From Dehalococcoidia bacterium (GTDB lineage Bacteria; Chloroflexota; Dehalococcoidia; UBA2979), in assembly GCA_020634075.1 (NCBI GenBank), contig JACKCJ010000001.1:10887-74886 (forward strand): a stretch of DNA of 64,000 nt, given 5' to 3'. The notes beneath the pieces were generated by a model, which made no database searches, was not told where the DNA came from, and worked only from the letters and a program-made list of their open reading frames with translations. Shown piece after piece: positions 1 to 64,000 of this stretch. The translations under genes and the position numbers were made by a program. Numbering within the stretch: position 1 is the first letter of the stretch; each line of letters opens with the position of its first letter.

Positions 1-1119
1 GGCTCCGAGGATCAGCGGGCCGAGCCATCCAAACCCGATCGCCACGTTCCACGCACCGAGCGCCCGCCCCCGGAGCGCGTCGTCGACGCCCGCCTGCAGG
101 AGGATCCACTGCAGCGCGTCGAACATCGCGGCGCAGCAGCCGATGCCGGCCGCGAGGAACAACGAGACGACGAACCACTGGGACAACCCGATCGTGAGCA
201 TCGCCGCGCCGAAGGCCGCGATCACGACGAGGAAGACCACGCCCAGCCGTCCTCGATCGGAGAGCGAGGCGAGAAGCAGCGTCCCGATGACGCCACCCAC
301 GGAGGCAGCGCCCGTGAGCGCGCCGAGGCCGCCCGCGTCCATCTCGAGGATGCGGTCCACGAGCGCCGGGAAGAGGGCCATGAACGCGAACCCGAACACC
401 TCGATGATGACCGTCAGCGCCAGGAGCAGCGCGACGAGCGGGACGCGCGTGACGAGCTTCAGGCCGGAAAGCGTGTCGGCGAGGAAGGCGCTCGCCCGCG
501 CGGTCCGTCGCACCGCGGGCTCGCTGATCGAGCGGTAGGAGAGCGACGCTCCCAGCATCGCCGTGGCGGCGAGGAGGAACGAGGGCGTCGCGCCGAACTC
601 GCTGATGAGCGCGCCGGCGCCGAGCGCGCCGACCGCCGACACGGCGCGCTGGCCGGTTGAGACGACCGAGATCGCCCTCGCGCGACGCGCCGAGCCGACC
701 AGGTCGCCGGAGAGCGTGTGGAGCGAGGAGATGTTCAGCGACAACCCGACGCCCGAGAGCAGCACGAGCCCGAGGATCAGCGGCAGGGACGCCTCGGGGT
801 TGCGGGCGAACACGGCGATGCACAGGACGGCCGTCATCTTGAGCGCCGCGGCACTCGCGAGGATGCGGGGACGCGGGACACTGTCCGAGAGCGCCCCGGC
901 AATCGGCCCGACGATCAGGCCCGGCGCAATGAAGGCGGCGCTCGCCATCGCCGTGATGAACGCCGAGTCCGTCTTGTCGAAGACGTACCAGCCGATGGCG
1001 ACGCGCTCGGTCCAGGCGCCGAAGGCGAACATCACCGCGCCGAACCACAGCGGACGGTACCCCGGCAGCGCGAAGAGCTCCCGGATGCGCCCGAGCGGAG
1101 AAGCGACCTGCCCGAGCAC
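1..1119 (-). CDS. MFS transporter, partial (C-terminus lies beyond window start)
   Basis: Absent from the ORF track because it is open to the window edge. Reverse translation from GTG (comp. 1117-1119) reads VLGQVASPLGRIRELFALPGYRPLWFGAVMFAFGAWTERVAIGWYVFDKTDSAF and ends ...LGAWNVAIGFGWLGPLILGA. It is colinear with the adjacent 408-aa MFS paralog. Confidence 0.7.
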   Translation of the reverse strand, partial: MLGQVASPLGRIRELFALPGYRPLWFGAVMFAFGAWTERVAIGWYVFDKTDSAFITAMASAAFIAPGLIVGPIAGALSDSVPRPRILASAAALKMTAVLCIAVFARNPEASLPLILGLVLLSGVGLSLNISSLHTLSGDLVGSARRARAISVVSTGQRAVSAVGALGAGALISEFGATPSFLLAATAMLGASLSYRSISEPAVRRTARASAFLADTLSGLKLVTRVPLVALLLALTVIIEVFGFAFMALFPALVDRILEMDAGGLGALTGAASVGGVIGTLLLASLSDRGRLGVVFLVVIAAFGAAMLTIGLSQWFVVSLFLAAGIGCCAAMFDALQWILLQAGVDDALRGRALGAWNVAIGFGWLGPLILGA

Positions 1120-1199
1120 CGCGTGCCCTTTCCGTCCGATTGCCGCGCGACTTCAGCGTCCGTCGAGTCTAGGGCCTTGGATGGATCCGCTCCGACACC

Positions 1200-2426
1200 T
1201 CAGGCCGCCCTCAGCCGGCGGGATACCAGCAGACTGAGGAGCGCGGTCGCCATCACGATCGAGCCCGCGGTGGCGAAGGCGACGGTCACCGAGGCCGCGT
1301 CCGCGAAGGCGCCCATCGTCAGCGGGCCGACGATCCAGCCGATGCCGATCGTGAGGTTCCACGCGCCCAGCGCCCGCCCCCGCAGCCGCTCGTCGACGCT
1401 GCCCTGGAGCATGATCCACTGCAGCGCGTCCACAAGCGCGGCACATGCGCCGATGCCGCCGGCGGCGAGGAGCGAGACCACGTACCAGGGCGCCGCCCCG
1501 ACCAGCATCACCATCGCGCCGAACCAGAAGTAGACGACGAGGAAGGCGACGCCGAGGCGGAGCCGTGACGAGTAGGCAGCGAGGAACGCGAGCGCGAATA
1601 CGCCGCCAATCGGGGTGGCAGCGTTCAGGCCGCCGAGGCCCTCAACACCGACGTGGAGCACGCGGTCGGCGATCGCGGGAGTGAGGGCAAAGAACGCGTA
1701 CCCGAACACCTCGATCACGAGCATCAGGCCGAGCAGCAGAGCGACGAGCGGGACGCGCCCCACGAGCCGCAGCCCCTCGACGGTGTCCTTCAGCAGCGAC
1801 ACGTCCGCAACCCGGTGCCGCTCGCGCGGCTCGCGAATGCGCTGGTACGCCAGCGCGCCGAGCCCGGTGCAGGTCGCAGCGATCGCGAGCGCGAACGTCG
1901 GGCCGAGGGCCGTGACCATGAAGCCGCTGCCCAGCGCTCCGGCGGCCGAGACGGCACGCTGCCCGATGGAGACGAGACTGATCGCGCCGGCTCGGCGCTC
2001 GTGGCCGACGAGGTCGGCGGACAGCGTCTGGAGGGACGAGAAGTGCAGTGTCTGGGCGATGCCGCCACCGGCGAGGAGGGCGAACACGGCGAGCATCGAG
2101 CCGGACGCGACAGCCGTGAGCACGGCAAGCCCAAGGATGGTCAGCGCCCTCCCGCCGATCGCGAGGGAGAGCACGCGGGGGCGGGAGGCTCGGTCGGCGA
2201 TCGCGCCGCCCAGAGGGCCGAAGAAGAAGCCCGCGCCCATCTGCGCGGAGACCGCTGCCGAGGTCAGGAAGGCGGAGTCGGTCTCGTCGAAGATGTACCA
2301 GCCGATGGCGACGCGTTCGATCCACATCGCCGTCGCGGTGAGGACCGCGCCGAGCCAGAGGGCGGGGTATCCGGAGGCGGCGAAGGGCTCGGCGATCCGC
2401 CGAACAGGTGCGACGCTGAGCTGCAC
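1200..2426 (-). CDS. MFS transporter
   Basis: 408-aa ORF that is hydrophobic throughout, with the MFS loop motif GPLGGAIADRASRPRVL. High GC3. GTG start. Confidence 0.85.
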   Translation of the reverse strand: MQLSVAPVRRIAEPFAASGYPALWLGAVLTATAMWIERVAIGWYIFDETDSAFLTSAAVSAQMGAGFFFGPLGGAIADRASRPRVLSLAIGGRALTILGLAVLTAVASGSMLAVFALLAGGGIAQTLHFSSLQTLSADLVGHERRAGAISLVSIGQRAVSAAGALGSGFMVTALGPTFALAIAATCTGLGALAYQRIREPRERHRVADVSLLKDTVEGLRLVGRVPLVALLLGLMLVIEVFGYAFFALTPAIADRVLHVGVEGLGGLNAATPIGGVFALAFLAAYSSRLRLGVAFLVVYFWFGAMVMLVGAAPWYVVSLLAAGGIGACAALVDALQWIMLQGSVDERLRGRALGAWNLTIGIGWIVGPLTMGAFADAASVTVAFATAGSIVMATALLSLLVSRRLRAA

Positions 2427-2486
2427 CGTCCCTCGCGTTCCACTGGGCGGATCGTGATCCGACCAGTGGAGGCTAGGGTGGGTTCG

Positions 2487-2750
2487 TTACGCGGACGTGA
2501 CTTCCATCACTCCGACCTCGAAGTCCTCGATGACCGGGTTGGCCAGCAACTGGCGGCACATCTCACGGACCTGGGTCTCGGCGGCCGCTGCGGACTCCGC
2601 GTCGACCGTGATGTCGATCCGCTTGCCGACGCGGACGGCGGTGACGCCCTCGAAGCCCAGGCTGTGGAGCCCGTCCTTCACGGCGAGGCCCTGCGGGTCG
2701 TTGATGACCGGGCGGAGCATCACGTTGACGTGGGCGATGAAGGTGGCCAC
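2487..2750 (-). CDS. purS: phosphoribosylformylglycinamidine synthase subunit PurS
   Basis: The last 87 aa of ORF 2487..3104 (VATFIAHVNVMLRPVINDPQGLAVKDGLHSLGFEGV...ANPVIEDFEV) are PurS-like. GTG at comp. 2748-2750. The upstream part of that ORF overlaps purC out of frame. Confidence 0.85.
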   Translation of the reverse strand: MATFIAHVNVMLRPVINDPQGLAVKDGLHSLGFEGVTAVRVGKRIDITVDAESAAAAETQVREMCRQLLANPVIEDFEVGVMEVTSA

Positions 2751-2791
2751 GGGGCTTCCTCTCGGACGGGGAGTCGTCGAAGCGGTCTGGT

Positions 2792-3703
2792 TCAGGCAGC
2801 CGGCGGAGGGAGTTCCTCGCCGGTGATGAGACGGTACGCCTCCTGGTAACGCGCGCTCGTCTCGTCCACGATCTGCTGCGGCAGCATCGGGGCCGGGGCA
2901 GTCTTGTCCCACGGCAGCGACTCCAGGTAGTCGCGCAGCGGCTGCTTGTCGAAGGACGGCTGGTCGCGTCCCGGCTCGTACTGGTCGGCCGGCCAGAAGC
3001 GCGAGGAGTCCGGGGTGAGCACCTCGTCCACGAGGCACGGCTCGCCGTCGATCAGACCGAACTCGAACTTCGTGTCCGCGACGATGATCCCACGCTGCCG
3101 GCACTGCTGCGCCCCGAAGCCGTAGAGGGCCATCGAGCGCACCTTGATCGCGTTCGCGTACTCAACGCCGACGAGCTCCTCGACCTGCGCGTACGAGATC
3201 GGCTCGTCGTGCGCCGGCGGCTCGGCCTTCGACGACGGCGTGAAGACCGGCTCGTCGAGCCGGGACGCCATCTGCAGCCCGATCGGCAGCGGCACACCGG
3301 AGACGGCCATCGTGCGCTGGTAGTCCTTCCAGCCGGAACCGGCGAGGTACCCGCGGACGACGCACTCGACCTTCAGGATCTCGGCGCGCTTCATGACCAT
3401 TGAGCGTCCGAAGTACCGCCGGTCGGTGATGCCGTACTCCTCGGCGTTGGTCTCGTCGAGGACGGCGATGAAGCCGTTGGGCACGACGTCGCCGGTCTTC
3501 TCGTACCAGAACTTGGAGATGCGGGTGAGCACCTCGCCCTTGCGGGGGATGCCCTCGCCCATCACCACGTCGAAGGCGGAGACGCGGTCCGAGGCGACGA
3601 GCAGCAGCCGGTCGCCGGGGAGCTCGTAGACGTCGCGCACCTTGCCCTGGTGCAGCTTCGGAAGGTCGAGGTCAGTCGTGAGGATCGGTGCCGGGTGAGC
3701 CAC
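2792..3703 (-). CDS. purC: phosphoribosylaminoimidazole-succinocarboxamide (SAICAR) synthase
   Basis: 303-aa ORF with GKVRDVYE, LLVASDRVSAFD and IIVADTKFEFG motifs. Confidence 0.95.
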   Translation of the reverse strand: MAHPAPILTTDLDLPKLHQGKVRDVYELPGDRLLLVASDRVSAFDVVMGEGIPRKGEVLTRISKFWYEKTGDVVPNGFIAVLDETNAEEYGITDRRYFGRSMVMKRAEILKVECVVRGYLAGSGWKDYQRTMAVSGVPLPIGLQMASRLDEPVFTPSSKAEPPAHDEPISYAQVEELVGVEYANAIKVRSMALYGFGAQQCRQRGIIVADTKFEFGLIDGEPCLVDEVLTPDSSRFWPADQYEPGRDQPSFDKQPLRDYLESLPWDKTAPAPMLPQQIVDETSARYQEAYRLITGEELPPPAA

Positions 3704-3718
3704 TGGCGGTCCGTCGAT

Positions 3719-5017
3719 TCAGATGAGGCCGAGGCGCCGGAACGTCTCGTCGGTGTGGGTGAGGAAGGCGCGTGGATCGAAGATCTCGTCCAGCTTCGCC
3801 TTCGGCAGTCGGGATGAGGCCTCGGGGTCCTGTTCGAGGAGGCCGCGATACGGCACCTCCTCGCGCCAGGCGCGCATCGAGTTCTTCTTCACGATGGCGT
3901 AGGCCGCCTCGCGCTGCATCCCGCTCTCGATGAGGGCGTTCAGCACCTTCGAGGAGTAGATCAGGCCCTGCGTCCGCTCGAGGTTGCGGAGCATCCGCTC
4001 CGGGTAGACCACGAGGCCGTCCATGACGCCGGTGAAGATGTGCAGGGCGTAGTTCAGCAGCCCGGTCGCGTCGGGCAGGATGATCCGCTCGGCCGAGGAG
4101 TGCGAGATGTCTCGCTCGTGCCAGAGCGCGACGTTCTCGAGGCCGGTCGTGCCGTAGCCGCGGAGCGTGCGGGCGATGCCACACACGCGCTCGCAGAGCT
4201 CGGGGTTCCGCTTGTGCGGCATCGAGGACGAGCCGGTCTGGCCGCCCTCGTCGAACGGCTCCTCCGCCTCGAGGATGTCGGTGCGCTGCAGGCCGCGGAT
4301 CTCGGTGGCGAACTTCTCCAGCGACGCGCCGATGCCGGCGATCACGCTGAGATAGAACGCGTGGCGGTCGCGCTGGATGACCTGCGTCGTGATCTTCGCG
4401 ACCTCGAGGCCCAGGCGCTTGCAGGCGTTCTCCTCGACCGAGGGGGGCACCGAGGCGTGCGTGCCGACCGGGCCGGACATCTGGCCGACGGCGACCTGCT
4501 GCCGCGCGAGCGCGATCCGCTCTTCGTGGCGCCGAAGCTCCTCGACCCACACGGCGATCTTCATGCCGAACGTCGTGGGCTCCGCGTGGACGCCGTGCGT
4601 ACGGCCGATGCAGATCGTGTCCTTGTGTTCGACGGCGCGACGCGCGATCACCTCGCGGAGCTGCTTCACCTGCGCGTCGAGGAGATCGAGCGCCTCGACC
4701 ATCTGGAGGCACGTGGCGGTGTCCCAGACGTCGTTGCTCGTGAGGCCGTAGTGAATCCAGCGCGACTCAGGGCCGAGGGAGTCCGCGACGGACCGCAGGA
4801 AGGCGGTGACGTCGTGGTGGGTCTCCTCGATGTACCGCATGACGTCCGGGACGTTCACGCGCGCGTTCTGCTCGACGAGGCGCACGTCCTCGGCCGGGAC
4901 GACGCCCTCGTCGCCCCACGCCTGCACGACCGCGATCTCGACCTTCAGCCACAGCTCGAACTTGCGCTCGTCGGACCAGACGGCAGTCATCTCGGGGCGG
5001 GCGTAGCGAGGAATCAT
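3719..5017 (-). CDS. purB: adenylosuccinate lyase
   Basis: 432-aa ORF with the fumarate-lyase signature GSSSMPHKRNP. N-terminus MIPRYARPEM.. is typical of PurB. Confidence 0.95.
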   Translation of the reverse strand: MIPRYARPEMTAVWSDERKFELWLKVEIAVVQAWGDEGVVPAEDVRLVEQNARVNVPDVMRYIEETHHDVTAFLRSVADSLGPESRWIHYGLTSNDVWDTATCLQMVEALDLLDAQVKQLREVIARRAVEHKDTICIGRTHGVHAEPTTFGMKIAVWVEELRRHEERIALARQQVAVGQMSGPVGTHASVPPSVEENACKRLGLEVAKITTQVIQRDRHAFYLSVIAGIGASLEKFATEIRGLQRTDILEAEEPFDEGGQTGSSSMPHKRNPELCERVCGIARTLRGYGTTGLENVALWHERDISHSSAERIILPDATGLLNYALHIFTGVMDGLVVYPERMLRNLERTQGLIYSSKVLNALIESGMQREAAYAIVKKNSMRAWREEVPYRGLLEQDPEASSRLPKAKLDEIFDPRAFLTHTDETFRRLGLI

Positions 5018-5250
5018 GCGGGCCTCGGACTAGGTCGTTGGTCGGCTCGTTCGTGAGGGCATCGGACGAGGTGGGGATACCTCGAACCCCTCTAGATCGC
5101 GAAGCGCCGCACGGAGGCGGCGCAGGCGATGCCGAGTGGCAGGTGTGTTCACGAATGAAGTCTACGGATCGAGGTCGGGTGGGGCAACGGGAAAGTTCGG
5201 ATGTGTGGATTAGGCACAGGCGTTAGCAGTTCGAGTGAGCCCGTTCGCAG

Positions 5251-6558
5251 TCAGTCCGCCGCATCAGCCTCGACCTGCGCACGGTCCTGCCGGCTCGGGC
5301 GCGGGAGCGTGATCAGCGTCACGGTCGCGACGCCGAGGAGCACCATCGCGACGATCCACGCGGGGAGGAACGAGCCCAGGTAGTCCTGCGACATCCCCGT
5401 CGCGGGCGCGCCGAGCGAGGCGACGGAGATCCCGAGGATCATCGAGATACCCCGGATCTGACCGATGTGCAGCGGCCCGAAGTAGCGCGGCCAGATCGTC
5501 TGCTGGCTGAGGTTGAACGAGACGGCGCCGATTCCGTACATGATCGTCGCGACGAACACATGCCAGGGTTCGCTCACCATGATGGTGACGCCGAACGTGC
5601 CGATCATGAACGCCGTCGCGAAGGCGGAGACCCACTTCGGCTCGACGCGATCCACGAGCCAGCCGGTGGGGATCGTGATCACGGATCCAACCGCCGCCTC
5701 GGCTGAGAGGGCGAGCGCCACGATCCCGGGGTCGATGCCCTGGTCCACGTAGAAGGGGATTCGGAAGAGGCCGAGCGTTGTCACTGCGACCTGCCTCAGG
5801 CCGTCGACGGCGGCGAGCCGCCAGAACGTCGGCGTTCGCATCGCTTCGGGGCGAGTGAACGAGTACTCGACCGCGTCGTCCGCGGTCTCGCCTCGCGCAC
5901 GAGCATCGGCGGCCGCGGCGGCGGCGATCTCGTCGGGAGTGAAGCCATCCGGGAGCGCGCCGACGTCCTCCGGTGACCGCCGCACGATGACGAGCGCCAC
6001 GAGCCCGATCACCGCCGGCCCGAGGATGGCGAGCGTGAGCCAGGCCTGCCGCCAGCCGTAGGTGTCGATCAGCCACTGGGTCGTCGGCGCGAAGATGAAG
6101 ATGCCGATGGGTGTACCGAGGAAGGCGACGGACAGCGCGCGCCCTCGCCGGAACCGGAACCAGCGCGAGATCGTGACGCTGTTGTAGAGGTTGCCGCCCT
6201 GGCCCTGGAGGCCGGTGAGGCCGGCGAAGGCGAACAGCACCACGATCTGCCAGCCGTGGTGCACCTGCGACAGGCCTACCAGCACACCGCCCATGATCAG
6301 GCCGGCGGCGAGCATGGGAAGCCTCGCGCCGCGGGCGTCGATGATGCGGCCGATGAAGTACGAGGAGCCGGCGAAGCCGATCAGGCGTGCGGTCTGTGCC
6401 CAGCCAAACCACGTCTGGCCGATGCCCAGCTCCTCGGTCATCGGCTTGATGAACTGACCGGAGTTCACGCCGCCCATGGCGGTGATGACCGAGCCCGAGG
6501 CCAGGAGCCCGGCGACGATCACCCACCCGTAGAAGAACCGACGTCCGCCGATGCGCAT
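5251..6558 (-). CDS. MFS transporter (oxalate/formate-antiporter-like)
   Basis: 435-aa ORF with N-terminus RRFFYGWVIVAGLL and 12 hydrophobic segments. The overlapping 420-aa ORF in another frame is Arg-rich shadow. Confidence 0.85.
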   Translation of the reverse strand: MRIGGRRFFYGWVIVAGLLASGSVITAMGGVNSGQFIKPMTEELGIGQTWFGWAQTARLIGFAGSSYFIGRIIDARGARLPMLAAGLIMGGVLVGLSQVHHGWQIVVLFAFAGLTGLQGQGGNLYNSVTISRWFRFRRGRALSVAFLGTPIGIFIFAPTTQWLIDTYGWRQAWLTLAILGPAVIGLVALVIVRRSPEDVGALPDGFTPDEIAAAAAADARARGETADDAVEYSFTRPEAMRTPTFWRLAAVDGLRQVAVTTLGLFRIPFYVDQGIDPGIVALALSAEAAVGSVITIPTGWLVDRVEPKWVSAFATAFMIGTFGVTIMVSEPWHVFVATIMYGIGAVSFNLSQQTIWPRYFGPLHIGQIRGISMILGISVASLGAPATGMSQDYLGSFLPAWIVAMVLLGVATVTLITLPRPSRQDRAQVEADAAD

Positions 6559-6617
6559 GCGCCCTCCGAAGAGGGCGCAGTGTCTCCGCCCGCAGCCGGA
6601 GCGGCTAGGGGGCAGGA

Positions 6618-6956
6618 CTAGTCGTTGGCGAACTCCTCGCGGACCGGCGCGAACACCTCGACCAGCAGCGAGTCCTCCAGCGCGACCGCCGAGTGCGGCA
6701 CGTCGCCCGGGATGAGGTAGGAGTCACCGGGCACGACCTCGGCCTCGCGGTCGCCGATGCGGAAGCGCACGCGGCCGGTGATCACGGTGCCGGCCTGCTC
6801 GTGCGGATGCGTGTGCTCCGGCACCTCGCCGCCCGCGGCCAGCTCGAAGCGCACGAGGGTGTGGCCGTCGCCCGAGACGAGCGTGCGCCGGATCACGCCG
6901 GGCACCATCTCGATGGGATTGGTCTCGCCGAACGGTCGGACTCGGATGTCAGCCAA
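6618..6956 (-). CDS. cupin domain protein
   Basis: 112 aa with two cupin motifs, GGEVPEHTHPHEQAGTV and PGDVPHSAVA. Confidence 0.8.
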   Translation of the reverse strand: MADIRVRPFGETNPIEMVPGVIRRTLVSGDGHTLVRFELAAGGEVPEHTHPHEQAGTVITGRVRFRIGDREAEVVPGDSYLIPGDVPHSAVALEDSLLVEVFAPVREEFAND

Positions 6957-7026
6957 CGTCGCCTCCTCGTGGCGTGCCGGATCGTTGCCGACCGATCAGT
7001 ACCACGAGGAGGCGACGGGCGCGGCG

Positions 7027-7716
7027 CTACTGGACCGTGACGGTCGACGACCACACGCTCGCCGGCGGCTCCGAGGTCGTCGGGCGCGCGTAGCTGAGCG
7101 TCACGGACGTGGTGCCGGGGCTCACAGCGAGGAAGTCGAACACCTGGTAGCCGGGAGCGCCGACGACGTCGGTGGTCGGCGCGACGTAGAACGGCTCGCC
7201 CAGCGGGACGAGGATCGCCGTGTTCGGCGAGTCGGTCACCGTCCACGTGTACCCCGTCGACGCATTCGACTCGAGGACCACTCGCACTCGGTCGCCGGCT
7301 GCCAGCGTCACGGTGCCGCCGCTGTCGGTCTCATCGAGACGGACGTCGGGCCGGGCGTCCGTGCAGCCGACGAGGAACGCGTCACCGGCCCGGAACTGCG
7401 TCGGGAAGGCCTGGTTCACGAACGCCGGGGACTCGGGGCGGTAGATCCGCCAGGCGCCACCCACGGTGACGGCGAGGTACTGCGGCTCACAGTCACGGAG
7501 GCGCAGGTCAAGCATCAGCTGATCGCGATCCCGGTCGCGGTCCATGACCATGATCCCGACACCACCACTGACCGGGGGCTCCGCGCGGAACGGACCGGGC
7601 CCGTAGCCCGCCCCGTTTCCCGGACCATTGCCGGGCGTCTGCGCACCGGCGGTCGCCAGCGCCGATGCGAGCACCAGGCCGCCAATCAGGCCCACGACGA
7701 ACCGAACCTTCCTCAT
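7027..7716 (-). CDS. secreted protein with C-terminal chagasin-like (I42) peptidase-inhibitor domain
   Basis: Signal peptide MRKVRFVVGLIGGLVLASALATAGA. The C-terminal half carries the ESNASTGYTWTV motif typical of the chagasin/Inhibitor_I42 family. Confidence 0.7.
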   Translation of the reverse strand: MRKVRFVVGLIGGLVLASALATAGAQTPGNGPGNGAGYGPGPFRAEPPVSGGVGIMVMDRDRDRDQLMLDLRLRDCEPQYLAVTVGGAWRIYRPESPAFVNQAFPTQFRAGDAFLVGCTDARPDVRLDETDSGGTVTLAAGDRVRVVLESNASTGYTWTVTDSPNTAILVPLGEPFYVAPTTDVVGAPGYQVFDFLAVSPGTTSVTLSYARPTTSEPPASVWSSTVTVQ

Positions 7717-7818
7717 GACAGGATCCCTTCTGACGCCGACCTATCCCTCAGGATGCACGTCGAGCGTCGCCGGCGACCCCGCCACAGGTCCGGGTCATGC
7801 TAGGACGAACGGACCGCC

Positions 7819-8235
7819 CTAGCGGTAGCCGCCGCCGAGTACCGGGTCGGGACCGATGATGTAGTGCGCGAACTCGCGCGCCACCTGGTTCGCCTCGTGG
7901 CGATCTCCGAACAGCGCCGCCTCGTCGCTGCCGTCGTCCACCGGGCGCACCTCGTGCGCGCCCTCGCGAGCGACGCGATCGAGTTCATCCCGCACCTCGT
8001 CGATGCGATGGGGGTCGACGTTCGTCGGCCGCAGGTTGCGGTGGAGGAACTCGCGGTTGCCGGTCAGGGCGTGGAGCACAGACTCGGCGAGCGGGCCGCG
8101 CCGGCCGCCCCAGGCCGCGATGAAGTGGAGACAGATCTCTGCCGGCGGTTGCTGGGGCGGGATCGGGATCGCGTCGTAGTCCGCGAGGTCGACGCGGCGG
8201 CGGCATTCGGGCATGGGACAACGGACAGTGGCCAT
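7819..8235 (-). CDS. hypothetical protein (138 aa)
   Basis: Only the C-terminal 138 codons of the 437-aa ORF are kept, starting at MATVRCPMPECRRRVDLADY.. The upstream part is antisense to the lipoprotein gene and is Arg/Gly-rich. Confidence 0.5.
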   Translation of the reverse strand: MATVRCPMPECRRRVDLADYDAIPIPPQQPPAEICLHFIAAWGGRRGPLAESVLHALTGNREFLHRNLRPTNVDPHRIDEVRDELDRVAREGAHEVRPVDDGSDEAALFGDRHEANQVAREFAHYIIGPDPVLGGGYR

Positions 8236-8316
8236 GCAGCGAGTGTAGGCGTGGCCTGCCGCAACGACCGCCTGCGGTAGGGTGGAATGGGGTCGCGCAA
8301 CGGGACGGACTGCGCG

Positions 8317-8976
8317 ATGAAGCATCCTCGAACGCTCTTGCTGGTCGGCGCGCTCGCGTTCGCGTTCCTCGCGGGGTGCGAGGACCAGGGCGACGGCGTC
8401 ACCATCGCCGGTCAGGACGGCAGCACCATCGACGTCGGTTCCGCCACGGCCACCGCGACGGTCACGGCCACCGCGAACGCCGGGACCGAGGGTGCGACGC
8501 CGGCAGGGGCGACGCCACCGGCCGGCGAGACCGCCACCCCGGAGCCAAGCGAAACCCCGACTCCCACCGCGACCCCGGCGAGCAGCAGTGGCGGCACGTC
8601 GGCCGGTGACGCCTCGGGCGTGCCGTACTCGACCTCGGACGTGCGGGCAGCGATGGAGGCCGCGGACGTCGGGTTCGAGGTGGACGACGAGCGCGAGCCG
8701 CTCTGCGCGGACACCTCCGTGCCTGAGACCGCGTTCGATGCAGGTGGATCGAGCTGGGCGCTCTGGGTGTACCCGGACAGCGCGGCCCGCGAGTCCGAGT
8801 GGGTACTGGAGGACGGACAGCTCGCCCCGCAGGTCGAGGACTGTGCCCCGCCGACCGGCTTCAACTACTTCAACGCCAACCTCGTGCTCGTGCTCACCGA
8901 GCCCGGCGGGGCTCAAAGCGAGGTCGTGCGCGACGCGTTCCTGTCGGTGGGTAGCGCGCCGGGCCAGTCCGAGTAG
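8317..8976 (+). CDS. lipoprotein
   Basis: MKHPRTLLLVGALAFAFLAGC has a lipobox (LAGC). A Thr/Ala/Pro-rich linker and an acidic globular domain follow. Confidence 0.65.
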   Translation: MKHPRTLLLVGALAFAFLAGCEDQGDGVTIAGQDGSTIDVGSATATATVTATANAGTEGATPAGATPPAGETATPEPSETPTPTATPASSSGGTSAGDASGVPYSTSDVRAAMEAADVGFEVDDEREPLCADTSVPETAFDAGGSSWALWVYPDSAARESEWVLEDGQLAPQVEDCAPPTGFNYFNANLVLVLTEPGGAQSEVVRDAFLSVGSAPGQSE

Positions 8977-8990
8977 CGGGCGCGGGTCGG

Positions 8991-10280
8991 CTAGCGGGCG
9001 AACTCGAGGGGGAGCGACGCCTTCGCGCCGATGTCCGTGCGGTAGTGCGCGCCCTCGAAGCTGATGCGGCGCACGTTGTCGTAGGCACGCGCGCGGGCGT
9101 CCTCCATCGTGGCGCCTCGCGCGACGACGCACAGGACGCGGCCGCCCGCGGTCACGAGGCGCCCATCGCGGCGTTGGGCGCCGGCGATGAAGACCTGCAC
9201 GTCGTCGTCGACATCGCCCACGCCCTCGATCGGCTTCCCGGTCTCGTACTTCGCGGGATACCCGCCCGAAGCCATCATCACGCCGACGGTCGCGACGTCA
9301 TCCCACTCGACGTCGACGGAGGCGAGCGTCCCCTTCGCGCAGGCCTCGAGGATCGGAAGCAGGTCGGAGCGCAGCTTGGGGAGGAGGACCTCGGTCTCCG
9401 GGTCGCCGAAGCGGCAGTTGAACTCGACGACCTTCGGGCCGTCCGCGGTCAGCATCATGCCCGGATAGAGGACGCCCCGGTACGGCCGCCCCTGCGCCGC
9501 CATCTGCGCGACCGCACGCTCGGTCACGCCGATCCGAATGGCCTCGGCGTCTGCATCTGAGAGCCAACCGGGCGGGGAGTAGACGCCCATCCCGCCGGTG
9601 TTCGGCCCCTGGTCGTCATCGAAGACCGGCTTGTGGTCGCACGAGAAGGGCATGTGCCGGACGGTGACGCCGTCGGTGAAGGCGTGCGCCGACGTCTCTC
9701 GGCCGTACATCCGTTCCTCGATCACCACGCGCGCACCACTCGCGCCAAAGACGCCTTCGCGCATGGCGGCGTCGATGGCAGCGACGGCCTGGTCAGCGTC
9801 ATCGCAGACGGTCACACCTTTGCCGGTCGCCAGCCCGTCCGCCTTCACGACGCACGGCCCTCCGAGCGACCGGACGTACTCGGTCGCGGCATCGGCATCC
9901 TCGAAGGCACGGGACGCGGAGGTGGCGATCCCGGCCTGTGCCATGAGGTCCTTCGCGAACGACTTCGACGACTCGATCTCGGCGGCTGCCTGCGTCGGTC
10001 CGAACGCGGGGATGCCGGCTGCCGCCAGGGCGTCGACGACGCCAGCGGCGAGGGGATCCTCGGGCGCAACGACGACGAGGTCGGCGCGGATCTCCTCGGC
10101 GAAGCGGCGGACCGACTCGACGTCGGTCGGCTTGAGGTCAGTGACGTTCTCGCCGAGGTCGAGCGTCCCGGCGTTGCCGGGCGCGATCCAGAGCTTCGAG
10201 AGCAGCGGCGACTGCGAGACACGCCAGGCGATCGCGTGCTCGCGACCGCCAGACCCGAGGAGCAGGACGTTCATCCCCAC
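8991..10280 (-). CDS. purD: phosphoribosylamine--glycine ligase
   Basis: 429 aa, MNVLLLGSGGREHAIAW.., with ATP-grasp core. Confidence 0.95.
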   Translation of the reverse strand: MGMNVLLLGSGGREHAIAWRVSQSPLLSKLWIAPGNAGTLDLGENVTDLKPTDVESVRRFAEEIRADLVVVAPEDPLAAGVVDALAAAGIPAFGPTQAAAEIESSKSFAKDLMAQAGIATSASRAFEDADAATEYVRSLGGPCVVKADGLATGKGVTVCDDADQAVAAIDAAMREGVFGASGARVVIEERMYGRETSAHAFTDGVTVRHMPFSCDHKPVFDDDQGPNTGGMGVYSPPGWLSDADAEAIRIGVTERAVAQMAAQGRPYRGVLYPGMMLTADGPKVVEFNCRFGDPETEVLLPKLRSDLLPILEACAKGTLASVDVEWDDVATVGVMMASGGYPAKYETGKPIEGVGDVDDDVQVFIAGAQRRDGRLVTAGGRVLCVVARGATMEDARARAYDNVRRISFEGAHYRTDIGAKASLPLEFAR

Positions 10281-10287
10281 GAGACCG

Positions 10288-11967
<1,680 letters not shown>

Positions 11968-12120
11968 GAGTTGGTTGGGAGTCCTTGCCCGGGGAGGGTG
12001 GGCGACTAGGCGGGGATCGTACAGAGGGCTAGATTGCGGGTCAACGAAACAGCGACGATCGCGCGTCATTACAGGCGTTGAGCAGCGCCTGGCGGCGCCT
12101 GGAGACCCGGGAGGGCCATT

Positions 12121-12720
12121 CTGCCCATCATCGGCCCCGACGCCATCGACGACGTCATCGAACGCCTCAACTCCGGTGGGATCGTCGCGATCCCGACCGA
12201 CACCGTGTACGGCCTGGCGTGCCTTCCCACGCACGAGGGCGCCCTGGGCGCGCTGGCGGACCTCAAGGGCCGGGAGCGCGACCAGCCGATCGCCGCGCTG
12301 ATCGACTCGGTCGCGGACATCATCAAGTTCCTCGTCGTACCCAACGCGCTCGACCCCTACGTGTCCTTCTGGCCGGGCGCGCTCACGGTGATCGTGAAGG
12401 CGCAGCCGGGCGGCCTCCTGCCGCCGGTCGTGACCGCCGAGGGCACGGTGGGCGTCCGCAAGCCCGACGACCGCATCGCCCGGGCCGTCATCCGCGGCTG
12501 CGGAGGCGTGCTCGCCGTCACCAGTGCGAACCGGCACGGCCAGGCGCCATGCACGAGCGCGGAGGCGGTCGCCGCCGAGTTCGGGCCGGGGCTCATCGTC
12601 CTCGACGGCGGAAGCCGTGACGGTGGCGTCGCGTCGACCGTCGTCGATGCATCTGGGGATGCGCCGCGGATCCTCCGCGAAGGGCCGATCACCGCCGCCG
12701 ACCTCGGGATCGGGTCGTGA
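12121..12720 (+). CDS. L-threonylcarbamoyladenylate synthase-like (YrdC/Sua5 domain) protein
   Basis: The YrdC motif [17 protein letters not shown] lies upstream of the first canonical start (GTG 12205). The frame is open from 12082 with no ATG/GTG/TTG. CTG at 12121 follows GGGAGGG (12109-12115). Start is uncertain. Confidence 0.75.
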
Positions 12721-13307
12721 CGCCTCGGCCGAACCCGTTCCTCCACCTCGAGGAGTGGTTCGCGGCAGCCCGACGCGAGGATCCCCAGCCCGAGGCTGCC
12801 GCGCTCGCCACCGTCGGCGCCGACGGCCAGCCTGCGAACCGGCTCGTGCTCGTCCGGCTGTGGGACACGCGCGGGTTCGAGGTGTTCACGAACCTCCGGT
12901 CGAGGAAGGCGCACGAACTCGGCGACGAGCCGAAGGCAGCGCTGACGTTCCACTGGAAGCCCCTCGGGCGACAGGTGCGCATCGAGGGCTTCACGGAGGC
13001 GATGAGCGCCGCCGAGTCCGACGCCTACTGGGCGAGCCGCCCGCGCGGCAGCCGCATCAGCGCGATCGCCTCCGACCAGTCCGAGCCGATCGAGTCCCGC
13101 GATGCGCTGCTCGCGAAGCGGGACCTGGTCGAGGAGCGCTACGAGGGCGTCGACGACATTCCGCGCCCGGCGCACTGGGGCGGCTTCCGCATCGTGCCGC
13201 TCCGGATCGAGCTCTGGCAGCACGAGGACAACCGCTACCACCAGCGGCTCGAGTATTCCCGCTCCGCCGTGGGCCGCCCCTGGCGCAGCCAGGTCCTCCA
13301 GCCGTAG
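12717..13307 (+). CDS. pdxH: pyridoxamine 5'-phosphate oxidase
   Basis: 196 aa with RLVLVR.., FHW..L.RQVRIEG and [16 protein letters not shown] motifs. GTGA overlap with the upstream gene. Confidence 0.9.
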
Positions 13308-13395
13308 CACTCCGCCCGGACCTGTCGCTCGTTCGCAACCCCGGGGACTGCGAAGCGCACGCGCTCGTGACCGTCGTCACCCGATCCTCGCGCGC

Positions 13396-14439
13396 ATGGT
13401 TTCGCCCTCGAACCGCTCGACGCTCCACCACGTCAGCGATGCCGATCCCGGCTATCGCCGCATCCGGCGTGGGAACTCCTTCGAGTACGTCGACCCGGAC
13501 GGCGAACGTGTCGAGGACGACGCGACGCTGGAGCGCATCCGTTCGCTGGTGATCCCCCCGGCGTGGGAGGACGTGTGGATCTGCCGTGACCCGCGCGGCC
13601 ACCTCCAGGCAACCGGCCGCGACGCCCGAGGGCGGAAGCAGTACCGCTACCACGAGCTGTGGCGCGCCTCCCGGGCCGAGACCAAGTTCGGGAACATGGT
13701 CGCGTTCGGTGAGGCACTCCCACGCCTCCGGCGCCGCGTGGAAGAGGACCTCGGCCGCCGCGGGACACCTCGCGAGAAGGTCATCGCCACCGTCGTGCGG
13801 CTGCTCGACGTGACGGGCATCCGCGTCGGGAACCTGCAGTACGCGAAGGAGAACGAGTCTTACGGGCTGACGACGCTCCGGAACAAGCACGCGAAGGTGA
13901 AGTCCACCGGGGTCGTGTTCTCGTTCCGAGGCAAGAGCGGCGTCGAGCGGACGATCAGCGTCAAGGACCGACGCCTCGCCCGCATCGTTCGGCAGTGCAA
14001 GGAGATCCCGGGCTACGAGCTCTTCCAGTACGTCGACGAGGACGGCGACCGCCGGACGGTGAGTTCGCAGGACGTGAACGACTACATCCGCGAGGCCACC
14101 GGCTCGCACTTCACCGCCAAGGACTTCCGGACCTGGTGGGGCACCGTGCTCGGCGCGACGGCGCTCGCCGAGGCGGAGGAGCCGGCGTCCGCGACGCGGG
14201 CGAAGCGCGAGGTCGCCCAGGCGATCAAGCACGTGGCGGGCGTCCTCGGGAACACGCCTGCCGTCTGTCGCAAGTCGTACGTCCATCCCGCCGTCATCGA
14301 GGCGTACGAGCAGGGCGATCGAATGCCGTCGATGCGGCCGTCGCGCTGGCTGTCGTCCGAGGAGCGCGGAACGCTCGCGCTGCTGCGCGCGTGCAAGGCG
14401 GCACCGGCTGCGGCTGTCCGAGAGACTGAGGTAGCATGA
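13396..14439 (+). CDS. DNA topoisomerase IB (poxvirus-like bacterial type)
   Basis: Motifs IPPAWEDVWI, GRDARGRKQYRYH, RVGNLQYAKENESYGLTTLR, HFTAKDFRTW and LGNTPAVCRKSYVHP (active-site Tyr). ATG at 13396 within the 445-aa ORF. Confidence 0.85.
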   Translation: MVSPSNRSTLHHVSDADPGYRRIRRGNSFEYVDPDGERVEDDATLERIRSLVIPPAWEDVWICRDPRGHLQATGRDARGRKQYRYHELWRASRAETKFGNMVAFGEALPRLRRRVEEDLGRRGTPREKVIATVVRLLDVTGIRVGNLQYAKENESYGLTTLRNKHAKVKSTGVVFSFRGKSGVERTISVKDRRLARIVRQCKEIPGYELFQYVDEDGDRRTVSSQDVNDYIREATGSHFTAKDFRTWWGTVLGATALAEAEEPASATRAKREVAQAIKHVAGVLGNTPAVCRKSYVHPAVIEAYEQGDRMPSMRPSRWLSSEERGTLALLRACKAAPAAAVRETEVA

Positions 14440-14455
14440 GCCTTCAGGAGGTCTC

Positions 14456-14923
14456 ATGCGCGTTGCGATCGGTTCTGACCACGCCGGGTTCGAGCTGAAG
14501 GAGATCCTCCGCGCGGAGCTCGCCGAGCTGGGCGACGACGTCACCGACTACGGGACGGACTCGCTCGAGTCGTGCGACTACCCCGACATCGCCGTCCCGC
14601 TCGCGAAGGCGGTCGCCGCGGGCGAGCACGACTTCGGCATCCTCATCTGCTCCAACGGCGTCGGCCCATCGGTCGTCGCGAACAAGATCCACGGCGTACG
14701 GGCGGCCGTCTGCCACGACACCTTCTCGAGCAAGCGCGCCCGCGAGCACACGGACGTGAACGTGCTCTGCCTCGGCGCGTGGGCGATCGGGCGCGGTGCG
14801 GCCTCCGAGGTCATGCGCGCCTTCCGCTCCGCCTCCTTCGAGGGCGGCCGCCACGAGCGGCGCCTGAACAAGGTGAAGGCGGTCGACGACGAGATGCGCG
14901 CCGCTGCCGGCACGGACGCTTAG
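14456..14923 (+). CDS. rpiB: ribose-5-phosphate isomerase B
   Basis: MRVAIGSDHAGFELK.., ICSNGVG and the RpiB/LacAB fold motifs. Confidence 0.9.
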   Translation: MRVAIGSDHAGFELKEILRAELAELGDDVTDYGTDSLESCDYPDIAVPLAKAVAAGEHDFGILICSNGVGPSVVANKIHGVRAAVCHDTFSSKRAREHTDVNVLCLGAWAIGRGAASEVMRAFRSASFEGGRHERRLNKVKAVDDEMRAAAGTDA

Positions 14924-14928
14924 CGCTC

Positions 14929-17322
14929 GTGGCGCCTGCCAACCTCGCCGGGCGCGTCCGCAGCGGCGCACGCCAGGCGACGGGACTCGCGAAGGCGATC
15001 AAGCGCACCCTCGACCACTCGTCGTTCCCGCCCGCTGAGGGCCGCCTCGAGGTGCGAGGCACCGACGACCGCATCGAGATCGTGCGCGACCGCTGGGGCG
15101 TGCCGCACGTGCTCGCCTCGACTCCCGCCGATGCGTTTTTCGGCCACGGCTTCGTCCACGCGCAGGACCGGCTCTTCCAGATGGAGGGCGCGCGACGCAC
15201 CGCCGCCGGCCGACTCTCCGAGATCGCCGGGCCGTCGACGCTCGCCAGCGACCGGCTCGTGCGCCGGGTTGGACTCAACCGCGCCGCGCGCGCCGACGCC
15301 GAGCAGATCGCGGGCAGCGACCGCCAGCTCCTGGAGGCCTACGCGCGAGGCGTGAACGAGGGCGTCCGCCTGCTTCCGGCGCTCCCGCCCGAGTTCGCCC
15401 TCCTCGGCGACCAGGTCGAGCCGTGGAGCATCGAAGACACGATGCTCGTCGGGCGGCTCGTGATGTTCGGCTTCGCCGGCAACTGGAACACCGAGCTCGT
15501 CCGGGAGCGGCTGGCGGCTTCGCTCGGCCCGGAGCTCGCGGCTGCGATCGACCCGGTGCATCCGCCGACCTCGACCGTGACGGGCGAGGGATACACCCGC
15601 GCCGCCGATGCGCTGCTGCGGACCTACACGGACGCGTTCGGCACCGGGGGCTTCACGACCCTCTCCTCGAACGCGTGGGCGGTCTCCGGCGCGCGCACCG
15701 AGAGCGGGCAGCCACTGCTCGCGTCTGATCCGCACGTGGACGTGGCCCTCCCGGGTTTGTTCCACGTCGCCCATGTCCGGGGCGGAACCCTGGACCTCGT
15801 GGGGGCGGGGATTCCCGGGATCCCAGGCGTGGCTATTGGACATAACCGACAGGTGGCGTGGGGCATCACCGCCGGGATGGCCGATGTCTCCGACTGCTAC
15901 ATCGAGGAGTTCGAGTCCCCGACGTCGCTCCGCTACCGCACGCCCCAGGGCTGGGCGGAAGCGTCCACGCTGACCGAGCGCATCAACGTCCTCGGACGGG
16001 AGGCGGTCGAGGAGCACATCGCCGTCACGCGCCACGGGCCGGTCGTGAGCCCGGCGCTGCGCGGGGAATCGCGAGCGATCGCGCTCAACAGCTCCGTCGT
16101 CACGGGCGAGGACATCGCGACGCCATTCATCGCGCTGTCCCGAGCGGCGAGCTTCGGGCAAGCCGAGCGCGCCGTCGACGGCTGGGCGAGCACGACGTTC
16201 AACTTCATCCTCGCGAGCACGGACGGGCACATCGGCTACCGCTTCGCCGGGCAGGTGCCCGCGCGCGACGCGGGCGTGGGGCTGTTCCCCCAGCGTGGTG
16301 CGACCTCTGACGGGCCACCGCCGTTCCTCGCGCCCCACGACTTGCCTCGACTCATCGATCCGCCCGACGGCGTCGTCGCCTCGGCGAACAACGCGCCCGG
16401 CGGGCCGCATGAGCTGGGCGAGGAGTGGTGCGAGCCGGCGCGCTGGGAGCGGATCACCTCCCGGCTGCGCGAGCGGGAACGTCACACGGTGGCGTCGTTC
16501 TGTGAGATCCAGCTGGACCGCTACTCCGCGAACCTCGTGCGGCTACGCGCCGTCATGCTCGACGCGATCGAAGGCACGCCGGGCTCGGAGTCCATCGTGG
16601 ACCTGCTCCGCGGGTGGAACGGGCGTCTCGACTCCGGCGACCCTGCCGCCGCGCTCGTGCACGCGACCTACCGCACGCTGGGCGTCGAGGTCGCGGAGCG
16701 CGTCTCCGGCGGCCTCGGACGCGTCTCGATGGGCGCCTCGATCGATGGGATCCCGGTGAACTCGGCGTTCGCGTACCGCTCCCAGGGGATGCTCGTGCGA
16801 GCCGCCGAGGAGGCGCTGGCTCCCTGGTACGAGGGGCCCGAGGACCGCGATCGGCGTGTGCGGGGCGCCGTCGGCCGGGCGGCGGGAATCCTCCAGCAGT
16901 CCTCCGGAGCGATGGAGGACTGGTCGATCGGCGACCTGCAGACCATCCCGTTCGCGCATGCCCTCCACGACGTCCCCGGCGCCGGTGCCCAGTGGTCGCG
17001 GGGGACGAGGCCGTTCGGCGGCGACCTGAACACGATCGTGCAGGCGCAGGGCTCAGCCTGGCGTACCCACAACTCCGTGCGGATCGCGCCCGGCTATCGC
17101 CAGGTGCTGGACCTCTCGGACTGGGACGCCTCCGTGTTCATGCACCCGACCGGCGCATCCGGCATCCCGGGGCATCCGCGCTACGACGACTGCATCGATG
17201 AATACGTGGCAGGGGCGTACCGTCCGTTGCTGTTCAACGAGCTCGCGATCCGCGCGGCCACCGAGGCCACGCTGATCCTCGAGCGCGCGAGCGGGGAGTC
17301 CACCGATGTCCACCCTGGCTGA
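14929..17322 (+). CDS. penicillin acylase family Ntn-hydrolase (possible acyl-homoserine-lactone/penicillin amidase)
   Basis: Motifs DRWGVPHV, GHGFVHAQDRLFQME and SSNAWAVSG (N-terminal nucleophile Ser of the beta chain). GTG at 14929 is the first in-frame start after the rpiB stop. Confidence 0.85.
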   Translation: MAPANLAGRVRSGARQATGLAKAIKRTLDHSSFPPAEGRLEVRGTDDRIEIVRDRWGVPHVLASTPADAFFGHGFVHAQDRLFQMEGARRTAAGRLSEIAGPSTLASDRLVRRVGLNRAARADAEQIAGSDRQLLEAYARGVNEGVRLLPALPPEFALLGDQVEPWSIEDTMLVGRLVMFGFAGNWNTELVRERLAASLGPELAAAIDPVHPPTSTVTGEGYTRAADALLRTYTDAFGTGGFTTLSSNAWAVSGARTESGQPLLASDPHVDVALPGLFHVAHVRGGTLDLVGAGIPGIPGVAIGHNRQVAWGITAGMADVSDCYIEEFESPTSLRYRTPQGWAEASTLTERINVLGREAVEEHIAVTRHGPVVSPALRGESRAIALNSSVVTGEDIATPFIALSRAASFGQAERAVDGWASTTFNFILASTDGHIGYRFAGQVPARDAGVGLFPQRGATSDGPPPFLAPHDLPRLIDPPDGVVASANNAPGGPHELGEEWCEPARWERITSRLRERERHTVASFCEIQLDRYSANLVRLRAVMLDAIEGTPGSESIVDLLRGWNGRLDSGDPAAALVHATYRTLGVEVAERVSGGLGRVSMGASIDGIPVNSAFAYRSQGMLVRAAEEALAPWYEGPEDRDRRVRGAVGRAAGILQQSSGAMEDWSIGDLQTIPFAHALHDVPGAGAQWSRGTRPFGGDLNTIVQAQGSAWRTHNSVRIAPGYRQVLDLSDWDASVFMHPTGASGIPGHPRYDDCIDEYVAGAYRPLLFNELAIRAATEATLILERASGESTDVHPG

Positions 17323-18331
17323 CCGAGCCGCCTCCTACCGCCCGGCCATCCAGCGCGAGATGCGCGCGGCCGTCAGCGACCGTCCTGAGCAGCTCTACGC
17401 ATGGATGCGCTACCACCTCGGCTGGGAGGATCGCGACGGACAGGGCGTCGAGGCGTCCCCCGGCAAGCTGATGCGCCCGGTCGCGGTGCTGCTTGCCACG
17501 GAGCTCCTCGGTGGCACGGTCGAGCACGCCCTCCCGGCGGCGGCGGCGGTCGAGCTCGTCCACAACTTCTCGCTGCTCCACGACGACGTGGAGGACGCCA
17601 GCGAGTTCAGGCGCGGACGCCGGAACCTCTGGACCTTCGCGGGGGCCCCGCAGGCGATCAACACGGGCGACGGCATGTTCGTCGTCTCCCGCCTCGCGGA
17701 GTACCGGATGCTGGACGCCGGGGCGGACCCGGCGCGTGCGATCGAGGTCATGCGCGAACTGGACGAGGCCTGCATGCGACTGGTCGAGGGGCAGTACCTC
17801 GACATGTCGTTCGAGACCCGCCACGACGTGACGCTGGACGAGTACCTCCAGATGGCCGGTGGGAAGACCGCGGCGATGTTCGCGGCCCCATTCGCGATCG
17901 GCGCCATCCTCGCGGGCGCATCGGAGGCGACGGTGGCAGCGCTCCGCGCCTACGGGCGACACGTCGGGCTGTCCTTCCAGATGGTGGACGATGTGCTCGG
18001 CATCTGGGGCGATCCGGCGGTCACGGGCAAGCCGGTCGGCGACGACCTGTCGTCGCGCAAGATGACCTACCCGGTGATCCTCGCCCTCGAATCGACCGAG
18101 GAAGCCGGAGACTCCCTGCGTCGTGCGTATGCGTCGTCACCGGGGCCGGATGACCGCATCGACGCGATGGCGGGGTGGGTGGAGGCGACGGGCGCGCGCG
18201 CGGCGACCGAGGCGAAGGCGCGCGAGGAGCTGCGACAAGCGATGGACGCCCTCACCGGATCGGGACTTGCGCCCGACGCCATCGAGGTGCTCGCCGAGTA
18301 CGCTGAGGCGGCGGTCGGTCGAGTGTCCTAG
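17306..18331 (+). CDS. polyprenyl diphosphate synthase (GGPP-synthase-like)
   Basis: Two DDxxD motifs, LLHDDVED and MVDDVLG. 341 aa. Confidence 0.9.
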   Translation: MSTLADRAASYRPAIQREMRAAVSDRPEQLYAWMRYHLGWEDRDGQGVEASPGKLMRPVAVLLATELLGGTVEHALPAAAAVELVHNFSLLHDDVEDASEFRRGRRNLWTFAGAPQAINTGDGMFVVSRLAEYRMLDAGADPARAIEVMRELDEACMRLVEGQYLDMSFETRHDVTLDEYLQMAGGKTAAMFAAPFAIGAILAGASEATVAALRAYGRHVGLSFQMVDDVLGIWGDPAVTGKPVGDDLSSRKMTYPVILALESTEEAGDSLRRAYASSPGPDDRIDAMAGWVEATGARAATEAKAREELRQAMDALTGSGLAPDAIEVLAEYAEAAVGRVS

Positions 18332-18554
18332 GTAGGAGCCGGGATTTGGTCCGTATGCGAACCCGCCACGCTATCCGCTCCCGAACCCGCCAGATTGCCC
18401 GAGCTCAGAGCGACTTCGTATCATCGAGCCGGGTCGCGCGTGTCTTCCCCGACGCCCGTCCGCAGCCCCGAGATCGAACCCACTGTCCATACGACGCCAT
18501 CGTCGACCGAGGTGAGCAGCCCACGCACGGGTCTCCTGTCGCGCGGGTCGGAGG

Positions 18555-19742
18555 GTGCCGGTGAACAAGAAGACGGTCCGCGACATCGATGTGGCCGGGA
18601 AGCGTGTCTTCCTGCGTGTCGACTACAACGTCCAGTTCGACGAGGGCGAGATCCTCGACGACTACCGCCTCCGGGAGTCGATCCCGACGCTCGAGTACCT
18701 GATCGAGCAGGGCGCGAAGACCATCATCTGCGCGCACCGCGGCCGCCCCGGCGGGAAGGTCGTGGAGGAGCTCCGCAACGAACCGGTCGCCAAGCACCTC
18801 GCGACGCTCATCGGCCGCGAGGTGAAGTCGGTCACCGACTGCGTCGGCCCGGAGGTCGACGCAGCAGTCGCGGCGATGCAGCCCGGTGACCTGCTGCTCC
18901 TCGAGAACGTCCGCTTCTACGCGGGCGAGGAGGCGAACGACCCGCAGTTTGCGAAGCAGCTGGCGGCGCTGGCCGACGTGTTCGTGTCGGACGCGTTCGG
19001 CACGGCGCACCGCGCACACGCCTCGGTCGTCGGTGTCGGCTACTACCTGCCGGCCGTCGCGGGCTTCCTGATGGAGCGCGAACTCGAGTACGTCGGCCGC
19101 GTCGCCACGGACGGCGAGAAGCCGCTCGCGGTGATCCTGGGCGGGGCGAAGGTCTCCGACAAGCTGGCCATCCTCAAGAACCTCGTGGACCGCGCCGCGC
19201 TGATCTGCGTCGGCGGCGGCATCGCGAACACCTTCCTCCGCGCACAGGGCATCGATGTCGGCGCCTCGCTGTACGAGGCGGACCGCATCCAGGACGCGTA
19301 CGAGGTGATGCGCCTCGCATCCTCGCGGAACGATCTCCGTCTCCTGATGCCCACCGACGTCGTGATCGCGGACGCTGCCGGCACGCGCATCAACACCGTC
19401 TCGGTGAACCGCATCCCGCCTGGATTCCGCATCCTCGACCTCGGGCGCCGCACGCTCGAGGACATGCGCGAGGCGCTCGCGCCGATGAAGACCGTCGTGT
19501 GGAACGGCCCCGTCGGCTTCTTCGAGCGTGAACCGTTCGACCGCGGGTCGATCGAGGTCGCGCGGATGCTCGCGGACCTCGTCGGCGCGATGACGGTTGT
19601 CGGCGGTGGCGAGACGGCGGCGGCGGTGGCGAAGGCCGGCGTCGCACAGCACATCTCGCACGTCTCCACCGGCGGTGGCGCGTCCCTGGAGATGCTCCAG
19701 GGGATCATGCTGCCGGGCGTCGAGATCCTCCGGGACAAGTAG
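18555..19742 (+). CDS. pgk: phosphoglycerate kinase
   Basis: 395 aa with FLRVDYNV and GGGDTAAA-like GGGETAAAV. Canonical length. Confidence 0.95.
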   Translation: MPVNKKTVRDIDVAGKRVFLRVDYNVQFDEGEILDDYRLRESIPTLEYLIEQGAKTIICAHRGRPGGKVVEELRNEPVAKHLATLIGREVKSVTDCVGPEVDAAVAAMQPGDLLLLENVRFYAGEEANDPQFAKQLAALADVFVSDAFGTAHRAHASVVGVGYYLPAVAGFLMERELEYVGRVATDGEKPLAVILGGAKVSDKLAILKNLVDRAALICVGGGIANTFLRAQGIDVGASLYEADRIQDAYEVMRLASSRNDLRLLMPTDVVIADAAGTRINTVSVNRIPPGFRILDLGRRTLEDMREALAPMKTVVWNGPVGFFEREPFDRGSIEVARMLADLVGAMTVVGGGETAAAVAKAGVAQHISHVSTGGGASLEMLQGIMLPGVEILRDK

Positions 19743-19768
19743 CCGAACGCACGCGCGAGAGGGCACGC

Positions 19769-20968
19769 ATGGAACTCGACCTGATCCGACGACTCTCACA
19801 GCCGGCCGACACGAAGGTCGTCCTGTGCGTCCTCGACGGCCTCGGAGGCATCCAGGGCCCGCGAGGTCGGACGGAGCTCGAGGAAGCGAACCTCGTGAAC
19901 CTGGACCGGCTCGCGGAGGCTGGGTGCCTCGGTCGCACGCTGCCGGTCGGATACGGCGTCACGCCGGGATCTGGCCCGGGCCACATCGCGCTCTTCGGCT
20001 ATGACCCGCTGACCTACGAGATCGGTCGCGGCGCCCTCGAGGCGACCGGGATCGGGTTCGACCTCGGGCCGAACGACGTCGCCGCGCGCGGCAACCTCTG
20101 CGACATCGACGCCGAGGGCCGCGTCACCGACCGTCGGGCCGGCCGCCTGCCCACCGAGGAGACCACGAAGCTCTGCGAGCAGCTCCGCGCAATCCAGTTC
20201 CCCGGCGTTGAGGTCTTCGTCGAGCCGGTGCAGGACCAGCGCTTCGTCCTCGTCCTCCGCGGCGAGGGGTTGAGCGAGGCAATCGCCGAGACCGACCCCC
20301 AGCGCGAGGGCGTCCCGCCGATCGAGGCGACGCACACGTCGCCCGAGGGCGAGCGCACCGCAGGACTCGTCCGCGAGTGGATTTCGAAGGCGCGCGAGAT
20401 CCTCGGCGGCCGCGAGCGCGGCAACGGCGTGCTGCTGCGCGGCTGGTCGAAGCGGCCCGAGATGCCGCCATTCCCGGAGCTCTGGAAGCTGCGCGCGGCG
20501 GCCGTGACCGTCTACCCGATGTACCGGGGCGTCGCGAAGCTCTGCGGCATGACCTCGATCGAGGGCGCCCACTCCTTCGACGAACAGCTCGACCTGGTGA
20601 AGCAGCACTGGGACGAGTTCGACTTCTTCTTCGTCCACTTCAAGTACACGGACAGCGCCGGCGAGGACGGCGACTTCCGCCGCAAGGTGGAAGCGATCAA
20701 CCAGTTCGACGCCGCCCTGCCGAAGCTGCTGAACCTCGAGCCGAACGTGCTCGTCGTGACCGGGGACCACTCGACGCCGGCGGTCATGGCCGCGCACTCG
20801 TTCCACCCGGTCCCGCTGCTGCTCTGGGGCGACCTCGTGCGGTCCGACAACTCGCACCAGTTCTCCGAGCCCTCCTGCGTGATCGGCGAGCTGGGGACGT
20901 TCCCGGCCAAGGAGACGCTGCCCATCGCCTTTGCCCACGCCGGGCGCCTCGCGAAGTACGGGGCGTAG
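19769..20968 (+). CDS. apgM: 2,3-bisphosphoglycerate-independent phosphoglycerate mutase, archaeal-type (ApgM family)
   Basis: 399 aa with VLCVLDGLGG, GSGPGHIALFGYDP and VTGDHSTP motifs. Confidence 0.88.
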   Translation: MELDLIRRLSQPADTKVVLCVLDGLGGIQGPRGRTELEEANLVNLDRLAEAGCLGRTLPVGYGVTPGSGPGHIALFGYDPLTYEIGRGALEATGIGFDLGPNDVAARGNLCDIDAEGRVTDRRAGRLPTEETTKLCEQLRAIQFPGVEVFVEPVQDQRFVLVLRGEGLSEAIAETDPQREGVPPIEATHTSPEGERTAGLVREWISKAREILGGRERGNGVLLRGWSKRPEMPPFPELWKLRAAAVTVYPMYRGVAKLCGMTSIEGAHSFDEQLDLVKQHWDEFDFFFVHFKYTDSAGEDGDFRRKVEAINQFDAALPKLLNLEPNVLVVTGDHSTPAVMAAHSFHPVPLLLWGDLVRSDNSHQFSEPSCVIGELGTFPAKETLPIAFAHAGRLAKYGA

Positions 20969-20971
20969 AGC

Positions 20972-21730
20972 ATGGCCCGCGTCCCCGTCGTCGGGGGGAA
21001 CTGGAAGATGAACCTCGCGAGGCCTGCGGCCCGCGAGCTCCTGTCCGGCCTCCGCGAGCGCCTCGGTGACGTCGACGGCGTCGAAGTGCTGGTCTTCCCG
21101 CCGGCGCCGTGGCTCGGTGACGCTCACGACGTCCTCGACGGCTCACGCCTCCGCGTGGGCGCGCAGAACGCCTACTGGGAGCAGAAGGGCGCGTACACGG
21201 GTGAGATCGGACCGGCCATGCTGCAGGGCACGGCCTCACACGTCCTCGTCGGCCACTCCGAGCGACGCATCCAGTTCGGTGAGACCGTCTGGGAGACCGG
21301 CCGGAAGATGGGCGCCGTCTGCGCTGCCGGCCTCACGCCGGTCCTCGCCGTGGGCGAACCCTTCTCCGACCGCCGCGCCGGGCGCACCGAGGACGGCCTG
21401 CGTCGACAGCTCATCGAGGCGCTCCGCACCGTCGAGGCAATGCCGGACGGCTTCGTCGTCGCGTACGAGCCCGTCTGGGCGATCGGCACCGGCGAGGCCG
21501 CGACGCCCGAGGACGCGCAGGCCCGCTGCGCCTTCCTCCGGACGCTGGTGGCTGAGCGGTTCGATGCTGCCGCCGGTGACGCCGTCCGCATCCAGTACGG
21601 CGGCTCCGTGAACGCCGACAACGCCGCCTCCTTCTTTGCCCAGCCCGACATCGACGGCGCCCTCGTGGGCGGCGCATCGCTGGACGCGGACGCGTTCACC
21701 GCGATCTGCCGGGCGGCTGCCGCCTCCTGA
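20972..21730 (+). CDS. tpiA: triosephosphate isomerase
   Basis: VVGGNWKMN, VGHSERR and AYEPVWAIGTG. Confidence 0.95.
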   Translation: MARVPVVGGNWKMNLARPAARELLSGLRERLGDVDGVEVLVFPPAPWLGDAHDVLDGSRLRVGAQNAYWEQKGAYTGEIGPAMLQGTASHVLVGHSERRIQFGETVWETGRKMGAVCAAGLTPVLAVGEPFSDRRAGRTEDGLRRQLIEALRTVEAMPDGFVVAYEPVWAIGTGEAATPEDAQARCAFLRTLVAERFDAAAGDAVRIQYGGSVNADNAASFFAQPDIDGALVGGASLDADAFTAICRAAAAS

Positions 21731-21740
21731 GCGTGTCCTC

Positions 21741-22682
21741 GTGAGCCCGGCTCGACCCCGCGTCGTGGCCGTCGTCGGACCGACGGCCTCCGGCAAGACC
21801 GGGATAGCCGTCGAGGTCGCACGCCGCGTCCGGGCCGAGGTGATCTCCGCCGACTCCCGGCAGGTGCGTCGCGAGATGGTGATCGGCACCGCCGCACCCA
21901 CCGCGGAGGAGCAAGCCGCCGTCCCGCACCACCTCGTGGGCGTGGTCGCCCCGGACGCCACCTGGAACCTGACCGCATGGCTCGACCGCGCCCGGCCGCT
22001 GATCTCGGAGATCTCGGAGCGCGGGGCCCTGCCGCTCATCGTTGGTGGCACGGGCCAGTACGCCTGGGCGCTCCTTGAAGGCTGGGATGTGCCCGCGGTG
22101 CCCCCACAGCCTGAGTTTCGTGGGCGCCTGGAGGCCCGAGCGGCGGCCGGCGAGGGCCCCGCGTTGTACGAGGAACTCCGCGAGGTCGACCCTGCCTCGG
22201 CGGAACGGATCGATCCTCGGAATTCCCGCCGCGTGATCCGAGCGCTCGAGATTGTGCACGCGACGGGGAAGCCGGTGCCGCCCCTCACACCCCGTGACCC
22301 CGGGTTCGACTGGCACGTCGTAGGCGTCCGCTGGTCGCGCGAGGCGATCCATGAACGGGCGGATCGCCGCGTCGTCGCGATGTTCGAGGCGGGACTCGTC
22401 GACGAAGTGCGGTCGCTCGTCGAGCGCCACGGGCGCGCCTTCGATGCGCTGCGCAGCATCGGCTACCGCGAGGCGCTCGCCGTCCTCGACGGCTCGATGT
22501 CGGTCGAGGACGCGATCCGGCAGACGCAGATCGAGACCCATCGCCTGATCCGCATGCAGGCGAACTGGTTCCGCGAGGACGATCCGCGCATCGAGTGGGT
22601 GGACGGCGCTGACCTCGAGGGCGCCGTCGAGGCGGTCGTCCGCGCGGCGGGTGCGGTTGTGGGCGGTGATGCGGCCCCGTAG
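21741..22682 (+). CDS. miaA: tRNA dimethylallyltransferase
   Basis: The GTG start gives VSPARPRVVAVVGPTASGKT (P-loop). Also SADSRQV and GGTGQY motifs. Confidence 0.9.
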   Translation: MSPARPRVVAVVGPTASGKTGIAVEVARRVRAEVISADSRQVRREMVIGTAAPTAEEQAAVPHHLVGVVAPDATWNLTAWLDRARPLISEISERGALPLIVGGTGQYAWALLEGWDVPAVPPQPEFRGRLEARAAAGEGPALYEELREVDPASAERIDPRNSRRVIRALEIVHATGKPVPPLTPRDPGFDWHVVGVRWSREAIHERADRRVVAMFEAGLVDEVRSLVERHGRAFDALRSIGYREALAVLDGSMSVEDAIRQTQIETHRLIRMQANWFREDDPRIEWVDGADLEGAVEAVVRAAGAVVGGDAAP

Positions 22683-22694
22683 GATCGTTAGCCC

Positions 22695-23579
22695 ATGAGC
22701 AACATCCCGTCACCGCTCCCGTTCTGGAAGATGCACGGCGCCGGCAACGACTTCGTCGTCGCCGAGACGCCGCAACTTGACGTAACTGACGAGGAGTGGG
22801 GCCAGCTGGCCATCGAGGTCTGCGACCGCCACTTCGGCGTCGGGGCGGACGGGCTCATCCTCGTGCAGCCATCGACGACGGCCGACCGGAAGATGCGCAT
22901 CTTCAACGCGGACGGCTCCGACGGCGAGATGTGCGTGAACGGCATCCGCTGCTTCGTGAAGTACTGCTTCGACCGCCGCCTCGTGACGAACGCGGACGGG
23001 GCGATGGTCGTCGAGACCGGCCCGGGGCCGATGCACTGCATCGCGACGTTCGGAGCGGACGGGAAGGTCGAGCGCGTCCAGGTGACCGCCGCCGTCCCGA
23101 ACCTCGATCCCGCCGCCTCCGGCGTTGCCATCGAGCAGCCGGCGCCCGTGCTCGAGCTGCCGGTAACGACCTCGGACGCCCGGGGCGACTCGGAACAGCG
23201 CGTCGCGCTCGTCTCGATGGGGAATCCCCACGCGATCCAGTTCATCGACGAGGCTCCGGAGGAGTACGACCTCCACCGCATCGGCCCGCTGATGGAGCAC
23301 CACCCGCTCTTCCAGCACCGCACGAACTACGAGGTCACGCGCGTCCTCGACCGCACCCACATGGAGATGCGCGTCTGGGAGCGTGGCGTCGGCGAGACGA
23401 TGGCCTGCGGGTCAGGCGCCTGCGCCGTGATGGTCGCCGCGCACGTCCAGGGCCTCGTCGACGATGCCGTCGACGTCCGCCTGCCCGGTGGGACGCTGCG
23501 CATCGAGTGGCCGGGGCAGGGTGCTGTTACGCTGACCGGCCCCGCGCAGAAGGTGTTCGAATCGGAGTGGACGCGATGA
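22695..23579 (+). CDS. dapF: diaminopimelate epimerase
   Basis: FWKMHGAGNDFVV, with catalytic Cys motifs GEMCVNGIRCF and ETMACGSGACA. Confidence 0.95.
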   Translation: MSNIPSPLPFWKMHGAGNDFVVAETPQLDVTDEEWGQLAIEVCDRHFGVGADGLILVQPSTTADRKMRIFNADGSDGEMCVNGIRCFVKYCFDRRLVTNADGAMVVETGPGPMHCIATFGADGKVERVQVTAAVPNLDPAASGVAIEQPAPVLELPVTTSDARGDSEQRVALVSMGNPHAIQFIDEAPEEYDLHRIGPLMEHHPLFQHRTNYEVTRVLDRTHMEMRVWERGVGETMACGSGACAVMVAAHVQGLVDDAVDVRLPGGTLRIEWPGQGAVTLTGPAQKVFESEWTR

Positions 23580-24463
23580 ACTCACGCCCGGCCCTTGAGA
23601 CCGATCAGCCGTACGAGCTGAAGAACGCTCCGCTGCGCCCTCGACAGCGTCGCGATCTCCTCGAGCGCGACACCACGTATTCGATCGAGAGCGAGAACGG
23701 CGAGGTGATCCTCGCCTATGAGCGCGGCCAGCAGCAGGTCTGGTGGGGCTTCCGCTCCGTCGAGGACATGCGCACCGACTTCCCCCAGATGTGGCCCGAG
23801 GTGCTGAAGCAGGTCGACCGAGACCACGTCGACTACATCACGATGGACATCGCCGGCCTGCCGACGCGCACCTGGCTCGACCCGCTCCTCCAGGACGCGG
23901 ACTTCGCGTTCTTCGCGGAGTGGATGGACATGGCCAACCCGGACATCGCCAGCGCCGAGGTGCCTGAGTTCCCCGAGGGCGTCCGGATGCGCAAGGCGGA
24001 CGAGGACGACCTCCAGCGCTTCTACGCGATCTGGACCGAGGCGTACGGCGAGTACGGTGACGGTCCGGCGACCTTCGACTGGCTGACCGACGAGGCCGAA
24101 TGGGCCGGTTGCCTCGAGGACGAGGATGGCGAGATCGTCGCGTTCGCGATGACCAGCGAGGTCGAGCGTGGCGAGGGACGCATCCTCGCGGCTGCCGTCG
24201 CGCCGGAGGCGTGGGGGAACGGCTACGGCAGGCTCGTGCTTGGCGCCGCCACCTACCAGCTCTCAGCCGCCGGTGCGGTGAAGGCCACGATCCGCGTCCG
24301 ACCGGACATCAAGCAGGCGCTGCGCACCTGTGCCGACCTTGGCTACCGCCACCAGGCGGCCGGCCTCGAGTTCCGCCGCGACGTGGACGAGGACGCCATC
24401 CGCGAACGTCGCGAGGAGCGCCGCAAGGCCGGCGTGAAGGCTCGCTTCGGCGGCTGGCGCTAG
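23576..24463 (+). CDS. GNAT family N-acetyltransferase with N-terminal extra domain
   Basis: The ATG overlaps the dapF stop (ATGA). The C-terminal half (..RILAAAVAPEAWGNGYGRLVLG..) has the acetyl-CoA-binding motif pattern. Confidence 0.7.
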   Translation: MNSRPALETDQPYELKNAPLRPRQRRDLLERDTTYSIESENGEVILAYERGQQQVWWGFRSVEDMRTDFPQMWPEVLKQVDRDHVDYITMDIAGLPTRTWLDPLLQDADFAFFAEWMDMANPDIASAEVPEFPEGVRMRKADEDDLQRFYAIWTEAYGEYGDGPATFDWLTDEAEWAGCLEDEDGEIVAFAMTSEVERGEGRILAAAVAPEAWGNGYGRLVLGAATYQLSAAGAVKATIRVRPDIKQALRTCADLGYRHQAAGLEFRRDVDEDAIRERREERRKAGVKARFGGWR

Positions 24464-24507
24464 CCCTCACCAGTCACCAGCAACACCCCTCACGGGAAGG
24501 ACCGATC

Positions 24508-25686
24508 GTGGAGCTCGCCCAGCGCGTGCAGCAGTTGCCGCCGTACCTCTTCGCCCGCATCTCGCAACTCATCGCCGAAAAGCGGGCGGCCGGCGTCGAC
24601 GTGATCTCGCTGGGCATCGGCGACCCCGATCTCCCCACGCCCCCGCACATCCTCGACGCGCTCAAGGCGGCCACGGACGTGCCGGCGAACCACCGCTACC
24701 CGGAGTCGGACGGCCTCCCGGAGTTCCGGCGCTCGATCGCGAACTGGTACCAGAAGCGCCACGGCGTCACCCTCGACCCTGACCGCGAGGTGGTCCCGCT
24801 CATCGGCTCGAAGGAGGGCATCGCCCACTTCCCGCTGTGCCTGATCAACCCCGGCGACGTGTCCCTGATCACGGACCCCGGCTACCCCGTGTACGAGGTG
24901 GCCACGATGTTCGCGGGCGGCGAGACCGTGAAGCTCCCGTTGTCCGAGGAGGACGGCTGGCTCCCCCGCCTCGACGAGATCCCCGCAGACGTCGCGGCGC
25001 GCGCGAAGATCCTCTGGCTGAACTACCCGAATAACCCGACCGGCGCGATCGCCGACCTCGCGTTCTTCGAGAAGGCGGTCGCGTGGGCGAAGGCCCACGA
25101 CGTCGCCATCGCCCACGACCTCGCCTACGCGGACGTCTCGTACGACGGCTACCGGCCCCAGAGCATCCTCGAGGTGGACGGCGCCCGCGACGTCGCCATC
25201 GAGTTCAACTCGCTCTCCAAGGCGTTCAACATGACGGGATGGCGCGTCGGCATGGCCGTCGGCAACGCCGAGCTGATCAACGCCCTCACCCGTGTGAAGA
25301 CGAACATGGACTCCGGCATTCCGCAGGCGATCCAGGCCATGGCGATGGCCGCGCTCGATGGACCGCTCGACTCCGTCGAGGAGCACAACGCGATCTACAC
25401 GCGTCGTCGCGACCGCGCGATCGAGGTGCTGCGTGAGCTGGGGCTGCGTGTCGAGCCGCCGAAGGCGTCGCTCTACATCTGGGCGCGCCTGCCCGAGGGC
25501 GAGCGCTCCTCGGCGGACTTCGCGGGACGCCTCATCGACCAGACCGGCGTCGTCGTGACCCCCGGCATGTCGTACGGCGAGGCGGGCGAGGGCTACATCC
25601 GCATCTCGCTCACCACCCCGGACGACCGGCTGAACGAGGCGCTGGACCGGCTGGCGAAGTTCGCGCGCGGCGAGCAGGTCCTCTGA
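24508..25686 (+). CDS. dapL: LL-diaminopimelate aminotransferase-like class I aminotransferase
   Basis: The GTG start follows GGAAGGA. Motifs LPPYLFARI, NYPNNPTG and SLSKAFNMTGWRVG (PLP Lys). Adjacent to dapF. Confidence 0.8.
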   Translation: MELAQRVQQLPPYLFARISQLIAEKRAAGVDVISLGIGDPDLPTPPHILDALKAATDVPANHRYPESDGLPEFRRSIANWYQKRHGVTLDPDREVVPLIGSKEGIAHFPLCLINPGDVSLITDPGYPVYEVATMFAGGETVKLPLSEEDGWLPRLDEIPADVAARAKILWLNYPNNPTGAIADLAFFEKAVAWAKAHDVAIAHDLAYADVSYDGYRPQSILEVDGARDVAIEFNSLSKAFNMTGWRVGMAVGNAELINALTRVKTNMDSGIPQAIQAMAMAALDGPLDSVEEHNAIYTRRRDRAIEVLRELGLRVEPPKASLYIWARLPEGERSSADFAGRLIDQTGVVVTPGMSYGEAGEGYIRISLTTPDDRLNEALDRLAKFARGEQVL

Positions 25687-25777
25687 GGCCGCACGTCGGG
25701 CGCGTTCGTCACCGGGCCTTGCTCGCAGCGGGCAGCGTTGCCTCTACACTGAATGTGATGACATTCAGAGGAGAACG

Positions 25778-27103
25778 CTGACTATTCCCCGCAAGCGACC
25801 ACACCCCGCGACCACTCCGCGTCCCAACGGGCCGCGTCAGAGCAGCGCGAAACACACCACCAAGCCAAAGCAGGAACGCGCGTTCCTCGTCGCCGTCGAC
25901 TCCGGGCACGAGCCCGGACAGATGTCGACCGAGGAGTCCATGCGCGAGCTCGGGCGTCTCGTCCGCACCGCCGGCGGCTGGGTCGTCGGTAGCGCCACGC
26001 AGCGCCGCCCCCACCCGGACCCCGCGCATTACATCGGCAGCGGCAAGCTCGAGGAGATCACCGAGCGCCGCGAGGAGCTCGACTACAGCATGGTCGTCTT
26101 CGACGACCAGCTGTCGCCGTCGCAGCAGTTCAACCTCGAGCGGATGCTCGGCGTGAAGGTGCTGGACCGCTCCGCGCTGATCCTGGACATCTTCGCCAGC
26201 CGCGCCCGCACCCGGGAAGCGCGCCTCCAGGTGGAGCTGGCGCAGCACGAGTACCTGCTCCCACGCCTGCGCGGGCAGTGGCAGCACCTCGAGCGCACCG
26301 AGGGCGCCATCGGTACCCGCGGCCCGGGTGAGACCCAGCTCGAGACCGACCGCCGCCTGATCGGCACACGCATCGCGCGGCTGAAGAAGCAGATCGAGCA
26401 GGTGAAGCGCCAGCGCGACCTCCAGCGCTCCCGCCGGCAGCGGCAGGGGCTGCCGACGGTCGCCCTCGTCGGCTACACGAACGCCGGCAAGTCGTCGCTG
26501 ATGCGGGCGCTCGCGGGGGCGAAGGTGCTCGTCGCCGACGCTGTCTTCGCGACCCTCGACCCCGTCACGCGTCGGATCGGCGCCGGCACGGGCGAGGCGT
26601 TCCTCCTGACCGACACCGTGGGCTTCATGCAAAAGCTCCCGACGCAGCTCGTGTCCGCGTTCCGAGCGACGCTCGAGGAGCTCGGCGAAGCCGACCTCCT
26701 GCTGCACGTCGTCGACGCCACGGCTTCGACGCGGGACGCCCAGATCCGCACCGTGCTGGAGACGCTGCACGACCTCGGCCTGGACGACATGCCGGTGCTC
26801 ACGGTGTTCAACAAGGCAGACGGACTCACCCTGGAGGACGGCTCGCCGGTCGAGACCGAGGAGGACCTCGCGATCCTCGCGACGGAGTACGACCCCGGCG
26901 TGTCCGGCGAGGTGGCGTTCACCTCCGCCGTATCGGGCCTCGGCATCGACGCGCTCCGCGAGCGGCTCCTGTACGAGTTCTTCGGCACGCTCGGCGACGA
27001 CCTGGTGTTCGAGTTCGACGAAGACGCGAGCGACGAGCCGACTCCGGCGGCGCTCGGAATCGTCGAGGGCGATCCGGAGCCCGCGGAGCCCCTCGCCGGC
27101 TAG
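25778..27103 (+). CDS. hflX: GTPase HflX
   Basis: G1 GYTNAGKSSL, G3 DTVGF and G4 NKAD. The conserved N-domain element ERAFLVAVD lies upstream of the first ATG (25922). The frame is open from 25634 with no ATG/GTG/TTG. CTG at 25778 follows GAGGAGA (25768-25774). Confidence 0.8.
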   Translation: MTIPRKRPHPATTPRPNGPRQSSAKHTTKPKQERAFLVAVDSGHEPGQMSTEESMRELGRLVRTAGGWVVGSATQRRPHPDPAHYIGSGKLEEITERREELDYSMVVFDDQLSPSQQFNLERMLGVKVLDRSALILDIFASRARTREARLQVELAQHEYLLPRLRGQWQHLERTEGAIGTRGPGETQLETDRRLIGTRIARLKKQIEQVKRQRDLQRSRRQRQGLPTVALVGYTNAGKSSLMRALAGAKVLVADAVFATLDPVTRRIGAGTGEAFLLTDTVGFMQKLPTQLVSAFRATLEELGEADLLLHVVDATASTRDAQIRTVLETLHDLGLDDMPVLTVFNKADGLTLEDGSPVETEEDLAILATEYDPGVSGEVAFTSAVSGLGIDALRERLLYEFFGTLGDDLVFEFDEDASDEPTPAALGIVEGDPEPAEPLAG

Positions 27104-27196
27104 CCGGAGCAGGGCTCCCGACTCGCATCGGTCGGCGCCGTCGGTGCGATGCGGATGCAACCTCGCCCCCCGTAGGGTGGGGTGCAGGAGGCCCGC

Positions 27197-28156
27197 ATGG
27201 AGACCGCCAAAGACTGGGGCATCGCGTTCTACCGGAAGTTCAGCCGGGACGACGCCATGGGATCGGCCGCCGAGATGGCGTTCCGGTTCATGTTCGCGTT
27301 GTTCCCGCTGCTCGTGTTCCTCGCTGCCCTGAGCGCGTACATCGCGCGCTGGCTGGGGATCGACAACCCCACCGAGGAGATCCTCACGCAGGCGGGTGAC
27401 CGTCTGCCCTCGGACGTCCAGGGCGTCCTCGAGCCACAGCTCCGGGAGATCTTCGGGAACCGCAATCCCGGACTGATCACCGTCACCGCCGTCACCGCGA
27501 TCTGGGCCGCTTCGACCGGCACCAAGACCGTCATGAAGACGCTGAACCAGGTCTACGAGGTGGACGAGACCCGCCCGTTCCTGAAGAAGCAGGTGGTCGG
27601 CGTTGGCCTCACGATCATCGGTGGCCTGGTCTTCCTCGCCGGCGCGATCATCCTTGTCGTGGGACAGGCGCTCGGGCAGCAGATCGCGGAAGCGATCGGC
27701 CTCGGAAACGCGTGGGCAGTCGCCGTCACGTACGGGCGGATCCCCGTGGTCCTCGTCCTGATCGCGATCGCCGTCGGCCTCGTCTACTGGTCCGCACCCA
27801 ACGCGGGACTCCCCTTCAAATGGACCAGCTGGGGCGCCGCGCTCTTCGTGGTCGCCTGGGTAGTCGCGACGATCGCCTTCGGCTTCTACGTGGCGAACTT
27901 CGCGTCATACAACGCGACCTACGGCAGCCTCGGCGCCGTGATCATCCTCATGACGTGGCTGTACCTCTCGTCGCTCCTCCTCATCGTGGGCGCCGAGGTC
28001 AACTATCTCGTGGACGCGCGCACATCCGAGGCGCGGTCCGAGGAGCGGCAACGAGGCGACGAGCCGACCAACGCGGACGCTCGCAGCAGCCGCGCCGAGC
28101 GGCAGGACCGGGCACTGGAGTCGCTCGTGCGCCCTCGCGGCGCGGACGGCGACTAG
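27197..28156 (+). CDS. YihY/BrkB family membrane protein
   Basis: Motifs AAEMAFRFMFALFPLL, YGSLGAVIILMTWLYLSSLLLIVGAEVN. ATG at 27197 follows AGGAGG (27186-27191). Confidence 0.85.
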   Translation: METAKDWGIAFYRKFSRDDAMGSAAEMAFRFMFALFPLLVFLAALSAYIARWLGIDNPTEEILTQAGDRLPSDVQGVLEPQLREIFGNRNPGLITVTAVTAIWAASTGTKTVMKTLNQVYEVDETRPFLKKQVVGVGLTIIGGLVFLAGAIILVVGQALGQQIAEAIGLGNAWAVAVTYGRIPVVLVLIAIAVGLVYWSAPNAGLPFKWTSWGAALFVVAWVVATIAFGFYVANFASYNATYGSLGAVIILMTWLYLSSLLLIVGAEVNYLVDARTSEARSEERQRGDEPTNADARSSRAERQDRALESLVRPRGADGD

Positions 28157-29331
28157 CGCTCGCGCTCGCAGACGATCGCCACGTGCTCCTCGACGAGCCG
28201 CGTGAGCACGACCGTCAGGACGAGCCCGGCGCCGCCGGGGAGGTCGCGGTTCAGCCGCGTCTCGAGTTCGTTCGTCTCGACCGGCGAGGCTCGCCGCATC
28301 ACCTCGACGCGGCTCGCGCCGGCAGCCTGACACGCCTCGAGGATGCGCCGCTCCGAGAACGCGAACCATTGCCGAACGCGGAACCGGCGCGCGAAGGGCG
28401 TCTCTCGGGGCTCGTCCGAGCTGAGGTAGGCAACGCCCTCGCTGAGGTGCCACGCGCCGAGGCGCTCCGCCAGCGCTACCACGAGGCCCGCACGGCCCAC
28501 GCCCGGGTCGAGGTCATAGAGGTAGGTCCCCGGCTCGCCCAGCGTCGGAGCGGCCTCCTCGGGCGCACCGTGAAGGCTCTCGCCGCTCGGAAGCACCGAG
28601 GCACGGCGCGGGGCGGTGACGGCGTCTCCGAGCCAGATGACGGCCTCCACGAGGCGGCCGTCGAGTGAGATGAACTCGATCTCCGCGTCTCCGGGCACGG
28701 CTGCGAGCTCAATCCCCGGCGCAACCTTGATCCCGGCGCTCCGAACGCGCCGCGCGACTCGGATCGCGGCGGAGAGCGGTGGACTCCATCGCTCCGGGTC
28801 GAGGACGCGGCCGGAGCCGTCGCGTCGCGCCGGATCGAGCCAGGCGGCATCGAACCCATCGAGGTCGGCCTCCAGGGCGTCGCCAACCCGCGCCTCGATG
28901 TCGGCTCCGCGGACGTGGGCGTTCGCCTCCGTCATCGCGACACGGCCCTCGTCGAGGTCGATGGCCACGACCGGCGCATGCCCGGACAGCGCGAGCGCGT
29001 CCGCTCCGGCGCCGCAACCGAGGTCGACGATGCGACTCGCTCCCGCGAAGCGCCGGGCCGTGTAGCGGGACACCACATCGCTGGTGGCCTGCTCGGCGGC
29101 CTCACGGTCGAAGAACAGCTCCGAGGCATCCGTGAACTTCGCAGCGGCCGTCGTGCGGCCCTCGGCGAGGGTGACTGCCCAGCGGGCCTCCTCGGCGGTG
29201 TGGGTGCGGCGCAGCGTGTCGATCAGCTTCAGCAGCGGGGTGCCGGCGGCGAGCGCCGCGACGGCGTCTCGCGCGGCCGCAGCTCCCTCCGGAGTGCGGA
29301 GCCAGCGGACGGCGTCGGCATCGAGGGCCAT
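28153..29331 (-). CDS. class I SAM-dependent methyltransferase with C-terminal THUMP-like region
   Basis: SAM motif I IVDLGCGAGADAL and motif WLDPARR. 392 aa. Confidence 0.8.
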   Translation of the reverse strand: MALDADAVRWLRTPEGAAAARDAVAALAAGTPLLKLIDTLRRTHTAEEARWAVTLAEGRTTAAAKFTDASELFFDREAAEQATSDVVSRYTARRFAGASRIVDLGCGAGADALALSGHAPVVAIDLDEGRVAMTEANAHVRGADIEARVGDALEADLDGFDAAWLDPARRDGSGRVLDPERWSPPLSAAIRVARRVRSAGIKVAPGIELAAVPGDAEIEFISLDGRLVEAVIWLGDAVTAPRRASVLPSGESLHGAPEEAAPTLGEPGTYLYDLDPGVGRAGLVVALAERLGAWHLSEGVAYLSSDEPRETPFARRFRVRQWFAFSERRILEACQAAGASRVEVMRRASPVETNELETRLNRDLPGGAGLVLTVVLTRLVEEHVAIVCERER

Positions 29332-29352
29332 CTATCGAGGGGGGAACCGCGC

Positions 29353-30174
29353 CTAGCGGGGGGCGCGGAGGGCGAACGCTTCCGGCGTACGGAGCCACGG
29401 ACGATCGCGGTAGAGCTCGCCCAGGATCACGCGAGCCTCCTCGACGACCTGGTCGGCGGCCGAAGCAGCGCGCCGAGCCGCGGCGTCGTCGCCACCGACG
29501 GCCTTCACGAGGTCGTCGAGCCAGGTGCCGATCCGCCGGCCCAGGCGTGTCTCGGAGGCGACGGTGCGCAGGTGTTCGAGCGGCGGGTACGAGCCTTCGT
29601 CGTCGAAGCACGCGAGACGGCAGGCGGCCGCGCTCGCGCCACCCGCAGCCGCGAGGCCCGGCGCCGGGCTGACCTCGAGCGATCGGAGCGCGCGCACCGA
29701 AGACACGAGGTCGAGGAACAGCGTGCGGGAGATCCGCTCAGGGGCGTCGTCCGGGAGGAGATTGGCTCGGAGGGCGTACTGCTCGCCGCGCCGCAGCCGG
29801 TCAGAGACGGCCTCGGTGTGCCGCGCCTGCCAGCGCGCCTCGATGGCGGCGGGGGTCGTGCCGGAGAGGAAGCGATGCAGGGCGTCGTCGCTCATCACGC
29901 TGAGCGTGACGCGCAGCCCTTCGGCGCGCGGGTGCTCGACCACCGCGCGGTCGGCGGAGATCGCCGGGCCGTAGGGTTCCGGGAGGTTCCGCGCCGAGGG
30001 CGTGTCGATCGTCAGCCAGAACGCGACGGACGAGGTCGCCGGGAACTTCGCGGGCGGCTCCACCAGGAGCAGCGTCACGCGATCGGAGACGGTGCTCCAG
30101 GGGGTTCCGGAGAGCAACGCGCGACCCCACTCGCGCGCCTGCTCCCGCAGGGCGTCGGCGGGGTCGCTGGTCAT
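29353..30174 (-). CDS. hypothetical protein (273 aa)
   Basis: Single long ORF with genome-typical GC3. No recognised motif. Confidence 0.55.
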   Translation of the reverse strand: MTSDPADALREQAREWGRALLSGTPWSTVSDRVTLLLVEPPAKFPATSSVAFWLTIDTPSARNLPEPYGPAISADRAVVEHPRAEGLRVTLSVMSDDALHRFLSGTTPAAIEARWQARHTEAVSDRLRRGEQYALRANLLPDDAPERISRTLFLDLVSSVRALRSLEVSPAPGLAAAGGASAAACRLACFDDEGSYPPLEHLRTVASETRLGRRIGTWLDDLVKAVGGDDAAARRAASAADQVVEEARVILGELYRDRPWLRTPEAFALRAPR

Positions 30175-30213
30175 CGGTACCTCGGTGAGAGCGGGGAGGT
30201 GATCCCCGCGGGA

Positions 30214-30432
30214 CTAGGCGATCTGGCCGTTTGCCTCGAGGGCGACCTTCACCTCGTCGGGGTTGTTGAACATCACGCCCTCGCGGAGCGAGTCGAAGCC
30301 GTCAATGACGTCGTCGCTGATGTCGTTGGCGTAGCAGATGTCGAGGAAGTCCGAGCGAGTCGGCTTGGCCTCGGGGGCGACGCGGAAGATGTGCTCCACG
30401 ACCTCGGCGTACTGGTCCCACTTTGCCGGCAT
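30214..30432 (-). CDS. small DUF2795-like protein (72 aa)
   Basis: MPAKWDQYAEVVEHIF...DVIDGFDSL..FNNPDEVKVAL resembles the DUF2795 pattern. ATG at comp. 30430-30432. Confidence 0.55.
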   Translation of the reverse strand: MPAKWDQYAEVVEHIFRVAPEAKPTRSDFLDICYANDISDDVIDGFDSLREGVMFNNPDEVKVALEANGQIA

Positions 30433-30538
30433 CTGGGCTCCTATCGTCAGCGCGGAAATCCGCGGGTGTGCATCTGGGCCGCCTGACGCGACGGCGGCGC
30501 CCAACGTAGCAGCGGGGCGGGTTGGCGGCTACCGGCCG

Positions 30539-30796
30539 TTACAGCTCCGGAGCGTGATCCACCACGGTCTGCTCGACCCTCGTCAGGCGCTCGGTGACCT
30601 CGAGGTCGGCGTCTTCCAGCGTGCGCCGGATCGCGCCCGTCAGGAGCGAGGCGCCACCCGCCGAGAGGAACCACTCGAGCCCCTGGAGCACGGCCAGCGA
30701 TCGGACGCGTCGCTCGCCACGGTGGCGAATGAACGCGACGACGCTCCCCGCGAGAGCGGCGAGCAGGGCGAACTTGAGGGAGGCCCTGGGGAACAC
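30539..30796 (-). CDS. hypothetical small protein (85 aa), one hydrophobic segment
   Basis: The GTG start is preceded by GGAG. High GC3. Confidence 0.45.
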   Translation of the reverse strand: MFPRASLKFALLAALAGSVVAFIRHRGERRVRSLAVLQGLEWFLSAGGASLLTGAIRRTLEDADLEVTERLTRVEQTVVDHAPEL

Positions 30797-30921
30797 CGGC
30801 GGCTCCGTTCTGTCCCCAGACTAGGGCAGAGCGAGGTCAGCGGCAGTCTGCTCGCTGACGCCCGCCGGCACGGGAGGCTGGGTCGTTCCGCGGACACGGC
30901 CAACCGCTACACTCGCCGCGC

Positions 30922-33900
30922 ATGACGGACTTCCTCGCCGGCTGGCGCTTCGCTCTACGCAGGCTGCGCGCCGGGTGGCGGTTCATGCTCGTCGCCGCCG
31001 TCGGCGTCCTCGTCGCCGCGACACTCCTCGCGATCACGCCCATCTACGCCTCCGCGATGTCCGACCTCGGGCTCTCGTTCCGCCTCGGTCGGGAGCTGCC
31101 GACGACCGAGGAGCGACTGACCTACCTCTCCGCCGAGGGCAACCGCTTCGGCGATCCCACGAGTCAGCGCGCCCTCGAGGCGATGGACGCGATCACGCGC
31201 GAACGGATCGGCTGGCTCGGCGACGCGACGCTCACCGAGGACCGCTCGCAGCGGTTCGACGTCACGTTCCCCGACTACGAGATGCCCTCGGAGCCCGTCG
31301 AGGTCCCCGACGGGACCGATGAGCCCGTCCGTCAGCCGTGGGGCGGGTACCTGTTCCAGCTCGGCGACTTCGAGGGCCACGTCGAGGTCGTGGAGGGACG
31401 CCTCCCCTCCGGCACCGATGCCGCCGAGGTCGTGCTGCCGTGGGGCTTCCAGCGGCACGCGGCGATCGGCGACGTCATCCAGCTCCGGGGCGGCGGCTTC
31501 GACGACTGCCCGAACCTCCCACCCTCCGACGACCCTCAGCAGGCCGCCGAGGAGATCCAGTGCGAGCCGACGGCGTTCGCCTCGATCAGCGTCGCGGTCA
31601 CGGTCGTTGGGTTCGTGCGTCCCGACGACCTCGAAGACCCGCGATGGTCGCTCTTCCTCGGGCAGTGGGTCGCGCCGGACAGCCCGCTGCTGCCCCGCCT
31701 CGCGGACGCGCTGCCCACGGACCCACGCCGCGCCCAGGTGGCGCGGGGCGAGGGCCAGATGCCCCTGCTCACCACCCGCGAGCAATGGGACGGCGTATTC
31801 CGCAACCTCATCCCGGAGCTCAGCCACCTCCACCGCGCCGGCGTCGTCGTCGACACCTCCCGCATCGGGCTCAACGAAGTCGACTACGCGATCTCCGACC
31901 TCACCACCTGGCGCCAGGAGGTGCAGACAAGACTGAGCCTCGACGGCTTCGGCAACCTCGATGTCCTCGAGACGCTGCAGCGCTACCGAAACTCGCAGTC
32001 GTTCACGTCCGTGCCGCTGCTGATCATGCTGCTGCAGGTGGTCGGCATCGTCGTCTACTACGTGGTCATGGTGATGGCGATGCTCCTCGAGCGGCAGCAG
32101 GAGGAGATCGGCGTCTACCGCAGCCGGGGCGCCACCACGGGCCAGCTCGTCGGCCTGTCGTTCGTCGAGGGCCTCGTACTCGCGATTCCAGCGCTCCTCG
32201 TCGCGCCGTGGCTCGCGTCGCAGGTGGTCGCATGGCTCGGCCGGACGCCGACGTTCGACGCCGTCACCGGCGGGGCGGCGCTGCCGTCGACCGTCAGCCC
32301 CGAGGCGTACCTGCTCGCGGTCGCCGGGGGCGCGCTGTCGCTCTTCGCCATCCTCCTGCCGGCGTTCATCGTCGTGCGGCGCGGCATCGTGGACGTGAAG
32401 CGCGAGGAGGCACGTCCCGCGCAGCGGAGCTTCCTCCAGCGGTACTTCCTCGACTTCGGCGTGGTCGCGCTGGCCGCGCTGCTGCTGTGGCAGCTCGACC
32501 AGCGCGGATCCGTGTTCGACCCATCCTCCGTGGGCGGCTGGTCGAGCGACCCGGTGCTCCTCGCGGCGCCGCTCGCCATCACTGCTGCCGTGTCGTTGAT
32601 GATGCTGCGGTTCTACCCGCCGCTGATCCGCATCGCGGCGCGCGTCCTGCTGTTGTTCAAGGGCACGGCCGCGGCGATCGGGCTGCGCCGAGCCGGCCGC
32701 GCGCCCGCCTCGTACGCCCGCGTCACGCTGCTCGTCATCCTCGCCATCGCCGTGGGCACGTTCGCTGCGTCCTACGGCCCGACCGTCGACCGCTCGTACG
32801 AGGAGCGCGCACGCTACGACGCCGGCGTCGACCTGCGCGGGCGTCTGAGCGACCAGACCGACGAGCACTTCGATGAGAAGGTTGCGACCCTGGGCGCCCA
32901 GGACGGCATCGCCCACGTCATCGGCGTTCATCGCGGCTCGATCACCGCGGCCGGCAACGTCGCCGTCCCGATCCTGGCCCTCGATCCGGAGGTCGCGCAG
33001 GAGGCGCTCTGGTGGCGCGACGACCTGGCCTCGGAATCACTCGACACGCTCATGCGCCGGCTTCAGAGCGTGGTGCCTCCGGGGGGCGGGTACGTGCTCC
33101 CCGATGGGGCTGAGAGTGTCCAGATCTGGGTGAACACACCCTCGCCCACGCGCTTCGTCCCGCGCGCGCGGTTCCGCCTGGAGGACGGAAGTTACGTCCA
33201 GGCCTTCTTCGAGTCACCGACCGCCCAGCCTGACCAGTGGGCGCCGTGGCGGGTCGCCGTCCCGAAGCACGAGGGCGAGATCGTCTTCGCCGGGATGCTC
33301 GTGGGGGACCGCCAGGACGGCAGCCTCCGGCTCCAGGGTTCGCTGCTCCTCGACGATCTCTCGGCGATCACGGCCGGTGGCGTCGAAGTGGCCCTCGATG
33401 ACTTCGAAGGCGTTCAGCGCTGGATGATGCTCGGCGCGGCCGACACGCAGGAGAGCTTCGCCGTCGACAACACCGCGGCCCACGACGGCGTCCAGTCGCT
33501 CCGCTGGACGTGGCAGCCACTCATCGGCCCGCGCACGCGGTTGCTCGCCCCGTTCGACCCGACGCTGCCGCTGGCGGCGGTCATGGACCGCGCCGGGGCC
33601 GGCGCCTTCCGTGCGGACGTCGGGAGCATCGTCCTCGCGGACTTCGAGGGGATCGCGGTGCCGGTCCAGGTCCGCGCGATCGTCGACTACTTCCCAACCC
33701 TCGATCCCGGCGTCGGCAACGTGATCGTGAACATCGATCAGTTGCAGGAGATCGCCGGGCTCCTCGACTTCCCGAAGTTCGCGTACCCAACCGAGCTGTG
33801 GGTCGACTTCGCGGATGGCGTCAGCAGCGACCAGCAGGTCGCGCTCGCGGAAGCGCTCGAGGGCGGCCAGGAACCTCGCATCAGCCCCGACTGGATCGTC

Positions 33901-34371
33901 CAGGACGAGGCAGTCCGGACGGCGCAGTCCGACCCGACGCTGCAAGCCGCCGGCTCCGGCATCCTCGCCGTCGCGTTCGTGGCGGTGATCGGACTCTGCA
34001 CCGTCGGCTTCATCGCGACCATGGTCCTCGGTGCGCGCGGGCGGGCGACCGAGTTCGCGGTGCTGCGCGCCGTCGGCGTCGGGAAGCCGGAGATCCTTCG
34101 CGCGCTCGTGCTCGAGTGGGGCGTCGTGCTGGTCGTCGGGACCACCGTCGGCGGCTTCGTCGGTCGCGAGGTGGCGCGCATCATGATGCGCTTCCTGAAC
34201 GTGACCGAGACCGGGTCGAAGGTCTTGCCGCCGTTCGTCCTCGAGACGTCGTGGACGACGCTCGGGCTCGGTCTCGGCGTGCTGGCCGGGGCGGTCGCCG
34301 GGAGCCTCCTCGCCGCGTGGCTCTTCTCGATGCGGCGCTCGCCGACCATCGAGCTGCGCGTCACGCAGTAG
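30922..34371 (+). CDS. large FtsX-family ABC transporter permease (two FtsX modules, 1149 aa)
   Basis: Two 4-TM FtsX-like blocks (around aa 380-510 and 1010-1149) are separated by large extracytoplasmic domains. No ATPase gene is adjacent. Confidence 0.85.
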   Translation: MTDFLAGWRFALRRLRAGWRFMLVAAVGVLVAATLLAITPIYASAMSDLGLSFRLGRELPTTEERLTYLSAEGNRFGDPTSQRALEAMDAITRERIGWLGDATLTEDRSQRFDVTFPDYEMPSEPVEVPDGTDEPVRQPWGGYLFQLGDFEGHVEVVEGRLPSGTDAAEVVLPWGFQRHAAIGDVIQLRGGGFDDCPNLPPSDDPQQAAEEIQCEPTAFASISVAVTVVGFVRPDDLEDPRWSLFLGQWVAPDSPLLPRLADALPTDPRRAQVARGEGQMPLLTTREQWDGVFRNLIPELSHLHRAGVVVDTSRIGLNEVDYAISDLTTWRQEVQTRLSLDGFGNLDVLETLQRYRNSQSFTSVPLLIMLLQVVGIVVYYVVMVMAMLLERQQEEIGVYRSRGATTGQLVGLSFVEGLVLAIPALLVAPWLASQVVAWLGRTPTFDAVTGGAALPSTVSPEAYLLAVAGGALSLFAILLPAFIVVRRGIVDVKREEARPAQRSFLQRYFLDFGVVALAALLLWQLDQRGSVFDPSSVGGWSSDPVLLAAPLAITAAVSLMMLRFYPPLIRIAARVLLLFKGTAAAIGLRRAGRAPASYARVTLLVILAIAVGTFAASYGPTVDRSYEERARYDAGVDLRGRLSDQTDEHFDEKVATLGAQDGIAHVIGVHRGSITAAGNVAVPILALDPEVAQEALWWRDDLASESLDTLMRRLQSVVPPGGGYVLPDGAESVQIWVNTPSPTRFVPRARFRLEDGSYVQAFFESPTAQPDQWAPWRVAVPKHEGEIVFAGMLVGDRQDGSLRLQGSLLLDDLSAITAGGVEVALDDFEGVQRWMMLGAADTQESFAVDNTAAHDGVQSLRWTWQPLIGPRTRLLAPFDPTLPLAAVMDRAGAGAFRADVGSIVLADFEGIAVPVQVRAIVDYFPTLDPGVGNVIVNIDQLQEIAGLLDFPKFAYPTELWVDFADGVSSDQQVALAEALEGGQEPRISPDWIVQDEAVRTAQSDPTLQAAGSGILAVAFVAVIGLCTVGFIATMVLGARGRATEFAVLRAVGVGKPEILRALVLEWGVVLVVGTTVGGFVGREVARIMMRFLNVTETGSKVLPPFVLETSWTTLGLGLGVLAGAVAGSLLAAWLFSMRRSPTIELRVTQ

Positions 34372-34399
34372 CGGGCGTCCGAGGAACGCGAGTGACCCG

Positions 34400-34846
34400 C
34401 TAGCGGGAGTCGCCCTCCCGCAGGTCAGCCGGCACCCTCAGGACCGCCTCCGCGGCACCGTCGGCATCCACGCGGATCACGACCACGTCCCCGATCGTCA
34501 GCGGCGTCGATGCCGGCGCGATGCGGTAGAGCCGCGCGGGCGACGTGACGCGCAGCTGCAGGCGTGCACCGCCTCCCTCGACGGCGAACGCAGCATCCTC
34601 GACGTCGGCCGTCGCGCCCGAGCGCGTCACCTGGCCGCCCAGTGCGCCTTCCTCGAAGCCGGTGAACCCGCCCGCGGAGCGCAGCGCGACATCGCGTGGA
34701 GCGGCCGCGGAGGGCCGGTCGAGCGTGAGCGTCCGCGTGCCGGGCTCGCTCGCGCGGTCGGCCAGCTTCGAGCCGGCGAAGAAGCCGCCGACGGCGACTG
34801 CGAGCAGCGCGACCGCGAAGAGGCCGGAGCGCGCGGCGGAGGACAT
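34400..34846 (-). CDS. N-terminally anchored small protein (148 aa)
   Basis: TM anchor LFAVALLAVAVGGFFAG followed by a beta-rich domain. Its start overlaps the upstream stop (TGATG). Confidence 0.55.
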   Translation of the reverse strand: MSSAARSGLFAVALLAVAVGGFFAGSKLADRASEPGTRTLTLDRPSAAAPRDVALRSAGGFTGFEEGALGGQVTRSGATADVEDAAFAVEGGGARLQLRVTSPARLYRIAPASTPLTIGDVVVIRVDADGAAEAVLRVPADLREGDSR

Positions 34847-35217
34847 CAGCGCAGCTCCTCGAACGCCACGACGCCCGTGAGCACCTGCCCGAACGCGGTG
34901 TCGTCGACGCCGACGTTGACGCGCGTGCCGTCGGCAGGGATCGCCTCCAGGCGCTGGAGGTCCTCGACGGGAGCGGCGCCCACAGCGACGTCGCGAGAGC
35001 CGCCACCACCGACGTTCAAACGCACGGAGTCGCCGTCGATGCCGGAGACGGCGCCGATGACGTAGCGAGGGGCGGGCGGGGGAGTGCCTTCGAAGTCGAC
35101 GACGAGCGTGTCCCGCGCCGGCTCATGCGAGTAGACATAACCGATGACACCGGCAAGGACGAACAACGCGAGGAAGAGCGCGACCGGGAGGGCGGACGCG
35201 CGAAGGCGACGGCTCAT
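34846..35217 (-). CDS. N-terminally anchored small protein (123 aa)
   Basis: TM anchor LPVALFLALFVLAGVIGYV. Translationally coupled to the downstream gene. Confidence 0.55.
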   Translation of the reverse strand: MSRRLRASALPVALFLALFVLAGVIGYVYSHEPARDTLVVDFEGTPPPAPRYVIGAVSGIDGDSVRLNVGGGGSRDVAVGAAPVEDLQRLEAIPADGTRVNVGVDDTAFGQVLTGVVAFEELR

Positions 35218-35226
35218 GCCGGGATG

Positions 35227-35772
35227 TTAGTCGCCGAGGAGGGTGTCGTAGCCGAGGGCACGGATTTCCTCGACGTACTCGGAGCGCCAGCCCGGGGCGG
35301 GGACGCGCCGCTTCCGCTCGCGGAACTCGCGGTGGTAGCGGACGTACTCTTCCTCGAGACGCTGGCGCCAGGCGGTCTCCTCGCGGAATACGTCTGGGTC
35401 GACCTCCTCGAGGTTGAGGTCGATCTCCTCGGGCGTCAGCTCGTAGTCGTCGCGCCAGTACTCGGCGAGGTAGTCGAGTGACTCTTCGAGGTCGCGGCGG
35501 CAATCGAGCATGTAGGACTCGAGGGCGGTCGTCGCGTCCACCTCGGAGCCGTGGAGGCCCTCGGAGCGCGCGCACGCCTCGCAGAGCGAGATGAGCTTGC
35601 GGGCGTCGCACTCGTCACCACGCGGGCAGTTGCGGTGACGCGGGGCGTACTCGTTGAGGGTGGGCTTTCGGGAGTAGCCGATCACGAGGGCCTCGTAATC
35701 GTGACCACAGCGGGGGCACGAGAGGACGTCCCCGAAGATCTTGTTGATGGTCTCTTCCCAGTCGATTTGCAC
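35227..35772 (-). CDS. zinc-ribbon-containing hypothetical protein (181 aa)
   Basis: GTG at comp. 35770-35772, downstream of GAGGGAGG. Contains CPRCGH..CPRGDEC..CEAC and an acidic C-terminal half. Confidence 0.5.
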   Translation of the reverse strand: MQIDWEETINKIFGDVLSCPRCGHDYEALVIGYSRKPTLNEYAPRHRNCPRGDECDARKLISLCEACARSEGLHGSEVDATTALESYMLDCRRDLEESLDYLAEYWRDDYELTPEEIDLNLEEVDPDVFREETAWRQRLEEEYVRYHREFRERKRRVPAPGWRSEYVEEIRALGYDTLLGD

Positions 35773-35881
35773 TTCTCCGAGACCTCCCTCGCTGGACGAG
35801 ATCGATCGTAGTGCTGGCGGTTTGGCTGTCAAACGAACAGGGCGTGAAGCCACTGACCGCGACGCCAGGGGCGGGGCAGCA

Positions 35882-36514
35882 TCAGCCGATGACGCCCCGG
35901 ACCGACTCGAACAGCCCTCGCTCGACGAAGGCGGCGATCGGGCCGACTGCGGCAACGACGACGATCGTCCATGCCGCGGCGCGCTGGGCCATGAGCAACG
36001 TGGGGAGCGCGAACGCCGCGGCGACCTCCGCCACGGGCACGGCGAGGTAGTCGAACGACGGGCCGATCCCGTCATTGAGCAGGATCAGTCCCTCGCCAAA
36101 CAACGCTCCACCGAGCAAGCCAAGCGCCAGCGGTACCGCGACGTTCGCGCGCCAGGCGGCGCCGCAGAGGCCGAAGAACGCGCCGACCGGTACGGCCGCG
36201 ACCGCCCAGGCGGAACCCGCGTCCAGCGAGAGCCGATTGGGCGCCTGCTCCGCGTCGAGCAACTCGATCGCCAGGTAGTAGCCGAGGATCGCCGCCAGCA
36301 GTGCGACGGCGCCCAGCACCGCGCCGGGTAGCGCCGCCCGCGACCTCGTCCCGAGCGCGAAGGCGAGCAGCAGCCACGGACCGGCGACGTTCGTCAGGAC
36401 GCGGACGGCGGCCAGGTTCGCGCCGTCGCCCCACCAGCAGGCGACGCCCCAGAGCGCTCCCGCCAGGACCGCGTATGCGAGATCTTGCGGGACGACCGCG
36501 CCGCCGAGCTTCAC
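35882..36514 (-). CDS. integral membrane protein (210 aa)
   Basis: The GTG start lies 8 nt after the upstream stop. Multiple hydrophobic segments. The rest of the 311-aa ORF overlaps the upstream gene. Confidence 0.55.
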   Translation of the reverse strand: MKLGGAVVPQDLAYAVLAGALWGVACWWGDGANLAAVRVLTNVAGPWLLLAFALGTRSRAALPGAVLGAVALLAAILGYYLAIELLDAEQAPNRLSLDAGSAWAVAAVPVGAFFGLCGAAWRANVAVPLALGLLGGALFGEGLILLNDGIGPSFDYLAVPVAEVAAAFALPTLLMAQRAAAWTIVVVAAVGPIAAFVERGLFESVRGVIG

Positions 36515-36521
36515 AGGCCCA

Positions 36522-37013
36522 CTAGTCCTCGAACGTCCTCGCGTAGCCGCCGGCCTGTCCGGGCATCTCCTCCACGTCGACCTCGATGCGGCCGATATTC
36601 GCATGCCCGTTCGCCTGGAGCTGCTGCACGACGCGCTCCGCGATGAACTCCGCGAGCAGCTCCGCCGTGGTGTTCTCGATCGGCAGCGCCACGACGTCGC
36701 TCTTTGGGAACGAGTAGGCGCGCTCGCCAAAGCGCACGGACCAGGAGGTGTCGCCTTCCTCGACCTGGAGCAGGGGCGAGTTCCGCTGCAGCAGGAAATG
36801 GTGGTCCAGCTCGTCACACACGTCCCGCGCGTAGCGCTTGAGCGCCGAGAAGTCGATCACCCAGCGGTCGTCCGTGAGTTCACCCTCGACACGGCAGCGC
36901 ACGAGGTAGTTGTGGCCGTGGAGCGGCTCGAGCTCGTCACCGAGGGTGGCCATGTGGGCGGCGGCGAACTTCAGCCGCACGCGTTCGACGGTGACGTGTC
37001 GCTGGACGCTCAT
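36522..37013 (-). CDS. 6-pyruvoyl-tetrahydropterin synthase family (QueD-like) protein
   Basis: FAAAHM..PLHGHNY Zn-ligand pattern. No Cys four residues before HGH. 163 aa. Confidence 0.75.
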   Translation of the reverse strand: MSVQRHVTVERVRLKFAAAHMATLGDELEPLHGHNYLVRCRVEGELTDDRWVIDFSALKRYARDVCDELDHHFLLQRNSPLLQVEEGDTSWSVRFGERAYSFPKSDVVALPIENTTAELLAEFIAERVVQQLQANGHANIGRIEVDVEEMPGQAGGYARTFED

Positions 37014-37056
37014 GATGATCCTCCGAGCCCGTGCCGACCGGGCGCCTGACAGACGA

Positions 37057-37083
37057 CGAGGGCGGCCTCGTGGGCCGCCCTCG
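37057..37083 (-). terminator. stem-loop downstream of korB
   Basis: 11-bp perfect stem CGAGGGCGGCC/GGCCGCCCTCG with a 5-nt loop, 32 nt after the korB stop. The U-tract is weak. Confidence 0.45.
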
Positions 37084-37114
37084 CGGTGTTCGAACCGATT
37101 GGAGCCCGGGGCTC

Positions 37115-37993
37115 CTAGGCGATGACCATCGACTGGAGCAGCTTCTCGACGGACGCCTGCTCGATGTTGCCCTTGGCCTTTGCCTCGGCCAGCCGCTGGT
37201 GCAGCGGGACGCTCTCGCCGGCCTTCTTGTAGAGGAGGCCGATCGGGATGCGCCGACCGCGGACCAGGTCCGCCGCAGCGGTGATGTCGGTGACGTCGTG
37301 GCTGTCTTCGATCGGGAAGGCGAGGGGCTCGATGCCCTTCTTCTCGTCACCCTTGAGGAGCGAGTACGTGTCGTTGTACGTCGTGCACGGCGACTGCACG
37401 TGCACGATCGAGAAGCCCGGGTAGTCCATCGCGGCGCGGATGTCGCCCGCGAGTTCCTTCACGCGGGAGGACATCTGCGAGGTGATGTAGGGGACACCGG
37501 CGCCGAGGTAGAAGAGGAACGGGTTCATCTTCTCCTCGAGCTTGCCCCAGCGGGTCGTCGACGTCACGACGTTCAGCTCGGTGGTCGGCGACGCCTGGCC
37601 CTTGGTGAGGCCGTAGATGCCGTTGTCCATGATCACCGCGGTGATGTCGAGGTTGCGACGCGCCTGCGGCGCGATGTGCTCGTTGCCGATCGAGAGGAAG
37701 TCACCGTCGCCGCAGACCACCACGACGTTGAGGTCGGGGCGGGCGGACTTGATGCCGTAAGCGATCGGCAGCGCGCGACCGTGGATGCCGTGGATGCCGA
37801 AGGGCTGCGGGCCCTCCATCATGTGCACCATGTTGCCGGAGCAGCCGATGCCGGCCACCACGACGGTGTTCTCGATGGACTGGTTCTTCTCGGCCATGCG
37901 GCCGGCCAGGGCCTGCTCCAGCGCGACCTTCACACCGAAGTCGCCGCAGCCGGGGCACCACTTGAAGTCGTAGAGCGGGTTTCGCTTAGCCAT
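37115..37993 (-). CDS. korB: 2-oxoacid:ferredoxin oxidoreductase beta (TPP-binding) subunit
   Basis: WCPGCGDFG and VVVCGDGDFLSIGNEH motifs. Confidence 0.88.
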   Translation of the reverse strand: MAKRNPLYDFKWCPGCGDFGVKVALEQALAGRMAEKNQSIENTVVVAGIGCSGNMVHMMEGPQPFGIHGIHGRALPIAYGIKSARPDLNVVVVCGDGDFLSIGNEHIAPQARRNLDITAVIMDNGIYGLTKGQASPTTELNVVTSTTRWGKLEEKMNPFLFYLGAGVPYITSQMSSRVKELAGDIRAAMDYPGFSIVHVQSPCTTYNDTYSLLKGDEKKGIEPLAFPIEDSHDVTDITAAADLVRGRRIPIGLLYKKAGESVPLHQRLAEAKAKGNIEQASVEKLLQSMVIA

Positions 37994-38012
37994 GTCTAGA
38001 TCCTAGGCCCTT

Positions 38013-39698
38013 CTACGCCTGAACCCGGCGCTTAATCTCGGCCTTGAGGTCAGCGACCTTGAAGGGGAGACCGGTGTACTGGGTGATGGCCTCCGCGTTG
38101 AGGCCCTTCGAGCGCAGGTACGCGGCGAACTGACCCATGTAGTTCAGCTCCGGCACCAGGATGCGCTTGCCCTTGAGCTCCTCGAGCATCTTCGCCGGGA
38201 GCGGGTTCAGGAACATCGTGTAGTACCAGCCGACCTTCACGCCCTCGGCGTCCAGCTCGCGCCAGGCGGCGAGAGCGGAGCCCTTCGAGCCGCCCCACGT
38301 CAGCACGACGGTGTCGGCGTCCGTGTTCTCGGCCTCGTAGGTGCCGTCGTTGAGGAGCTCGAGCTTCTTGAAGCGGCGCTCCGTCATCGTGACGTGGATG
38401 TCCGGCAGGTGGGTCGTGTCGCCCTGCTCGTCGTGCTCGGAAGCGTTGGCGACGTAGGCGCCCGGGCCACCCGGGACCGGGAACGGGCTCACGCCGTCAC
38501 CGGCGTAGCGCCGGTTGCCCTGCTCGCCCTTCGAGACGACCCGACGCTCGTCCACGACCTGCGAGAGGTCCGGCATCGGGATGTCCTGGGCGCGCTCGGC
38601 GATCGATGCCTCCGAGAGGAAGAGCACCGGGCCCTGGTACCGCTCGGCCCAGTTGAGCGCGTGCATCGCGCCCCAGAAGGCCTCCTCGGTGGAGCCACAC
38701 GCGATGACCGGGGTGCTCATGTCGCCGTGGCCGGGGTTCATCGCCATCGTGAGGTCGGACTGCTCGGTCTTGGTCGGGAGGCCGGTGGCCGGGCCACCGC
38801 GCTGGACGTCCACGACGACCAGCGGAATCTCCGCCATCCACGCCAGGCCGAGGCCCTCACCCATCAGGGAGACGCCGGGGCCGGCGGTGGAGGTCATGAC
38901 CTTCTTGCCGGCGAAGCCCGTACCGACGAGGGCGTTGATCGCCTCGATCTCGGACGACGCCTGGCCGACGAACTTGTCCTTGCCGACGAGGTTCGACTCC
39001 ATGTAGACGAGCATCGTCGTCGCCGGGGAGATCGGGTAGCCGATGAAGGAGTCGACGCCACCGGCCATCGCGCCGAGGGCGGCGGCCTCGTAGCCGCGGA
39101 TCAGGACGCGCGGCTCGGCGTGCGCCGGGGCCGGGTCCAGGTCCTCGAGCGACAGGCCGGCCTTCTCGGCGACCTCGACGCCCATGCGGAGGGCGTTGAT
39201 GTTGCCCTCGACGATCGCCTCGTCACCCGGGCGGCCACGCGACCAGCGCTTGGTGATGAAGGCTTCGAGGGCCTCGATGGAGACGCCGGCCATCTTCGCG
39301 ACGGCGCCGATGAGGATGATGGTGGAGGCAAGGGGGTTGCCGGCTTCGCGGGCCATGCGGTCCGCGGGGATCCCGAGGGCACGGGCGTTATCCGCGACCT
39401 CGAACTCCTCGGAGTTGTAGACCACGAGGCCGCCCTCGCGGAGGTCCTCCAGGTTGTGGTCGTACGCGTACTGGTTCTGAGCCACCAGCACGTCCAGGTA
39501 GTCACCCGGCGTCAGGATCGGCTCAGACGAGATCCGGGCCTGGCCCCAGGCGGGGCCACCCTTGATCTGCGACGGGAAGGTCGAGAACGTCAGGACGTGA
39601 TAACCGCCGGACGCAGCCGCCGATGCCATGAGTTCGGCACCACCGACCACACCCTGTCCGCCTTCACCTGCGAAGCGGACCACCAGATTCTTGCTCAT
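38013..39698 (-). CDS. korA: 2-oxoacid:ferredoxin oxidoreductase alpha subunit (fused gamma-alpha)
   Basis: 561 aa. N-terminus RFAGEGGQGV (gamma domain) followed by the pyruvate-flavodoxin oxidoreductase core. Confidence 0.88.
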   Translation of the reverse strand: MSKNLVVRFAGEGGQGVVGGAELMASAAASGGYHVLTFSTFPSQIKGGPAWGQARISSEPILTPGDYLDVLVAQNQYAYDHNLEDLREGGLVVYNSEEFEVADNARALGIPADRMAREAGNPLASTIILIGAVAKMAGVSIEALEAFITKRWSRGRPGDEAIVEGNINALRMGVEVAEKAGLSLEDLDPAPAHAEPRVLIRGYEAAALGAMAGGVDSFIGYPISPATTMLVYMESNLVGKDKFVGQASSEIEAINALVGTGFAGKKVMTSTAGPGVSLMGEGLGLAWMAEIPLVVVDVQRGGPATGLPTKTEQSDLTMAMNPGHGDMSTPVIACGSTEEAFWGAMHALNWAERYQGPVLFLSEASIAERAQDIPMPDLSQVVDERRVVSKGEQGNRRYAGDGVSPFPVPGGPGAYVANASEHDEQGDTTHLPDIHVTMTERRFKKLELLNDGTYEAENTDADTVVLTWGGSKGSALAAWRELDAEGVKVGWYYTMFLNPLPAKMLEELKGKRILVPELNYMGQFAAYLRSKGLNAEAITQYTGLPFKVADLKAEIKRRVQA

Positions 39699-40108
39699 GC
39701 GAAGCCTGTTCCCCTGCCCGCCGCATCTGCGGACGAAGCATCCACCCGTTGGGCACGGATACAGGGAGCGGTGAGGTCCGATCCCTGGACCGAGTTACCG
39801 CTGGGCGCCTCCAATTCCCCGTGGAGGCATTCGTGATGACCATCCGCACGCAACGCTCATTGTGGCGCTCACGCGCTTATTCGCCATTATCGGCACCGTC
39901 CGGCGGTAGACACAAACCCTCCCGGAGGGCCGGACGCCGCACGTGCCTTCTGAGCGCGATGATAGTCACGCCGAGCCCGCATTGCGATGGAGAGATCGAC
40001 CGATCACGCAGTCTGTAAGAGTCCTGCACCGTAATATCGGTCGCTCTTCAGCCGTTGCCTCGCGTCCGTCTCGACGTCGAGGCGCCCGCTCGTGAAGGAG
40101 AGCTCCTC

Positions 40109-40342
40109 ATGGTGAAGGCCTACGTCCTGATCGTCACCGAGCCGGGAGCGACGCGGCGCCTCGTCGAGACCATCCGCGAGCTCGACCTCGTCCACGAGGT
40201 CCACGAGGTCATGGGCCCGTACGACATCGTCGCGGAGATCCGGGCGGACAGCCTGCAGGAGATCCCGGGGATCCTCCAGGAGCAGATCCGCAGCCTGCCG
40301 GGCATCCACTCCACGACCTCGCTCGTCGCGTTCCCCAGCTAG
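40109..40342 (+). CDS. stand-alone Lrp/AsnC ligand-binding (RAM) domain protein (77 aa)
   Basis: MVKAYVLIVTEPG...EVHEVMGPYDIVAEI.. ATG follows GAAGGAGAG. No HTH domain. Confidence 0.75.
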   Translation: MVKAYVLIVTEPGATRRLVETIRELDLVHEVHEVMGPYDIVAEIRADSLQEIPGILQEQIRSLPGIHSTTSLVAFPS

Positions 40343-40366
40343 CTCACCAGACTGCTTGCGCCGAGG

Positions 40367-41671
40367 CTAGGCGCCCGACGCCGCCGCCTCCGCTTCGTCG
40401 GACTCGTCGACGAGGTCGACGTGCCGCAGCCTCGGGGCGCTGATCCAGACGAACACCGCGAAGGCGCTCACCGCGAGGCCGCCGAGGGCGACCGAGAGCG
40501 GCGCGCCCAGCACTTCGGCGAGTGCTCCCGCCGGAAGGGCGCCAATCGAGGCGAGGAACCACGTCATGGACCAGATGCCCATGACGCGGCCACGCAGTTC
40601 GTCCGGGACCATCACCTGCAGCGTGGTCATGCCGATGTTCAGGTAGAGCGCGGACGAGAAGCCCGCGAGGAAGAGCAGCGCCATCGAGAGCGGCATCGAG
40701 CGGCTGGCGGCGAACCCGGCGATGAGCAGCCCGAAGATCGCCGCGAAGATGACCATCGCCGAGCCGGCGTGACGGCCGGCGCCGACCTTGATGATCGCCA
40801 GCGTCCCGAGCACGGAGCCGATGCCCGTGAACGCCTCGAGCGCGCCGAACCCCTTCGCACCGACCTGCAGGATGTCCTCCGCGAACACCGGCAGCAGGAA
40901 CTGGTACGACATCCCGAACACTGACGTGAAGAACGAGAGCCCGATCGTCGCGAGGAAGATCGGCGTGCGCATGATGTAGCGCGCCCCCGTCCACATGTCG
41001 TCGCCGTGCTCGGACGCGGCGGCCGAGGGCACGCGCGGCCGCGGTGAGAGCGACGCGAACAGCACCGTCGCGATGCCGATCGCGACCGCGGTCACGAAGA
41101 ACGCATCGCCGGTCCCGATCGCCGCGAGGAGCACGCCGGCCACCGCCGGCCCCACGATGCGGACGCCGGACCACACCATCGAGTTCAGCGCGACGGCGCT
41201 CGGCATCACGCGCATGTCGATCAGCCGCGGCATGACCGACTGCATCGACGGGTTCCCGAGCGCGGCGAACATCCCGGTCACGATCGACCAGGCGATCACG
41301 ATCCAGATGTTGGCGAGCCCGGCCAGGATCAGGATCGGCAGCGCGAGCGCCGCGACCGCGTAGGCGCCCTGGGAGACGACCAGCACCTTCTGGTCGTTGA
41401 ACCGGTCGGCCAGCACCCCGGCCGGGACGCTGAAGATGATCGTCGGAAGCGCGGCCGCGACCGCGACAATTCCGAGCCAGATCGGCGAGCGGTCCAGCTC
41501 GACCGACACGAGCCACGGCACGGCGATGATCCGGAACTGGAGCCCCAGCACCCGGAAGATCTGCGCCAGCCAGTAGCGGCGGAACTGCGGGAACGAGAGC
41601 GCGCCCCAACGGGCGGCCACCTCGGTGGTGTCGCCGGCACCCGGAACGCCGGGTCGCCCGGACGCCGTCAT
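40367..41671 (-). CDS. MFS transporter
   Basis: 434 aa with FRRYWLAQIF..DRFNDQKVL and 12 hydrophobic segments. Confidence 0.85.
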   Translation of the reverse strand: MTASGRPGVPGAGDTTEVAARWGALSFPQFRRYWLAQIFRVLGLQFRIIAVPWLVSVELDRSPIWLGIVAVAAALPTIIFSVPAGVLADRFNDQKVLVVSQGAYAVAALALPILILAGLANIWIVIAWSIVTGMFAALGNPSMQSVMPRLIDMRVMPSAVALNSMVWSGVRIVGPAVAGVLLAAIGTGDAFFVTAVAIGIATVLFASLSPRPRVPSAAASEHGDDMWTGARYIMRTPIFLATIGLSFFTSVFGMSYQFLLPVFAEDILQVGAKGFGALEAFTGIGSVLGTLAIIKVGAGRHAGSAMVIFAAIFGLLIAGFAASRSMPLSMALLFLAGFSSALYLNIGMTTLQVMVPDELRGRVMGIWSMTWFLASIGALPAGALAEVLGAPLSVALGGLAVSAFAVFVWISAPRLRHVDLVDESDEAEAAASGA

Positions 41672-41699
41672 CGACGGCCGTCCGGGAGCTGGACGCGAC

Positions 41700-42533
41700 T
41701 CAGCGGTGCGCGTCCAGGAAGGCGGTGGCGACGGTGAGCCACTCGTGCTCCATGTCCCAGTAGGTGTTGTGTCCGGCCTTCTCGAGCGTCACGGACCGCG
41801 CGCCGGGGATCGCCATGTCCATGTCCTGCAGCACCTGCGCGGCGAGCACCTGCGAGCGGCCGCCGCGGATAAAGAGGATCGGCCGCGTGATCGTCTTCGC
41901 CTCGTCCCAGAGGTCCTTCGGCTCCCACTTCATCGGCGCGTTCGGGTCGTGCTTCGGCTCGTAGCCGCCGTCGACCTGCTTCAGGAGCTCCTCGGCGGCG
42001 AGGGCGTGCGCCCAGTCCGGCGTGAGTGGGTTCTGCTCGCGGCGCGGGGCCAGCCACTCACCAGTGGAGGCGAAGCGCTTGTGCTTTCCGTCCGGGAAGG
42101 GGAGCGCCATGTTCTCGCGGTTCAGCTCGAGGGCAGGGGGGATGTCGTTCGCGATGGACGCGATGATCCGCTCGGGGTGTCGTGCCGTGTAGGCGATGGT
42201 GTGGTGACCACCCATGGACTGGCCCACGAGCACGAACCGGTCCAGCCCGAGGCCGTCGACGAACTGCTCGAGGTCGGAGAGGTACGTGTCGGTGTCGTAC
42301 TTGTCGGCCGGCCCCCACTCGGAGCCGCCGTGGCCTCGCTGGTCCAGCGCGATCACGCGGAACGACGGCGCGAAGTGCTCAGCCACGCGCCGCAGCGTGC
42401 CCCAGGCCGACGTCAGCCCGTGGAGAATGACCATCGTCGGCGCGTCCGCGAAGGGCGCTCCGTAATCGACATAATGCAGCGTCAGCCCGTTGATGCTGAC
42501 CGTCTCGTGCTTCGGCTCGACGCGGGTCGTCAT
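41700..42533 (-). CDS. alpha/beta hydrolase
   Basis: MVILHGL and the nucleophile elbow GQSMGG. ATG follows GGAGGAG. The rest of the 488-aa ORF is antisense to bcp. Confidence 0.85.
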   Translation of the reverse strand: MTTRVEPKHETVSINGLTLHYVDYGAPFADAPTMVILHGLTSAWGTLRRVAEHFAPSFRVIALDQRGHGGSEWGPADKYDTDTYLSDLEQFVDGLGLDRFVLVGQSMGGHHTIAYTARHPERIIASIANDIPPALELNRENMALPFPDGKHKRFASTGEWLAPRREQNPLTPDWAHALAAEELLKQVDGGYEPKHDPNAPMKWEPKDLWDEAKTITRPILFIRGGRSQVLAAQVLQDMDMAIPGARSVTLEKAGHNTYWDMEHEWLTVATAFLDAHR

Positions 42534-42722
42534 GACTGCTCCTCCAGGCTGGCGGCGGGCTCGCGGCGCACGACTGCGCCCCCGGCCCGTCCGCGGCCTG
42601 CGGAAGATAGCGCACGCGTCGCGCCGTGGGATCCGACGCTCGGTATCCTCCGGCCAGCGACACAAGACGGGACCGCGGTAGCCACCGCCGCTCGATGGGC
42701 AGCGGCGCCACAGGAGGATGGA

Positions 42723-43187
42723 ATGGCGATCACGCTCGAGGCAGGGGACAAGGCACCGGCGTTCACACTGAAAGACCAGGACGGGAAGACGCACAGCCTG
42801 AAGGACTACGCCGGCCAGACGGTCGTCCTCTACTTCTACCCGAAGGACGACACCCCGGGCTGTACCAAGGAGGCGTGCTCCTTCCGCGACAACTTCGGCG
42901 CGATCGAGGAGGCGGGCGCGGTGGTCCTCGGAGTCTCCGCCGACGACGCCTCCTCGCACCAGAAGTTCCGCGCGAAGTACGACCTGCCGTTCCCGCTCCT
43001 CGTCGACGAGGGCGCCAAGGTCGCCACGAAGTACGGGGCGTGGGGCGAGAAGGTGCTGTACGGCAAGACGGTCATCGGGATGACGCGCTCGACGTTCATC
43101 ATCGGCCCGGACGGGAGGCTCACCAAGGTCTGGAAGCGCGTTCAGGCGGACGGTCACGCAGACCACGTCCTGAAGGCGCTGGCCTGA
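42723..43187 (+). CDS. bcp: peroxiredoxin (Bcp type)
   Basis: FYPKDDTPGCTKEAC. ATG follows AGGAGGA. Confidence 0.9.
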   Translation: MAITLEAGDKAPAFTLKDQDGKTHSLKDYAGQTVVLYFYPKDDTPGCTKEACSFRDNFGAIEEAGAVVLGVSADDASSHQKFRAKYDLPFPLLVDEGAKVATKYGAWGEKVLYGKTVIGMTRSTFIIGPDGRLTKVWKRVQADGHADHVLKALA

Positions 43188-43293
43188 TCCACGACGCGAT
43201 CAGACCGTGTCAGTTAGGTTTCAGGCGGCGGAACTACGATTGCCATCGTAACGACATAACTCGCGAACAATGAATCTACCAGTGTGACAAATA

Positions 43294-43322
43294 GGGGAGG
43301 ACGGTCATAAGACGTCCTCCCC
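43294..43322 (-). terminator. intrinsic terminator of the 75-aa gene (possibly bidirectional with bcp)
   Basis: 10-bp stem GGGGAGGACG/CGTCCTCCCC with a 9-nt loop. On the minus strand it is followed by TATTTGT. Confidence 0.6.
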
Positions 43323-43346
43323 TCGTCATCGGGCGAACAGCTCGGG

Positions 43347-43574
43347 CTAGGCGGCGATGCGGTCCACCTCGGAAGCCACGACCCGGCCCTGGCAGGCGGG
43401 GCAGCGAAGGCCGCGGGCCGTCTGGACTGGCTGGACGATCACCTGTCCGCCCTCGGGCTTCAGGAAGTGGATGTCGTCCTGGCCGTGCTGCTCGGGGTGG
43501 GACTCGAACTCGCCCAGGTAGCGCCCACACGAGAAGCAGCGGAGCTCGCCGCGGTAGGTCAGAGCGATGGTCAT
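43347..43574 (-). CDS. small Cys/His-rich zinc-ribbon-like protein (75 aa)
   Basis: GGAGGAG-N9-ATG. C13xxC16 and C58xxC61, plus His26/His30/His36. High GC3. It has its own promoter and terminator. Confidence 0.65.
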   Translation of the reverse strand: MTIALTYRGELRCFSCGRYLGEFESHPEQHGQDDIHFLKPEGGQVIVQPVQTARGLRCPACQGRVVASEVDRIAA

Positions 43575-43590
43575 TTGTTGTTACTCCTCC

Positions 43591-43640
43591 ATACCCCATT
43601 GGGGTATGTGGAATATACCCATACGGGGTATACGACGCAA
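43591..43640 (-). promoter_or_regulatory. sigma70-like promoter with two CsoR-type palindromic operators
   Basis: On the minus strand the sequence reads TTGCGT-17 nt-TATATT (plus-strand coordinates 43635-43640 and 43612-43617). ATACCCATACGGGGTAT (43616-43632) fills the spacer. ATACCCCATTGGGGTAT (43591-43607, perfect 8-1-8) covers the expected +1 and leader. Confidence 0.55.
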
Positions 43641-44170
43641 GCCCCGGCACACCAGCGCGCTGCGACGCCGTGCGAGTTCCCAAGGGCCGGCACCTTGGAG
43701 CGAGGTCCCGCACGAGGGCCTTGGGCATGGATCTAACCGGGTCGGCGGTTGAGCTGCGCGAGGCTCAACCTCGGCGACGGAGCCCGAAGGGGGCAGCGTC
43801 CACGGCAGGGCTGACGTCGACCGCGGGGCGTCGCTTGCAGCGATGACGAAGCCTCGAGGCAGCGAGCTGCGCGGCCGCGCTCCCAGGTTCGCGGGGCGCT
43901 CTCTGGACACGGGCGAACGCGCCCCACGCACGGAGCCGACGCGGGGCCGACCATGCCGCGCGCTGATCTCGGCGACTGCAGGCAGCGCCGGCCGCAGCGT
44001 CGATGCGGCACAGGGGAGGACTTCGGACCTCCCCTCGGGAGTGCGACGGAACTTCGCACTATCTCCGTTATGTGTTGCCACGCATGGGGCGCGTCCCCGA
44101 GGGCCTCTGCACCGGGGAGGATGTAGACTGAGCGTCCCTCCACCCACGCATCCGCCGAAGGTGACGCCTC

Positions 44171-45505
44171 GTGAGTTCAACCGCACGCAACGCCGTGATC
44201 GGTCTGGCGTCCGCGCTCATCGCGGTCCTGCTGGTCGCGTCCGGATTCCTCGCGCGTGTCGTCACCGAGCCTGACAGCGAACCGGCTTCGGTCACGCAGT
44301 CGACGTCCAGTGGTGGCATCAGCAACCCGACGACCAGCCAGAGCGATGGCGAGTTCGATGGCGACCTGCTCGCTGAGATCGCCGGCGTCCTCAACCGCGA
44401 CTTCGTCGACGAGTCCCGCGTGGATCCGGACCTCCTCAAGGACGGCGCCATCCAGGGCATGTTCAACAGCCTGAATGACCCGCACTCCACCTACATCGAC
44501 CCGCAGACCTATGCCCTCTCCCACGACGACTTCGAGGGCGCCTTCGAGGGCATCGGCGCGACGGTGTCCAAGCAAGATAATTATGTCGTGATCGTGCAGC
44601 CGATCCCGGACACCCCTGCCGCCCAGGCCGGCCTCCAGGCCGGCGACATCATCCTCGCCGTCGACGGCGAGGATGCCGAGAACTGGAGCGTCGAGCAGGC
44701 GGTCATCCGGATCCGCGGGCCTCGCGGCACCTCGGTCGACCTCACCGTGCGCCACGGCGACGGCACGGAGGAGACGCTCACCATCGTGCGCGACAACATC
44801 CCGGTCGCGTCGGTCGTCACGACCCCGCCCACCGGCGAGCTCGTCGACGAGAACGGCGACCCGGTCACCGAGTTCGCCTACATCCGCATCCTGCAGTTCG
44901 CGCGGAACACGCCGCAGGAGCTCCGCGACGCCATCTCGGAGGCCGAGGACAACGGCGCGCAGGGCCTCATCATCGACCTGCGCAGCAACCCCGGCGGACT
45001 GCTCGTGCAGACCATCGAGATCGCCGACATGTTCCTGGACGACGGCATCATCATGAAGCAGGTCGACCGCGCCGGGAACGAACAGACCGCCTCCGCCACG
45101 GCCGGGACCTTCACCGATCTCCCCGTGGTCATCCTGCAGGACGAGTTCTCGGCCTCCGGCTCTGAGCTCTTCGCCGCCGCGATGCAGGAGCACGGCCGCG
45201 CGACGATCATCGGCACACGGTCCTTCGGCAAGGGCACGGTGAACCACGCCGTCGAGCTCTCGAACGGCGGCGCGGTCTACGTCTCGATCGCGCGCTGGCT
45301 CACGCCCGACGGCAACCAGATCGAGGGCCGAGGCATCACGCCGGACGTCCCGATCACCCTGACGCTCGAGGACATCGACGCCCAGCGCGACGTCGCGATC
45401 TTCCGGGCCGTCAACGTCCTGCGTGGCGAGCCGCTTCCGGAGCCTCCGCCCGCCACCGAGACCCCGACGGCGACCGAGAGCGCGACCGCGACGCCCGTCC
45501 CGTAG
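44171..45505 (+). CDS. S41 family C-terminal processing peptidase with PDZ domain
   Basis: N-terminal TM anchor, PDZ (GLQAGDIILAVDG) and Ser/Lys motifs SASGSE and RSFGKGTV. Confidence 0.9.
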   Translation: MSSTARNAVIGLASALIAVLLVASGFLARVVTEPDSEPASVTQSTSSGGISNPTTSQSDGEFDGDLLAEIAGVLNRDFVDESRVDPDLLKDGAIQGMFNSLNDPHSTYIDPQTYALSHDDFEGAFEGIGATVSKQDNYVVIVQPIPDTPAAQAGLQAGDIILAVDGEDAENWSVEQAVIRIRGPRGTSVDLTVRHGDGTEETLTIVRDNIPVASVVTTPPTGELVDENGDPVTEFAYIRILQFARNTPQELRDAISEAEDNGAQGLIIDLRSNPGGLLVQTIEIADMFLDDGIIMKQVDRAGNEQTASATAGTFTDLPVVILQDEFSASGSELFAAAMQEHGRATIIGTRSFGKGTVNHAVELSNGGAVYVSIARWLTPDGNQIEGRGITPDVPITLTLEDIDAQRDVAIFRAVNVLRGEPLPEPPPATETPTATESATATPVP

Positions 45506-45638
45506 CCCGAGGCCATCAGGCGAGGGCCACGCGGCCGCGACCCCGCGGCGGGCGCCCCCTATCCTGCCGATCCCGGCCCCGCCTTCGCGGCGCCGAGCTC
45601 TGTATGATTATGTCTTGTTGAGAGAGTGTCCCCGCAGC

Positions 45639-46133
45639 GTGGCGAAGAAGTCGAAGACAGCCCAGAAGTCGGACCAGGACCAGAGCGCCACGCTCGCGGT
45701 CAACCGTCGCGCGCGCTTCGACTACGAGATCATCGAGTCGGTCGAGGCCGGCCTCGTCCTCACCGGCACGGAGATCAAGTCGCTCCGCGAAGGCACCGGC
45801 TCGATCGCCGAGGCCTACGCGCGGATCCGCGACGGCGAGATGTGGCTCTTCAACATGCACATCCCGCCCTATGCCCCCGCCCGCGAGAACCACGAACCGC
45901 GGCGCGCCCGGAAGCTCCTGATGCACCGCCGGCAGATCGAGGAATGGGAACACCTCCTCGAGACACAGCCGCGCACGACAATCGTGCCGATGCGGATGTA
46001 CCTCACGCGTGGCAAGGCGAAGGTCCAGATCGGCCTGGCGCGCGGCAAGCGCTCCTACGACAAGCGCCAGACGATCGCCAAGCGCGAGGCCGAACGCTCG
46101 ATGCAGCGCGCCCTCCGCCACAATCAGCGCTAG
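45639..46133 (+). CDS. smpB: SsrA-binding protein
   Basis: NRRARFDYEIIESVEAGLVLTGTEIKSLR..KLLMHRRQI.. GTG at 45639. The in-frame TTGs at 45615 and 45618 are alternative starts. Confidence 0.9.
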   Translation: MAKKSKTAQKSDQDQSATLAVNRRARFDYEIIESVEAGLVLTGTEIKSLREGTGSIAEAYARIRDGEMWLFNMHIPPYAPARENHEPRRARKLLMHRRQIEEWEHLLETQPRTTIVPMRMYLTRGKAKVQIGLARGKRSYDKRQTIAKREAERSMQRALRHNQR

Positions 46134-46183
46134 CGAGCGCCTCCCCCCTGCTCCACCGCGTCGAGGGTTGCGCGTGCCGCTAC

Positions 46184-46212
46184 TTGGAGCGGTGTTCGGA
46201 ACACGCTATACT
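46184..46212 (+). promoter_or_regulatory. candidate ssrA promoter
   Basis: TTGGAG-17 nt-TATACT. The -10 element ends 15 nt before the mature tmRNA 5' end. Confidence 0.4.
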
Positions 46213-46227
46213 GGCGTTGCATCGCAT

Positions 46228-46590
46228 GGGGACGACAGGATTCGACAGGTACGTTCCGGTGCGGATCGCGGGTTGAGGTGCCGCCACCCTCACTAATCAG
46301 GCGGCAAACGGATAACTGGCAACCGTCAACTTGCCCTCGCTGCGTAACTAACGTAGCGACGTGGCCGTAGGCCCCACCTCGACGGGTTTGCGGCCGCGAC
46401 GTTAAGTCGAGGTGCCGTGCGGACCTGCGTCTCAGGGTCGCCGCACGAAAGACCAACTGAGACTGGCCGGGTCAGCCCTCAACCGCCACCGGATGGGCGC
46501 CGGCGAGAACAGTCCGTCGTGGCTACACCCGTAGACGTTCGTATCAGTCGTGCTCTGGACGGGGAGTTCAATTCTCCCCCGTCTCCACCA
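46228..46590 (+). ncRNA. ssrA: tmRNA
   Basis: The 5' GGGGACG pairs with the 3' CGTCTCC-ACCA (G3:U70 alanine identity pair). T-arm GGACGGGGAGTTCAATTCTCCCCGTCTCCACCA. Internal tag frame ...AAC CGT CAA CTT GCC CTC GCT GCG TAA (..NRQLALAA*). Immediately follows smpB. Confidence 0.92.
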
Positions 46591-46688
46591 CCGATGCCGC
46601 GGCGCCCCGTGGGCGCGCGGACACAGCGCTCCGAGGAGCGCGCGTGTGCGTGACCGAGGGAGGGCGACTCGACTGCGCCCGAGCGGCG

Positions 46689-46817
46689 CTAGTCCTTGTC
46701 CCGGGGGAGCTTGCTCACGCCCCAGAAGAACACGCCCATGCCGCTTCCGAGCAGGAACATGAAGATGCCCAGTCCAACGGGCGTTCCCCACATGTCCGGC
46801 GACCAGAGACCTTCCAT
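46689..46817 (-). CDS. small membrane protein (42 aa)
   Basis: AGGAGGG-N8-ATG. MEGLWSPDMWGTPVGLGIFMFLLGSGMGVFFWGVSKLPRDKD has one TM segment. The longer 68-aa ORF start is unsupported. Confidence 0.5.
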   Translation of the reverse strand: MEGLWSPDMWGTPVGLGIFMFLLGSGMGVFFWGVSKLPRDKD

Positions 46818-47187
46818 CGTGCGTTCCCTCCTGCCGAGTCCCTGACGCGGTCCTCGCAGCCTGCCGCGCTTCGGCGGCTCAGCTGGGGACGGCATCGGAC
46901 TCTCCGCGACCGGCCGGGACGCCTATGGACACCCGCGACAGAGCCGACCTGAGTGATGCCCGCCGTGGCGGCGGGTGCCCGGGCCGCGCTGTGCGCGCCG
47001 TGGGCCGGACGATGGAAGCACGCTCGGCGGATGGAGACCACCCCGCAGCCGTCGCGGACCGCCCGTCCCGGCGTGATCACCTCGGCACTACCCGATCTCC
47101 ACGGAAGGTCATCCCCCGATCGAGAGGATTCCATCGCTGCGGATTCCCGCGGCACTGGTGCCTGTCATTCGACTGGCAGGAGCGAGC

Positions 47188-48222
47188 ATGGCTCACCCCG
47201 ATCCACTGCTACTGGCGCTCGCGGCGGGACACGCCGTCACCGGCGAGCGTGATAGCCGAGGCCTGGTCGACTCGGCGGTCGAGCACCGCATGACCGGGCT
47301 GCTCTGGAGCGCCGTGGAGCGGGGCGAGGTCGTGCTCTCTCCGGACGAACGCCAGCGTCTGTCCGTGGTGGACATGGCGAACCGCCTCCGCGAGCAGCAG
47401 ATCGAGCGCGCGCTCGTCGAAGCGGTGCGCCGGGCCCGAGGGCTCGGGATCGAGCTCGTGACGTTCAAGGGCGTCACCGCCGCGCGCCGCTGGTACGACC
47501 GCCCCGGGGAGCGCCCCACGTCGGACCTGGACCTGCTGGTCGCTCCGCATGACCGCGCGCGCTACGCCGAGATCGTCCGCGCGCTGAATCCGACGAATGA
47601 CCTCCTGCGCGATCTCACTCCGGAGGAGCTGCTGGATTGGGCCGTCCGCGACCAGGCGATGAACGTCCGCCTGGAGGCGGACCTCGGCGCTCAAACGTGG
47701 TCCGGTCAGCCGGTGACGATCGATCTGCACGTGGACCTGCTGAAGTACGGCATCCCCGGGCGGCAGGCCGAGGAGATCTGGGCACACACGCATCTCTTCG
47801 AGCTCGACGGGGGCGAGACCGTCCGGGTGCTCGATGCGGAGGTCGCGCTCGTCCACCTCCTGCTCCACATGAACCGCGACCGCTTCGCATACCTGATCGC
47901 GTACGCGGACGTGGCGCGCCTCCTGCGGCGCGAGCCGATCGACTGGCAGTACGTGCACCAGTTCGTCGCGCGCGAGGGGCTCGACGTCCCGGTGTATGCG
48001 TCGCTGGATGCCGTCACGCAGAGCCTCGGGATCACCGTGCCGGCGCATCCACCGATCGGTGGATGGCGGGCCCTGCTCTGGAAGCGCCTGTGGAGTCCGC
48101 GCGTGCGGCTCCAGGGCCTCGAGGGGCGGAAGGGGATCCGCCGGCGCCGCCGCTGGCTCCCCGTCATGGCGCGAGGTCGCGCGATCGAGGGCATGAGCGC
48201 CTGGATCCGCGGGACGAGCTGA
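47188..48222 (+). CDS. uncharacterised nucleotidyltransferase family protein (NTP_transf_5-like)
   Basis: ...ELVTFKGVTAARRWYDRPGERPTSDLDLLV... matches the KG..Y..R...DiDlLV pattern of that family. ATG at 47188 follows GGAG. Confidence 0.75.
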   Translation: MAHPDPLLLALAAGHAVTGERDSRGLVDSAVEHRMTGLLWSAVERGEVVLSPDERQRLSVVDMANRLREQQIERALVEAVRRARGLGIELVTFKGVTAARRWYDRPGERPTSDLDLLVAPHDRARYAEIVRALNPTNDLLRDLTPEELLDWAVRDQAMNVRLEADLGAQTWSGQPVTIDLHVDLLKYGIPGRQAEEIWAHTHLFELDGGETVRVLDAEVALVHLLLHMNRDRFAYLIAYADVARLLRREPIDWQYVHQFVAREGLDVPVYASLDAVTQSLGITVPAHPPIGGWRALLWKRLWSPRVRLQGLEGRKGIRRRRRWLPVMARGRAIEGMSAWIRGTS

Positions 48223-48224
48223 CC

Positions 48225-48695
48225 GTGGTCAGAGAGGCGTCGGCAGGGATCCCGCCGGCTGCGGCCCCCCTGCTCCAGCGACGCGTTGCGCTGCGGCCGA
48301 CGTGGCTCCCGGTCATGGGCGAATCGATGGGACGCACCATCCGCGGAGGGAGCGACGTGCTCGTCGCAGCTGCGGAGGAGCCCCGCTTCGGAGAGGTCTG
48401 GGCCTTCTGCAACGCCGCAGGCGTGCTGGTGGTCCACCGCTTCGCGCGGTGCCGGCAGGGTGCGTACTACTTCCAGGGCGACGCCCACTGGCCCGATCCA
48501 CCGGTACCTCGTGCCTGGCTCGTCGGCCGCGTCCTCCGCGTCCGCTCCGGTGGCCGTGAGCGCTCCCTGGGGGGACGTGATCGCCTCGTGGGCGGCCTGC
48601 GGCTGCTGCTGCGCCGGAACGCCCGCGCGCTCGCTCGCCGTCTCGGGCTACGTCGCGTGCGTGACTCCGCGAGGGCGTTCATCCAGCGCAGATAG
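48225..48695 (+). CDS. S24/S26-like (signal-peptidase-like) serine peptidase
   Basis: PVMGESMGRTIRGGSDVLV resembles the GxSMxPT nucleophile box. VVHRFARCRQGAYYFQGD aligns by eye to the ..KRvxGlPGD box with His in place of Lys. GTG starts 3 nt after the upstream stop. Confidence 0.65.
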   Translation: MVREASAGIPPAAAPLLQRRVALRPTWLPVMGESMGRTIRGGSDVLVAAAEEPRFGEVWAFCNAAGVLVVHRFARCRQGAYYFQGDAHWPDPPVPRAWLVGRVLRVRSGGRERSLGGRDRLVGGLRLLLRRNARALARRLGLRRVRDSARAFIQRR

Positions 48696-48747
48696 CCGCC
48701 CCGGCCCGACGCCCGCCCCGGAGGCGTACTGCGGTTCCGCCGCGCAT

Positions 48748-48790
48748 TTCTCCCGAATCATCACGTTTTCTCGACAGCATCTCGGGAGAA
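48748..48790 (+). promoter_or_regulatory. 9-bp perfect inverted repeat flanking an AT-richer spacer, upstream of the small ORF
   Basis: TTCTCCCGA (48748-48756) and TCGGGAGAA (48782-48790) are separated by 25 nt (aatcatcacgttttctcgacagcatc). Confidence 0.35.
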
Positions 48791-48827
48791 TCCGCGCAGC
48801 GGTGTCGGAGGGCGTCAGGAGATCCGA

Positions 48828-48944
48828 GTGACGTACGAGCAGCCGAAGATCGTGGACCGCACCAGCGTGGTCGGTCAGCTGAACCTGGGCAGTGGCAACT
48901 ACACCCAGTCGAAGCGCGGCGGCCGGAGGGGCGGCCGCCGCTAA
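48828..48944 (+). CDS. candidate RiPP precursor peptide (38 aa), unannotated small ORF
   Basis: AGGAGA-N5-GTG. Translates to MTYEQPKIVDRTSVVGQLNLGSGNYTQSKRGGRRGGRR. 36 of 38 codons end in G/C, like bona fide genes here. A 12-bp hairpin follows. Located between the peptidase and kinase genes. Confidence 0.5.
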   Translation: MTYEQPKIVDRTSVVGQLNLGSGNYTQSKRGGRRGGRR

Positions 48945-48966
48945 GCGCGGGGCCACCTGATTCAGC

Positions 48967-48998
48967 GGGAGCCGGTCTTCCTCGGGAGACCGGCTCCC
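48967..48998 (+). terminator. strong stem-loop after the small ORF (attenuator/processing hairpin; no U-tract)
   Basis: Perfect 12-bp stem GGGAGCCGGTCT/AGACCGGCTCCC with an 8-nt loop, 22 nt after the TAA. Confidence 0.5.
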
Positions 48999-49065
48999 TC
49001 CTCTACCGAAGCCGGGACCTGCCGACTCCCGGCTGATGCACGCAACCGGACGGAGACACTGACGC

Positions 49066-50007
49066 ATGCACGGACGAGTCCTGCTGCTCGCGGATGTCCC
49101 GACGGAGCTCATCGCCGCGACCGAAGCCCACGCGGGGGCGTTGGAGCTGATGTTCGCCGCGCTCCCCTCGACGGACGCGACACCGTGGGCACGCATTGAC
49201 TTCGCGCCCGGGCACATCGACCTGCCTGCCCGGCCGTGCGACGAATCCCTCGGCGACCTGCAGTGCTGGCATGAGCCTGGCGGCGTGGTCGTGGAGCACG
49301 TCTCCGGAATGACTGCGCGCGTCCACGATGGGACCGCCACGATCCGGGGCGACGGAGCCGACCTCGCGCTCGTCCTCCGGTGGATCTGCCAGCCCGTCCT
49401 TGCCTACCTCCTTGCCCCCTTCGACCGGTTCTTGCTCCACGCCGGCGCGGTCGGCCGCGAGGGACGCGCGCTGGTGCTGCTCGGCCAGACCGGCAGCGGG
49501 AAGTCCACGTCCACCTACGCGGCGCTCCGCGCGGGATGGGACGTGCTCGGCGACGACCACGTGGTCCTCCGCCGCGGGAGCAGCGGCATCGAGGTCACCG
49601 GCATCCCGAAGCCGCTCTCCGTGCCCGGCGAAGTCGCGGCCGACCTCCCCCACGGTGCGCGGCGGATGCACGACGTGCGCGACCGCTGGGAGCTCCCCGC
49701 CGACGTCATCGCGACGGGCTGGTGGCAGCTCTCGAGCGCCGTCGCCGTCCGCCACGCGGACTCCCTCGGTGGCGAGGTCGAGCCCGTCGACCGCCTGCGG
49801 CTGCTGCGCGAGATCATCGCCGCGTTCCCGGCCTCGGGCTCACGAGAGCCGCTGGGGCGGTTCATGCCGCTCGCCGGGGAGCTGAGTCGGCTTTCCCACA
49901 GTGAGCTACGGCTGGGCCGCGATCCTGGTCAGCGTGTAGAGCGGGCGCCCGCCCTGCTGGAGCGCATCCTGGCGATGGGCGTCGACCCGTTCGCCGAGGT
50001 CCGCTAA
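49066..50007 (+). CDS. HPr kinase/phosphorylase-related P-loop kinase
   Basis: LHAGAVGREGRALVLLGQTGSGKSTSTYAALRAGWDVLGDDHVVL parallels the HprK C-terminal domain (H-G-v..., GxSGxGKS, ..ADD). 313 aa. Confidence 0.78.
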   Translation: MHGRVLLLADVPTELIAATEAHAGALELMFAALPSTDATPWARIDFAPGHIDLPARPCDESLGDLQCWHEPGGVVVEHVSGMTARVHDGTATIRGDGADLALVLRWICQPVLAYLLAPFDRFLLHAGAVGREGRALVLLGQTGSGKSTSTYAALRAGWDVLGDDHVVLRRGSSGIEVTGIPKPLSVPGEVAADLPHGARRMHDVRDRWELPADVIATGWWQLSSAVAVRHADSLGGEVEPVDRLRLLREIIAAFPASGSREPLGRFMPLAGELSRLSHSELRLGRDPGQRVERAPALLERILAMGVDPFAEVR

Positions 50008-50078
50008 CCGCTCCCCGGCGTCCTTCGGCTCGACCGCAGTCAGCGTGAGCCCCGCCATCCCCTGGCGGCCGGCACGAC

Positions 50079-50906
50079 TTAGAAGCTGCTGAGCGTCCCG
50101 GAGATCCGGCCCCACCGCAGCGCCTTGGTCAGCGCCCACATCGAGAGCGGCAGCAGGACGGCCGCCATGACGGCCAGCACCAGCATCTCGTCCCAGGCCG
50201 ACAGCGGATCGTCCGTCAGGAGCGCCGCGCGAAGACCCTCGATGGCGTAGTAGGACGGCAGCATCCTCCCCACGAACTGGAGAGGCAGCGGGAGCAGCGC
50301 GATGGGGAACACCGCGCCGGCGAACAGCGTGGTCGCGGCGCGGATCAGCGGCGTGACGGGCTCGCCGCGCTTGGTTACCACGATGAATGCGGCGGACAGG
50401 ATGCCGATGCCGGCGAATGCGGCGACGTCCAACGCCGCGACCGGGATCGCCACCAGGAGCCCCGTCGCGGAGAACTCGGCGCCGAAGAGCCCGACGCCAA
50501 GCGCGAGGTAGATCAACACCTCGACCACGGCGAAGCCCATCGGAAACAGCGACGCGCCCAGCAGGAGCACCCAGAGCGGAGTCGGCGTGCTCAGGATCGA
50601 GGCGAGCGTCCCCTCCGACTGCTCCCGGGAGATCATCGAGCTGAACATCTGCGAGCCCAGCGTCGCCAGCGTGGTGCCCACGAGGCCCACGAGCACGAAC
50701 TCGAAATAGCCACCGCCGTAGCCGCTCAGTTCCGGTGAGCCGTTCACGAGCTGGGCGATGTAGAAGTACGTCGCGACCGGGAAGACGATCGACAGCAACT
50801 GCATGAGCTGCCCGAAGTGGTACGAGAGCTCGATCTTCAGGTCCCGCCGCCCGAGGGCGACGACACGGTCACGGTTCGATGAACGGAGTGCCGGCAGCGC
50901 GCTCAT
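50079..50906 (-). CDS. ABC-2 type transporter permease
   Basis: 275 aa with six hydrophobic segments. ATGA overlap with the upstream ATPase gene. Confidence 0.85.
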   Translation of the reverse strand: MSALPALRSSNRDRVVALGRRDLKIELSYHFGQLMQLLSIVFPVATYFYIAQLVNGSPELSGYGGGYFEFVLVGLVGTTLATLGSQMFSSMISREQSEGTLASILSTPTPLWVLLLGASLFPMGFAVVEVLIYLALGVGLFGAEFSATGLLVAIPVAALDVAAFAGIGILSAAFIVVTKRGEPVTPLIRAATTLFAGAVFPIALLPLPLQFVGRMLPSYYAIEGLRAALLTDDPLSAWDEMLVLAVMAAVLLPLSMWALTKALRWGRISGTLSSF

Positions 50907-51667
50907 CGGGCGGCGCCTTCCAGCGCATGCAACAGGCCGGAGACACCGTCTTCGCGCGCCCGCAGCCCGGCGGCCGTGTCGGCGAGGACCACCTCGCCCT
51001 CGTTCACGACGACCACCCGGTCGCAGATCTTGAGGACCTCTCCGAGGTCGTGGCTGGAGAGGAGCACGGCGTGCCCCTCGTCCGCGAGACGGCGCACCAG
51101 GCGCCCGACCTCGAGGCTGACCAACGGGTCGAGGCTGCGTGTGGGCTCGTCGAGCAGGAGCAGCGGGGGGTTGGCGATCAGGGCGCGAGCGACGTGCAGA
51201 CGCGTGATCATTCCCGATGAGTAGCCGAAGACCATGCGGTCGCGCCGTGCGAGGTCAGCCTGGCGCATGAGCTCATCCGCCCGCGCCCGGGCCTCCTCCC
51301 GCGGCAGCCCGGCCAGCACGCCGAACAGCGTGAGGTTCTCCATCCCCGTCAGCCGCCAGTAGAAGCCGCGGTCATCGGCGATGACGAGGCCGAGGCGACG
51401 GCGGGCCTCGAGCGACTCCGCGACGACGTCGAAGCCGTCCACGCGCACGCTCCCCGAAGATGGCTCGAGGAGCCCGGCGATGATGTGGAGGAGCGTCGTC
51501 TTGCCGGCCCCGTTGGCCCCGACGAGGCCGACGACCTCACCGCGCCCGGCGCTGAGCGAGACATCGGTGAGCGCCTGGACGGTCCTCGGGGACGCGACGC
51601 GGCTCAGGAGTCGCAACAGCCTCGGCGGTGGTTCGAAGCGCTTCGAGACGTGCTCGACCTCAAGCAT
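50903..51667 (-). CDS. ABC transporter ATP-binding protein
   Basis: Walker A GANGAGKTT, signature YSSGM, Walker B LLLLDEP. Confidence 0.92.
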   Translation of the reverse strand: MLEVEHVSKRFEPPPRLLRLLSRVASPRTVQALTDVSLSAGRGEVVGLVGANGAGKTTLLHIIAGLLEPSSGSVRVDGFDVVAESLEARRRLGLVIADDRGFYWRLTGMENLTLFGVLAGLPREEARARADELMRQADLARRDRMVFGYSSGMITRLHVARALIANPPLLLLDEPTRSLDPLVSLEVGRLVRRLADEGHAVLLSSHDLGEVLKICDRVVVVNEGEVVLADTAAGLRAREDGVSGLLHALEGAAR

Positions 51668-51929
51668 CGGTCTCCTGCACGAGTCCCTGTTCGCGCAGGC
51701 TCTCGAGGAATGCGTCGATGTCGCGTTCGAGGTCCTCGATGGTCACGTCGTCGAACCGAGGATGGAGCTGCGTGGCCAGGTCGTGCGCGCCGGCGCCGGA
51801 GTCGAGGAGTTCCCAGACCATCGTCCCGACCGTATTCAGCGAGATGAGCTCGGAGCCATCCGGCGAGACGAGCATCGCCCGCCCATCGACGGCCTCATGG
51901 ATGACATCAGGCGAACGGCGCACGGCCAT
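51660..51929 (-). CDS. PqqD family protein (RiPP recognition element-like)
   Basis: 89 aa. ..HEAVDGRAMLVSPDGSELISLNTVGTMVWELLD... is the typical PqqD fold pattern. 8-nt overlap with the ABC ATPase gene. Confidence 0.82.
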   Translation of the reverse strand: MAVRRSPDVIHEAVDGRAMLVSPDGSELISLNTVGTMVWELLDSGAGAHDLATQLHPRFDDVTIEDLERDIDAFLESLREQGLVQETDA

Positions 51930-51984
51930 AGTGCCTCCCGGACCCGCAGCGAACTCGGTGCCTCTGCACCGTCATTGACGCTGA

Positions 51985-54564
<2,580 letters not shown>

Positions 54565-54587
54565 GGCCAGCGAACCAGGACCTCAGA

Positions 54588-54623
54588 GGCACGCGTGCTC
54601 GCTTGAGTACGAGCACGCGTGCC
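54588..54623 (+). terminator. 14-bp perfect hairpin after katG (no U-tract)
   Basis: GGCACGCGTGCTCG-8 nt-CGAGCACGCGTGCC, starting 24 nt after the stop. Confidence 0.35.
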
Positions 54624-54679
54624 GGACCTGACGCTCCGCCCACTACCCCGCATCTGAGGCGACGAGGCGTCGCCCAACG

Positions 54680-54712
54680 CAGCCGCCGTTCACACGGCGG
54701 CTGTTTCGTGTG
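54680..54712 (+). terminator. intrinsic terminator
   Basis: CAGCCGCCG-ttcaca-CGGCGGCTG followed by TTTCGTGTG. Confidence 0.6.
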
Positions 54713-54891
54713 CGCGTGCTCCAACACACAGGACGCATTGGCGTGAACGCTCGCGCTCCCCGGGAGTGCTCCCTCAGAACGAACCATGGCGGCAGTACAG
54801 GTCGAGGGACGGTTCCCTCGATACCGCGTCCCATGCGCGCTTTCTGACTGTCTGCTGAATGCGCCCACCTTTCTGGCGGGCACAACGATCG

Positions 54892-54999
54892 CTCAACCGT
54901 TCCTCGATCGCGCAAGTCCAGTCTCCGCAACGTCGACTGCATCGCCGTTGAGCAGTGGTGGATCTCTCAACACCTTCAACGCTCGCTCAACGGCTCAAC
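54892..54999. repeat. clustered (C/T)TCAAC hexamer repeats upstream of flp
   Basis: CTCAAC at 54892, 54966, 54986 and 54994. TTCAAC at 54975. Inverted copy GTTGAG at 54947. The four 3'-most direct copies are 8-11 bp apart. Confidence 0.5.
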
Positions 55000-55147
55000 A
55001 GGTAGCGCAGTCGGCGGAAGCGGGGCGGCCATCGACAGACGTACGCGACAGATCTCCGGCGTGGACTCAGTTCCTCGCGCCATCCACGGAACGTCATTCA
55101 GTCATTCATCACCCGGGCACACCGGCCCATCGGAAGGAAACAACGAC

Positions 55148-55342
55148 ATGCAGTTCATCAAGCGCTTCATCGACCAGGTCCGCACCGCTGCTCCTCGCGA
55201 GGAGGGCCAGGGGACGGTCGAGTACATCATGGTCACCGGCCTCATCGTCGGCGCCGTCGTCGTCGCGGCGCAGACCCCGCTTGCGACGGCCGTCGGCACG
55301 TTCGTGACCGCCGCGGCCGCGAACATCACGAGCGCGCTCTAG
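55148..55342 (+). CDS. flp: Flp family type IVb pilin
   Basis: MQFIKRFIDQVRTAAPREEGQG/TVEYIMVTGLIVGAVVV has the G/xxxEY processing motif and a hydrophobic stretch. GGAAGGAAA precedes the ATG. Confidence 0.82.
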   Translation: MQFIKRFIDQVRTAAPREEGQGTVEYIMVTGLIVGAVVVAAQTPLATAVGTFVTAAAANITSAL

Positions 55343-55370
55343 GGCGCACGGGACGCTGGCGGGGACCATC

Positions 55371-55859
55371 ATGAGACGCGCACTTCAGCGGGTTCGACGA
55401 GACCAGGGACAGGCGGTCGTCGAGCTCGTCCTCATCCTGCCGCTCGTCCTCGTGCTGGTCTTCGCCATCGTCGAGTTCGGCGTCGCGCTGAATGCACGTC
55501 TCACCGTGCAGAACGCGGCGTCCGAGGGTGCTCGCTACGGGTCGCTGGGTTCCCCGCCCGGCGACGCCTCCTGCGCGGCCAACACCGCGCGAGGACGCGC
55601 CCTGAGCGCGAGTGGCGGGATGCTCGACTGCTCCGAGATCACGATCACCTACCCGGGCGGCGTCGGAAGTGCCACCCGCGGTGACGAGGTCGCGGTCCAC
55701 ATCAGCCACGAGTACACCGCCGTGACCCCCCTCGGCGGCCTGCTTCAGCTCATCGGTGCTGTCGGGTTCCCCGACACCCTCACCCTGAGCGCCTGCTCGA
55801 GTGGGCGGCTCGAGCAGGCGCCCTCACCCTCGGTCTCGCATGGAGGCTCGTCGTGCTAG
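55371..55859 (+). CDS. tadE: TadE-like pseudopilin/assembly protein
   Basis: GQAVVELVLILPLVLVLVFAIVEFG, the TadE N-terminal motif. Confidence 0.8.
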   Translation: MRRALQRVRRDQGQAVVELVLILPLVLVLVFAIVEFGVALNARLTVQNAASEGARYGSLGSPPGDASCAANTARGRALSASGGMLDCSEITITYPGGVGSATRGDEVAVHISHEYTAVTPLGGLLQLIGAVGFPDTLTLSACSSGRLEQAPSPSVSHGGSSC

Positions 55860-56947
55860 CCGCGTTCCGCGCGGCCGCGCGCGAGCTCTCCGTGCGGGTC
55901 CGGCAGACCGGCGGACAGACCACGCTGTTCCTGGTCCTGTTCCTCTTCCTGTTCGGGGCGCTTGGGGCGGCCGTCGTCGACGTCGGCCTCCTCATCAACG
56001 CTCGCCGCGAGGCGCAGTCCGACGCCGACCGAGCAGCGCTCGCCGGCACGCTCGAGCTCTCGCTTTCCGCGAATCCCAGCGTGCAGGCGGCGGACGAGGC
56101 GGCAGCGATCACCAAGGCAACCGCCTGGGCGGAGAAGAACGGCGTCCCCGCGGGCGCCGGGCTCACGGTCTCCACGGTGCGGACGTGCTTCTCCGGTGCC
56201 GGCGGCGACGACGGACAGGCGACGGGGATCCAGGTCACCGTGGACCGCACACCGCCGTCGATCTTCCTCGGCGCGCTGGGGCTCACCAACTGGAACGTCA
56301 GTGCGACGGCGGTCTCGTGCGGATTCGGGCGAGACATCGCGGTGGTGATCGACCGCTCCGGGTCGATGTGCCAGGACTCGCACGGGATGACGCTCTATTG
56401 CCCCGACCCGCCCCCGGCGTGGGACCCGTTCTCGTCCGTGCAGGCGGCGGCCCTGAGCTTCGCCGGCAACTTCTCGCCGACGTACGACCAGCTGGCCCTC
56501 GTCTCGTACTCCTCGACGGCGTCCGTCGACGAGCCGCTGGGCAACTCGTTCGGTCCGGGGAGCGACTTCGAAGATGCCGTCGATGCGATGCATCCCGGCG
56601 GCTACACGAACATCGGCGACGCGATCTCCCTCGCGCGGCAGCAGCTCACCGGCTCTGCCGCCCGGTCCGACGCTGCCCACGTCCTCGTCCTGCTGACCGA
56701 TGGCGTCCCCAACCTGCCCGACAACACCACCACCGGTCAGACGTACGCCGAGACGCAGGCACAGCTCGCGGCCGACGACGGAATCCTGATCTACGTCATC
56801 GGGCTCGGTGACGGCGTCGACGGCGACTTCCTCCAGGGAATCGCCTCCATCGGCGGCGGCATCTACCTCAACGCCCCCGAGGCATCCGACCTCCAGGGCG
56901 CCTTCCAGACCATCGCAGACCTCGCCCAGCCCCGGCTGACGCGGTAG
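55853..56947 (+). CDS. tadG: TadG-like pilus assembly protein with von Willebrand factor A domain
   Basis: N-terminal TM segment with GGQTTLFLVLFLFLFG. vWA MIDAS motif VVIDRSGSM and ..LLTDGVPN.. Confidence 0.8.
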   Translation: MLAAFRAAARELSVRVRQTGGQTTLFLVLFLFLFGALGAAVVDVGLLINARREAQSDADRAALAGTLELSLSANPSVQAADEAAAITKATAWAEKNGVPAGAGLTVSTVRTCFSGAGGDDGQATGIQVTVDRTPPSIFLGALGLTNWNVSATAVSCGFGRDIAVVIDRSGSMCQDSHGMTLYCPDPPPAWDPFSSVQAAALSFAGNFSPTYDQLALVSYSSTASVDEPLGNSFGPGSDFEDAVDAMHPGGYTNIGDAISLARQQLTGSAARSDAAHVLVLLTDGVPNLPDNTTTGQTYAETQAQLAADDGILIYVIGLGDGVDGDFLQGIASIGGGIYLNAPEASDLQGAFQTIADLAQPRLTR

Positions 56948-56966
56948 CGCACGAGCGGAGCGCATT

Positions 56967-57815
56967 ATGTCTCGCATCACACGCCTAGTCGGAAGACGGA
57001 ACGTCCCGATCCTGCTCGCCCTCCTCCTGGGCGGAGCGACCTTCATCGGCGCGCTCGCGTGGCTACCCACGTTGTCGGATGGCGACACGACGCCGACCGT
57101 CGAGACGCGGTCCGTCCTCGTCGCCCGCGACGACCTCAGCGCAGGCGAACGCCTCGACCGCTCTCGCCTCGCGCTCGTGGAGGTCCCCACCGACGTCATC
57201 GCGACGGGAGCGCTCACACGGATCGAGGACGGCGAGGGCCAGGTGCTCCGCTACCCGGTCGAGGCCGGCGAGCAGATCCTCGCCTCGAAGTTCGTCGGCG
57301 CGGAGCGCGCCGAGGCTACCGGCCTCGCGTTCGTGGTCCCCGAGGGCATGCGGGCTGTCTCCGTCCCGGTGACCGAGGTCACCGGCGCCGGTGGCCTCAT
57401 CGTCCCCGGTGACCGCGTCGACGTCCTCGCCGCGGTCTCGGAGACGTTGCTCGTCGGGGCCGACTACCCCACCGAGGGACCCGAGGCCGACATCGCACGG
57501 CGCGAGGCGCCCACGGCGATCGTCACGGTGCTGCAGAACGCGCTCGTCCTCGCGGTGGGCCAGTCCGTCAGTGACACCTCGTCCGTGTCCCGCGACGACG
57601 GTGCGCAGCGCGCGGACGACGCCACCCCCGACCCCAAGGCGGTCTCGGTGACACTCGCGGTCTCACCCGAGGACGCCCAGGCGCTGTTCATGGCCGTGAC
57701 CGAGGGCTCGATCGGGCTCGCACTCCGCTCCTTCGGTGACACGTCGAGCGCCACCGTGGCGCCCATCGTCGACGTGGCTCCGGCGGACGACCAGCCGAAG
57801 GTGAGCGCACGATGA
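56967..57815 (+). CDS. cpaB: Flp pilus assembly protein CpaB (SAF domain)
   Basis: N-terminal anchor, then VLVARDDLSAGERL..VEVP.. SAF-like region. Confidence 0.85.
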   Translation: MSRITRLVGRRNVPILLALLLGGATFIGALAWLPTLSDGDTTPTVETRSVLVARDDLSAGERLDRSRLALVEVPTDVIATGALTRIEDGEGQVLRYPVEAGEQILASKFVGAERAEATGLAFVVPEGMRAVSVPVTEVTGAGGLIVPGDRVDVLAAVSETLLVGADYPTEGPEADIARREAPTAIVTVLQNALVLAVGQSVSDTSSVSRDDGAQRADDATPDPKAVSVTLAVSPEDAQALFMAVTEGSIGLALRSFGDTSSATVAPIVDVAPADDQPKVSAR

Positions 57816-59026
57816 CCAGCCTCCAGGAACGCACCCACGTCGACGCCGCCGGCGCCTCCTCGGTGCTCGTCGTCGACCCCAATCTCGACAGCCGCCTGGA
57901 CGCCGTGACGGCCGTGAAGCAGGCCGGACTTCCGCTCGCGGGCGAAGCCCCCTACGGCGCGGAGGCGACCTTCCTCGAAGCCGACCGAGCGCCCGCGCTC
58001 ATCCTCGTCGCGCTCGAGGAGCCACCGATGCGCGGCATCGCCACCATCGAGGCGATCCGCCGCCAGAACGCGAACGCCGCGGTGGTCGTCTACTCCTCCA
58101 GCGCCGCACCGGAGCTGCTCCGCCAGGCGATGCGCGCCGGCGCGCGGGACTTCCTCGCGAAGCCCCTCTCGGCGCGCGACGTCACCGAGGCCCTCGCGTT
58201 CCGGGCTGACGGACCGGGCGATGACGGCGAGGCTCCCGGGAATCGCGAACGAGGCACCGGGACCGTGATCACGGTGGCCGGCGCGAAGGGCGGCATCGGC
58301 AAGAGCACGCTCGCCGCCAACCTCGCCGTCGCGCTCCGAGAGATCACGTCGCAGGACGTGGCGCTCCTCGACACGGACGTGCAGTTCGGCGACATCGGCG
58401 TCATCTTCGATGTCGAGCCCCCTCACGACCGCTGCGTCTCCTACCTCGGCCGCGAGGGCGTGACGCTCTCGCGCGACGTGGTGGCGGAGTCGCTGATCCG
58501 CCACGAGTCCGGCATCGACATCCTCGCGGTACTCCCCGAGCCGAACGACTGGCGCGTGGTGCGGCCCGAGCAGGTGGCGCGCCTGGCGCGCGCCCTCGCG
58601 GAGACGCACGAGTACGTCGTCGTCGACACGCCCGGCACCATCAACGAGGTCGTTGCCGCGGCGCTCTGCGAGGCGGACGTCATCCTGCTGGTGACCTCGC
58701 TCGAGATGTCCAGCATCAAGGACACCAAGACGGCCGTCCGGGTGCTCGGCTCGCTGGGCGTGGACTCCGGGCGGATCCGCCTCGTGATCAACGACAGCAC
58801 GTCGGCGTCAGCGATCACCCCGGACGACGTCGCCGAGGCCACCGGACTGCCGGTGGCGACCAGCATTCCCCACGACCGCCAGCTTGGACGCAGCGTCCAG
58901 CGAGGCGTCCCCGTGTACCTGGAGCACCGCGGCGGGACCTTCCCGCGCGCCGTCGCCGACCTCGCCGGCTCGCTGGCCGGCGTCACCACCGGCTCGCGGC
59001 GACGGCGCCTGCCTTTCCTCCGGTAG
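57812..59026 (+). CDS. cpaE: CpaE/TadZ-like pilus localisation ATPase (pseudo-receiver + MinD/ParA domain)
   Basis: Receiver-like N-domain in which the phospho-acceptor position reads LILVALEEP (no Asp). Deviant Walker A GAKGGIGKST. Confidence 0.85.
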   Translation: MTSLQERTHVDAAGASSVLVVDPNLDSRLDAVTAVKQAGLPLAGEAPYGAEATFLEADRAPALILVALEEPPMRGIATIEAIRRQNANAAVVVYSSSAAPELLRQAMRAGARDFLAKPLSARDVTEALAFRADGPGDDGEAPGNRERGTGTVITVAGAKGGIGKSTLAANLAVALREITSQDVALLDTDVQFGDIGVIFDVEPPHDRCVSYLGREGVTLSRDVVAESLIRHESGIDILAVLPEPNDWRVVRPEQVARLARALAETHEYVVVDTPGTINEVVAAALCEADVILLVTSLEMSSIKDTKTAVRVLGSLGVDSGRIRLVINDSTSASAITPDDVAEATGLPVATSIPHDRQLGRSVQRGVPVYLEHRGGTFPRAVADLAGSLAGVTTGSRRRRLPFLR

Positions 59027-59050
59027 CCACGAACGAAACGAGGTAGCGAC

Positions 59051-60340
59051 ATGACCGCCGAGGTCACCCCCATCACACGACGAGAGAGCGACGGCGACAC
59101 GATCCGCCAGGGCTTTGTCGAACGCATCCACGACCAGGTGATCCGCGAGCTCGATCTCCGCTCGCTGGAGAAGCTGCCCGACGACGCCCGACGCGGACGG
59201 GTCGAGGCGTCGATCGGGGCCGCGCTCAACTCGCTCCCCGGCGCCCCGGCCGGTGTCGCCCGGCGACAGATCGTGGAGCAGGTCGCCGCGGAGGTCCTCG
59301 GGCTCGGCCCGATCCAGGCGCTCCTCGATGACCCCGATGTCAGCGAGGTCATGGTCAACGGCCCGCGCGAGGTCTACTTCGAACGTGACGGCGTGCTGCA
59401 CGAGGCCGAGGCCTGGTTCCGGGACGCCGAGCACATCCGACGCGTCGCGGACCGCATCGTGGCGCCCCTCGGCCGCCGCCTCGACGAGACCTCGCCGATG
59501 GTCGACGCACGCCTACCGGATGGGTCACGCGTCAACGTGGTCCTGCCGCCGATCGCGGTGAACAGCCCGACCATCACCGTCCGCAAGTTCCGGCATGACC
59601 GGTTCGACATGAACGACCTCGTGCGCATCGGATCGCTCAGCGAGCAGGCGGCCGACTTCCTCCGCGAGGCGGTGCGATGCCGCACGAGCATCCTGATCTC
59701 CGGCGGCACCGGCAGTGGCAAGACCACGCTCCTGAGCGCCCTCTCGGAAGCCATCCCGGAGACCGAGCGCATCGTGACGATCGAGGACCCGATCGAGATC
59801 CGGCTGCGCCAGCGCCACGTCGTCACGCTCGAGGCACGCCCGGCTGTCACCAGCGCGAAGTCCGCCGTCACGCAGCGCGATCTCGTGCGGAACGCCCTCC
59901 GCATGCGGCCCGACCGCATCATCATCGGCGAGGTCCGGGGCGCCGAGGCCTTCGACATGATGCAGGCGATGAACACGGGACACGAGGGTTCGCTCAGCAC
60001 CGTGCACGCGAACACCCCTCGGGACGCCCTGTCGCGCGTCGAGAACATGGTGATGATGGCCGGGTTCGACCTGCCCGTCACCGCCATTCGGGAGCAGATC
60101 GCCTCGGCGCTCTCGCTCGTGATCCAGGTCAGCCGCCTCCCGGATGGGAAGCGCTGCGTCACCGCCATCTCCGAGGTGACGAGCCTCGAGGGCACCGTCA
60201 TCGGCCTCCAGGACGTGTTCCGCCTGGAACGCGGCTTCGGCCCCGAGGGGCACGTCCAGACCACGCTCGTGGCGACGGGCGTCCGTCCCCAGTTCGCGGA
60301 CAAGTTCGGCGACCGGCCGAGCCTCCCGGCGCAGCGGTAG
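59051..60340 (+). CDS. cpaF: CpaF/TadA family secretion ATPase
   Basis: Walker A GGTGSGKTT, EDPIE, GEVRG and the His box TGHEGSLSTVHAN. Confidence 0.95.
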   Translation: MTAEVTPITRRESDGDTIRQGFVERIHDQVIRELDLRSLEKLPDDARRGRVEASIGAALNSLPGAPAGVARRQIVEQVAAEVLGLGPIQALLDDPDVSEVMVNGPREVYFERDGVLHEAEAWFRDAEHIRRVADRIVAPLGRRLDETSPMVDARLPDGSRVNVVLPPIAVNSPTITVRKFRHDRFDMNDLVRIGSLSEQAADFLREAVRCRTSILISGGTGSGKTTLLSALSEAIPETERIVTIEDPIEIRLRQRHVVTLEARPAVTSAKSAVTQRDLVRNALRMRPDRIIIGEVRGAEAFDMMQAMNTGHEGSLSTVHANTPRDALSRVENMVMMAGFDLPVTAIREQIASALSLVIQVSRLPDGKRCVTAISEVTSLEGTVIGLQDVFRLERGFGPEGHVQTTLVATGVRPQFADKFGDRPSLPAQR

Positions 60341-60351
60341 GCGGTGCCACG

Positions 60352-61305
60352 ATGGAACTCCACGTCATGCTGCTCGCCTTCGCCGCCGCCGCGGCGGCGG
60401 GCTTCGCCTCGCTCGCGGTGGCCCGCAGGCTGCTCGCGCACGATCTCGCGGTCGGCGAGCGGCTCGCCGGCCTCACCTCGGTGACCGAGACGAACGCCTC
60501 TCGGATGAACACCGACCGGCATGCCGCGCTGCGCAGCCTGGTGCCCCGGGTCCCGGGCGCACGGCCCCAGCTCGACCGCGCCGGCGTGAGGATGACCTCC
60601 GCCCAGTTCGCACTGGCGCGCCTCGCGCTGATCGCGGTGATGGCCACCGCCGGTGCGGTGGCGGCAGACACGATGCAGATCGCGCCGCCGGCCGGGATCC
60701 TCGCCGGTGCCGTGGTCGGATACCTCGCCCCCGTCGTCGTCCTGCGCTGGCGGACGGCGCGCCGTGGACGGCGCGTCGAGGGCCAGCTCGTCGAGTTGTG
60801 CGAGGTGATGGCCTCGATGCTCACCGCCGGCTTCGGCTACATGCAGGCACTCCGCGAGGCCGCCACCCAGGTCGGCGGCCCGCTGGGCGAAGAGGTGACG
60901 CGGTTCCTCGACGCGGTGAGCCTCGGCGCGGACTTCGAGGTCGCCCTGGGCGAGGTGCGCGAACGCCTACAGAGCGACGACTTCGAGGTCGTCGCGACGG
61001 CGCTCGAGGTGCAACGGCGGACGGGCGGCAACCTCGCGGAGATCCTCGACGGCGTCGCGATCACGATCCGCGACCGCCAGACGTTCCAGCGTGAACTCCG
61101 CGCGCTTACTTCGCGGGAACGGTTCTCGGCGGTCATCGTCGCCGCCTTCCCGCTCGGCCTGGTCAGCGTCCTCACGCTGATCATGCCCGAGGTCTTCGGA
61201 CGGCTCTTCACCGATTCGGTTGGCCAGATCGTGCTCGGCATCGCGCTCGGGCTCGATGCGCTCGGATACGTCGTCGCGCGCCGGCTCGCGACGCTGGAGG
61301 TGTGA
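60352..61305 (+). CDS. tadB: type II secretion system F family protein TadB
   Basis: T2SSF domain pattern (..MLTAGFGYMQAL.., ..GGNLAEILD..) with TM segments at both ends. Confidence 0.85.
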   Translation: MELHVMLLAFAAAAAAGFASLAVARRLLAHDLAVGERLAGLTSVTETNASRMNTDRHAALRSLVPRVPGARPQLDRAGVRMTSAQFALARLALIAVMATAGAVAADTMQIAPPAGILAGAVVGYLAPVVVLRWRTARRGRRVEGQLVELCEVMASMLTAGFGYMQALREAATQVGGPLGEEVTRFLDAVSLGADFEVALGEVRERLQSDDFEVVATALEVQRRTGGNLAEILDGVAITIRDRQTFQRELRALTSRERFSAVIVAAFPLGLVSVLTLIMPEVFGRLFTDSVGQIVLGIALGLDALGYVVARRLATLEV

Positions 61306-61306
61306 G

Positions 61307-62194
61307 ATGGAAGCGATGCTGGCGGCCTCGGCCGCACTCGCCGTGGCGTTCCTCGTGATCGGGCTGAAGCCCGGCGCCGGCGACCGGCGGACACGGGAGC
61401 GCGTCGCCTCGTTGCGCGACGAGACGCGGTTCGGCCTGCCCGTCGAGACCGCTCCCGAGGAGGACGACGCCGTCGCCCACCTGGCCGATCGCCTCGGGCG
61501 TCTCGCTCCGCACGCAGTCAGAGATCGCCTCGCCGACCTCATCGCGCGCGGCGGGCTTCACTGGCACGCGGAACGCGTGATCGCGGCATGGGCGACGGTC
61601 GCCGTCGTCGCAGGCTGCGCCGTCGCCTGGTGGTACGGCGCCGGTGAGCCCTCCTCGCGTCGAGGACTCGCGGCGCTCGTCGTGATCGCAATCGTCGCCG
61701 TGCTGCCGTGGTACCTCCTGCGCCGGCGCGCGGATCGACGCGTCCGCCAGATCAGCCGTGGGCTGCCCCAGGCGCTGGACCTGATCGTGACGAATATCGA
61801 GGGCGGCCTCGGCCTGCAGGCCGCGCTGCTCGTGGTCGCTCAGAAGGTCGAGGGGCCGATCGGCGAAGAGTTCGCACGCGCGACCGCGGAGATCAGCGTC
61901 GGCGTCCCTCGCGGCGAAGCGCTGATGGCGATGGCGGAGCGCACCGGCTCGGACGACGTGCAGGCCGTGGCCCGCGCGATTGCGCAGGCCGAGCGCTCCG
62001 GGATCTCGATCGCGCAGCTGCTGCGGGCGCGCGCCACGGAGATGCGTGAGCGCCGTCGGCTGACGGCCCGCGAACAGGCCAACAAGGTCCCGGTGAAGAT
62101 GACGATCCCCGTCGTGTTCTTCATCTTCCCCACGTTCTTCCTCCTGTTGCTGACACCGGTGGCGCTCAACGCCGCCGAGGTGATGGCGCAGTAG
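61307..62194 (+). CDS. tadC: type II secretion system F family protein TadC
   Basis: Second T2SSF paralog (..LPQALDLIVTNIEGGLGLQAAL.., ..ERSGISIAQLL..). Starts 1 nt after the tadB stop. Confidence 0.85.
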   Translation: MEAMLAASAALAVAFLVIGLKPGAGDRRTRERVASLRDETRFGLPVETAPEEDDAVAHLADRLGRLAPHAVRDRLADLIARGGLHWHAERVIAAWATVAVVAGCAVAWWYGAGEPSSRRGLAALVVIAIVAVLPWYLLRRRADRRVRQISRGLPQALDLIVTNIEGGLGLQAALLVVAQKVEGPIGEEFARATAEISVGVPRGEALMAMAERTGSDDVQAVARAIAQAERSGISIAQLLRARATEMRERRRLTAREQANKVPVKMTIPVVFFIFPTFFLLLLTPVALNAAEVMAQ

Positions 62195-62196
62195 CG

Positions 62197-62556
62197 ATGC
62201 GCGAGATCAGCCTCGAGGGGAGCGACGCGCTCGTCACGGCTTCAGTCGCGGACTCGTTCCTGACGCGCGGACGTGGCCTGCTCGGACGCGCGTTGCCGGG
62301 TCCCGGCCACGGCCTGCTGCTGCGCCGATGCAGCTCCGTGCACACCTGCTTCATGCCGGGCCCGCTCGACGTGGTGGGACTGCGTCGGCTCGACGACGCC
62401 GAGATGGAGGTCACATGGCTGTCCAGGGACGTGCCGCCGTGGCGGCTGAGGTTCGCGCGGAACCACACGCAGGACATCCTCGAACTACGCGCCGGCGAGA
62501 TCGCGCGGATGGGTCTCGCAGCAGGCGATCGGCTGCGGGTCGTGACGCCTTCCTGA
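62197..62556 (+). CDS. DUF192 domain protein
   Basis: ..TRGRGLLGR....GLLL..C.SVHTCFM..PLDVV.. matches the DUF192 (COG1430) pattern. Confidence 0.72.
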   Translation: MREISLEGSDALVTASVADSFLTRGRGLLGRALPGPGHGLLLRRCSSVHTCFMPGPLDVVGLRRLDDAEMEVTWLSRDVPPWRLRFARNHTQDILELRAGEIARMGLAAGDRLRVVTPS

Positions 62557-62582
62557 GCATCGCCGCCGGCACCATCGCGACC

Positions 62583-63041
62583 GTGCTCGTGGCAGCCGAG
62601 GGCGCTTCCCTCCCCCGCGCGCTCCTCACGCTGCCCTTCGTCGCGGCGCTCGTCGCGGCGGCTCTCGTCGACCTCCGGACGCGTCGCATCCCGAACACGC
62701 TCACCCTGCCGGGCGCGACGCTCGCGGTCGTCCTCGTCCCCCTCGCGGGAGTGCTGAGCTGGGGTGGCGCGATCGGCGGACTGGGCCTGGCGACGCTCCT
62801 CAGCGGTGCGCTCTACCTGGTCGCACGAGGCGCGTTCGGGATGGGTGACGTGAAGCTCAGCGCATTCCTCGGCGCGGCGCTCGGGGCCGGCAATGTCGTG
62901 GCGGTCCTCGCGCTGGCCAGCGCCCTCGGTGCGATCGCGGCTGCGATTGCCCTCGCGCGCGGGGCGCACCACGAGGACACGATCGCCTTCGGCCCCTACC
63001 TCGCGGCGGCGGGGGTCCTCGTCTGGGCCCTCGGGAGTTAG
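62583..63041 (+). CDS. tadV: A24 family prepilin peptidase (TadV/CpaA type, no methyltransferase domain)
   Basis: Catalytic Asp motifs VDLRTRRIPN and GMGDVKL. The start is ambiguous (GTG 62583, GTG 62589 or CTG 62553). Confidence 0.72.
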   Translation: MLVAAEGASLPRALLTLPFVAALVAAALVDLRTRRIPNTLTLPGATLAVVLVPLAGVLSWGGAIGGLGLATLLSGALYLVARGAFGMGDVKLSAFLGAALGAGNVVAVLALASALGAIAAAIALARGAHHEDTIAFGPYLAAAGVLVWALGS

Positions 63042-63060
63042 CCCAAGCGCGTCACTTGGC

Positions 63061-63088
63061 TTGCAAATACTTTGTCCGCAAGTATCAT
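63061..63088 (+). promoter_or_regulatory. candidate padR promoter with embedded palindrome
   Basis: TTGCAA-16 nt-TATCAT. The palindrome ATACTT-N7-AAGTAT (63067-63085) spans the spacer. In-frame GTG at 63096 lies 7 nt after the -10, so a leaderless transcript is possible. Confidence 0.35.
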
Positions 63089-63653
63089 CGCCGCCGTGAG
63101 CGATGACCGTCCTCTCCTGCCCGGCGAGTACGCCGTCCTGGGACTCCTCGGCGCCGAGCCGAGGCACGGATACGACGTCTCACGGCACTGGCAGAACTCC
63201 GCGCTGGCCGAGGTGCTCCCGCTCGAACAGAGCGTGCTGTACGGCTACCTCCGCACGCTGGAACGTCGTGGCTACCTCGACTGGGAGGAGATCCGCGTCG
63301 GCAACCGTCCACCTCGACGCATCTTCACGCTGAGCGAGGACGGCTGGTCCGTCCTCAATGCATGGATGACGGCCCCCGTCTCGCGGATGCGCGAGGTGCG
63401 CCTCGATCTCCTGCTCAAGATCTACGTCCTCCGCCTGATCGACCCATCGCGCGAGCCTCGCCTGCTGCGCGACCAGGTCGAGGTCTGCCGGCGTTACCTC
63501 GCCGACGCAGACGCCCACCTCGCGACAGCCGAGGGGTTCGAGCACCTCGTGTGGGATTCCAAGCGGACCGCCGCGGCGGGCGTGCTGGCGTGGCTCCAAG
63601 CCCTGCTCCCCCGTGAGTCGAAGAAGACTCCCCGTCGGAAGGCTGCGTCATGA
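63072..63653 (+). CDS. PadR family transcriptional regulator
   Basis: GEYAVLGLLGAEPRHGYDV....VLYGYLRTLERRGYL is a winged-helix PadR pattern. Start is TTG 63072 or GTG 63096. Confidence 0.8.
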   Translation: MSASIIAAVSDDRPLLPGEYAVLGLLGAEPRHGYDVSRHWQNSALAEVLPLEQSVLYGYLRTLERRGYLDWEEIRVGNRPPRRIFTLSEDGWSVLNAWMTAPVSRMREVRLDLLLKIYVLRLIDPSREPRLLRDQVEVCRRYLADADAHLATAEGFEHLVWDSKRTAAAGVLAWLQALLPRESKKTPRRKAAS

Positions 63654-64000
63654 TGCGTCTGCGACGGCACTCGCTGGCCCTCGTCGTCGGCCTGCTCTCG
63701 GTTGCCGTGGTCTCCTGTGGCGACGATGGGAGCAGCGACGCGAACGAGGGCGCGCTCGCCGGGAACGTCGTCGTCTCTGCCGCGTCGTCCCTCACGGACG
63801 CGTTCACCGAGCTCGCCGAGACCTTCGAGGGCATACACGAAGGCGTCAGCATCGAGCTGAACTTCGGATCGTCGTCCTCGCTCGCATCACAGATCGTCGA
63901 GGGCGCTCCTGCGGGCGTCTTTGCCTCCGCGAACCAGGCGCAGATGCAGGTGGTGGCCGACGCGGGGCTCGCGAACGATCCCCGGGTATTCGCGCAGAAC
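63650..64000 (+). CDS. modA: molybdate ABC transporter substrate-binding protein, partial (runs off window end)
   Basis: Own translation: MMRLRRHSLALVVGLLSVAVVSCGDD.. (lipobox), then VVVSAASSLTDAF..L.FGSSSSLASQI.EGAPAGVFASAN, the ModA N-terminal pattern. The ATG overlaps the padR stop. Confidence 0.72.
   Translation, partial: MMRLRRHSLALVVGLLSVAVVSCGDDGSSDANEGALAGNVVVSAASSLTDAFTELAETFEGIHEGVSIELNFGSSSSLASQIVEGAPAGVFASANQAQMQVVADAGLANDPRVFAQN

Follow-up and report, generated by a model that had tools for sequence, protein, structure and literature searches.

The locus considered here raises the question of what a cell might make with the accessory genes of phosphorylated and glycosylated lasso peptides when the enzymes that form the lasso are missing. 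It lies in a 64-kb window (the whole stretch of DNA analysed) from a Dehalococcoidia bacterium, and a sequence-only reading had described it as an uncharacterised RiPP-like cassette of just this composition, a description that the present analysis supports. HPr-kinase homologues phosphorylate lasso precursors, and an adjacent nucleotidyltransferase adds a hexose to the phosphate (PMC8498205). It appears reasonably probable (about 0.6) that the cassette is a self-contained RiPP system, modifying a peptide in a leader-dependent and chaperone-guided manner with the kinase at its centre; the chemistry of the product we infer.

Organisation and conservation of the cassette

The cassette consists of two convergent operons, and an open reading frame check returned the coordinates originally proposed for its six proteins and for a 38-codon ORF. 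On the plus strand, the gene for a 344-residue nucleotidyltransferase (47188..48222) is followed by that of a candidate leader peptidase (48225..48695), which begins with GTG 3 nt past the nucleotidyltransferase stop, by the 38-codon ORF (48828..48944) and by the gene for a P-loop kinase of 313 residues (49066..50007). The nucleotidyltransferase frame is already open at 47158; the ATG at 47188 has an AGGAG Shine-Dalgarno site and agrees with the homologues. On the minus strand, the gene for a stand-alone PqqD-family peptide chaperone (RRE) of 89 residues (51660..51929) overlaps by 8 nt that of an ABC ATPase (254 residues; 50903..51667), which in turn overlaps by 4 nt the gene for an ABC-2 type permease (275 residues; 50079..50906). 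A tmRNA gene adjoins the cassette. Profile searches covered the cassette proteins, while the other GC3-supported ORFs of the window were judged by reading their translations, and these read as housekeeping-type genes.

The complete set of seven genes, each time flanked by unrelated neighbours, is found in the window and in loci L023, L020, L001, L021, L022, L005 and L004, bearing out the expectation that the gene set would be conserved as a unit amid different flanking genes. About eight lineages of Dehalococcoidia carry the full cassette, and one Actinomycetota MAG (L013) has it with the genes rearranged; all instances come from uncultured MAGs or metagenomes. A recombinase gene lies near the cassette in L021.

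An RNA hairpin with a 14-bp stem and a 4-nt loop lies shortly 3' of the stop codon of the 38-codon gene (48967..48998, plus strand; free energy -39.9 kcal/mol, z -3.75), and a strong hairpin of differing sequence follows this stop codon in nine of ten loci. The hairpin is a candidate attenuator, terminator or stabiliser, and would probably fix the precursor-to-enzyme ratio. Upstream of the plus-strand operon lies a conserved promoter-like block in which GATCTCCACG is followed, after about 19 nt, by GAGGAT (47090..47129, plus strand), and the same block precedes the nucleotidyltransferase gene in L001, L005, L020, L021 and L022. A related promoter-like block, in which CACCGCGTCTCGACT is followed after about 20 nt by TAGAAC (51986..52026, minus strand), lies upstream of the minus-strand PqqD operon and is conserved in L001, L005, L021 and L022. 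A sigma-70 consensus scan for promoters gave no match. Judged by sequence, a promoter-like element appears to be common to both operons, and the conserved blocks may have a regulatory role.

A precursor gene and a lasso-type chaperone

The 38-codon ORF, which had been noted as unannotated, encodes the peptide MTYEQPKIVDRTSVVGQLNLGSG-NYTQSKRGGRRGGRR and has an AGGAG Shine-Dalgarno site 7 nt upstream. Ten distinct versions of the peptide, 35-41 residues in length, were found beside kinase homologues, and a Shine-Dalgarno site is present for each gene. They have a common leader, MTY(E/Q)xPxIVER..VVGQL..GSG, followed by a hypervariable tail. Invariant leader residues use two to four different codons (precursor GC3 is 0.92), a pattern which indicates that the leader is conserved despite synonymous codon change. 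The ten homologues, the synonymous conservation of the leader and the variable tails identify the ORF as a real, conserved precursor gene. The tails range from cationic through acidic to Cys-containing; in the lineage of the window they are Gly/Arg-rich and cationic.

Within the leader, the motif Y3-x-x-P6-x-I8 is invariant across the precursors. YxxPxL is a leader motif of actinobacterial lasso peptides (PMC6784204), and the sequences show that YxxPx(I/L), by which lasso-type PqqD chaperones recognise their peptides, is present in the leader, such a chaperone being encoded in the cassette. The PqqD protein is over the cut-off of PF05402 (E 1.7e-15). Among solved structures it is matched best by 9x8z_B ('PqqD family protein') and by TbiB1 and TfuB1, both of them lasso chaperones, so that its nearest kin are the B1 chaperones of lasso systems. 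The combination of a B1-type PqqD chaperone with a YxxPxL-type leader by which lasso systems are recognised is therefore present in the cassette.

Together with the kinase, the nucleotidyltransferase and the ABC exporter, this combination is typical of Firmicutes-type lasso clusters, and the cassette could be the tailoring and export half of a split lasso cluster whose cyclase and B2 protease are encoded elsewhere in the genome. Against this, no Asn-synthetase-type cyclase was found in the 64-kb window by motif search and inspection of GC3-supported ORFs, the sole SGGxDS motif being that of guaA, and a transglutaminase-like B2 protease was found neither in the cassette nor among the flanking genes of the window as judged from their translations; both absences had been noted before. 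Likewise, the gene calls of seven homologous loci include no lasso cyclase or B2 protease in the 3-8 kb around the cassette, and the cassette carries its own dedicated protease. Seven of the eight from Dehalococcoidia are without Asp or Glu after position 16, and thus the isopeptide (macrolactam) ring of a lasso cannot form in these tails; nor does a conserved Thr occupy the penultimate (-2) leader position before a plausible core start. A split cluster is, as far as sequence can tell, already contradicted by the core peptides, whose chemistry makes a partner lasso cyclase elsewhere in the genome very unlikely.

The kinase

For the kinase the HPr-kinase family PF07475 had been suggested, an assignment which does not hold by Pfam thresholds: that family was not reached in the profile search, and kinase homologues carry the newer family PF27840 ('ScmC') in precomputed annotation, which makes the protein ScmC-type. 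Residues H125, G140, G145-K146-x-T148 and D163-D164 are invariant, and the kinase profile matches the HPrK/P structures 1jb1 and 1ko7 (E 5e-4) over the H..GxSGxGKS..DD core. With an AF2 model (pLDDT 90.5), Foldseek returned PEPCK (8e-10) and HPrK/P 1knx (2.5e-6). The intact catalytic motifs, together with the PEPCK/HPrK-like fold predicted for the whole protein, confirm that the kinase belongs to the HPrK/P-PEPCK fold.

At E<=1e-30 the kinase family comprises 68 representative clusters. In L026, a kinase of 41% identity occurs with the same leader, another tail and another neighbouring gene; the persistence of kinase, PqqD and leader together in this locus marks the kinase as the core enzyme. 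P0042, which has a PqqD gene next to it, and P0059 are protease::kinase fusions, which speaks for a functional coupling of the two enzymes. More distant relatives are located in polysaccharide loci, as in L014, where one lies among GT4, rml and Wza genes, or are fused to glycosyltransferases, one kind being a GT2-TPR fusion. The kinase family is thus not confined to peptide substrates, and ABC-2 pumps are commonly glycan exporters. The cassette might then modify a cell-envelope glycan or lipid and export a glycoconjugate, the small ORF being regulatory or unrelated. This seems rather improbable, as no instance lacks a PqqD-type peptide chaperone, the small ORF has the matching recognition motif and a pattern of conserved leader and variable core, protease::kinase fusions occur in relatives, and there are no sugar-biosynthesis or glycosyltransferase genes in or flanking the cassette.

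The nucleotidyltransferase, peptidase and exporter

The nucleotidyltransferase, PqqD and ABC families suggested for the cassette proteins were all matched, the first two above cut-off. The nucleotidyltransferase is a member of NTP_transf_5 (PF14907; 101.5 bits against a cut-off of 31.2, E 7.6e-29), and its Pol-beta-type motif G95..S112-D113-L114-D115, along with D179, H181 and D183, is invariant in nine homologues. A sequence search found no solved structural relative of the protein. The ABC ATPase matches PF00005 ABC_tran (3e-29) and, under the cut-off of that model, TIGR01188 drrA (4.2e-62), while the permease matches PF01061 ABC2_membrane (2.2e-17) and TIGR00025 (6.6e-13).

The Pfam search also gave a weak AbiEii match for the nucleotidyltransferase (E 0.012). 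Taken with the variable flanks, the neighbouring tmRNA and the recombinase in L021, this could point to a module for anti-phage defence or of the toxin-antitoxin kind, with an AbiEii-like nucleotidyltransferase at its core. Such a module is hardly to be expected here, since PADLOC returned generic ABC ATPase matches and nothing specific to a system, and since a peptide chaperone, a precursor and an exporter are part of the cassette.

The peptidase matches Peptidase_S24 weakly (E 8e-4; 19.5 bits against a cut-off of 23.3) and the archaeal-type signal peptidase model TIGR02228 at E 0.018. Its GxSM, VVHR and GDA motifs and the Ser34-His71 pair are invariant, and in signal peptidase I (4me8) the catalytic Lys occupies the place of His71 in the alignment. 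In Foldseek searches, an AF2 model (pLDDT 78.5) matched the LexA C-domain (6a2r, 2.9e-4), human SEC11A/C (7p2q, 3.8e-4) and SipA (4n31). The model and the motifs place it as a divergent member in the clan SF fold (S24 LexA / S26 signal peptidase), in keeping with the signal-peptidase-like protease first seen in the operon; the enzyme is predicted to be cytoplasmic. A word-indexed search of 5.8e9 proteins found only 12 homologues.

A proposed pathway

A leader/core precursor, a recognition element, candidate modifying enzymes, a protease and a transporter are co-conserved in these loci, as is generally expected of a RiPP cluster. In the proposed pathway, the PqqD protein would bind the leader and present the peptide to the HPrK/PEPCK-fold kinase, which would phosphorylate a hydroxyl whose spacing from the motif is constant. 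The most likely target is Ser22 of the conserved (G/P)-S-G, which is present in nine of the ten precursors and is the sole hydroxyl residue past position 13 in those of L001 and L022. The NTP_transf_5 enzyme may then add a sugar or a nucleotide to the phosphate, as a homologue does on phosphoserine in pseudomycoidin. Removal of the leader would fall to the Ser-His protease, with VVG|Q, S|G and GSG|x as candidate sites; three precursors have Pro at +1 after GSG, which argues against the last of these. Finally, the DrrAB-like ABC-2 pump would export the linear product and may also protect the producer.

Several points count against this reading. We infer both the site and the nature of every modification; Ser22 is missing in L013; and characterised lasso kinases target a C-terminal Ser, a residue with which none of the ten precursors ends. 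The same cassette might carry out other chemistry on its peptide, the kinase activating Ser/Thr so that elimination yields a dehydro-amino acid, or targeting Tyr or a different nucleophile, or else the NTP_transf_5 enzyme directly nucleotidylating (AMPylating) the peptide, in place of a phosphoglycosylated Ser. The absence of a C-terminal Ser fits such a reading. Every one of the ten precursors has Tyr3 and nine have Thr2 (Asp in L013), the tails may be cationic, acidic or Cys-containing, and the NTP_transf_5 protein keeps a nucleotidyltransferase-type active site with a substrate that no solved relative defines. Other chemistry is nevertheless unlikely, as in the sole experimental precedent for the two enzymes together the peptide is phosphorylated and then hexosylated (PMC8498205), and profile searches found no lyase-like gene in the cassette.

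On the preferred reading of a kinase-centred RiPP system, the product is probably a linear peptide, modified and secreted, of a kind not described before. More tentatively, and with the odds somewhat against it, the cassette may define a new class of RiPP whose leader/B1 recognition module was taken over from lasso peptides, with the HPrK/PEPCK-fold kinase as the class-defining enzyme, a dedicated cytoplasmic leader peptidase of the signal-peptidase-fold Ser-His type, in some cases fused to the kinase, and phosphate or a phosphate-linked sugar or nucleotide on Ser. If so, exported linear peptides would carry the modification on a serine whose spacing from the leader motif is constant, and the system, its accessory enzymes varying, would extend across uncultured Dehalococcoidia and Actinomycetota, with at least 68 kinase clusters at E<=1e-30.

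Comparison with known systems

HPr-rel-A, SynChlorMet (ScmC/ScmD) and GeoRSP resemble the cassette in that a PqqD-family chaperone accompanies an HPrK-related P-loop protein in each; no function has been described for any of them in the literature surveyed. The name 'HPr-rel-A system', mentioned earlier for neighbourhoods of this kind, does not apply, as both NCBIfam models are far under their cut-offs (TIGR04352, HprK_rel_A, 43.1 bits against 200 with only about 65 residues aligned; TIGR04353, PqqD_rel_X, 15.6 against 35). Membership of SynChlorMet was likewise rejected (ScmC 16.8 against 125, ScmD 40.5 against 100), and the cassette lacks radical-SAM partners, whereas SynChlorMet includes the radical-SAM/SPASM proteins ScmE/F. 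Unlike all three, it comes with a protease, a nucleotidyltransferase and a family of precursors of its own.

The exporter resembles DrrAB-type natural-product exporters in its overlapping ATPase and permease genes and in its best NCBIfam matches, drrA and drrB, but it scores below the DrrAB subfamily cut-offs and its substrate assignment is putative. The peptidase shares the beta-barrel fold and GxSM motif of Ser-His (Sec11/SipW, S26B) signal peptidases and LexA-like S24 proteins, with His at the general-base position as in SEC11. Unlike these, it has neither a membrane anchor nor a DNA-binding domain, a long Arg-rich C-terminal helix being present instead, and in relatives it is fused to a kinase.

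The closest parallels are the clusters for paeninodin (PadeK) and pseudomycoidin (PsmK/PsmN), which have in common with the cassette the leader motif aromatic-xx-P-x-(I/L), a stand-alone B1-type PqqD, an HPr-kinase-related kinase, a nucleotidyltransferase beside the leader protease, and an ABC exporter. Those clusters, however, have a cyclase and a transglutaminase-like B2 protease, in place of which the cassette has the S24/S26-fold Ser-His protease, and its cores, unlike theirs, have neither a ring-forming acidic residue nor a terminal Ser. Whilst the kinase is a tailoring enzyme in the paeninodin and pseudomycoidin clusters, in the cassette it appears to be the core enzyme.

Layout and surroundings of the cassette

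The seven ORFs were found exactly where the sequence-only reading had placed them, in a window with a G+C content of ~70%, and form two convergent operons. The plus-strand operon comprises the genes for a nucleotidyltransferase (47188-48222), a peptidase (48225-48695), which begins with a GTG codon 3 nt past the nucleotidyltransferase stop, a 38-codon ORF (48828-48944) and a kinase (49066-50007). Convergent with the kinase gene on the minus strand is the gene for an ABC-2 permease (50079-50906), which overlaps by 4 nt that of an ABC ATPase (50903-51667); the latter in turn overlaps by 8 nt the gene for a PqqD protein (51660-51929). Upstream of both operons, at ~47090-47129 (+) and ~51986-52026 (-), lies a promoter-like block, CACC(T)G(A)TCTC(C/G)AC followed after ~19 nt by GAGGAT or TACGGT, which is kept in five other loci. 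The sharing of this block suggests co-regulation of both operons by one factor. In DNA this rich in GC, a scan for sigma-70 promoters and intrinsic terminators was uninformative. The cassette lies exactly between the arms of a 23-nt imperfect inverted repeat (78% complementary; 47134-47156 and 51930-51952); many pairs of at least this strength arise by chance in such DNA, and the repeat was not seen at other loci.

The cassette is flanked in the window by smpB and the tmRNA gene on one side and by katG on the other. The former pair is directly upstream (45600-46590), the tmRNA (46228-46590) carrying the tag GNRQLALAA. Islands commonly use tmRNA genes as integration sites; an att-like direct repeat of the tmRNA 3' end, sought downstream as the mark of an integrated island, was not found. 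Between the tmRNA gene and the cassette, a 68-aa ORF (46689-46895, minus strand; GC3 0.81) with one hydrophobic membrane-like segment may encode a real small membrane protein. Downstream of katG, a Tad/Flp pilus locus (55061-62200) was identified by reading the translations, with genes for a Flp-like pilin, a TadE-like protein, a VWA protein, CpaB, a CpaE-like protein, the CpaF ATPase and TadB/C. TadE and VWA genes are also found downstream of the cassette at the homologous Dehalococcoidia locus L005, suggesting partial synteny with the window.

Conservation across genomes

The expectation that the gene set would be conserved as a neighbourhood was borne out: about eight Dehalococcoidia lineages share all seven genes in one gene order, within unrelated flanks. 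Depending on the lineage, the neighbours are Usp and luciferase-like genes, amidase and MgtC genes, genes for PEP-utilising enzymes and response regulators, or copper genes and a recombinase gene. At L021, a large serine recombinase gene (12197-13921; Resolvase and Recombinase domains) lies ~4 kb from the cassette, which hints at mobility. At L013, a locus in an Actinomycetota MAG whose kinase is 38% identical, the peptidase, precursor, kinase, nucleotidyltransferase and ABC genes occur in a different order. All instances derive from uncultured organisms. A scan of the genome collection with a single peptide pattern returned 9 loci, while the plasmid collection gave three weak partial kinase matches only.

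A putative precursor peptide

The 38-codon ORF, previously noted without annotation, has an AGGAG Shine-Dalgarno sequence 7 nt before its GTG start and is followed by a 14-bp hairpin (48967-48998; -39.9 kcal/mol, z -3.75). A strong hairpin past the stop codon is kept in 9 of 10 loci, even where its sequence differs. A homologue of the ORF, with a conserved leader and a variable tail, is present at every kinase-homologue locus with enough DNA sequence. In the window, the leader MTYEQPKIVDRTSVVGQLNLGSG precedes the tail NYTQSKRGGRRGGRR. Leaders ending in GSG are followed by the tails NYTTKRHGRRGGRR (L023), PRNGGGGRGGRR (L001), PRGPKGPKGPKFPF (L020), KRGGGRHGGRHGGFGKRD (L021), NGYAYGIGRGNGPK (L005) and NYSGNYFFFRNR (L004), and at L022 a leader ending in PSG is followed by PRGGGRPGGGGRPGRR. 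The precursor from L013 has 40 aa (MDYQAPKVIERISIDGLLGCEELPFLCPPDGGTGSDIRGV) and that from L026, a locus with a more distant kinase, has 29 aa (MTYERPAIVERIEIVAHLNTDSWDDPSHN).

Eleven residues (T2, Y3, P6, I8, V14, V15, G16, Q17, L18, S22 and G23) are invariant in all eight Dehalococcoidia precursors. Most of the invariant residues are written with 2-4 different codons and third-position GC in the eight genes is 0.75-0.92; the small ORF is therefore under purifying selection as a protein. A conserved leader joined to a hypervariable tail is the signature of RiPP precursors, and by its sequence the ORF is most probably a precursor-peptide gene. A 41-aa version of the precursor had no words in common with any entry of the protein database searched, and a scan of JGI metagenomes with a leader DNA pattern returned two contigs only, both from lineages already found.

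The cassette proteins

Family placement held for most of the proteins, with Pfam matches above curated cut-offs for the nucleotidyltransferase (NTP_transf_5, 7.6e-29), PqqD (1.7e-15) and the ABC proteins (ABC2_membrane and ABC_tran), but not for the peptidase, whose match to Peptidase_S24 was weak (8e-4) and below cut-off, nor for the kinase, which showed no match to PF07475, the family suggested for a profile search.

The peptidase has invariant GxS34M, VVH71R and GDA motifs, and in alignment with signal peptidase I (4me8) its His71 falls on the catalytic Lys. Its AF2 model (pLDDT 78.5), predicted with database homologues as input sequences, matches the LexA C-domain, human SEC11A/C, lambda cI and SipA. 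SEC11A/C are the human signal-peptidase catalytic subunits, and signal peptidases of the Sec11/SipW type use a Ser-His pair. As the protein has an Arg-rich predicted helix of 39 residues at its C terminus (residues 117-155; 48573-48692) and is not anchored in the membrane, it should act on the cytoplasmic side; the helix could be a membrane-surface or partner-binding element that replaces the usual signal-peptidase anchor. With 12 homologues among 5.8 billion proteins in a word-indexed search, the peptidase is specific to the cassette.

The G..S-D-L-D and D/H/D motifs of the nucleotidyltransferase are invariant; NTP_transf_5 gave no meaningful match to solved structures by sequence. PqqD matched the ScmD, PqqD and lasso PqqD models of NCBIfam, all below cut-offs, and its best solved relatives are 9x8z ('PqqD family protein') and the lasso chaperones TbiB1 and TfuB1.

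The kinase has an invariant H125, Walker A motif and D163-D164, and a profile match to the HPrK/P structures 1jb1, 2qmh and 1ko7 (5e-4) spans exactly this core. The NCBIfam models HprK_rel_A and HprK_rel_B match over the P-loop core only, far below cut-offs, and the database homologues carry the newer Pfam family PF27840 'ScmC'. In its AF2 model (pLDDT 90.5), both domains superpose on ATP-dependent PEPCK, and HPrK/P is matched as well; the protein is a competent-looking phosphotransferase of the PEPCK/HPrK superfamily.

The wider kinase family and the question of substrate

Searched exhaustively with HMMER, 1.84 billion representatives yielded 68 clusters at E<=1e-30, 313 at E<=1e-10 and 4485 at E<=1e-3. 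More than 150 relatives are full-length and 30-41% identical; where a source name is given it reads 'hypothetical protein', and an organism is named for two, both Acidimicrobiia MAGs. In the relatives P0042 and P0059, a cassette-type peptidase and the kinase form one fused protein (local HMM E 3.8e-36 and 8.2e-34; Pfam S24 2.6e-4), and a PqqD gene is directly upstream of P0042. At L026, where the kinase is 41% identical and PqqD is divergent, the MTYExPxIVER leader is retained; the precursor there (1770-1859) has an acidic tail, NTDSWDDPSHN, and a lysophospholipid-acyltransferase-family gene follows. It may represent a differently tailored branch of the family.

Other relatives point towards glycans. 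P0045 and P0109 are GT2 glycosyltransferase-TPR::kinase fusions, distant kinases at L007/L008 and L009 occur with PqqD, several GT2 glycosyltransferases and a long NTP_transf_5 protein, and that at L014 sits within a polysaccharide locus. Because distant family members are tied in this way to glycan synthesis, there is a small chance that the cassette enzymes act on a non-peptide substrate. A regular-expression search for lasso-like leaders gave nothing convincing at L007, L009, L014, L015 and L019. Solirubrobacterales MAGs (L007/L008/L015/L018) share a separate conserved locus with two kinase paralogues, a 142-aa PqqD, three GT2 glycosyltransferases, a methyltransferase and a 701-aa NTP_transf_5 protein, in which a leader-like small ORF was not found.

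A lasso-type recognition module without lasso chemistry

The YxxPx(I/L) motif is typical of actinobacterial lasso leaders (PMC6784204). Like lasso clusters, the cassette has this motif in its leader and a chaperone resembling B1, the PqqD-type chaperone. The window has no cyclase-type gene, as the sequence-only reading had stated: its sole SGGxDS motif is in guaA, and its GC3-supported ORFs read as housekeeping genes. At seven other loci, the genes called in the 3-8 kb around the cassette include neither a cyclase nor a transglutaminase-like protein. The precursors lack Thr at the penultimate leader position. The decisive point is that seven of the eight from Dehalococcoidia are devoid of Asp and Glu beyond position 16, which makes a macrolactam ring impossible. 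Three of the four tests that define a lasso cluster gave a negative outcome, and a split lasso cluster was rejected because its core chemistry is impossible. Judged from sequence, the recognition module is lasso-type and the remainder is not.

Proposed mechanism

It is proposed, with a probability of about 0.6, that the cassette is an autonomous kinase-centred RiPP system. The basis for this is a co-inherited set of lasso-type-leader precursor, B1-like chaperone and ABC-2 exporter, together with a kinase, nucleotidyltransferase and protease whose active sites are each intact by sequence, the protease and kinase being fused in relatives. The kinase is likely to be the core enzyme and the signal-peptidase-fold protease the likely leader peptidase. 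The chaperone would bind the leader and recruit the kinase, which would phosphorylate Ser22; the nucleotidyltransferase would elaborate the phosphate, the protease would remove the leader and the ABC pump would export the product.

Phospho-(glyco)sylation of Ser22 as the specific chemistry is considerably more doubtful. This residue is favoured because it lies at a fixed distance from the leader motif in 9 of 10 precursors (that of L013 lacks it) and is the sole hydroxyl residue beyond position 13 in L001 and L022.

Signal peptidases require a small residue at -1 and an aliphatic residue at -3, while LexA-type enzymes cut at Ala↓Gly and Cys↓Gly. A candidate cleavage at V-V-G16↓Q would fit the former rule and is the only candidate also found in L013 (I-D-G↓L); one at S22↓G23 would resemble the LexA-type sites. 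Cleavage at GSG↓x appears disfavoured because Pro is at +1 in three precursors.

If confirmed, the proposal would show that the leader and chaperone by which lasso precursors are recognised have been taken over for a product other than a lasso, that HPr-kinase-like enzymes are capable of a primary as well as a tailoring role in RiPP pathways, and that removal of a RiPP leader in the cytoplasm can fall to a protease with a signal-peptidase/LexA fold. The pairings of ScmC/HprK-like proteins with PqqD, so far computational families only, would gain their first functional footing, and uncultured Chloroflexota would become a further source of unusual modified peptides rich in Gly and Arg. Such cassettes are probably left unclassed by rule-based genome miners keyed on the lasso cyclase.

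Comparison with known systems

The overall interpretation first offered, a RiPP-like cassette, stands with two corrections: PF07475 does not apply, and membership of the HPr-rel-A system failed at the cut-offs of the curated models. The cassette also falls below the curated cut-offs of the SynChlorMet models. Literature searches for HPr-rel-A, SynChlorMet, ScmC, HprK-related, TIGR04352, PF27840 or 9X8Z found nothing, PF14907 led to unrelated work only, and a search for a signal-peptidase/RiPP link gave nothing relevant. A defence or TA module was rejected for want of support; PADLOC found no defence-system match.

In function, the cassette most resembles the half of Firmicutes-type phosphorylated lasso clusters that serves tailoring and export. 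In the paeninodin/pseudomycoidin pathways, an HPr-kinase homologue phosphorylates the C-terminal Ser of the precursor and the phosphate then receives one or two hexoses from an adjoining nucleotidyltransferase, which in some cases is fused to the B2 protease (PMC8498205). The pairing is comparable in the cassette, where the nucleotidyltransferase gene stops 3 nt before the protease gene. However, characterised lasso kinases need a C-terminal Ser, which the cassette precursors lack. The cassette is rated an RRE-dependent RiPP cluster with a hitherto undescribed enzyme combination and precursor family.

Follow-up and report, generated by a model that had tools for sequence, protein, structure and literature searches.

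A conserved 38-codon gene in a Dehalococcoidia bacterium as the probable precursor of an LPP-type, leader-dependent RiPP pathway

We report that a 38-codon open reading frame (ORF) in a 64-kb window, the whole stretch of Dehalococcoidia DNA analyzed here, is a real, conserved gene. By analogy with a characterized pathway, its product is very likely the precursor peptide in a RiPP pathway that depends on a leader, forms no lasso, and is of the linear polyphosphorylated peptide (LPP) type; the mature product is most likely a small secreted phosphorylated peptide. The enzyme logic is not new in kind; it was published in 2026 as the LPP pathway, lppA-K-B-S-D-N, of Paenibacillus alginolyticus DSM5050 (Popov et al., Nat Commun 2026, PMC13381572). 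The ORF encodes MTYEQPKIVDRTSVVGQLNLGSGNYTQSKRGGRRGGRR and belongs to a seven-gene cassette that also comprises genes for an NTP_transf_5 protein, a peptidase, an HprK-like kinase, an ABC-2 permease with its ATPase, and a PqqD-type recognition protein (RRE). As listed in Table 1, the peptidase, kinase, and PqqD neighbors on which the first-pass annotation had relied are all present, with an S24/S26-type peptidase gene upstream and the HprK-like kinase gene downstream.

Table 1. Features of the precursor gene and its cassette, in positions of the window
Feature	Position	Strand	Remarks
NTP_transf_5 (PF14907) nucleotidyltransferase-fold enzyme, putative LppN/PsmN-like tailoring enzyme	47158..48222	+	Pfam E 7.6e-29
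Signal-peptidase-I-like leader peptidase (clan SF, S24/S26 fold), predicted	48225..48695	+	Pfam S24 6.6e-4; TIGR02228 0.018
Conserved block of ~30 nt, TTTCTCCCGAATCATCACGTTTTCTCGACA	48747..48776	+	50-80 nt ahead of precursor start
Shine-Dalgarno sequence AGGAGA	48817..48822	+	5-nt spacer TCCGA ahead of GTG
Precursor peptide gene, LppA-like	48828..48944	+	38 aa plus stop; GTG start at 48828, TAA stop at 48942-48944; 8 syntenic loci, purifying-selection signature
Inferred leader, residues 1-18, MTYEQPKIVDRTSVVGQL	48828..48881	+	RRE-binding-type Y3-x-x-P6-x-I8; G16-x-L18 end
Inferred core, residues 19-38, NLGSGNYTQSKRGGRRGGRR	48882..48941	+	hypervariable across loci except [G/P]-S-G
Ser22 codon (core position +4), predicted (poly)phosphorylation site	48891..48893	+	
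Perfect 14-bp GC-rich hairpin, 4-nt loop	48967..48998	+	22 nt past stop, ahead of kinase gene
HprK-like peptide kinase (PF27840 ScmC family), predicted	49066..50007	+	NCBIfam HprK_rel_A 2.7e-11; precomputed PF27840
ABC-2 type permease (DrrB-like), exporter	50079..50906	-	Pfam ABC2_membrane 2.2e-17; in all syntenic loci
ABC transporter ATPase (DrrA-like)	50903..51667	-	Pfam ABC_tran 3e-29; TIGR01188 4e-62
Discrete PqqD-family RRE	51660..51929	-	Pfam PqqD 1.7e-15

An ORF this short is insignificant alone in DNA of 70% GC, where 175 ORFs of at least 30 aa overlapped 18 kb, and it is the comparison across loci that lifts the precursor ORF above chance. The start codon, the Shine-Dalgarno sequence with its spacer, and the third-position composition were as first annotated, with 36 of the 38 codons ending in G or C (GC3 = 0.95), and the frame plot has a coding-type GC3 peak at 48820-48940 in the precursor frame. 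The conserved small ORF that should be found in syntenic clusters if the candidate were genuine was present between the peptidase and kinase genes at eight distinct loci; GGAG-type sites lie 5 to 9 nt ahead of its start in all eight, and independent gene callers had called it in six of the fetched loci. Pairwise differences among the loci numbered 192 at codon position 3, compared to 107 and 85 at the other two positions. Synonymous and non-synonymous codon differences stood at 145:147 in the precursor frame versus 41:267 and 23:262 in the shifted frames, and 8 of the 11 invariant residues showed synonymous nucleotide changes. Purifying selection on the amino acids extends over the first 23 residues.

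The cassette is conserved as a unit, while its flanks differ at each locus. Its relatives are rare; they come from MAGs labeled Dehalococcoidia (Chloroflexota), from MAGs of Actinomycetota, and from metagenome contigs without assignment. Scans with the kinase alignment returned nine loci in GTDB species genomes and seven in JGI metagenomes, at most four of which carry the cassette (L011, L012, L013, and L020); L011 and L012 come from contigs already represented in the set of loci, and L020 is possibly a duplicate of L009. No convincing YxxP-type small ORF was found near the remoter HprK-like kinases (L014-L019 and L021-L026); two of these loci, L015 and L018, encode two HprK-like kinases and PqqD without a peptidase, NTP_transf_5, or precursor peptide. 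Related leaders also occur in rearranged clusters. In L013 the kinase is divergent and encoded on the other strand from the precursor, L028 has two precursor copies on the strand opposite a PqqD-peptidase-kinase operon, and in L027 and L031 the precursor ORF follows the peptidase gene and the next gene is a convergent GNAT. Rarity, locus-specific flanks, and hypervariable cores point to a product that acts in competition or signaling.

Precursors of 13 relatives were aligned with four Bacillota LPP precursors. The alignment is gapless from the Tyr to the Leu at +15, where conservation ends and where L18 of the window peptide stands in register with T(-1) of the LPPs; precursors of distant relatives likewise align free of gaps up to Leu18 and diverge beyond it. 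On this register and this end of conservation, we infer that residues 1-18 form the leader and NLGSGNYTQSKRGGRRGGRR the core, with cleavage after L18. The N-terminus is conserved and the C-terminus hypervariable in Dehalococcoidia-type, Actinomycetota, and unassigned metagenome clusters alike, and YxxPx[I/V] is the sole part kept in all relatives, including rearranged clusters in another phylum. Of the two features whose conservation the first-pass annotation had proposed to check, the YxxPx(I/L) motif held as YxxPx[I/V], whereas the polycationic tail did not: tails are Gly/Arg/Pro/Lys-rich in close relatives and acidic, Cys-containing, or just 5-7 residues long in distant ones.

The suggestion that this motif serves for PqqD binding fits the RRE as well, because the residues that would hold the leader Tyr and Pro are kept. 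The best solved structure for the window RRE among PDB entries was LppB (9x8z_B, 1.3e-4), and N32, D70, and F74 correspond to LppB N33, D70, and F74, which hold the Tyr and Pro of the leader. A profile of 11 LPP RREs matched the window RRE at 7.5e-12, versus 3.5e-4 for four paeninodin-type lasso RREs. Profile score and contact residues both fit an RRE of the LPP kind.

The predicted catalytic residues of the peptidase are Ser34, His71, and Asp91, with the GTG at 48225 taken as the start codon. Twelve Bacillota LppS-type peptidases, combined into a profile, matched it with an E value of 3.3e-10 and with Ser, His, and Asp aligned (S29, H68, and D93 in LppS; PMC13381572); across 19 homologues the three residues are invariant or nearly so. 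Its AF2 model (pLDDT 89) matches LexA, lambda cI, human SEC11, SipA, and SpsB, and so confirms the S24/S26-type fold at the level of a predicted structure. The window NTP_transf_5 protein scored 15 bits against LppN, the top of three N proteins. The kinase matched an HPr kinase in the PDB at 5e-4 with P-loop, His, and Asp-Asp aligned, and its catalytic His, GxGKS/T, and DD are invariant. Among characterized peptide kinases, BsfK was its top match (39.9 bits) and LppK a weak one (12.7 bits).

LppK and BsfK phosphorylate Ser3 of the core (PMC13381572; PMC10368454), and likeness to them makes Ser22 the predicted phosphorylation site. This residue is invariant in eight close relatives, in which its codon is AGT or AGC. 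The earlier proposal that Ser, Thr, and Tyr residues of the core act as acceptors therefore agrees with the presence of a kinase, but the set of residues it listed does not hold up, Ser22 alone being invariant. Moreover, the acceptor position is not universal: L013, an Actinomycetota relative, lacks Ser at the corresponding place in its core, and in some distant relatives the sole core Ser or Thr is C-terminal. Ser is the last residue only in the distant relatives L027 and L031; that of the window peptide is Arg.

The published LPP core set consists of an SpI-like peptidase, a stand-alone RRE, a kinase resembling HprK, and NTP_transf_5 (PMC13381572), and the window cassette has an equal set, plus an ABC exporter and without a lasso cyclase. 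The leader peptidase is of the archaeal-type, SipW-like Ser-His-Asp kind in both, the NTP_transf_5 proteins belong to one Pfam family (PF14907), and the window peptidase and RRE are detectably homologous to their LPP counterparts. Precursors of both systems carry an N-terminal YxxPx[V/I] leader in which conservation runs equally far past the Tyr (Y to +15). In both, a Ser is conserved 3-4 residues inside the core, and the C-terminus is hypervariable, rich in Gly, and often basic.

The two systems differ in several respects. LPPs are stated to be restricted to Bacillota (PMC13381572), whereas the hosts here are Dehalococcoidia (Chloroflexota) and Actinomycetota MAGs. The LPP leader motif is YxxPxVLxHQxIxFETxxS (Px9Fx[T/A]) with Ser at +3 (PMC13381572), of which the window-type leaders share YxxPx[I/V] and the spacing alone; the C-terminal half of the leader reads ERxSVVGQL here in place of HQxIxFET, and Px9[G/A]xL is followed by xx[G/P]S, which puts Ser at +4. 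A profile of 11 Bacillota LPP leaders, searched against all fetched loci, gave the window-type peptides E values above 10, which counts against strict family membership of the precursor. At 30-41 aa, the precursors lie at or below the lower bound of the published 35-200 aa, and the window core is rich in Arg and Gly. All syntenic loci encode as exporter a two-gene ABC-2 (DrrAB-like) pump, as opposed to the MsbA-like fused TMD-NBD protein of LPP clusters, the cluster lies outside polysaccharide loci and adjoins no lasso cluster, and the kinase is nearer BsfK than LppK.

The LPP-type reading implies the following sequence of events. The precursor would be translated from its own Shine-Dalgarno site, and the hairpin probably limits read-through into the kinase gene or stabilizes a short transcript, which would yield more precursor than enzyme. 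Through Y3, P6, and I8, the leader would bind the PqqD protein as a beta strand seated in its two hydrophobic pockets; D70 would form a hydrogen bond with the Tyr, and N32 and F74 would hold the Pro kink. This step draws on the conserved residues and on the LppB-LppA crystal structure. The HprK-like kinase would phosphorylate the Ser just inside the core of the RRE-bound precursor, possibly several times on the one residue, with Ser22 as the acceptor predicted by LppK/BsfK analogy, and NTP_transf_5 may decorate the phosphate further, as with the hexose of pseudomycoidin. The Ser-His-Asp peptidase would cut off the leader, most likely after G16-Q17-L18, because this site is in register with LPP F-E-T(-1) and conservation stops there. 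Finally, the DrrAB-type ABC-2 pump would export a Gly/Arg-rich product of about 20 residues with an anionic phosphate near its N-terminus. Experimental precedent for each proposed step exists in the LPP and Bsf systems.

A bolder reading is that the Dehalococcoidia-type, Actinomycetota, and soil-metagenome clusters form a separate, hitherto unrecognized RiPP lineage, sister to the Bacillota LPPs, marked by a distinct leader code (YExPxI-x5-[IV]-x-[G/A]-x-L), cores that can be as small as 5-7 residues, accessory GNAT or CAAX-protease genes, and a product that is no simple phosphopeptide. We regard this as unlikely, though it is a reading to be taken seriously. If it were true, the product could be a short cationic peptide with a phospho-linked nucleotide or sugar added by NTP_transf_5, possibly antimicrobial or dependent on uptake for its activity.

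Less probable still is that other RRE-dependent chemistry operates here and that the peptide is not phosphorylated, or only transiently so (followed by elimination, substitution, or nucleotidylation by NTP_transf_5), so that the final product is no phosphopeptide. The function of LppN, for which no activity was seen, and the final LPP product are unsettled in the published system too (PMC13381572), and the cores of distant relatives have no conserved Ser. The kinase family PF27840 is named after ScmC, from an uncharacterized radical-SAM cassette; the window kinase gives partial matches around the P-loop to HPr-rel-A/ScmC models (TIGR04352, TIGR04355, and TIGR04249), with PqqD likewise co-encoded, but it reached only 43.1 and 33.3 bits against cut-offs of 200 (TIGR04352/TIGR04353/TIGR04355). 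On the other hand, the three characterized homologues (LppK, PbaK-type, and BsfK) genuinely phosphorylate peptide Ser residues, and their products keep the phosphate; the catalytic residues of the window kinase are conserved; and the genes that the cassette retains across the syntenic loci include no radical SAM, lyase, or other modifying gene.

A lasso core has Gly, Ala, Ser, or Cys at position 1 and Asp or Glu at positions 7-9, and its leader has Thr, rarely Ile or Val, at -2. In the window peptide, no Asp or Glu follows residue 10, which leaves the predicted core without a partner for the macrolactam, and Leu stands at the lasso -2 register in place of Thr, Ile, or Val. We thus give very little credence to the reading that it is a lasso precursor whose cyclase and B2 protein are encoded elsewhere, with the kinase and nucleotidyltransferase as tailoring enzymes as in paeninodin, pseudomycoidin, and Bsf. 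It is true that phosphorylated lasso clusters typically have a YxxPx[I/L] leader, a PqqD RRE encoded as a discrete protein, an HprK-like kinase, and NTP_transf_5, and that the characterized kinase nearest to that of the window, BsfK, is a lasso kinase. Nonetheless, neither an Asn-synthase-like cyclase nor a transglutaminase-like B2 protein was found within about 6 kb at any of some ten loci, nor did the large ORFs of the window include one, in agreement with the original expectation of non-lasso processing; a dedicated Ser-His-Asp peptidase adjoins the precursor in every cluster, rearranged ones included; and the RRE scores the LPP profile above the paeninodin-lasso profile.

The phosphorylated lasso clusters are informative in their own right. 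In the Bsf cluster of Bradymonas sediminis (Duan et al. 2023, PMC10368454), an HprK-like kinase phosphorylates, with RRE assistance, Ser3 near the N-terminus of the core, and the cluster shares with the window an NTP-transferase gene, a YxxPxL-type leader, and a non-Thr residue near the leader end; it differs in having a lasso cyclase and a B2 cysteine protease, which lead to a macrolactam, where the window has a serine peptidase. In the paeninodin and pseudomycoidin lasso clusters (Zhu et al. 2016; Zyubko et al. 2019; review PMC8498205), an HPr-kinase homologue and then a nucleotidyltransferase-fold enzyme act on a precursor Ser, adding in pseudomycoidin a phosphate and then a hexose, and a discrete PqqD RRE is encoded as in the window. 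Their kinases, however, act on a C-terminal Ser and their leaders carry WxxP, compared to YxxP in the window.

The DNA around the precursor ORF bears on a further reading, that of a regulatory upstream ORF or attenuator leader peptide whose translation, together with the hairpin, controls the kinase and whose peptide is functionless. The ORF is short, lies directly ahead of the kinase gene, and is followed by a strong conserved hairpin: an equivalent of 11-17 bp follows the precursor stop in all eight loci, and the stem of L006 is unrelated in sequence. The hairpin lacks a U-tract and so is absent from the list of the terminator scan; it is probably a transcript 3' end, an attenuator, or a stabilizer. 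In the aligned upstream regions of the eight loci, the block listed in Table 1 is conserved amid diverged intergenic DNA, and it may serve the precursor gene as promoter or operator; a sigma-70 consensus was not detected, and the promoter and terminator consensus scans gave no matches. An Rfam scan of 45500-52500 returned a tmRNA alone, so the hairpin and the block are not known RNA families. The regulatory reading is nevertheless hardly credible, since the first 23 residues are under purifying selection, the leader motif is kept where the ORF does not precede the kinase gene (L013, L028, L027, and L031), and RREs of the co-encoded family bind precisely this motif. The cluster begins about 570 nt past the tmRNA gene; a tmRNA-targeted genomic island was considered and found unsupported, as the tmRNA 3' end has no direct repeat and the GC content is not anomalous.

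Database searches with the peptide itself gave no protein match. phmmer against 1.84 billion representatives returned nothing at E values up to 0.001, which, as the method is weak for so short a query, tells solely that the precursor family is not large; a word-based search with the padded peptide against a 5.8-billion-protein set, in which three shared 5-mers were required, and phmmer against PDB chains were likewise without match, and neither Pfam nor NCBIfam holds a model that matches it. Together with the great number of short ORFs in such GC-rich DNA, these null results are all that speaks for a chance ORF in intergenic DNA, a reading already refuted by the codon-position and synonymous-change analysis and opposed by the conserved start and Shine-Dalgarno site and by retention of the ORF in eight syntenic loci and in rearranged clusters.

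If the LPP-type assignment is correct, the combination of an RRE-guided peptide kinase, a nucleotidyltransferase, and a signal-peptidase-like protease is not confined to Bacillota, contrary to the sole paper on the family (PMC13381572). The new clade would have a second, divergent version of the peptidase-recognition half of the leader, G-x-L versus F-E-T. Its precursors are very small, at 30-41 aa with cores as short as 5 residues, and could be easier substrates with which to study the action of NTP_transf_5 and the mature product. For annotation, the leader supplies a concrete motif for short precursor genes, which callers missed in some related loci. The peptidase gene is sometimes called too short in related loci, with loss of the catalytic Ser.

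The 38-codon ORF encodes MTYEQPKIVDRTSVVGQLNLGSGNYTQSKRGGRRGGRR; when the sequence was re-read, its start, AGGAGA site, 5-nt spacer, and product were exactly as the first-pass annotation had them. The high GC3 of real genes claimed there was likewise recovered, with a value of 0.95 and a coding-type third-position GC peak in the precursor frame, between both flanking genes, in the GC frame plot. Because the window has a GC content of 70%, the ORF by itself is not significant; ORFs of at least 30 aa number 175 and overlap 18 kb of window DNA. The decisive support is the comparison among loci. The equivalent small ORF that the annotation had proposed to look for between peptidase and kinase genes of homologous clusters was found in eight of eight distinct syntenic loci, with the consensus MTYExPxIVERxSVVGQLxx[G/P]SG, beyond which the tail varies. 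It was called independently by gene callers in six fetched loci, and a GGAG-type ribosome-binding site precedes it in all eight. Within codons 1-23, pairs of loci differed 192 times at codon position 3 versus 107 and 85 at the others, the ratio of synonymous to nonsynonymous codon differences was 145:147 in frame (versus 41:267 and 23:262 when the frame was shifted), and 8 of the 11 invariant residues carried synonymous nucleotide changes. The precursor ORF is a real gene, and the earlier reading of it is supported.

Features of the cassette, its surroundings, and comparison loci (L numbers denote other fetched loci, MAG or metagenome contigs with a related kinase or peptidase)
Locus	Feature	Position	Strand	Remark
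Window	smpB	ends 46133		upstream of tmRNA gene
Window	smpB, then tmRNA gene	45423-46590		
Window	tmRNA gene	46228-46590		Rfam 125.6 bits; tag GNRQLALAA
Window	42-aa ORF	46689-46817	-	
Window	NTP_transf_5	47158-48222	+	Pfam 7.6e-29
Window	peptidase	48225-48695	+	
Window	precursor Shine-Dalgarno AGGAGA	48817-48822	+	5-nt spacer to GTG
Window	precursor	48828-48944	+	
Window	precursor start GTG	48828	+	sequence
Window	precursor stop TAA	48942-48944	+	sequence
Window	hairpin	48967-48998		perfect, 14 bp
Window	kinase	49066-50007	+	
Window	ABC-2 permease	50079-50906	-	
Window	ABC ATPase	50903-51667	-	
Window	PqqD	51660-51929	-	1.7e-15
Window	katG	from 52003		next after PqqD
Window	Tad/Flp pilus genes	55853-60340	+	beyond katG
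L001	automatic peptidase call	2281-2658		125 aa
L008	automatic peptidase call	4049-4426		125 aa
L013	precursor	2066-2188	-	
L013	other feature	311-1069	-	
L013	other feature	1111-2049	+	
L014	leader-profile match	11714-11902	+	E 0.38
L015	kinase-PqqD-kinase	5437-8655		
L018	kinase-PqqD-kinase	3574-6801		
L027	precursor	1244-1336	+	
L028	two tandem precursors	688-1007	-	
L031	precursor	906-1022	+	

Detectable homologues of the window kinase numbered 17 in a set of 5.8 billion protein clusters; most come from MAGs named Dehalococcoidia, and the contigs encoding seven of the 17 were fetched. Every contig long enough had a common gene order: NTP_transf_5, small peptidase, small ORF, and kinase on one strand, with ABC-2 permease, ABC ATPase, and PqqD convergent. 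The flanking genes differ at every locus; the set of seven thus acts as a self-contained cassette. A kinase-alignment scan of 185,579 GTDB species genomes gave nine loci, three with the cassette (two on contigs already fetched, the third being L013, an Actinomycetota MAG locus), and the same scan of JGI metagenomes gave seven, one with the cassette; a whole-library search with the peptide, a low-power test, gave no match at E up to 0.001. Thus, the cassette family is rare, and its named relatives are MAGs called Dehalococcoidia or Actinomycetota.

In a profile search of the PDB, the kinase family aligned with HPr kinase/phosphorylase over the catalytic His, the GxGKS/T P-loop, and the Asp-Asp pair, all invariant across the family. 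Against NCBIfam, the kinase gave partial matches to HprK-related kinase A, B, and ScmC, far below cut-offs, and its precomputed Pfam label is PF27840 (ScmC); it scored 39.9 bits with BsfK, 24.3 with PbaK, and 12.7 with LppK. The peptidase alone gave weak S24 and archaeal signal-peptidase matches only. Its AF2 model, built on 19 homologues (pLDDT 89), matches the C-domains of LexA, lambda cI, and UmuD', and also human SEC11, SipA, and SpsB; the modeled fold is that of clan SF serine peptidases. The motif GxSMG...VVHRF...GDAxxPD has, like archaeal and ER-type enzymes, His at the place where bacterial signal peptidases and LexA have Lys.

The linear polyphosphorylated peptide (LPP) pathway was defined in Bacillota, to which LPPs were stated to be restricted (Popov et al., Nat Commun 2026; PMC13381572). 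Its core enzymes are the archaeal-type, SipW-like signal peptidase LppS, the discrete RRE LppB, the HprK-like kinase LppK, and the NTP_transf_5 protein LppN, for which no activity was seen; the clusters have an MsbA-like pump, and the precursors (35 to 200 aa) carry the leader motif YxxPxVLxHQxIxFETxxS and a hypervariable C terminus (PMC13381572). LppK was shown experimentally to put several phosphates on core Ser3, LppS (S29, H68, D93) cuts after T(-1) solely with LppB present, and Tyr(-16) and Pro(-13) dock into LppB with contacts D70, N33, and F74 (PMC13381572). BsfK, of a Bradymonas lasso cluster, performs RRE-assisted phosphorylation of core Ser3 (PMC10368454).

We built LPP profiles from the sequences in the supplement of PMC13381572. 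The profile of 12 LppS-type peptidases matched the window peptidase at E 3.3e-10 and aligned its Ser, His, and Asp; that of 11 LPP RREs matched the window PqqD at 7.5e-12, versus 3.5e-4 with a small paeninodin-lasso RRE profile. The best solved-structure match of PqqD was LppB (9x8z_B, 1.3e-4); the lasso proteins TbiB1 and TfuB1 ranked below it. The PqqD residues N32, D70, and F74 correspond to the LppB contacts N33, D70, and F74; NTP_transf_5 best matched LppN, with a weak score. These peptides went undetected by a profile built from 11 LPP leaders of Bacillota (E above 10), the two groups sharing YxxPx[I/V] alone, and the exporter is ABC-2 type whereas that of LPP is MsbA-like. This kind of system was already published in 2026 and is not categorically new; the window system is a divergent variant, differing in phyla, in the leader's peptidase-recognition half, in the exporter, and in very short Arg/Gly-rich cores. 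Its occurrence outside Bacillota contradicts the stated restriction, and it offers compact substrates for unsolved parts of LPP chemistry. It reveals no new principle.

The peptide is most likely the precursor of an LPP-like pathway. The comparisons above establish a real gene, a conserved cassette, proteins homologous to those of LPP, and conserved contact and catalytic residues. We infer that the RRE would dock it via Y3, P6, and I8, that the kinase would act on Ser22, and that NTP_transf_5 might decorate the phosphate further, as in hexose addition in pseudomycoidin; the Ser-His-Asp peptidase would then take off the leader, and the ABC-2 pump would export the product.

Distant clusters, reached via peptidase homologues (L013 via the kinase scan), have rearranged gene order and added GNAT or CAAX-protease genes; they keep a small ORF with the same N terminus, usually directly 3' of the peptidase gene. 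Its products are MDYQAPKVIERISIDGLLGCEELPFLCPPDGGTGSDIRGV in L013, MQYESPAIETREPIEGMLWHHGPPGQHGGS in L027, ...QYETPAIERRETVEGMLFKDWPGWNTGGGS in L031, and ...YEPPRIIDVADVEAHLAPITN and ...YEAPRVLEQVDVEAHLGTTVSTQ from two copies in L028. These peptides and four Bacillota LPP precursors aligned without gaps from Tyr to Tyr+15, with the pattern Y-x-x-P-x-[IV]-x5-[IV]-x-[G/A/F]-x-[L/T]. Because similarity vanishes beyond Tyr+15, a position occupied by T(-1) in LPP and by L18 in the window peptide, the predicted leader is residues 1-18, with putative cleavage after G16-Q17-L18 and a candidate 20-residue core, NLGSGNYTQSKRGGRRGGRR. Ser22 (core +4), the one hydroxyl residue unchanged throughout the eight close relatives (codons AGT and AGC both used), is the predicted kinase site. 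This is the weakest inference, since L013 lacks Ser there and L027 and L031 carry a C-terminal Ser instead; we give the exact cleavage and phosphorylation sites an even chance of being correct.

In L013, the kinase is divergent from the peptidase and precursor, a CAAX/Rce1-like protease and a GNAT are added, and the core is acidic with two Cys. In L027 and L031, the precursor follows the peptidase, a GNAT acetyltransferase gene comes next, and both predicted cores end in Gly-Gly-Ser, reminiscent of the C-terminal Ser on which paeninodin-type kinases act. L028, a metagenome cluster, has PqqD, peptidase, and ScmC-type kinase on the strand opposite NTP_transf_5; both precursors have long acidic N-terminal extensions and predicted cores of 5 and 7 residues (APITN and GTTVSTQ).

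A less probable alternative is a different end chemistry, in which phosphate would be an intermediate or nucleotidylation would occur. A lasso-peptide precursor is unlikely: neither a lasso cyclase nor a B2 protease was found close to the cassette in any locus or in the large ORFs of the window, the core lacks an acidic acceptor, and the cluster has a dedicated serine peptidase, in agreement with the annotation's expectation of non-lasso processing. Radical SAM genes were likewise absent from those places. A purely regulatory upstream ORF is also unlikely, as the leader is kept in clusters that place the ORF elsewhere than upstream of the kinase. The codon-position and synonymous-change pattern across loci excludes a chance ORF.

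All eight syntenic loci have a GC-rich hairpin 3' of the precursor stop; the L006 stem is unrelated in sequence to the others, so structure rather than sequence is what is kept. A block of ~30 nt, 50 to 80 nt 5' of the precursor start, is conserved amid otherwise diverged intergenic DNA. Block and hairpin may constitute a dedicated promoter/operator and a transcript end/attenuator of the precursor.

The cassette begins ~570 nt past the tmRNA gene; an integrated island there is not supported, as neither an att-like repeat of the tmRNA 3' end nor a GC anomaly was found. A long Arg/Pro-rich stretch extends the N terminus of the listed smpB ORF, suggesting a true start further downstream. Between the tmRNA gene and the cluster, a 42-aa ORF (MEGLWSPDMWGTPVGLGIFMFLLGSGMGVFFWGVSKLPRDKD; ribosome-binding site GGAGGGAA) has one hydrophobic helix and coding-type GC3 in the frame plot; no counterpart was called beside the cassette in other loci. 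The Tad/Flp pilus genes (TadE/G-VWA protein, RcpC/CpaB, ParA-like response-regulator fusion, and CpaF-type ATPase) appear unrelated to the cluster. Among all fetched loci, the top LPP-leader-profile match, a nonsignificant one, lies in L014, where a distant HprK-like kinase gene is ~5 kb upstream. In the Solirubrobacterales MAG loci L015 and L018, a PqqD gene sits between two HprK-like kinase genes, an 'HPr-rel-A'-like arrangement; peptidase and NTP_transf_5 are absent, and no YxxP small ORF was found there. Finally, the automatic peptidase calls in L001 and L008 begin at the Met of MGRTIR and so miss two elements encoded in frame upstream, the N-terminal helix and the GxSMG catalytic Ser; an artefact of annotation, these short calls would conceal the active site.
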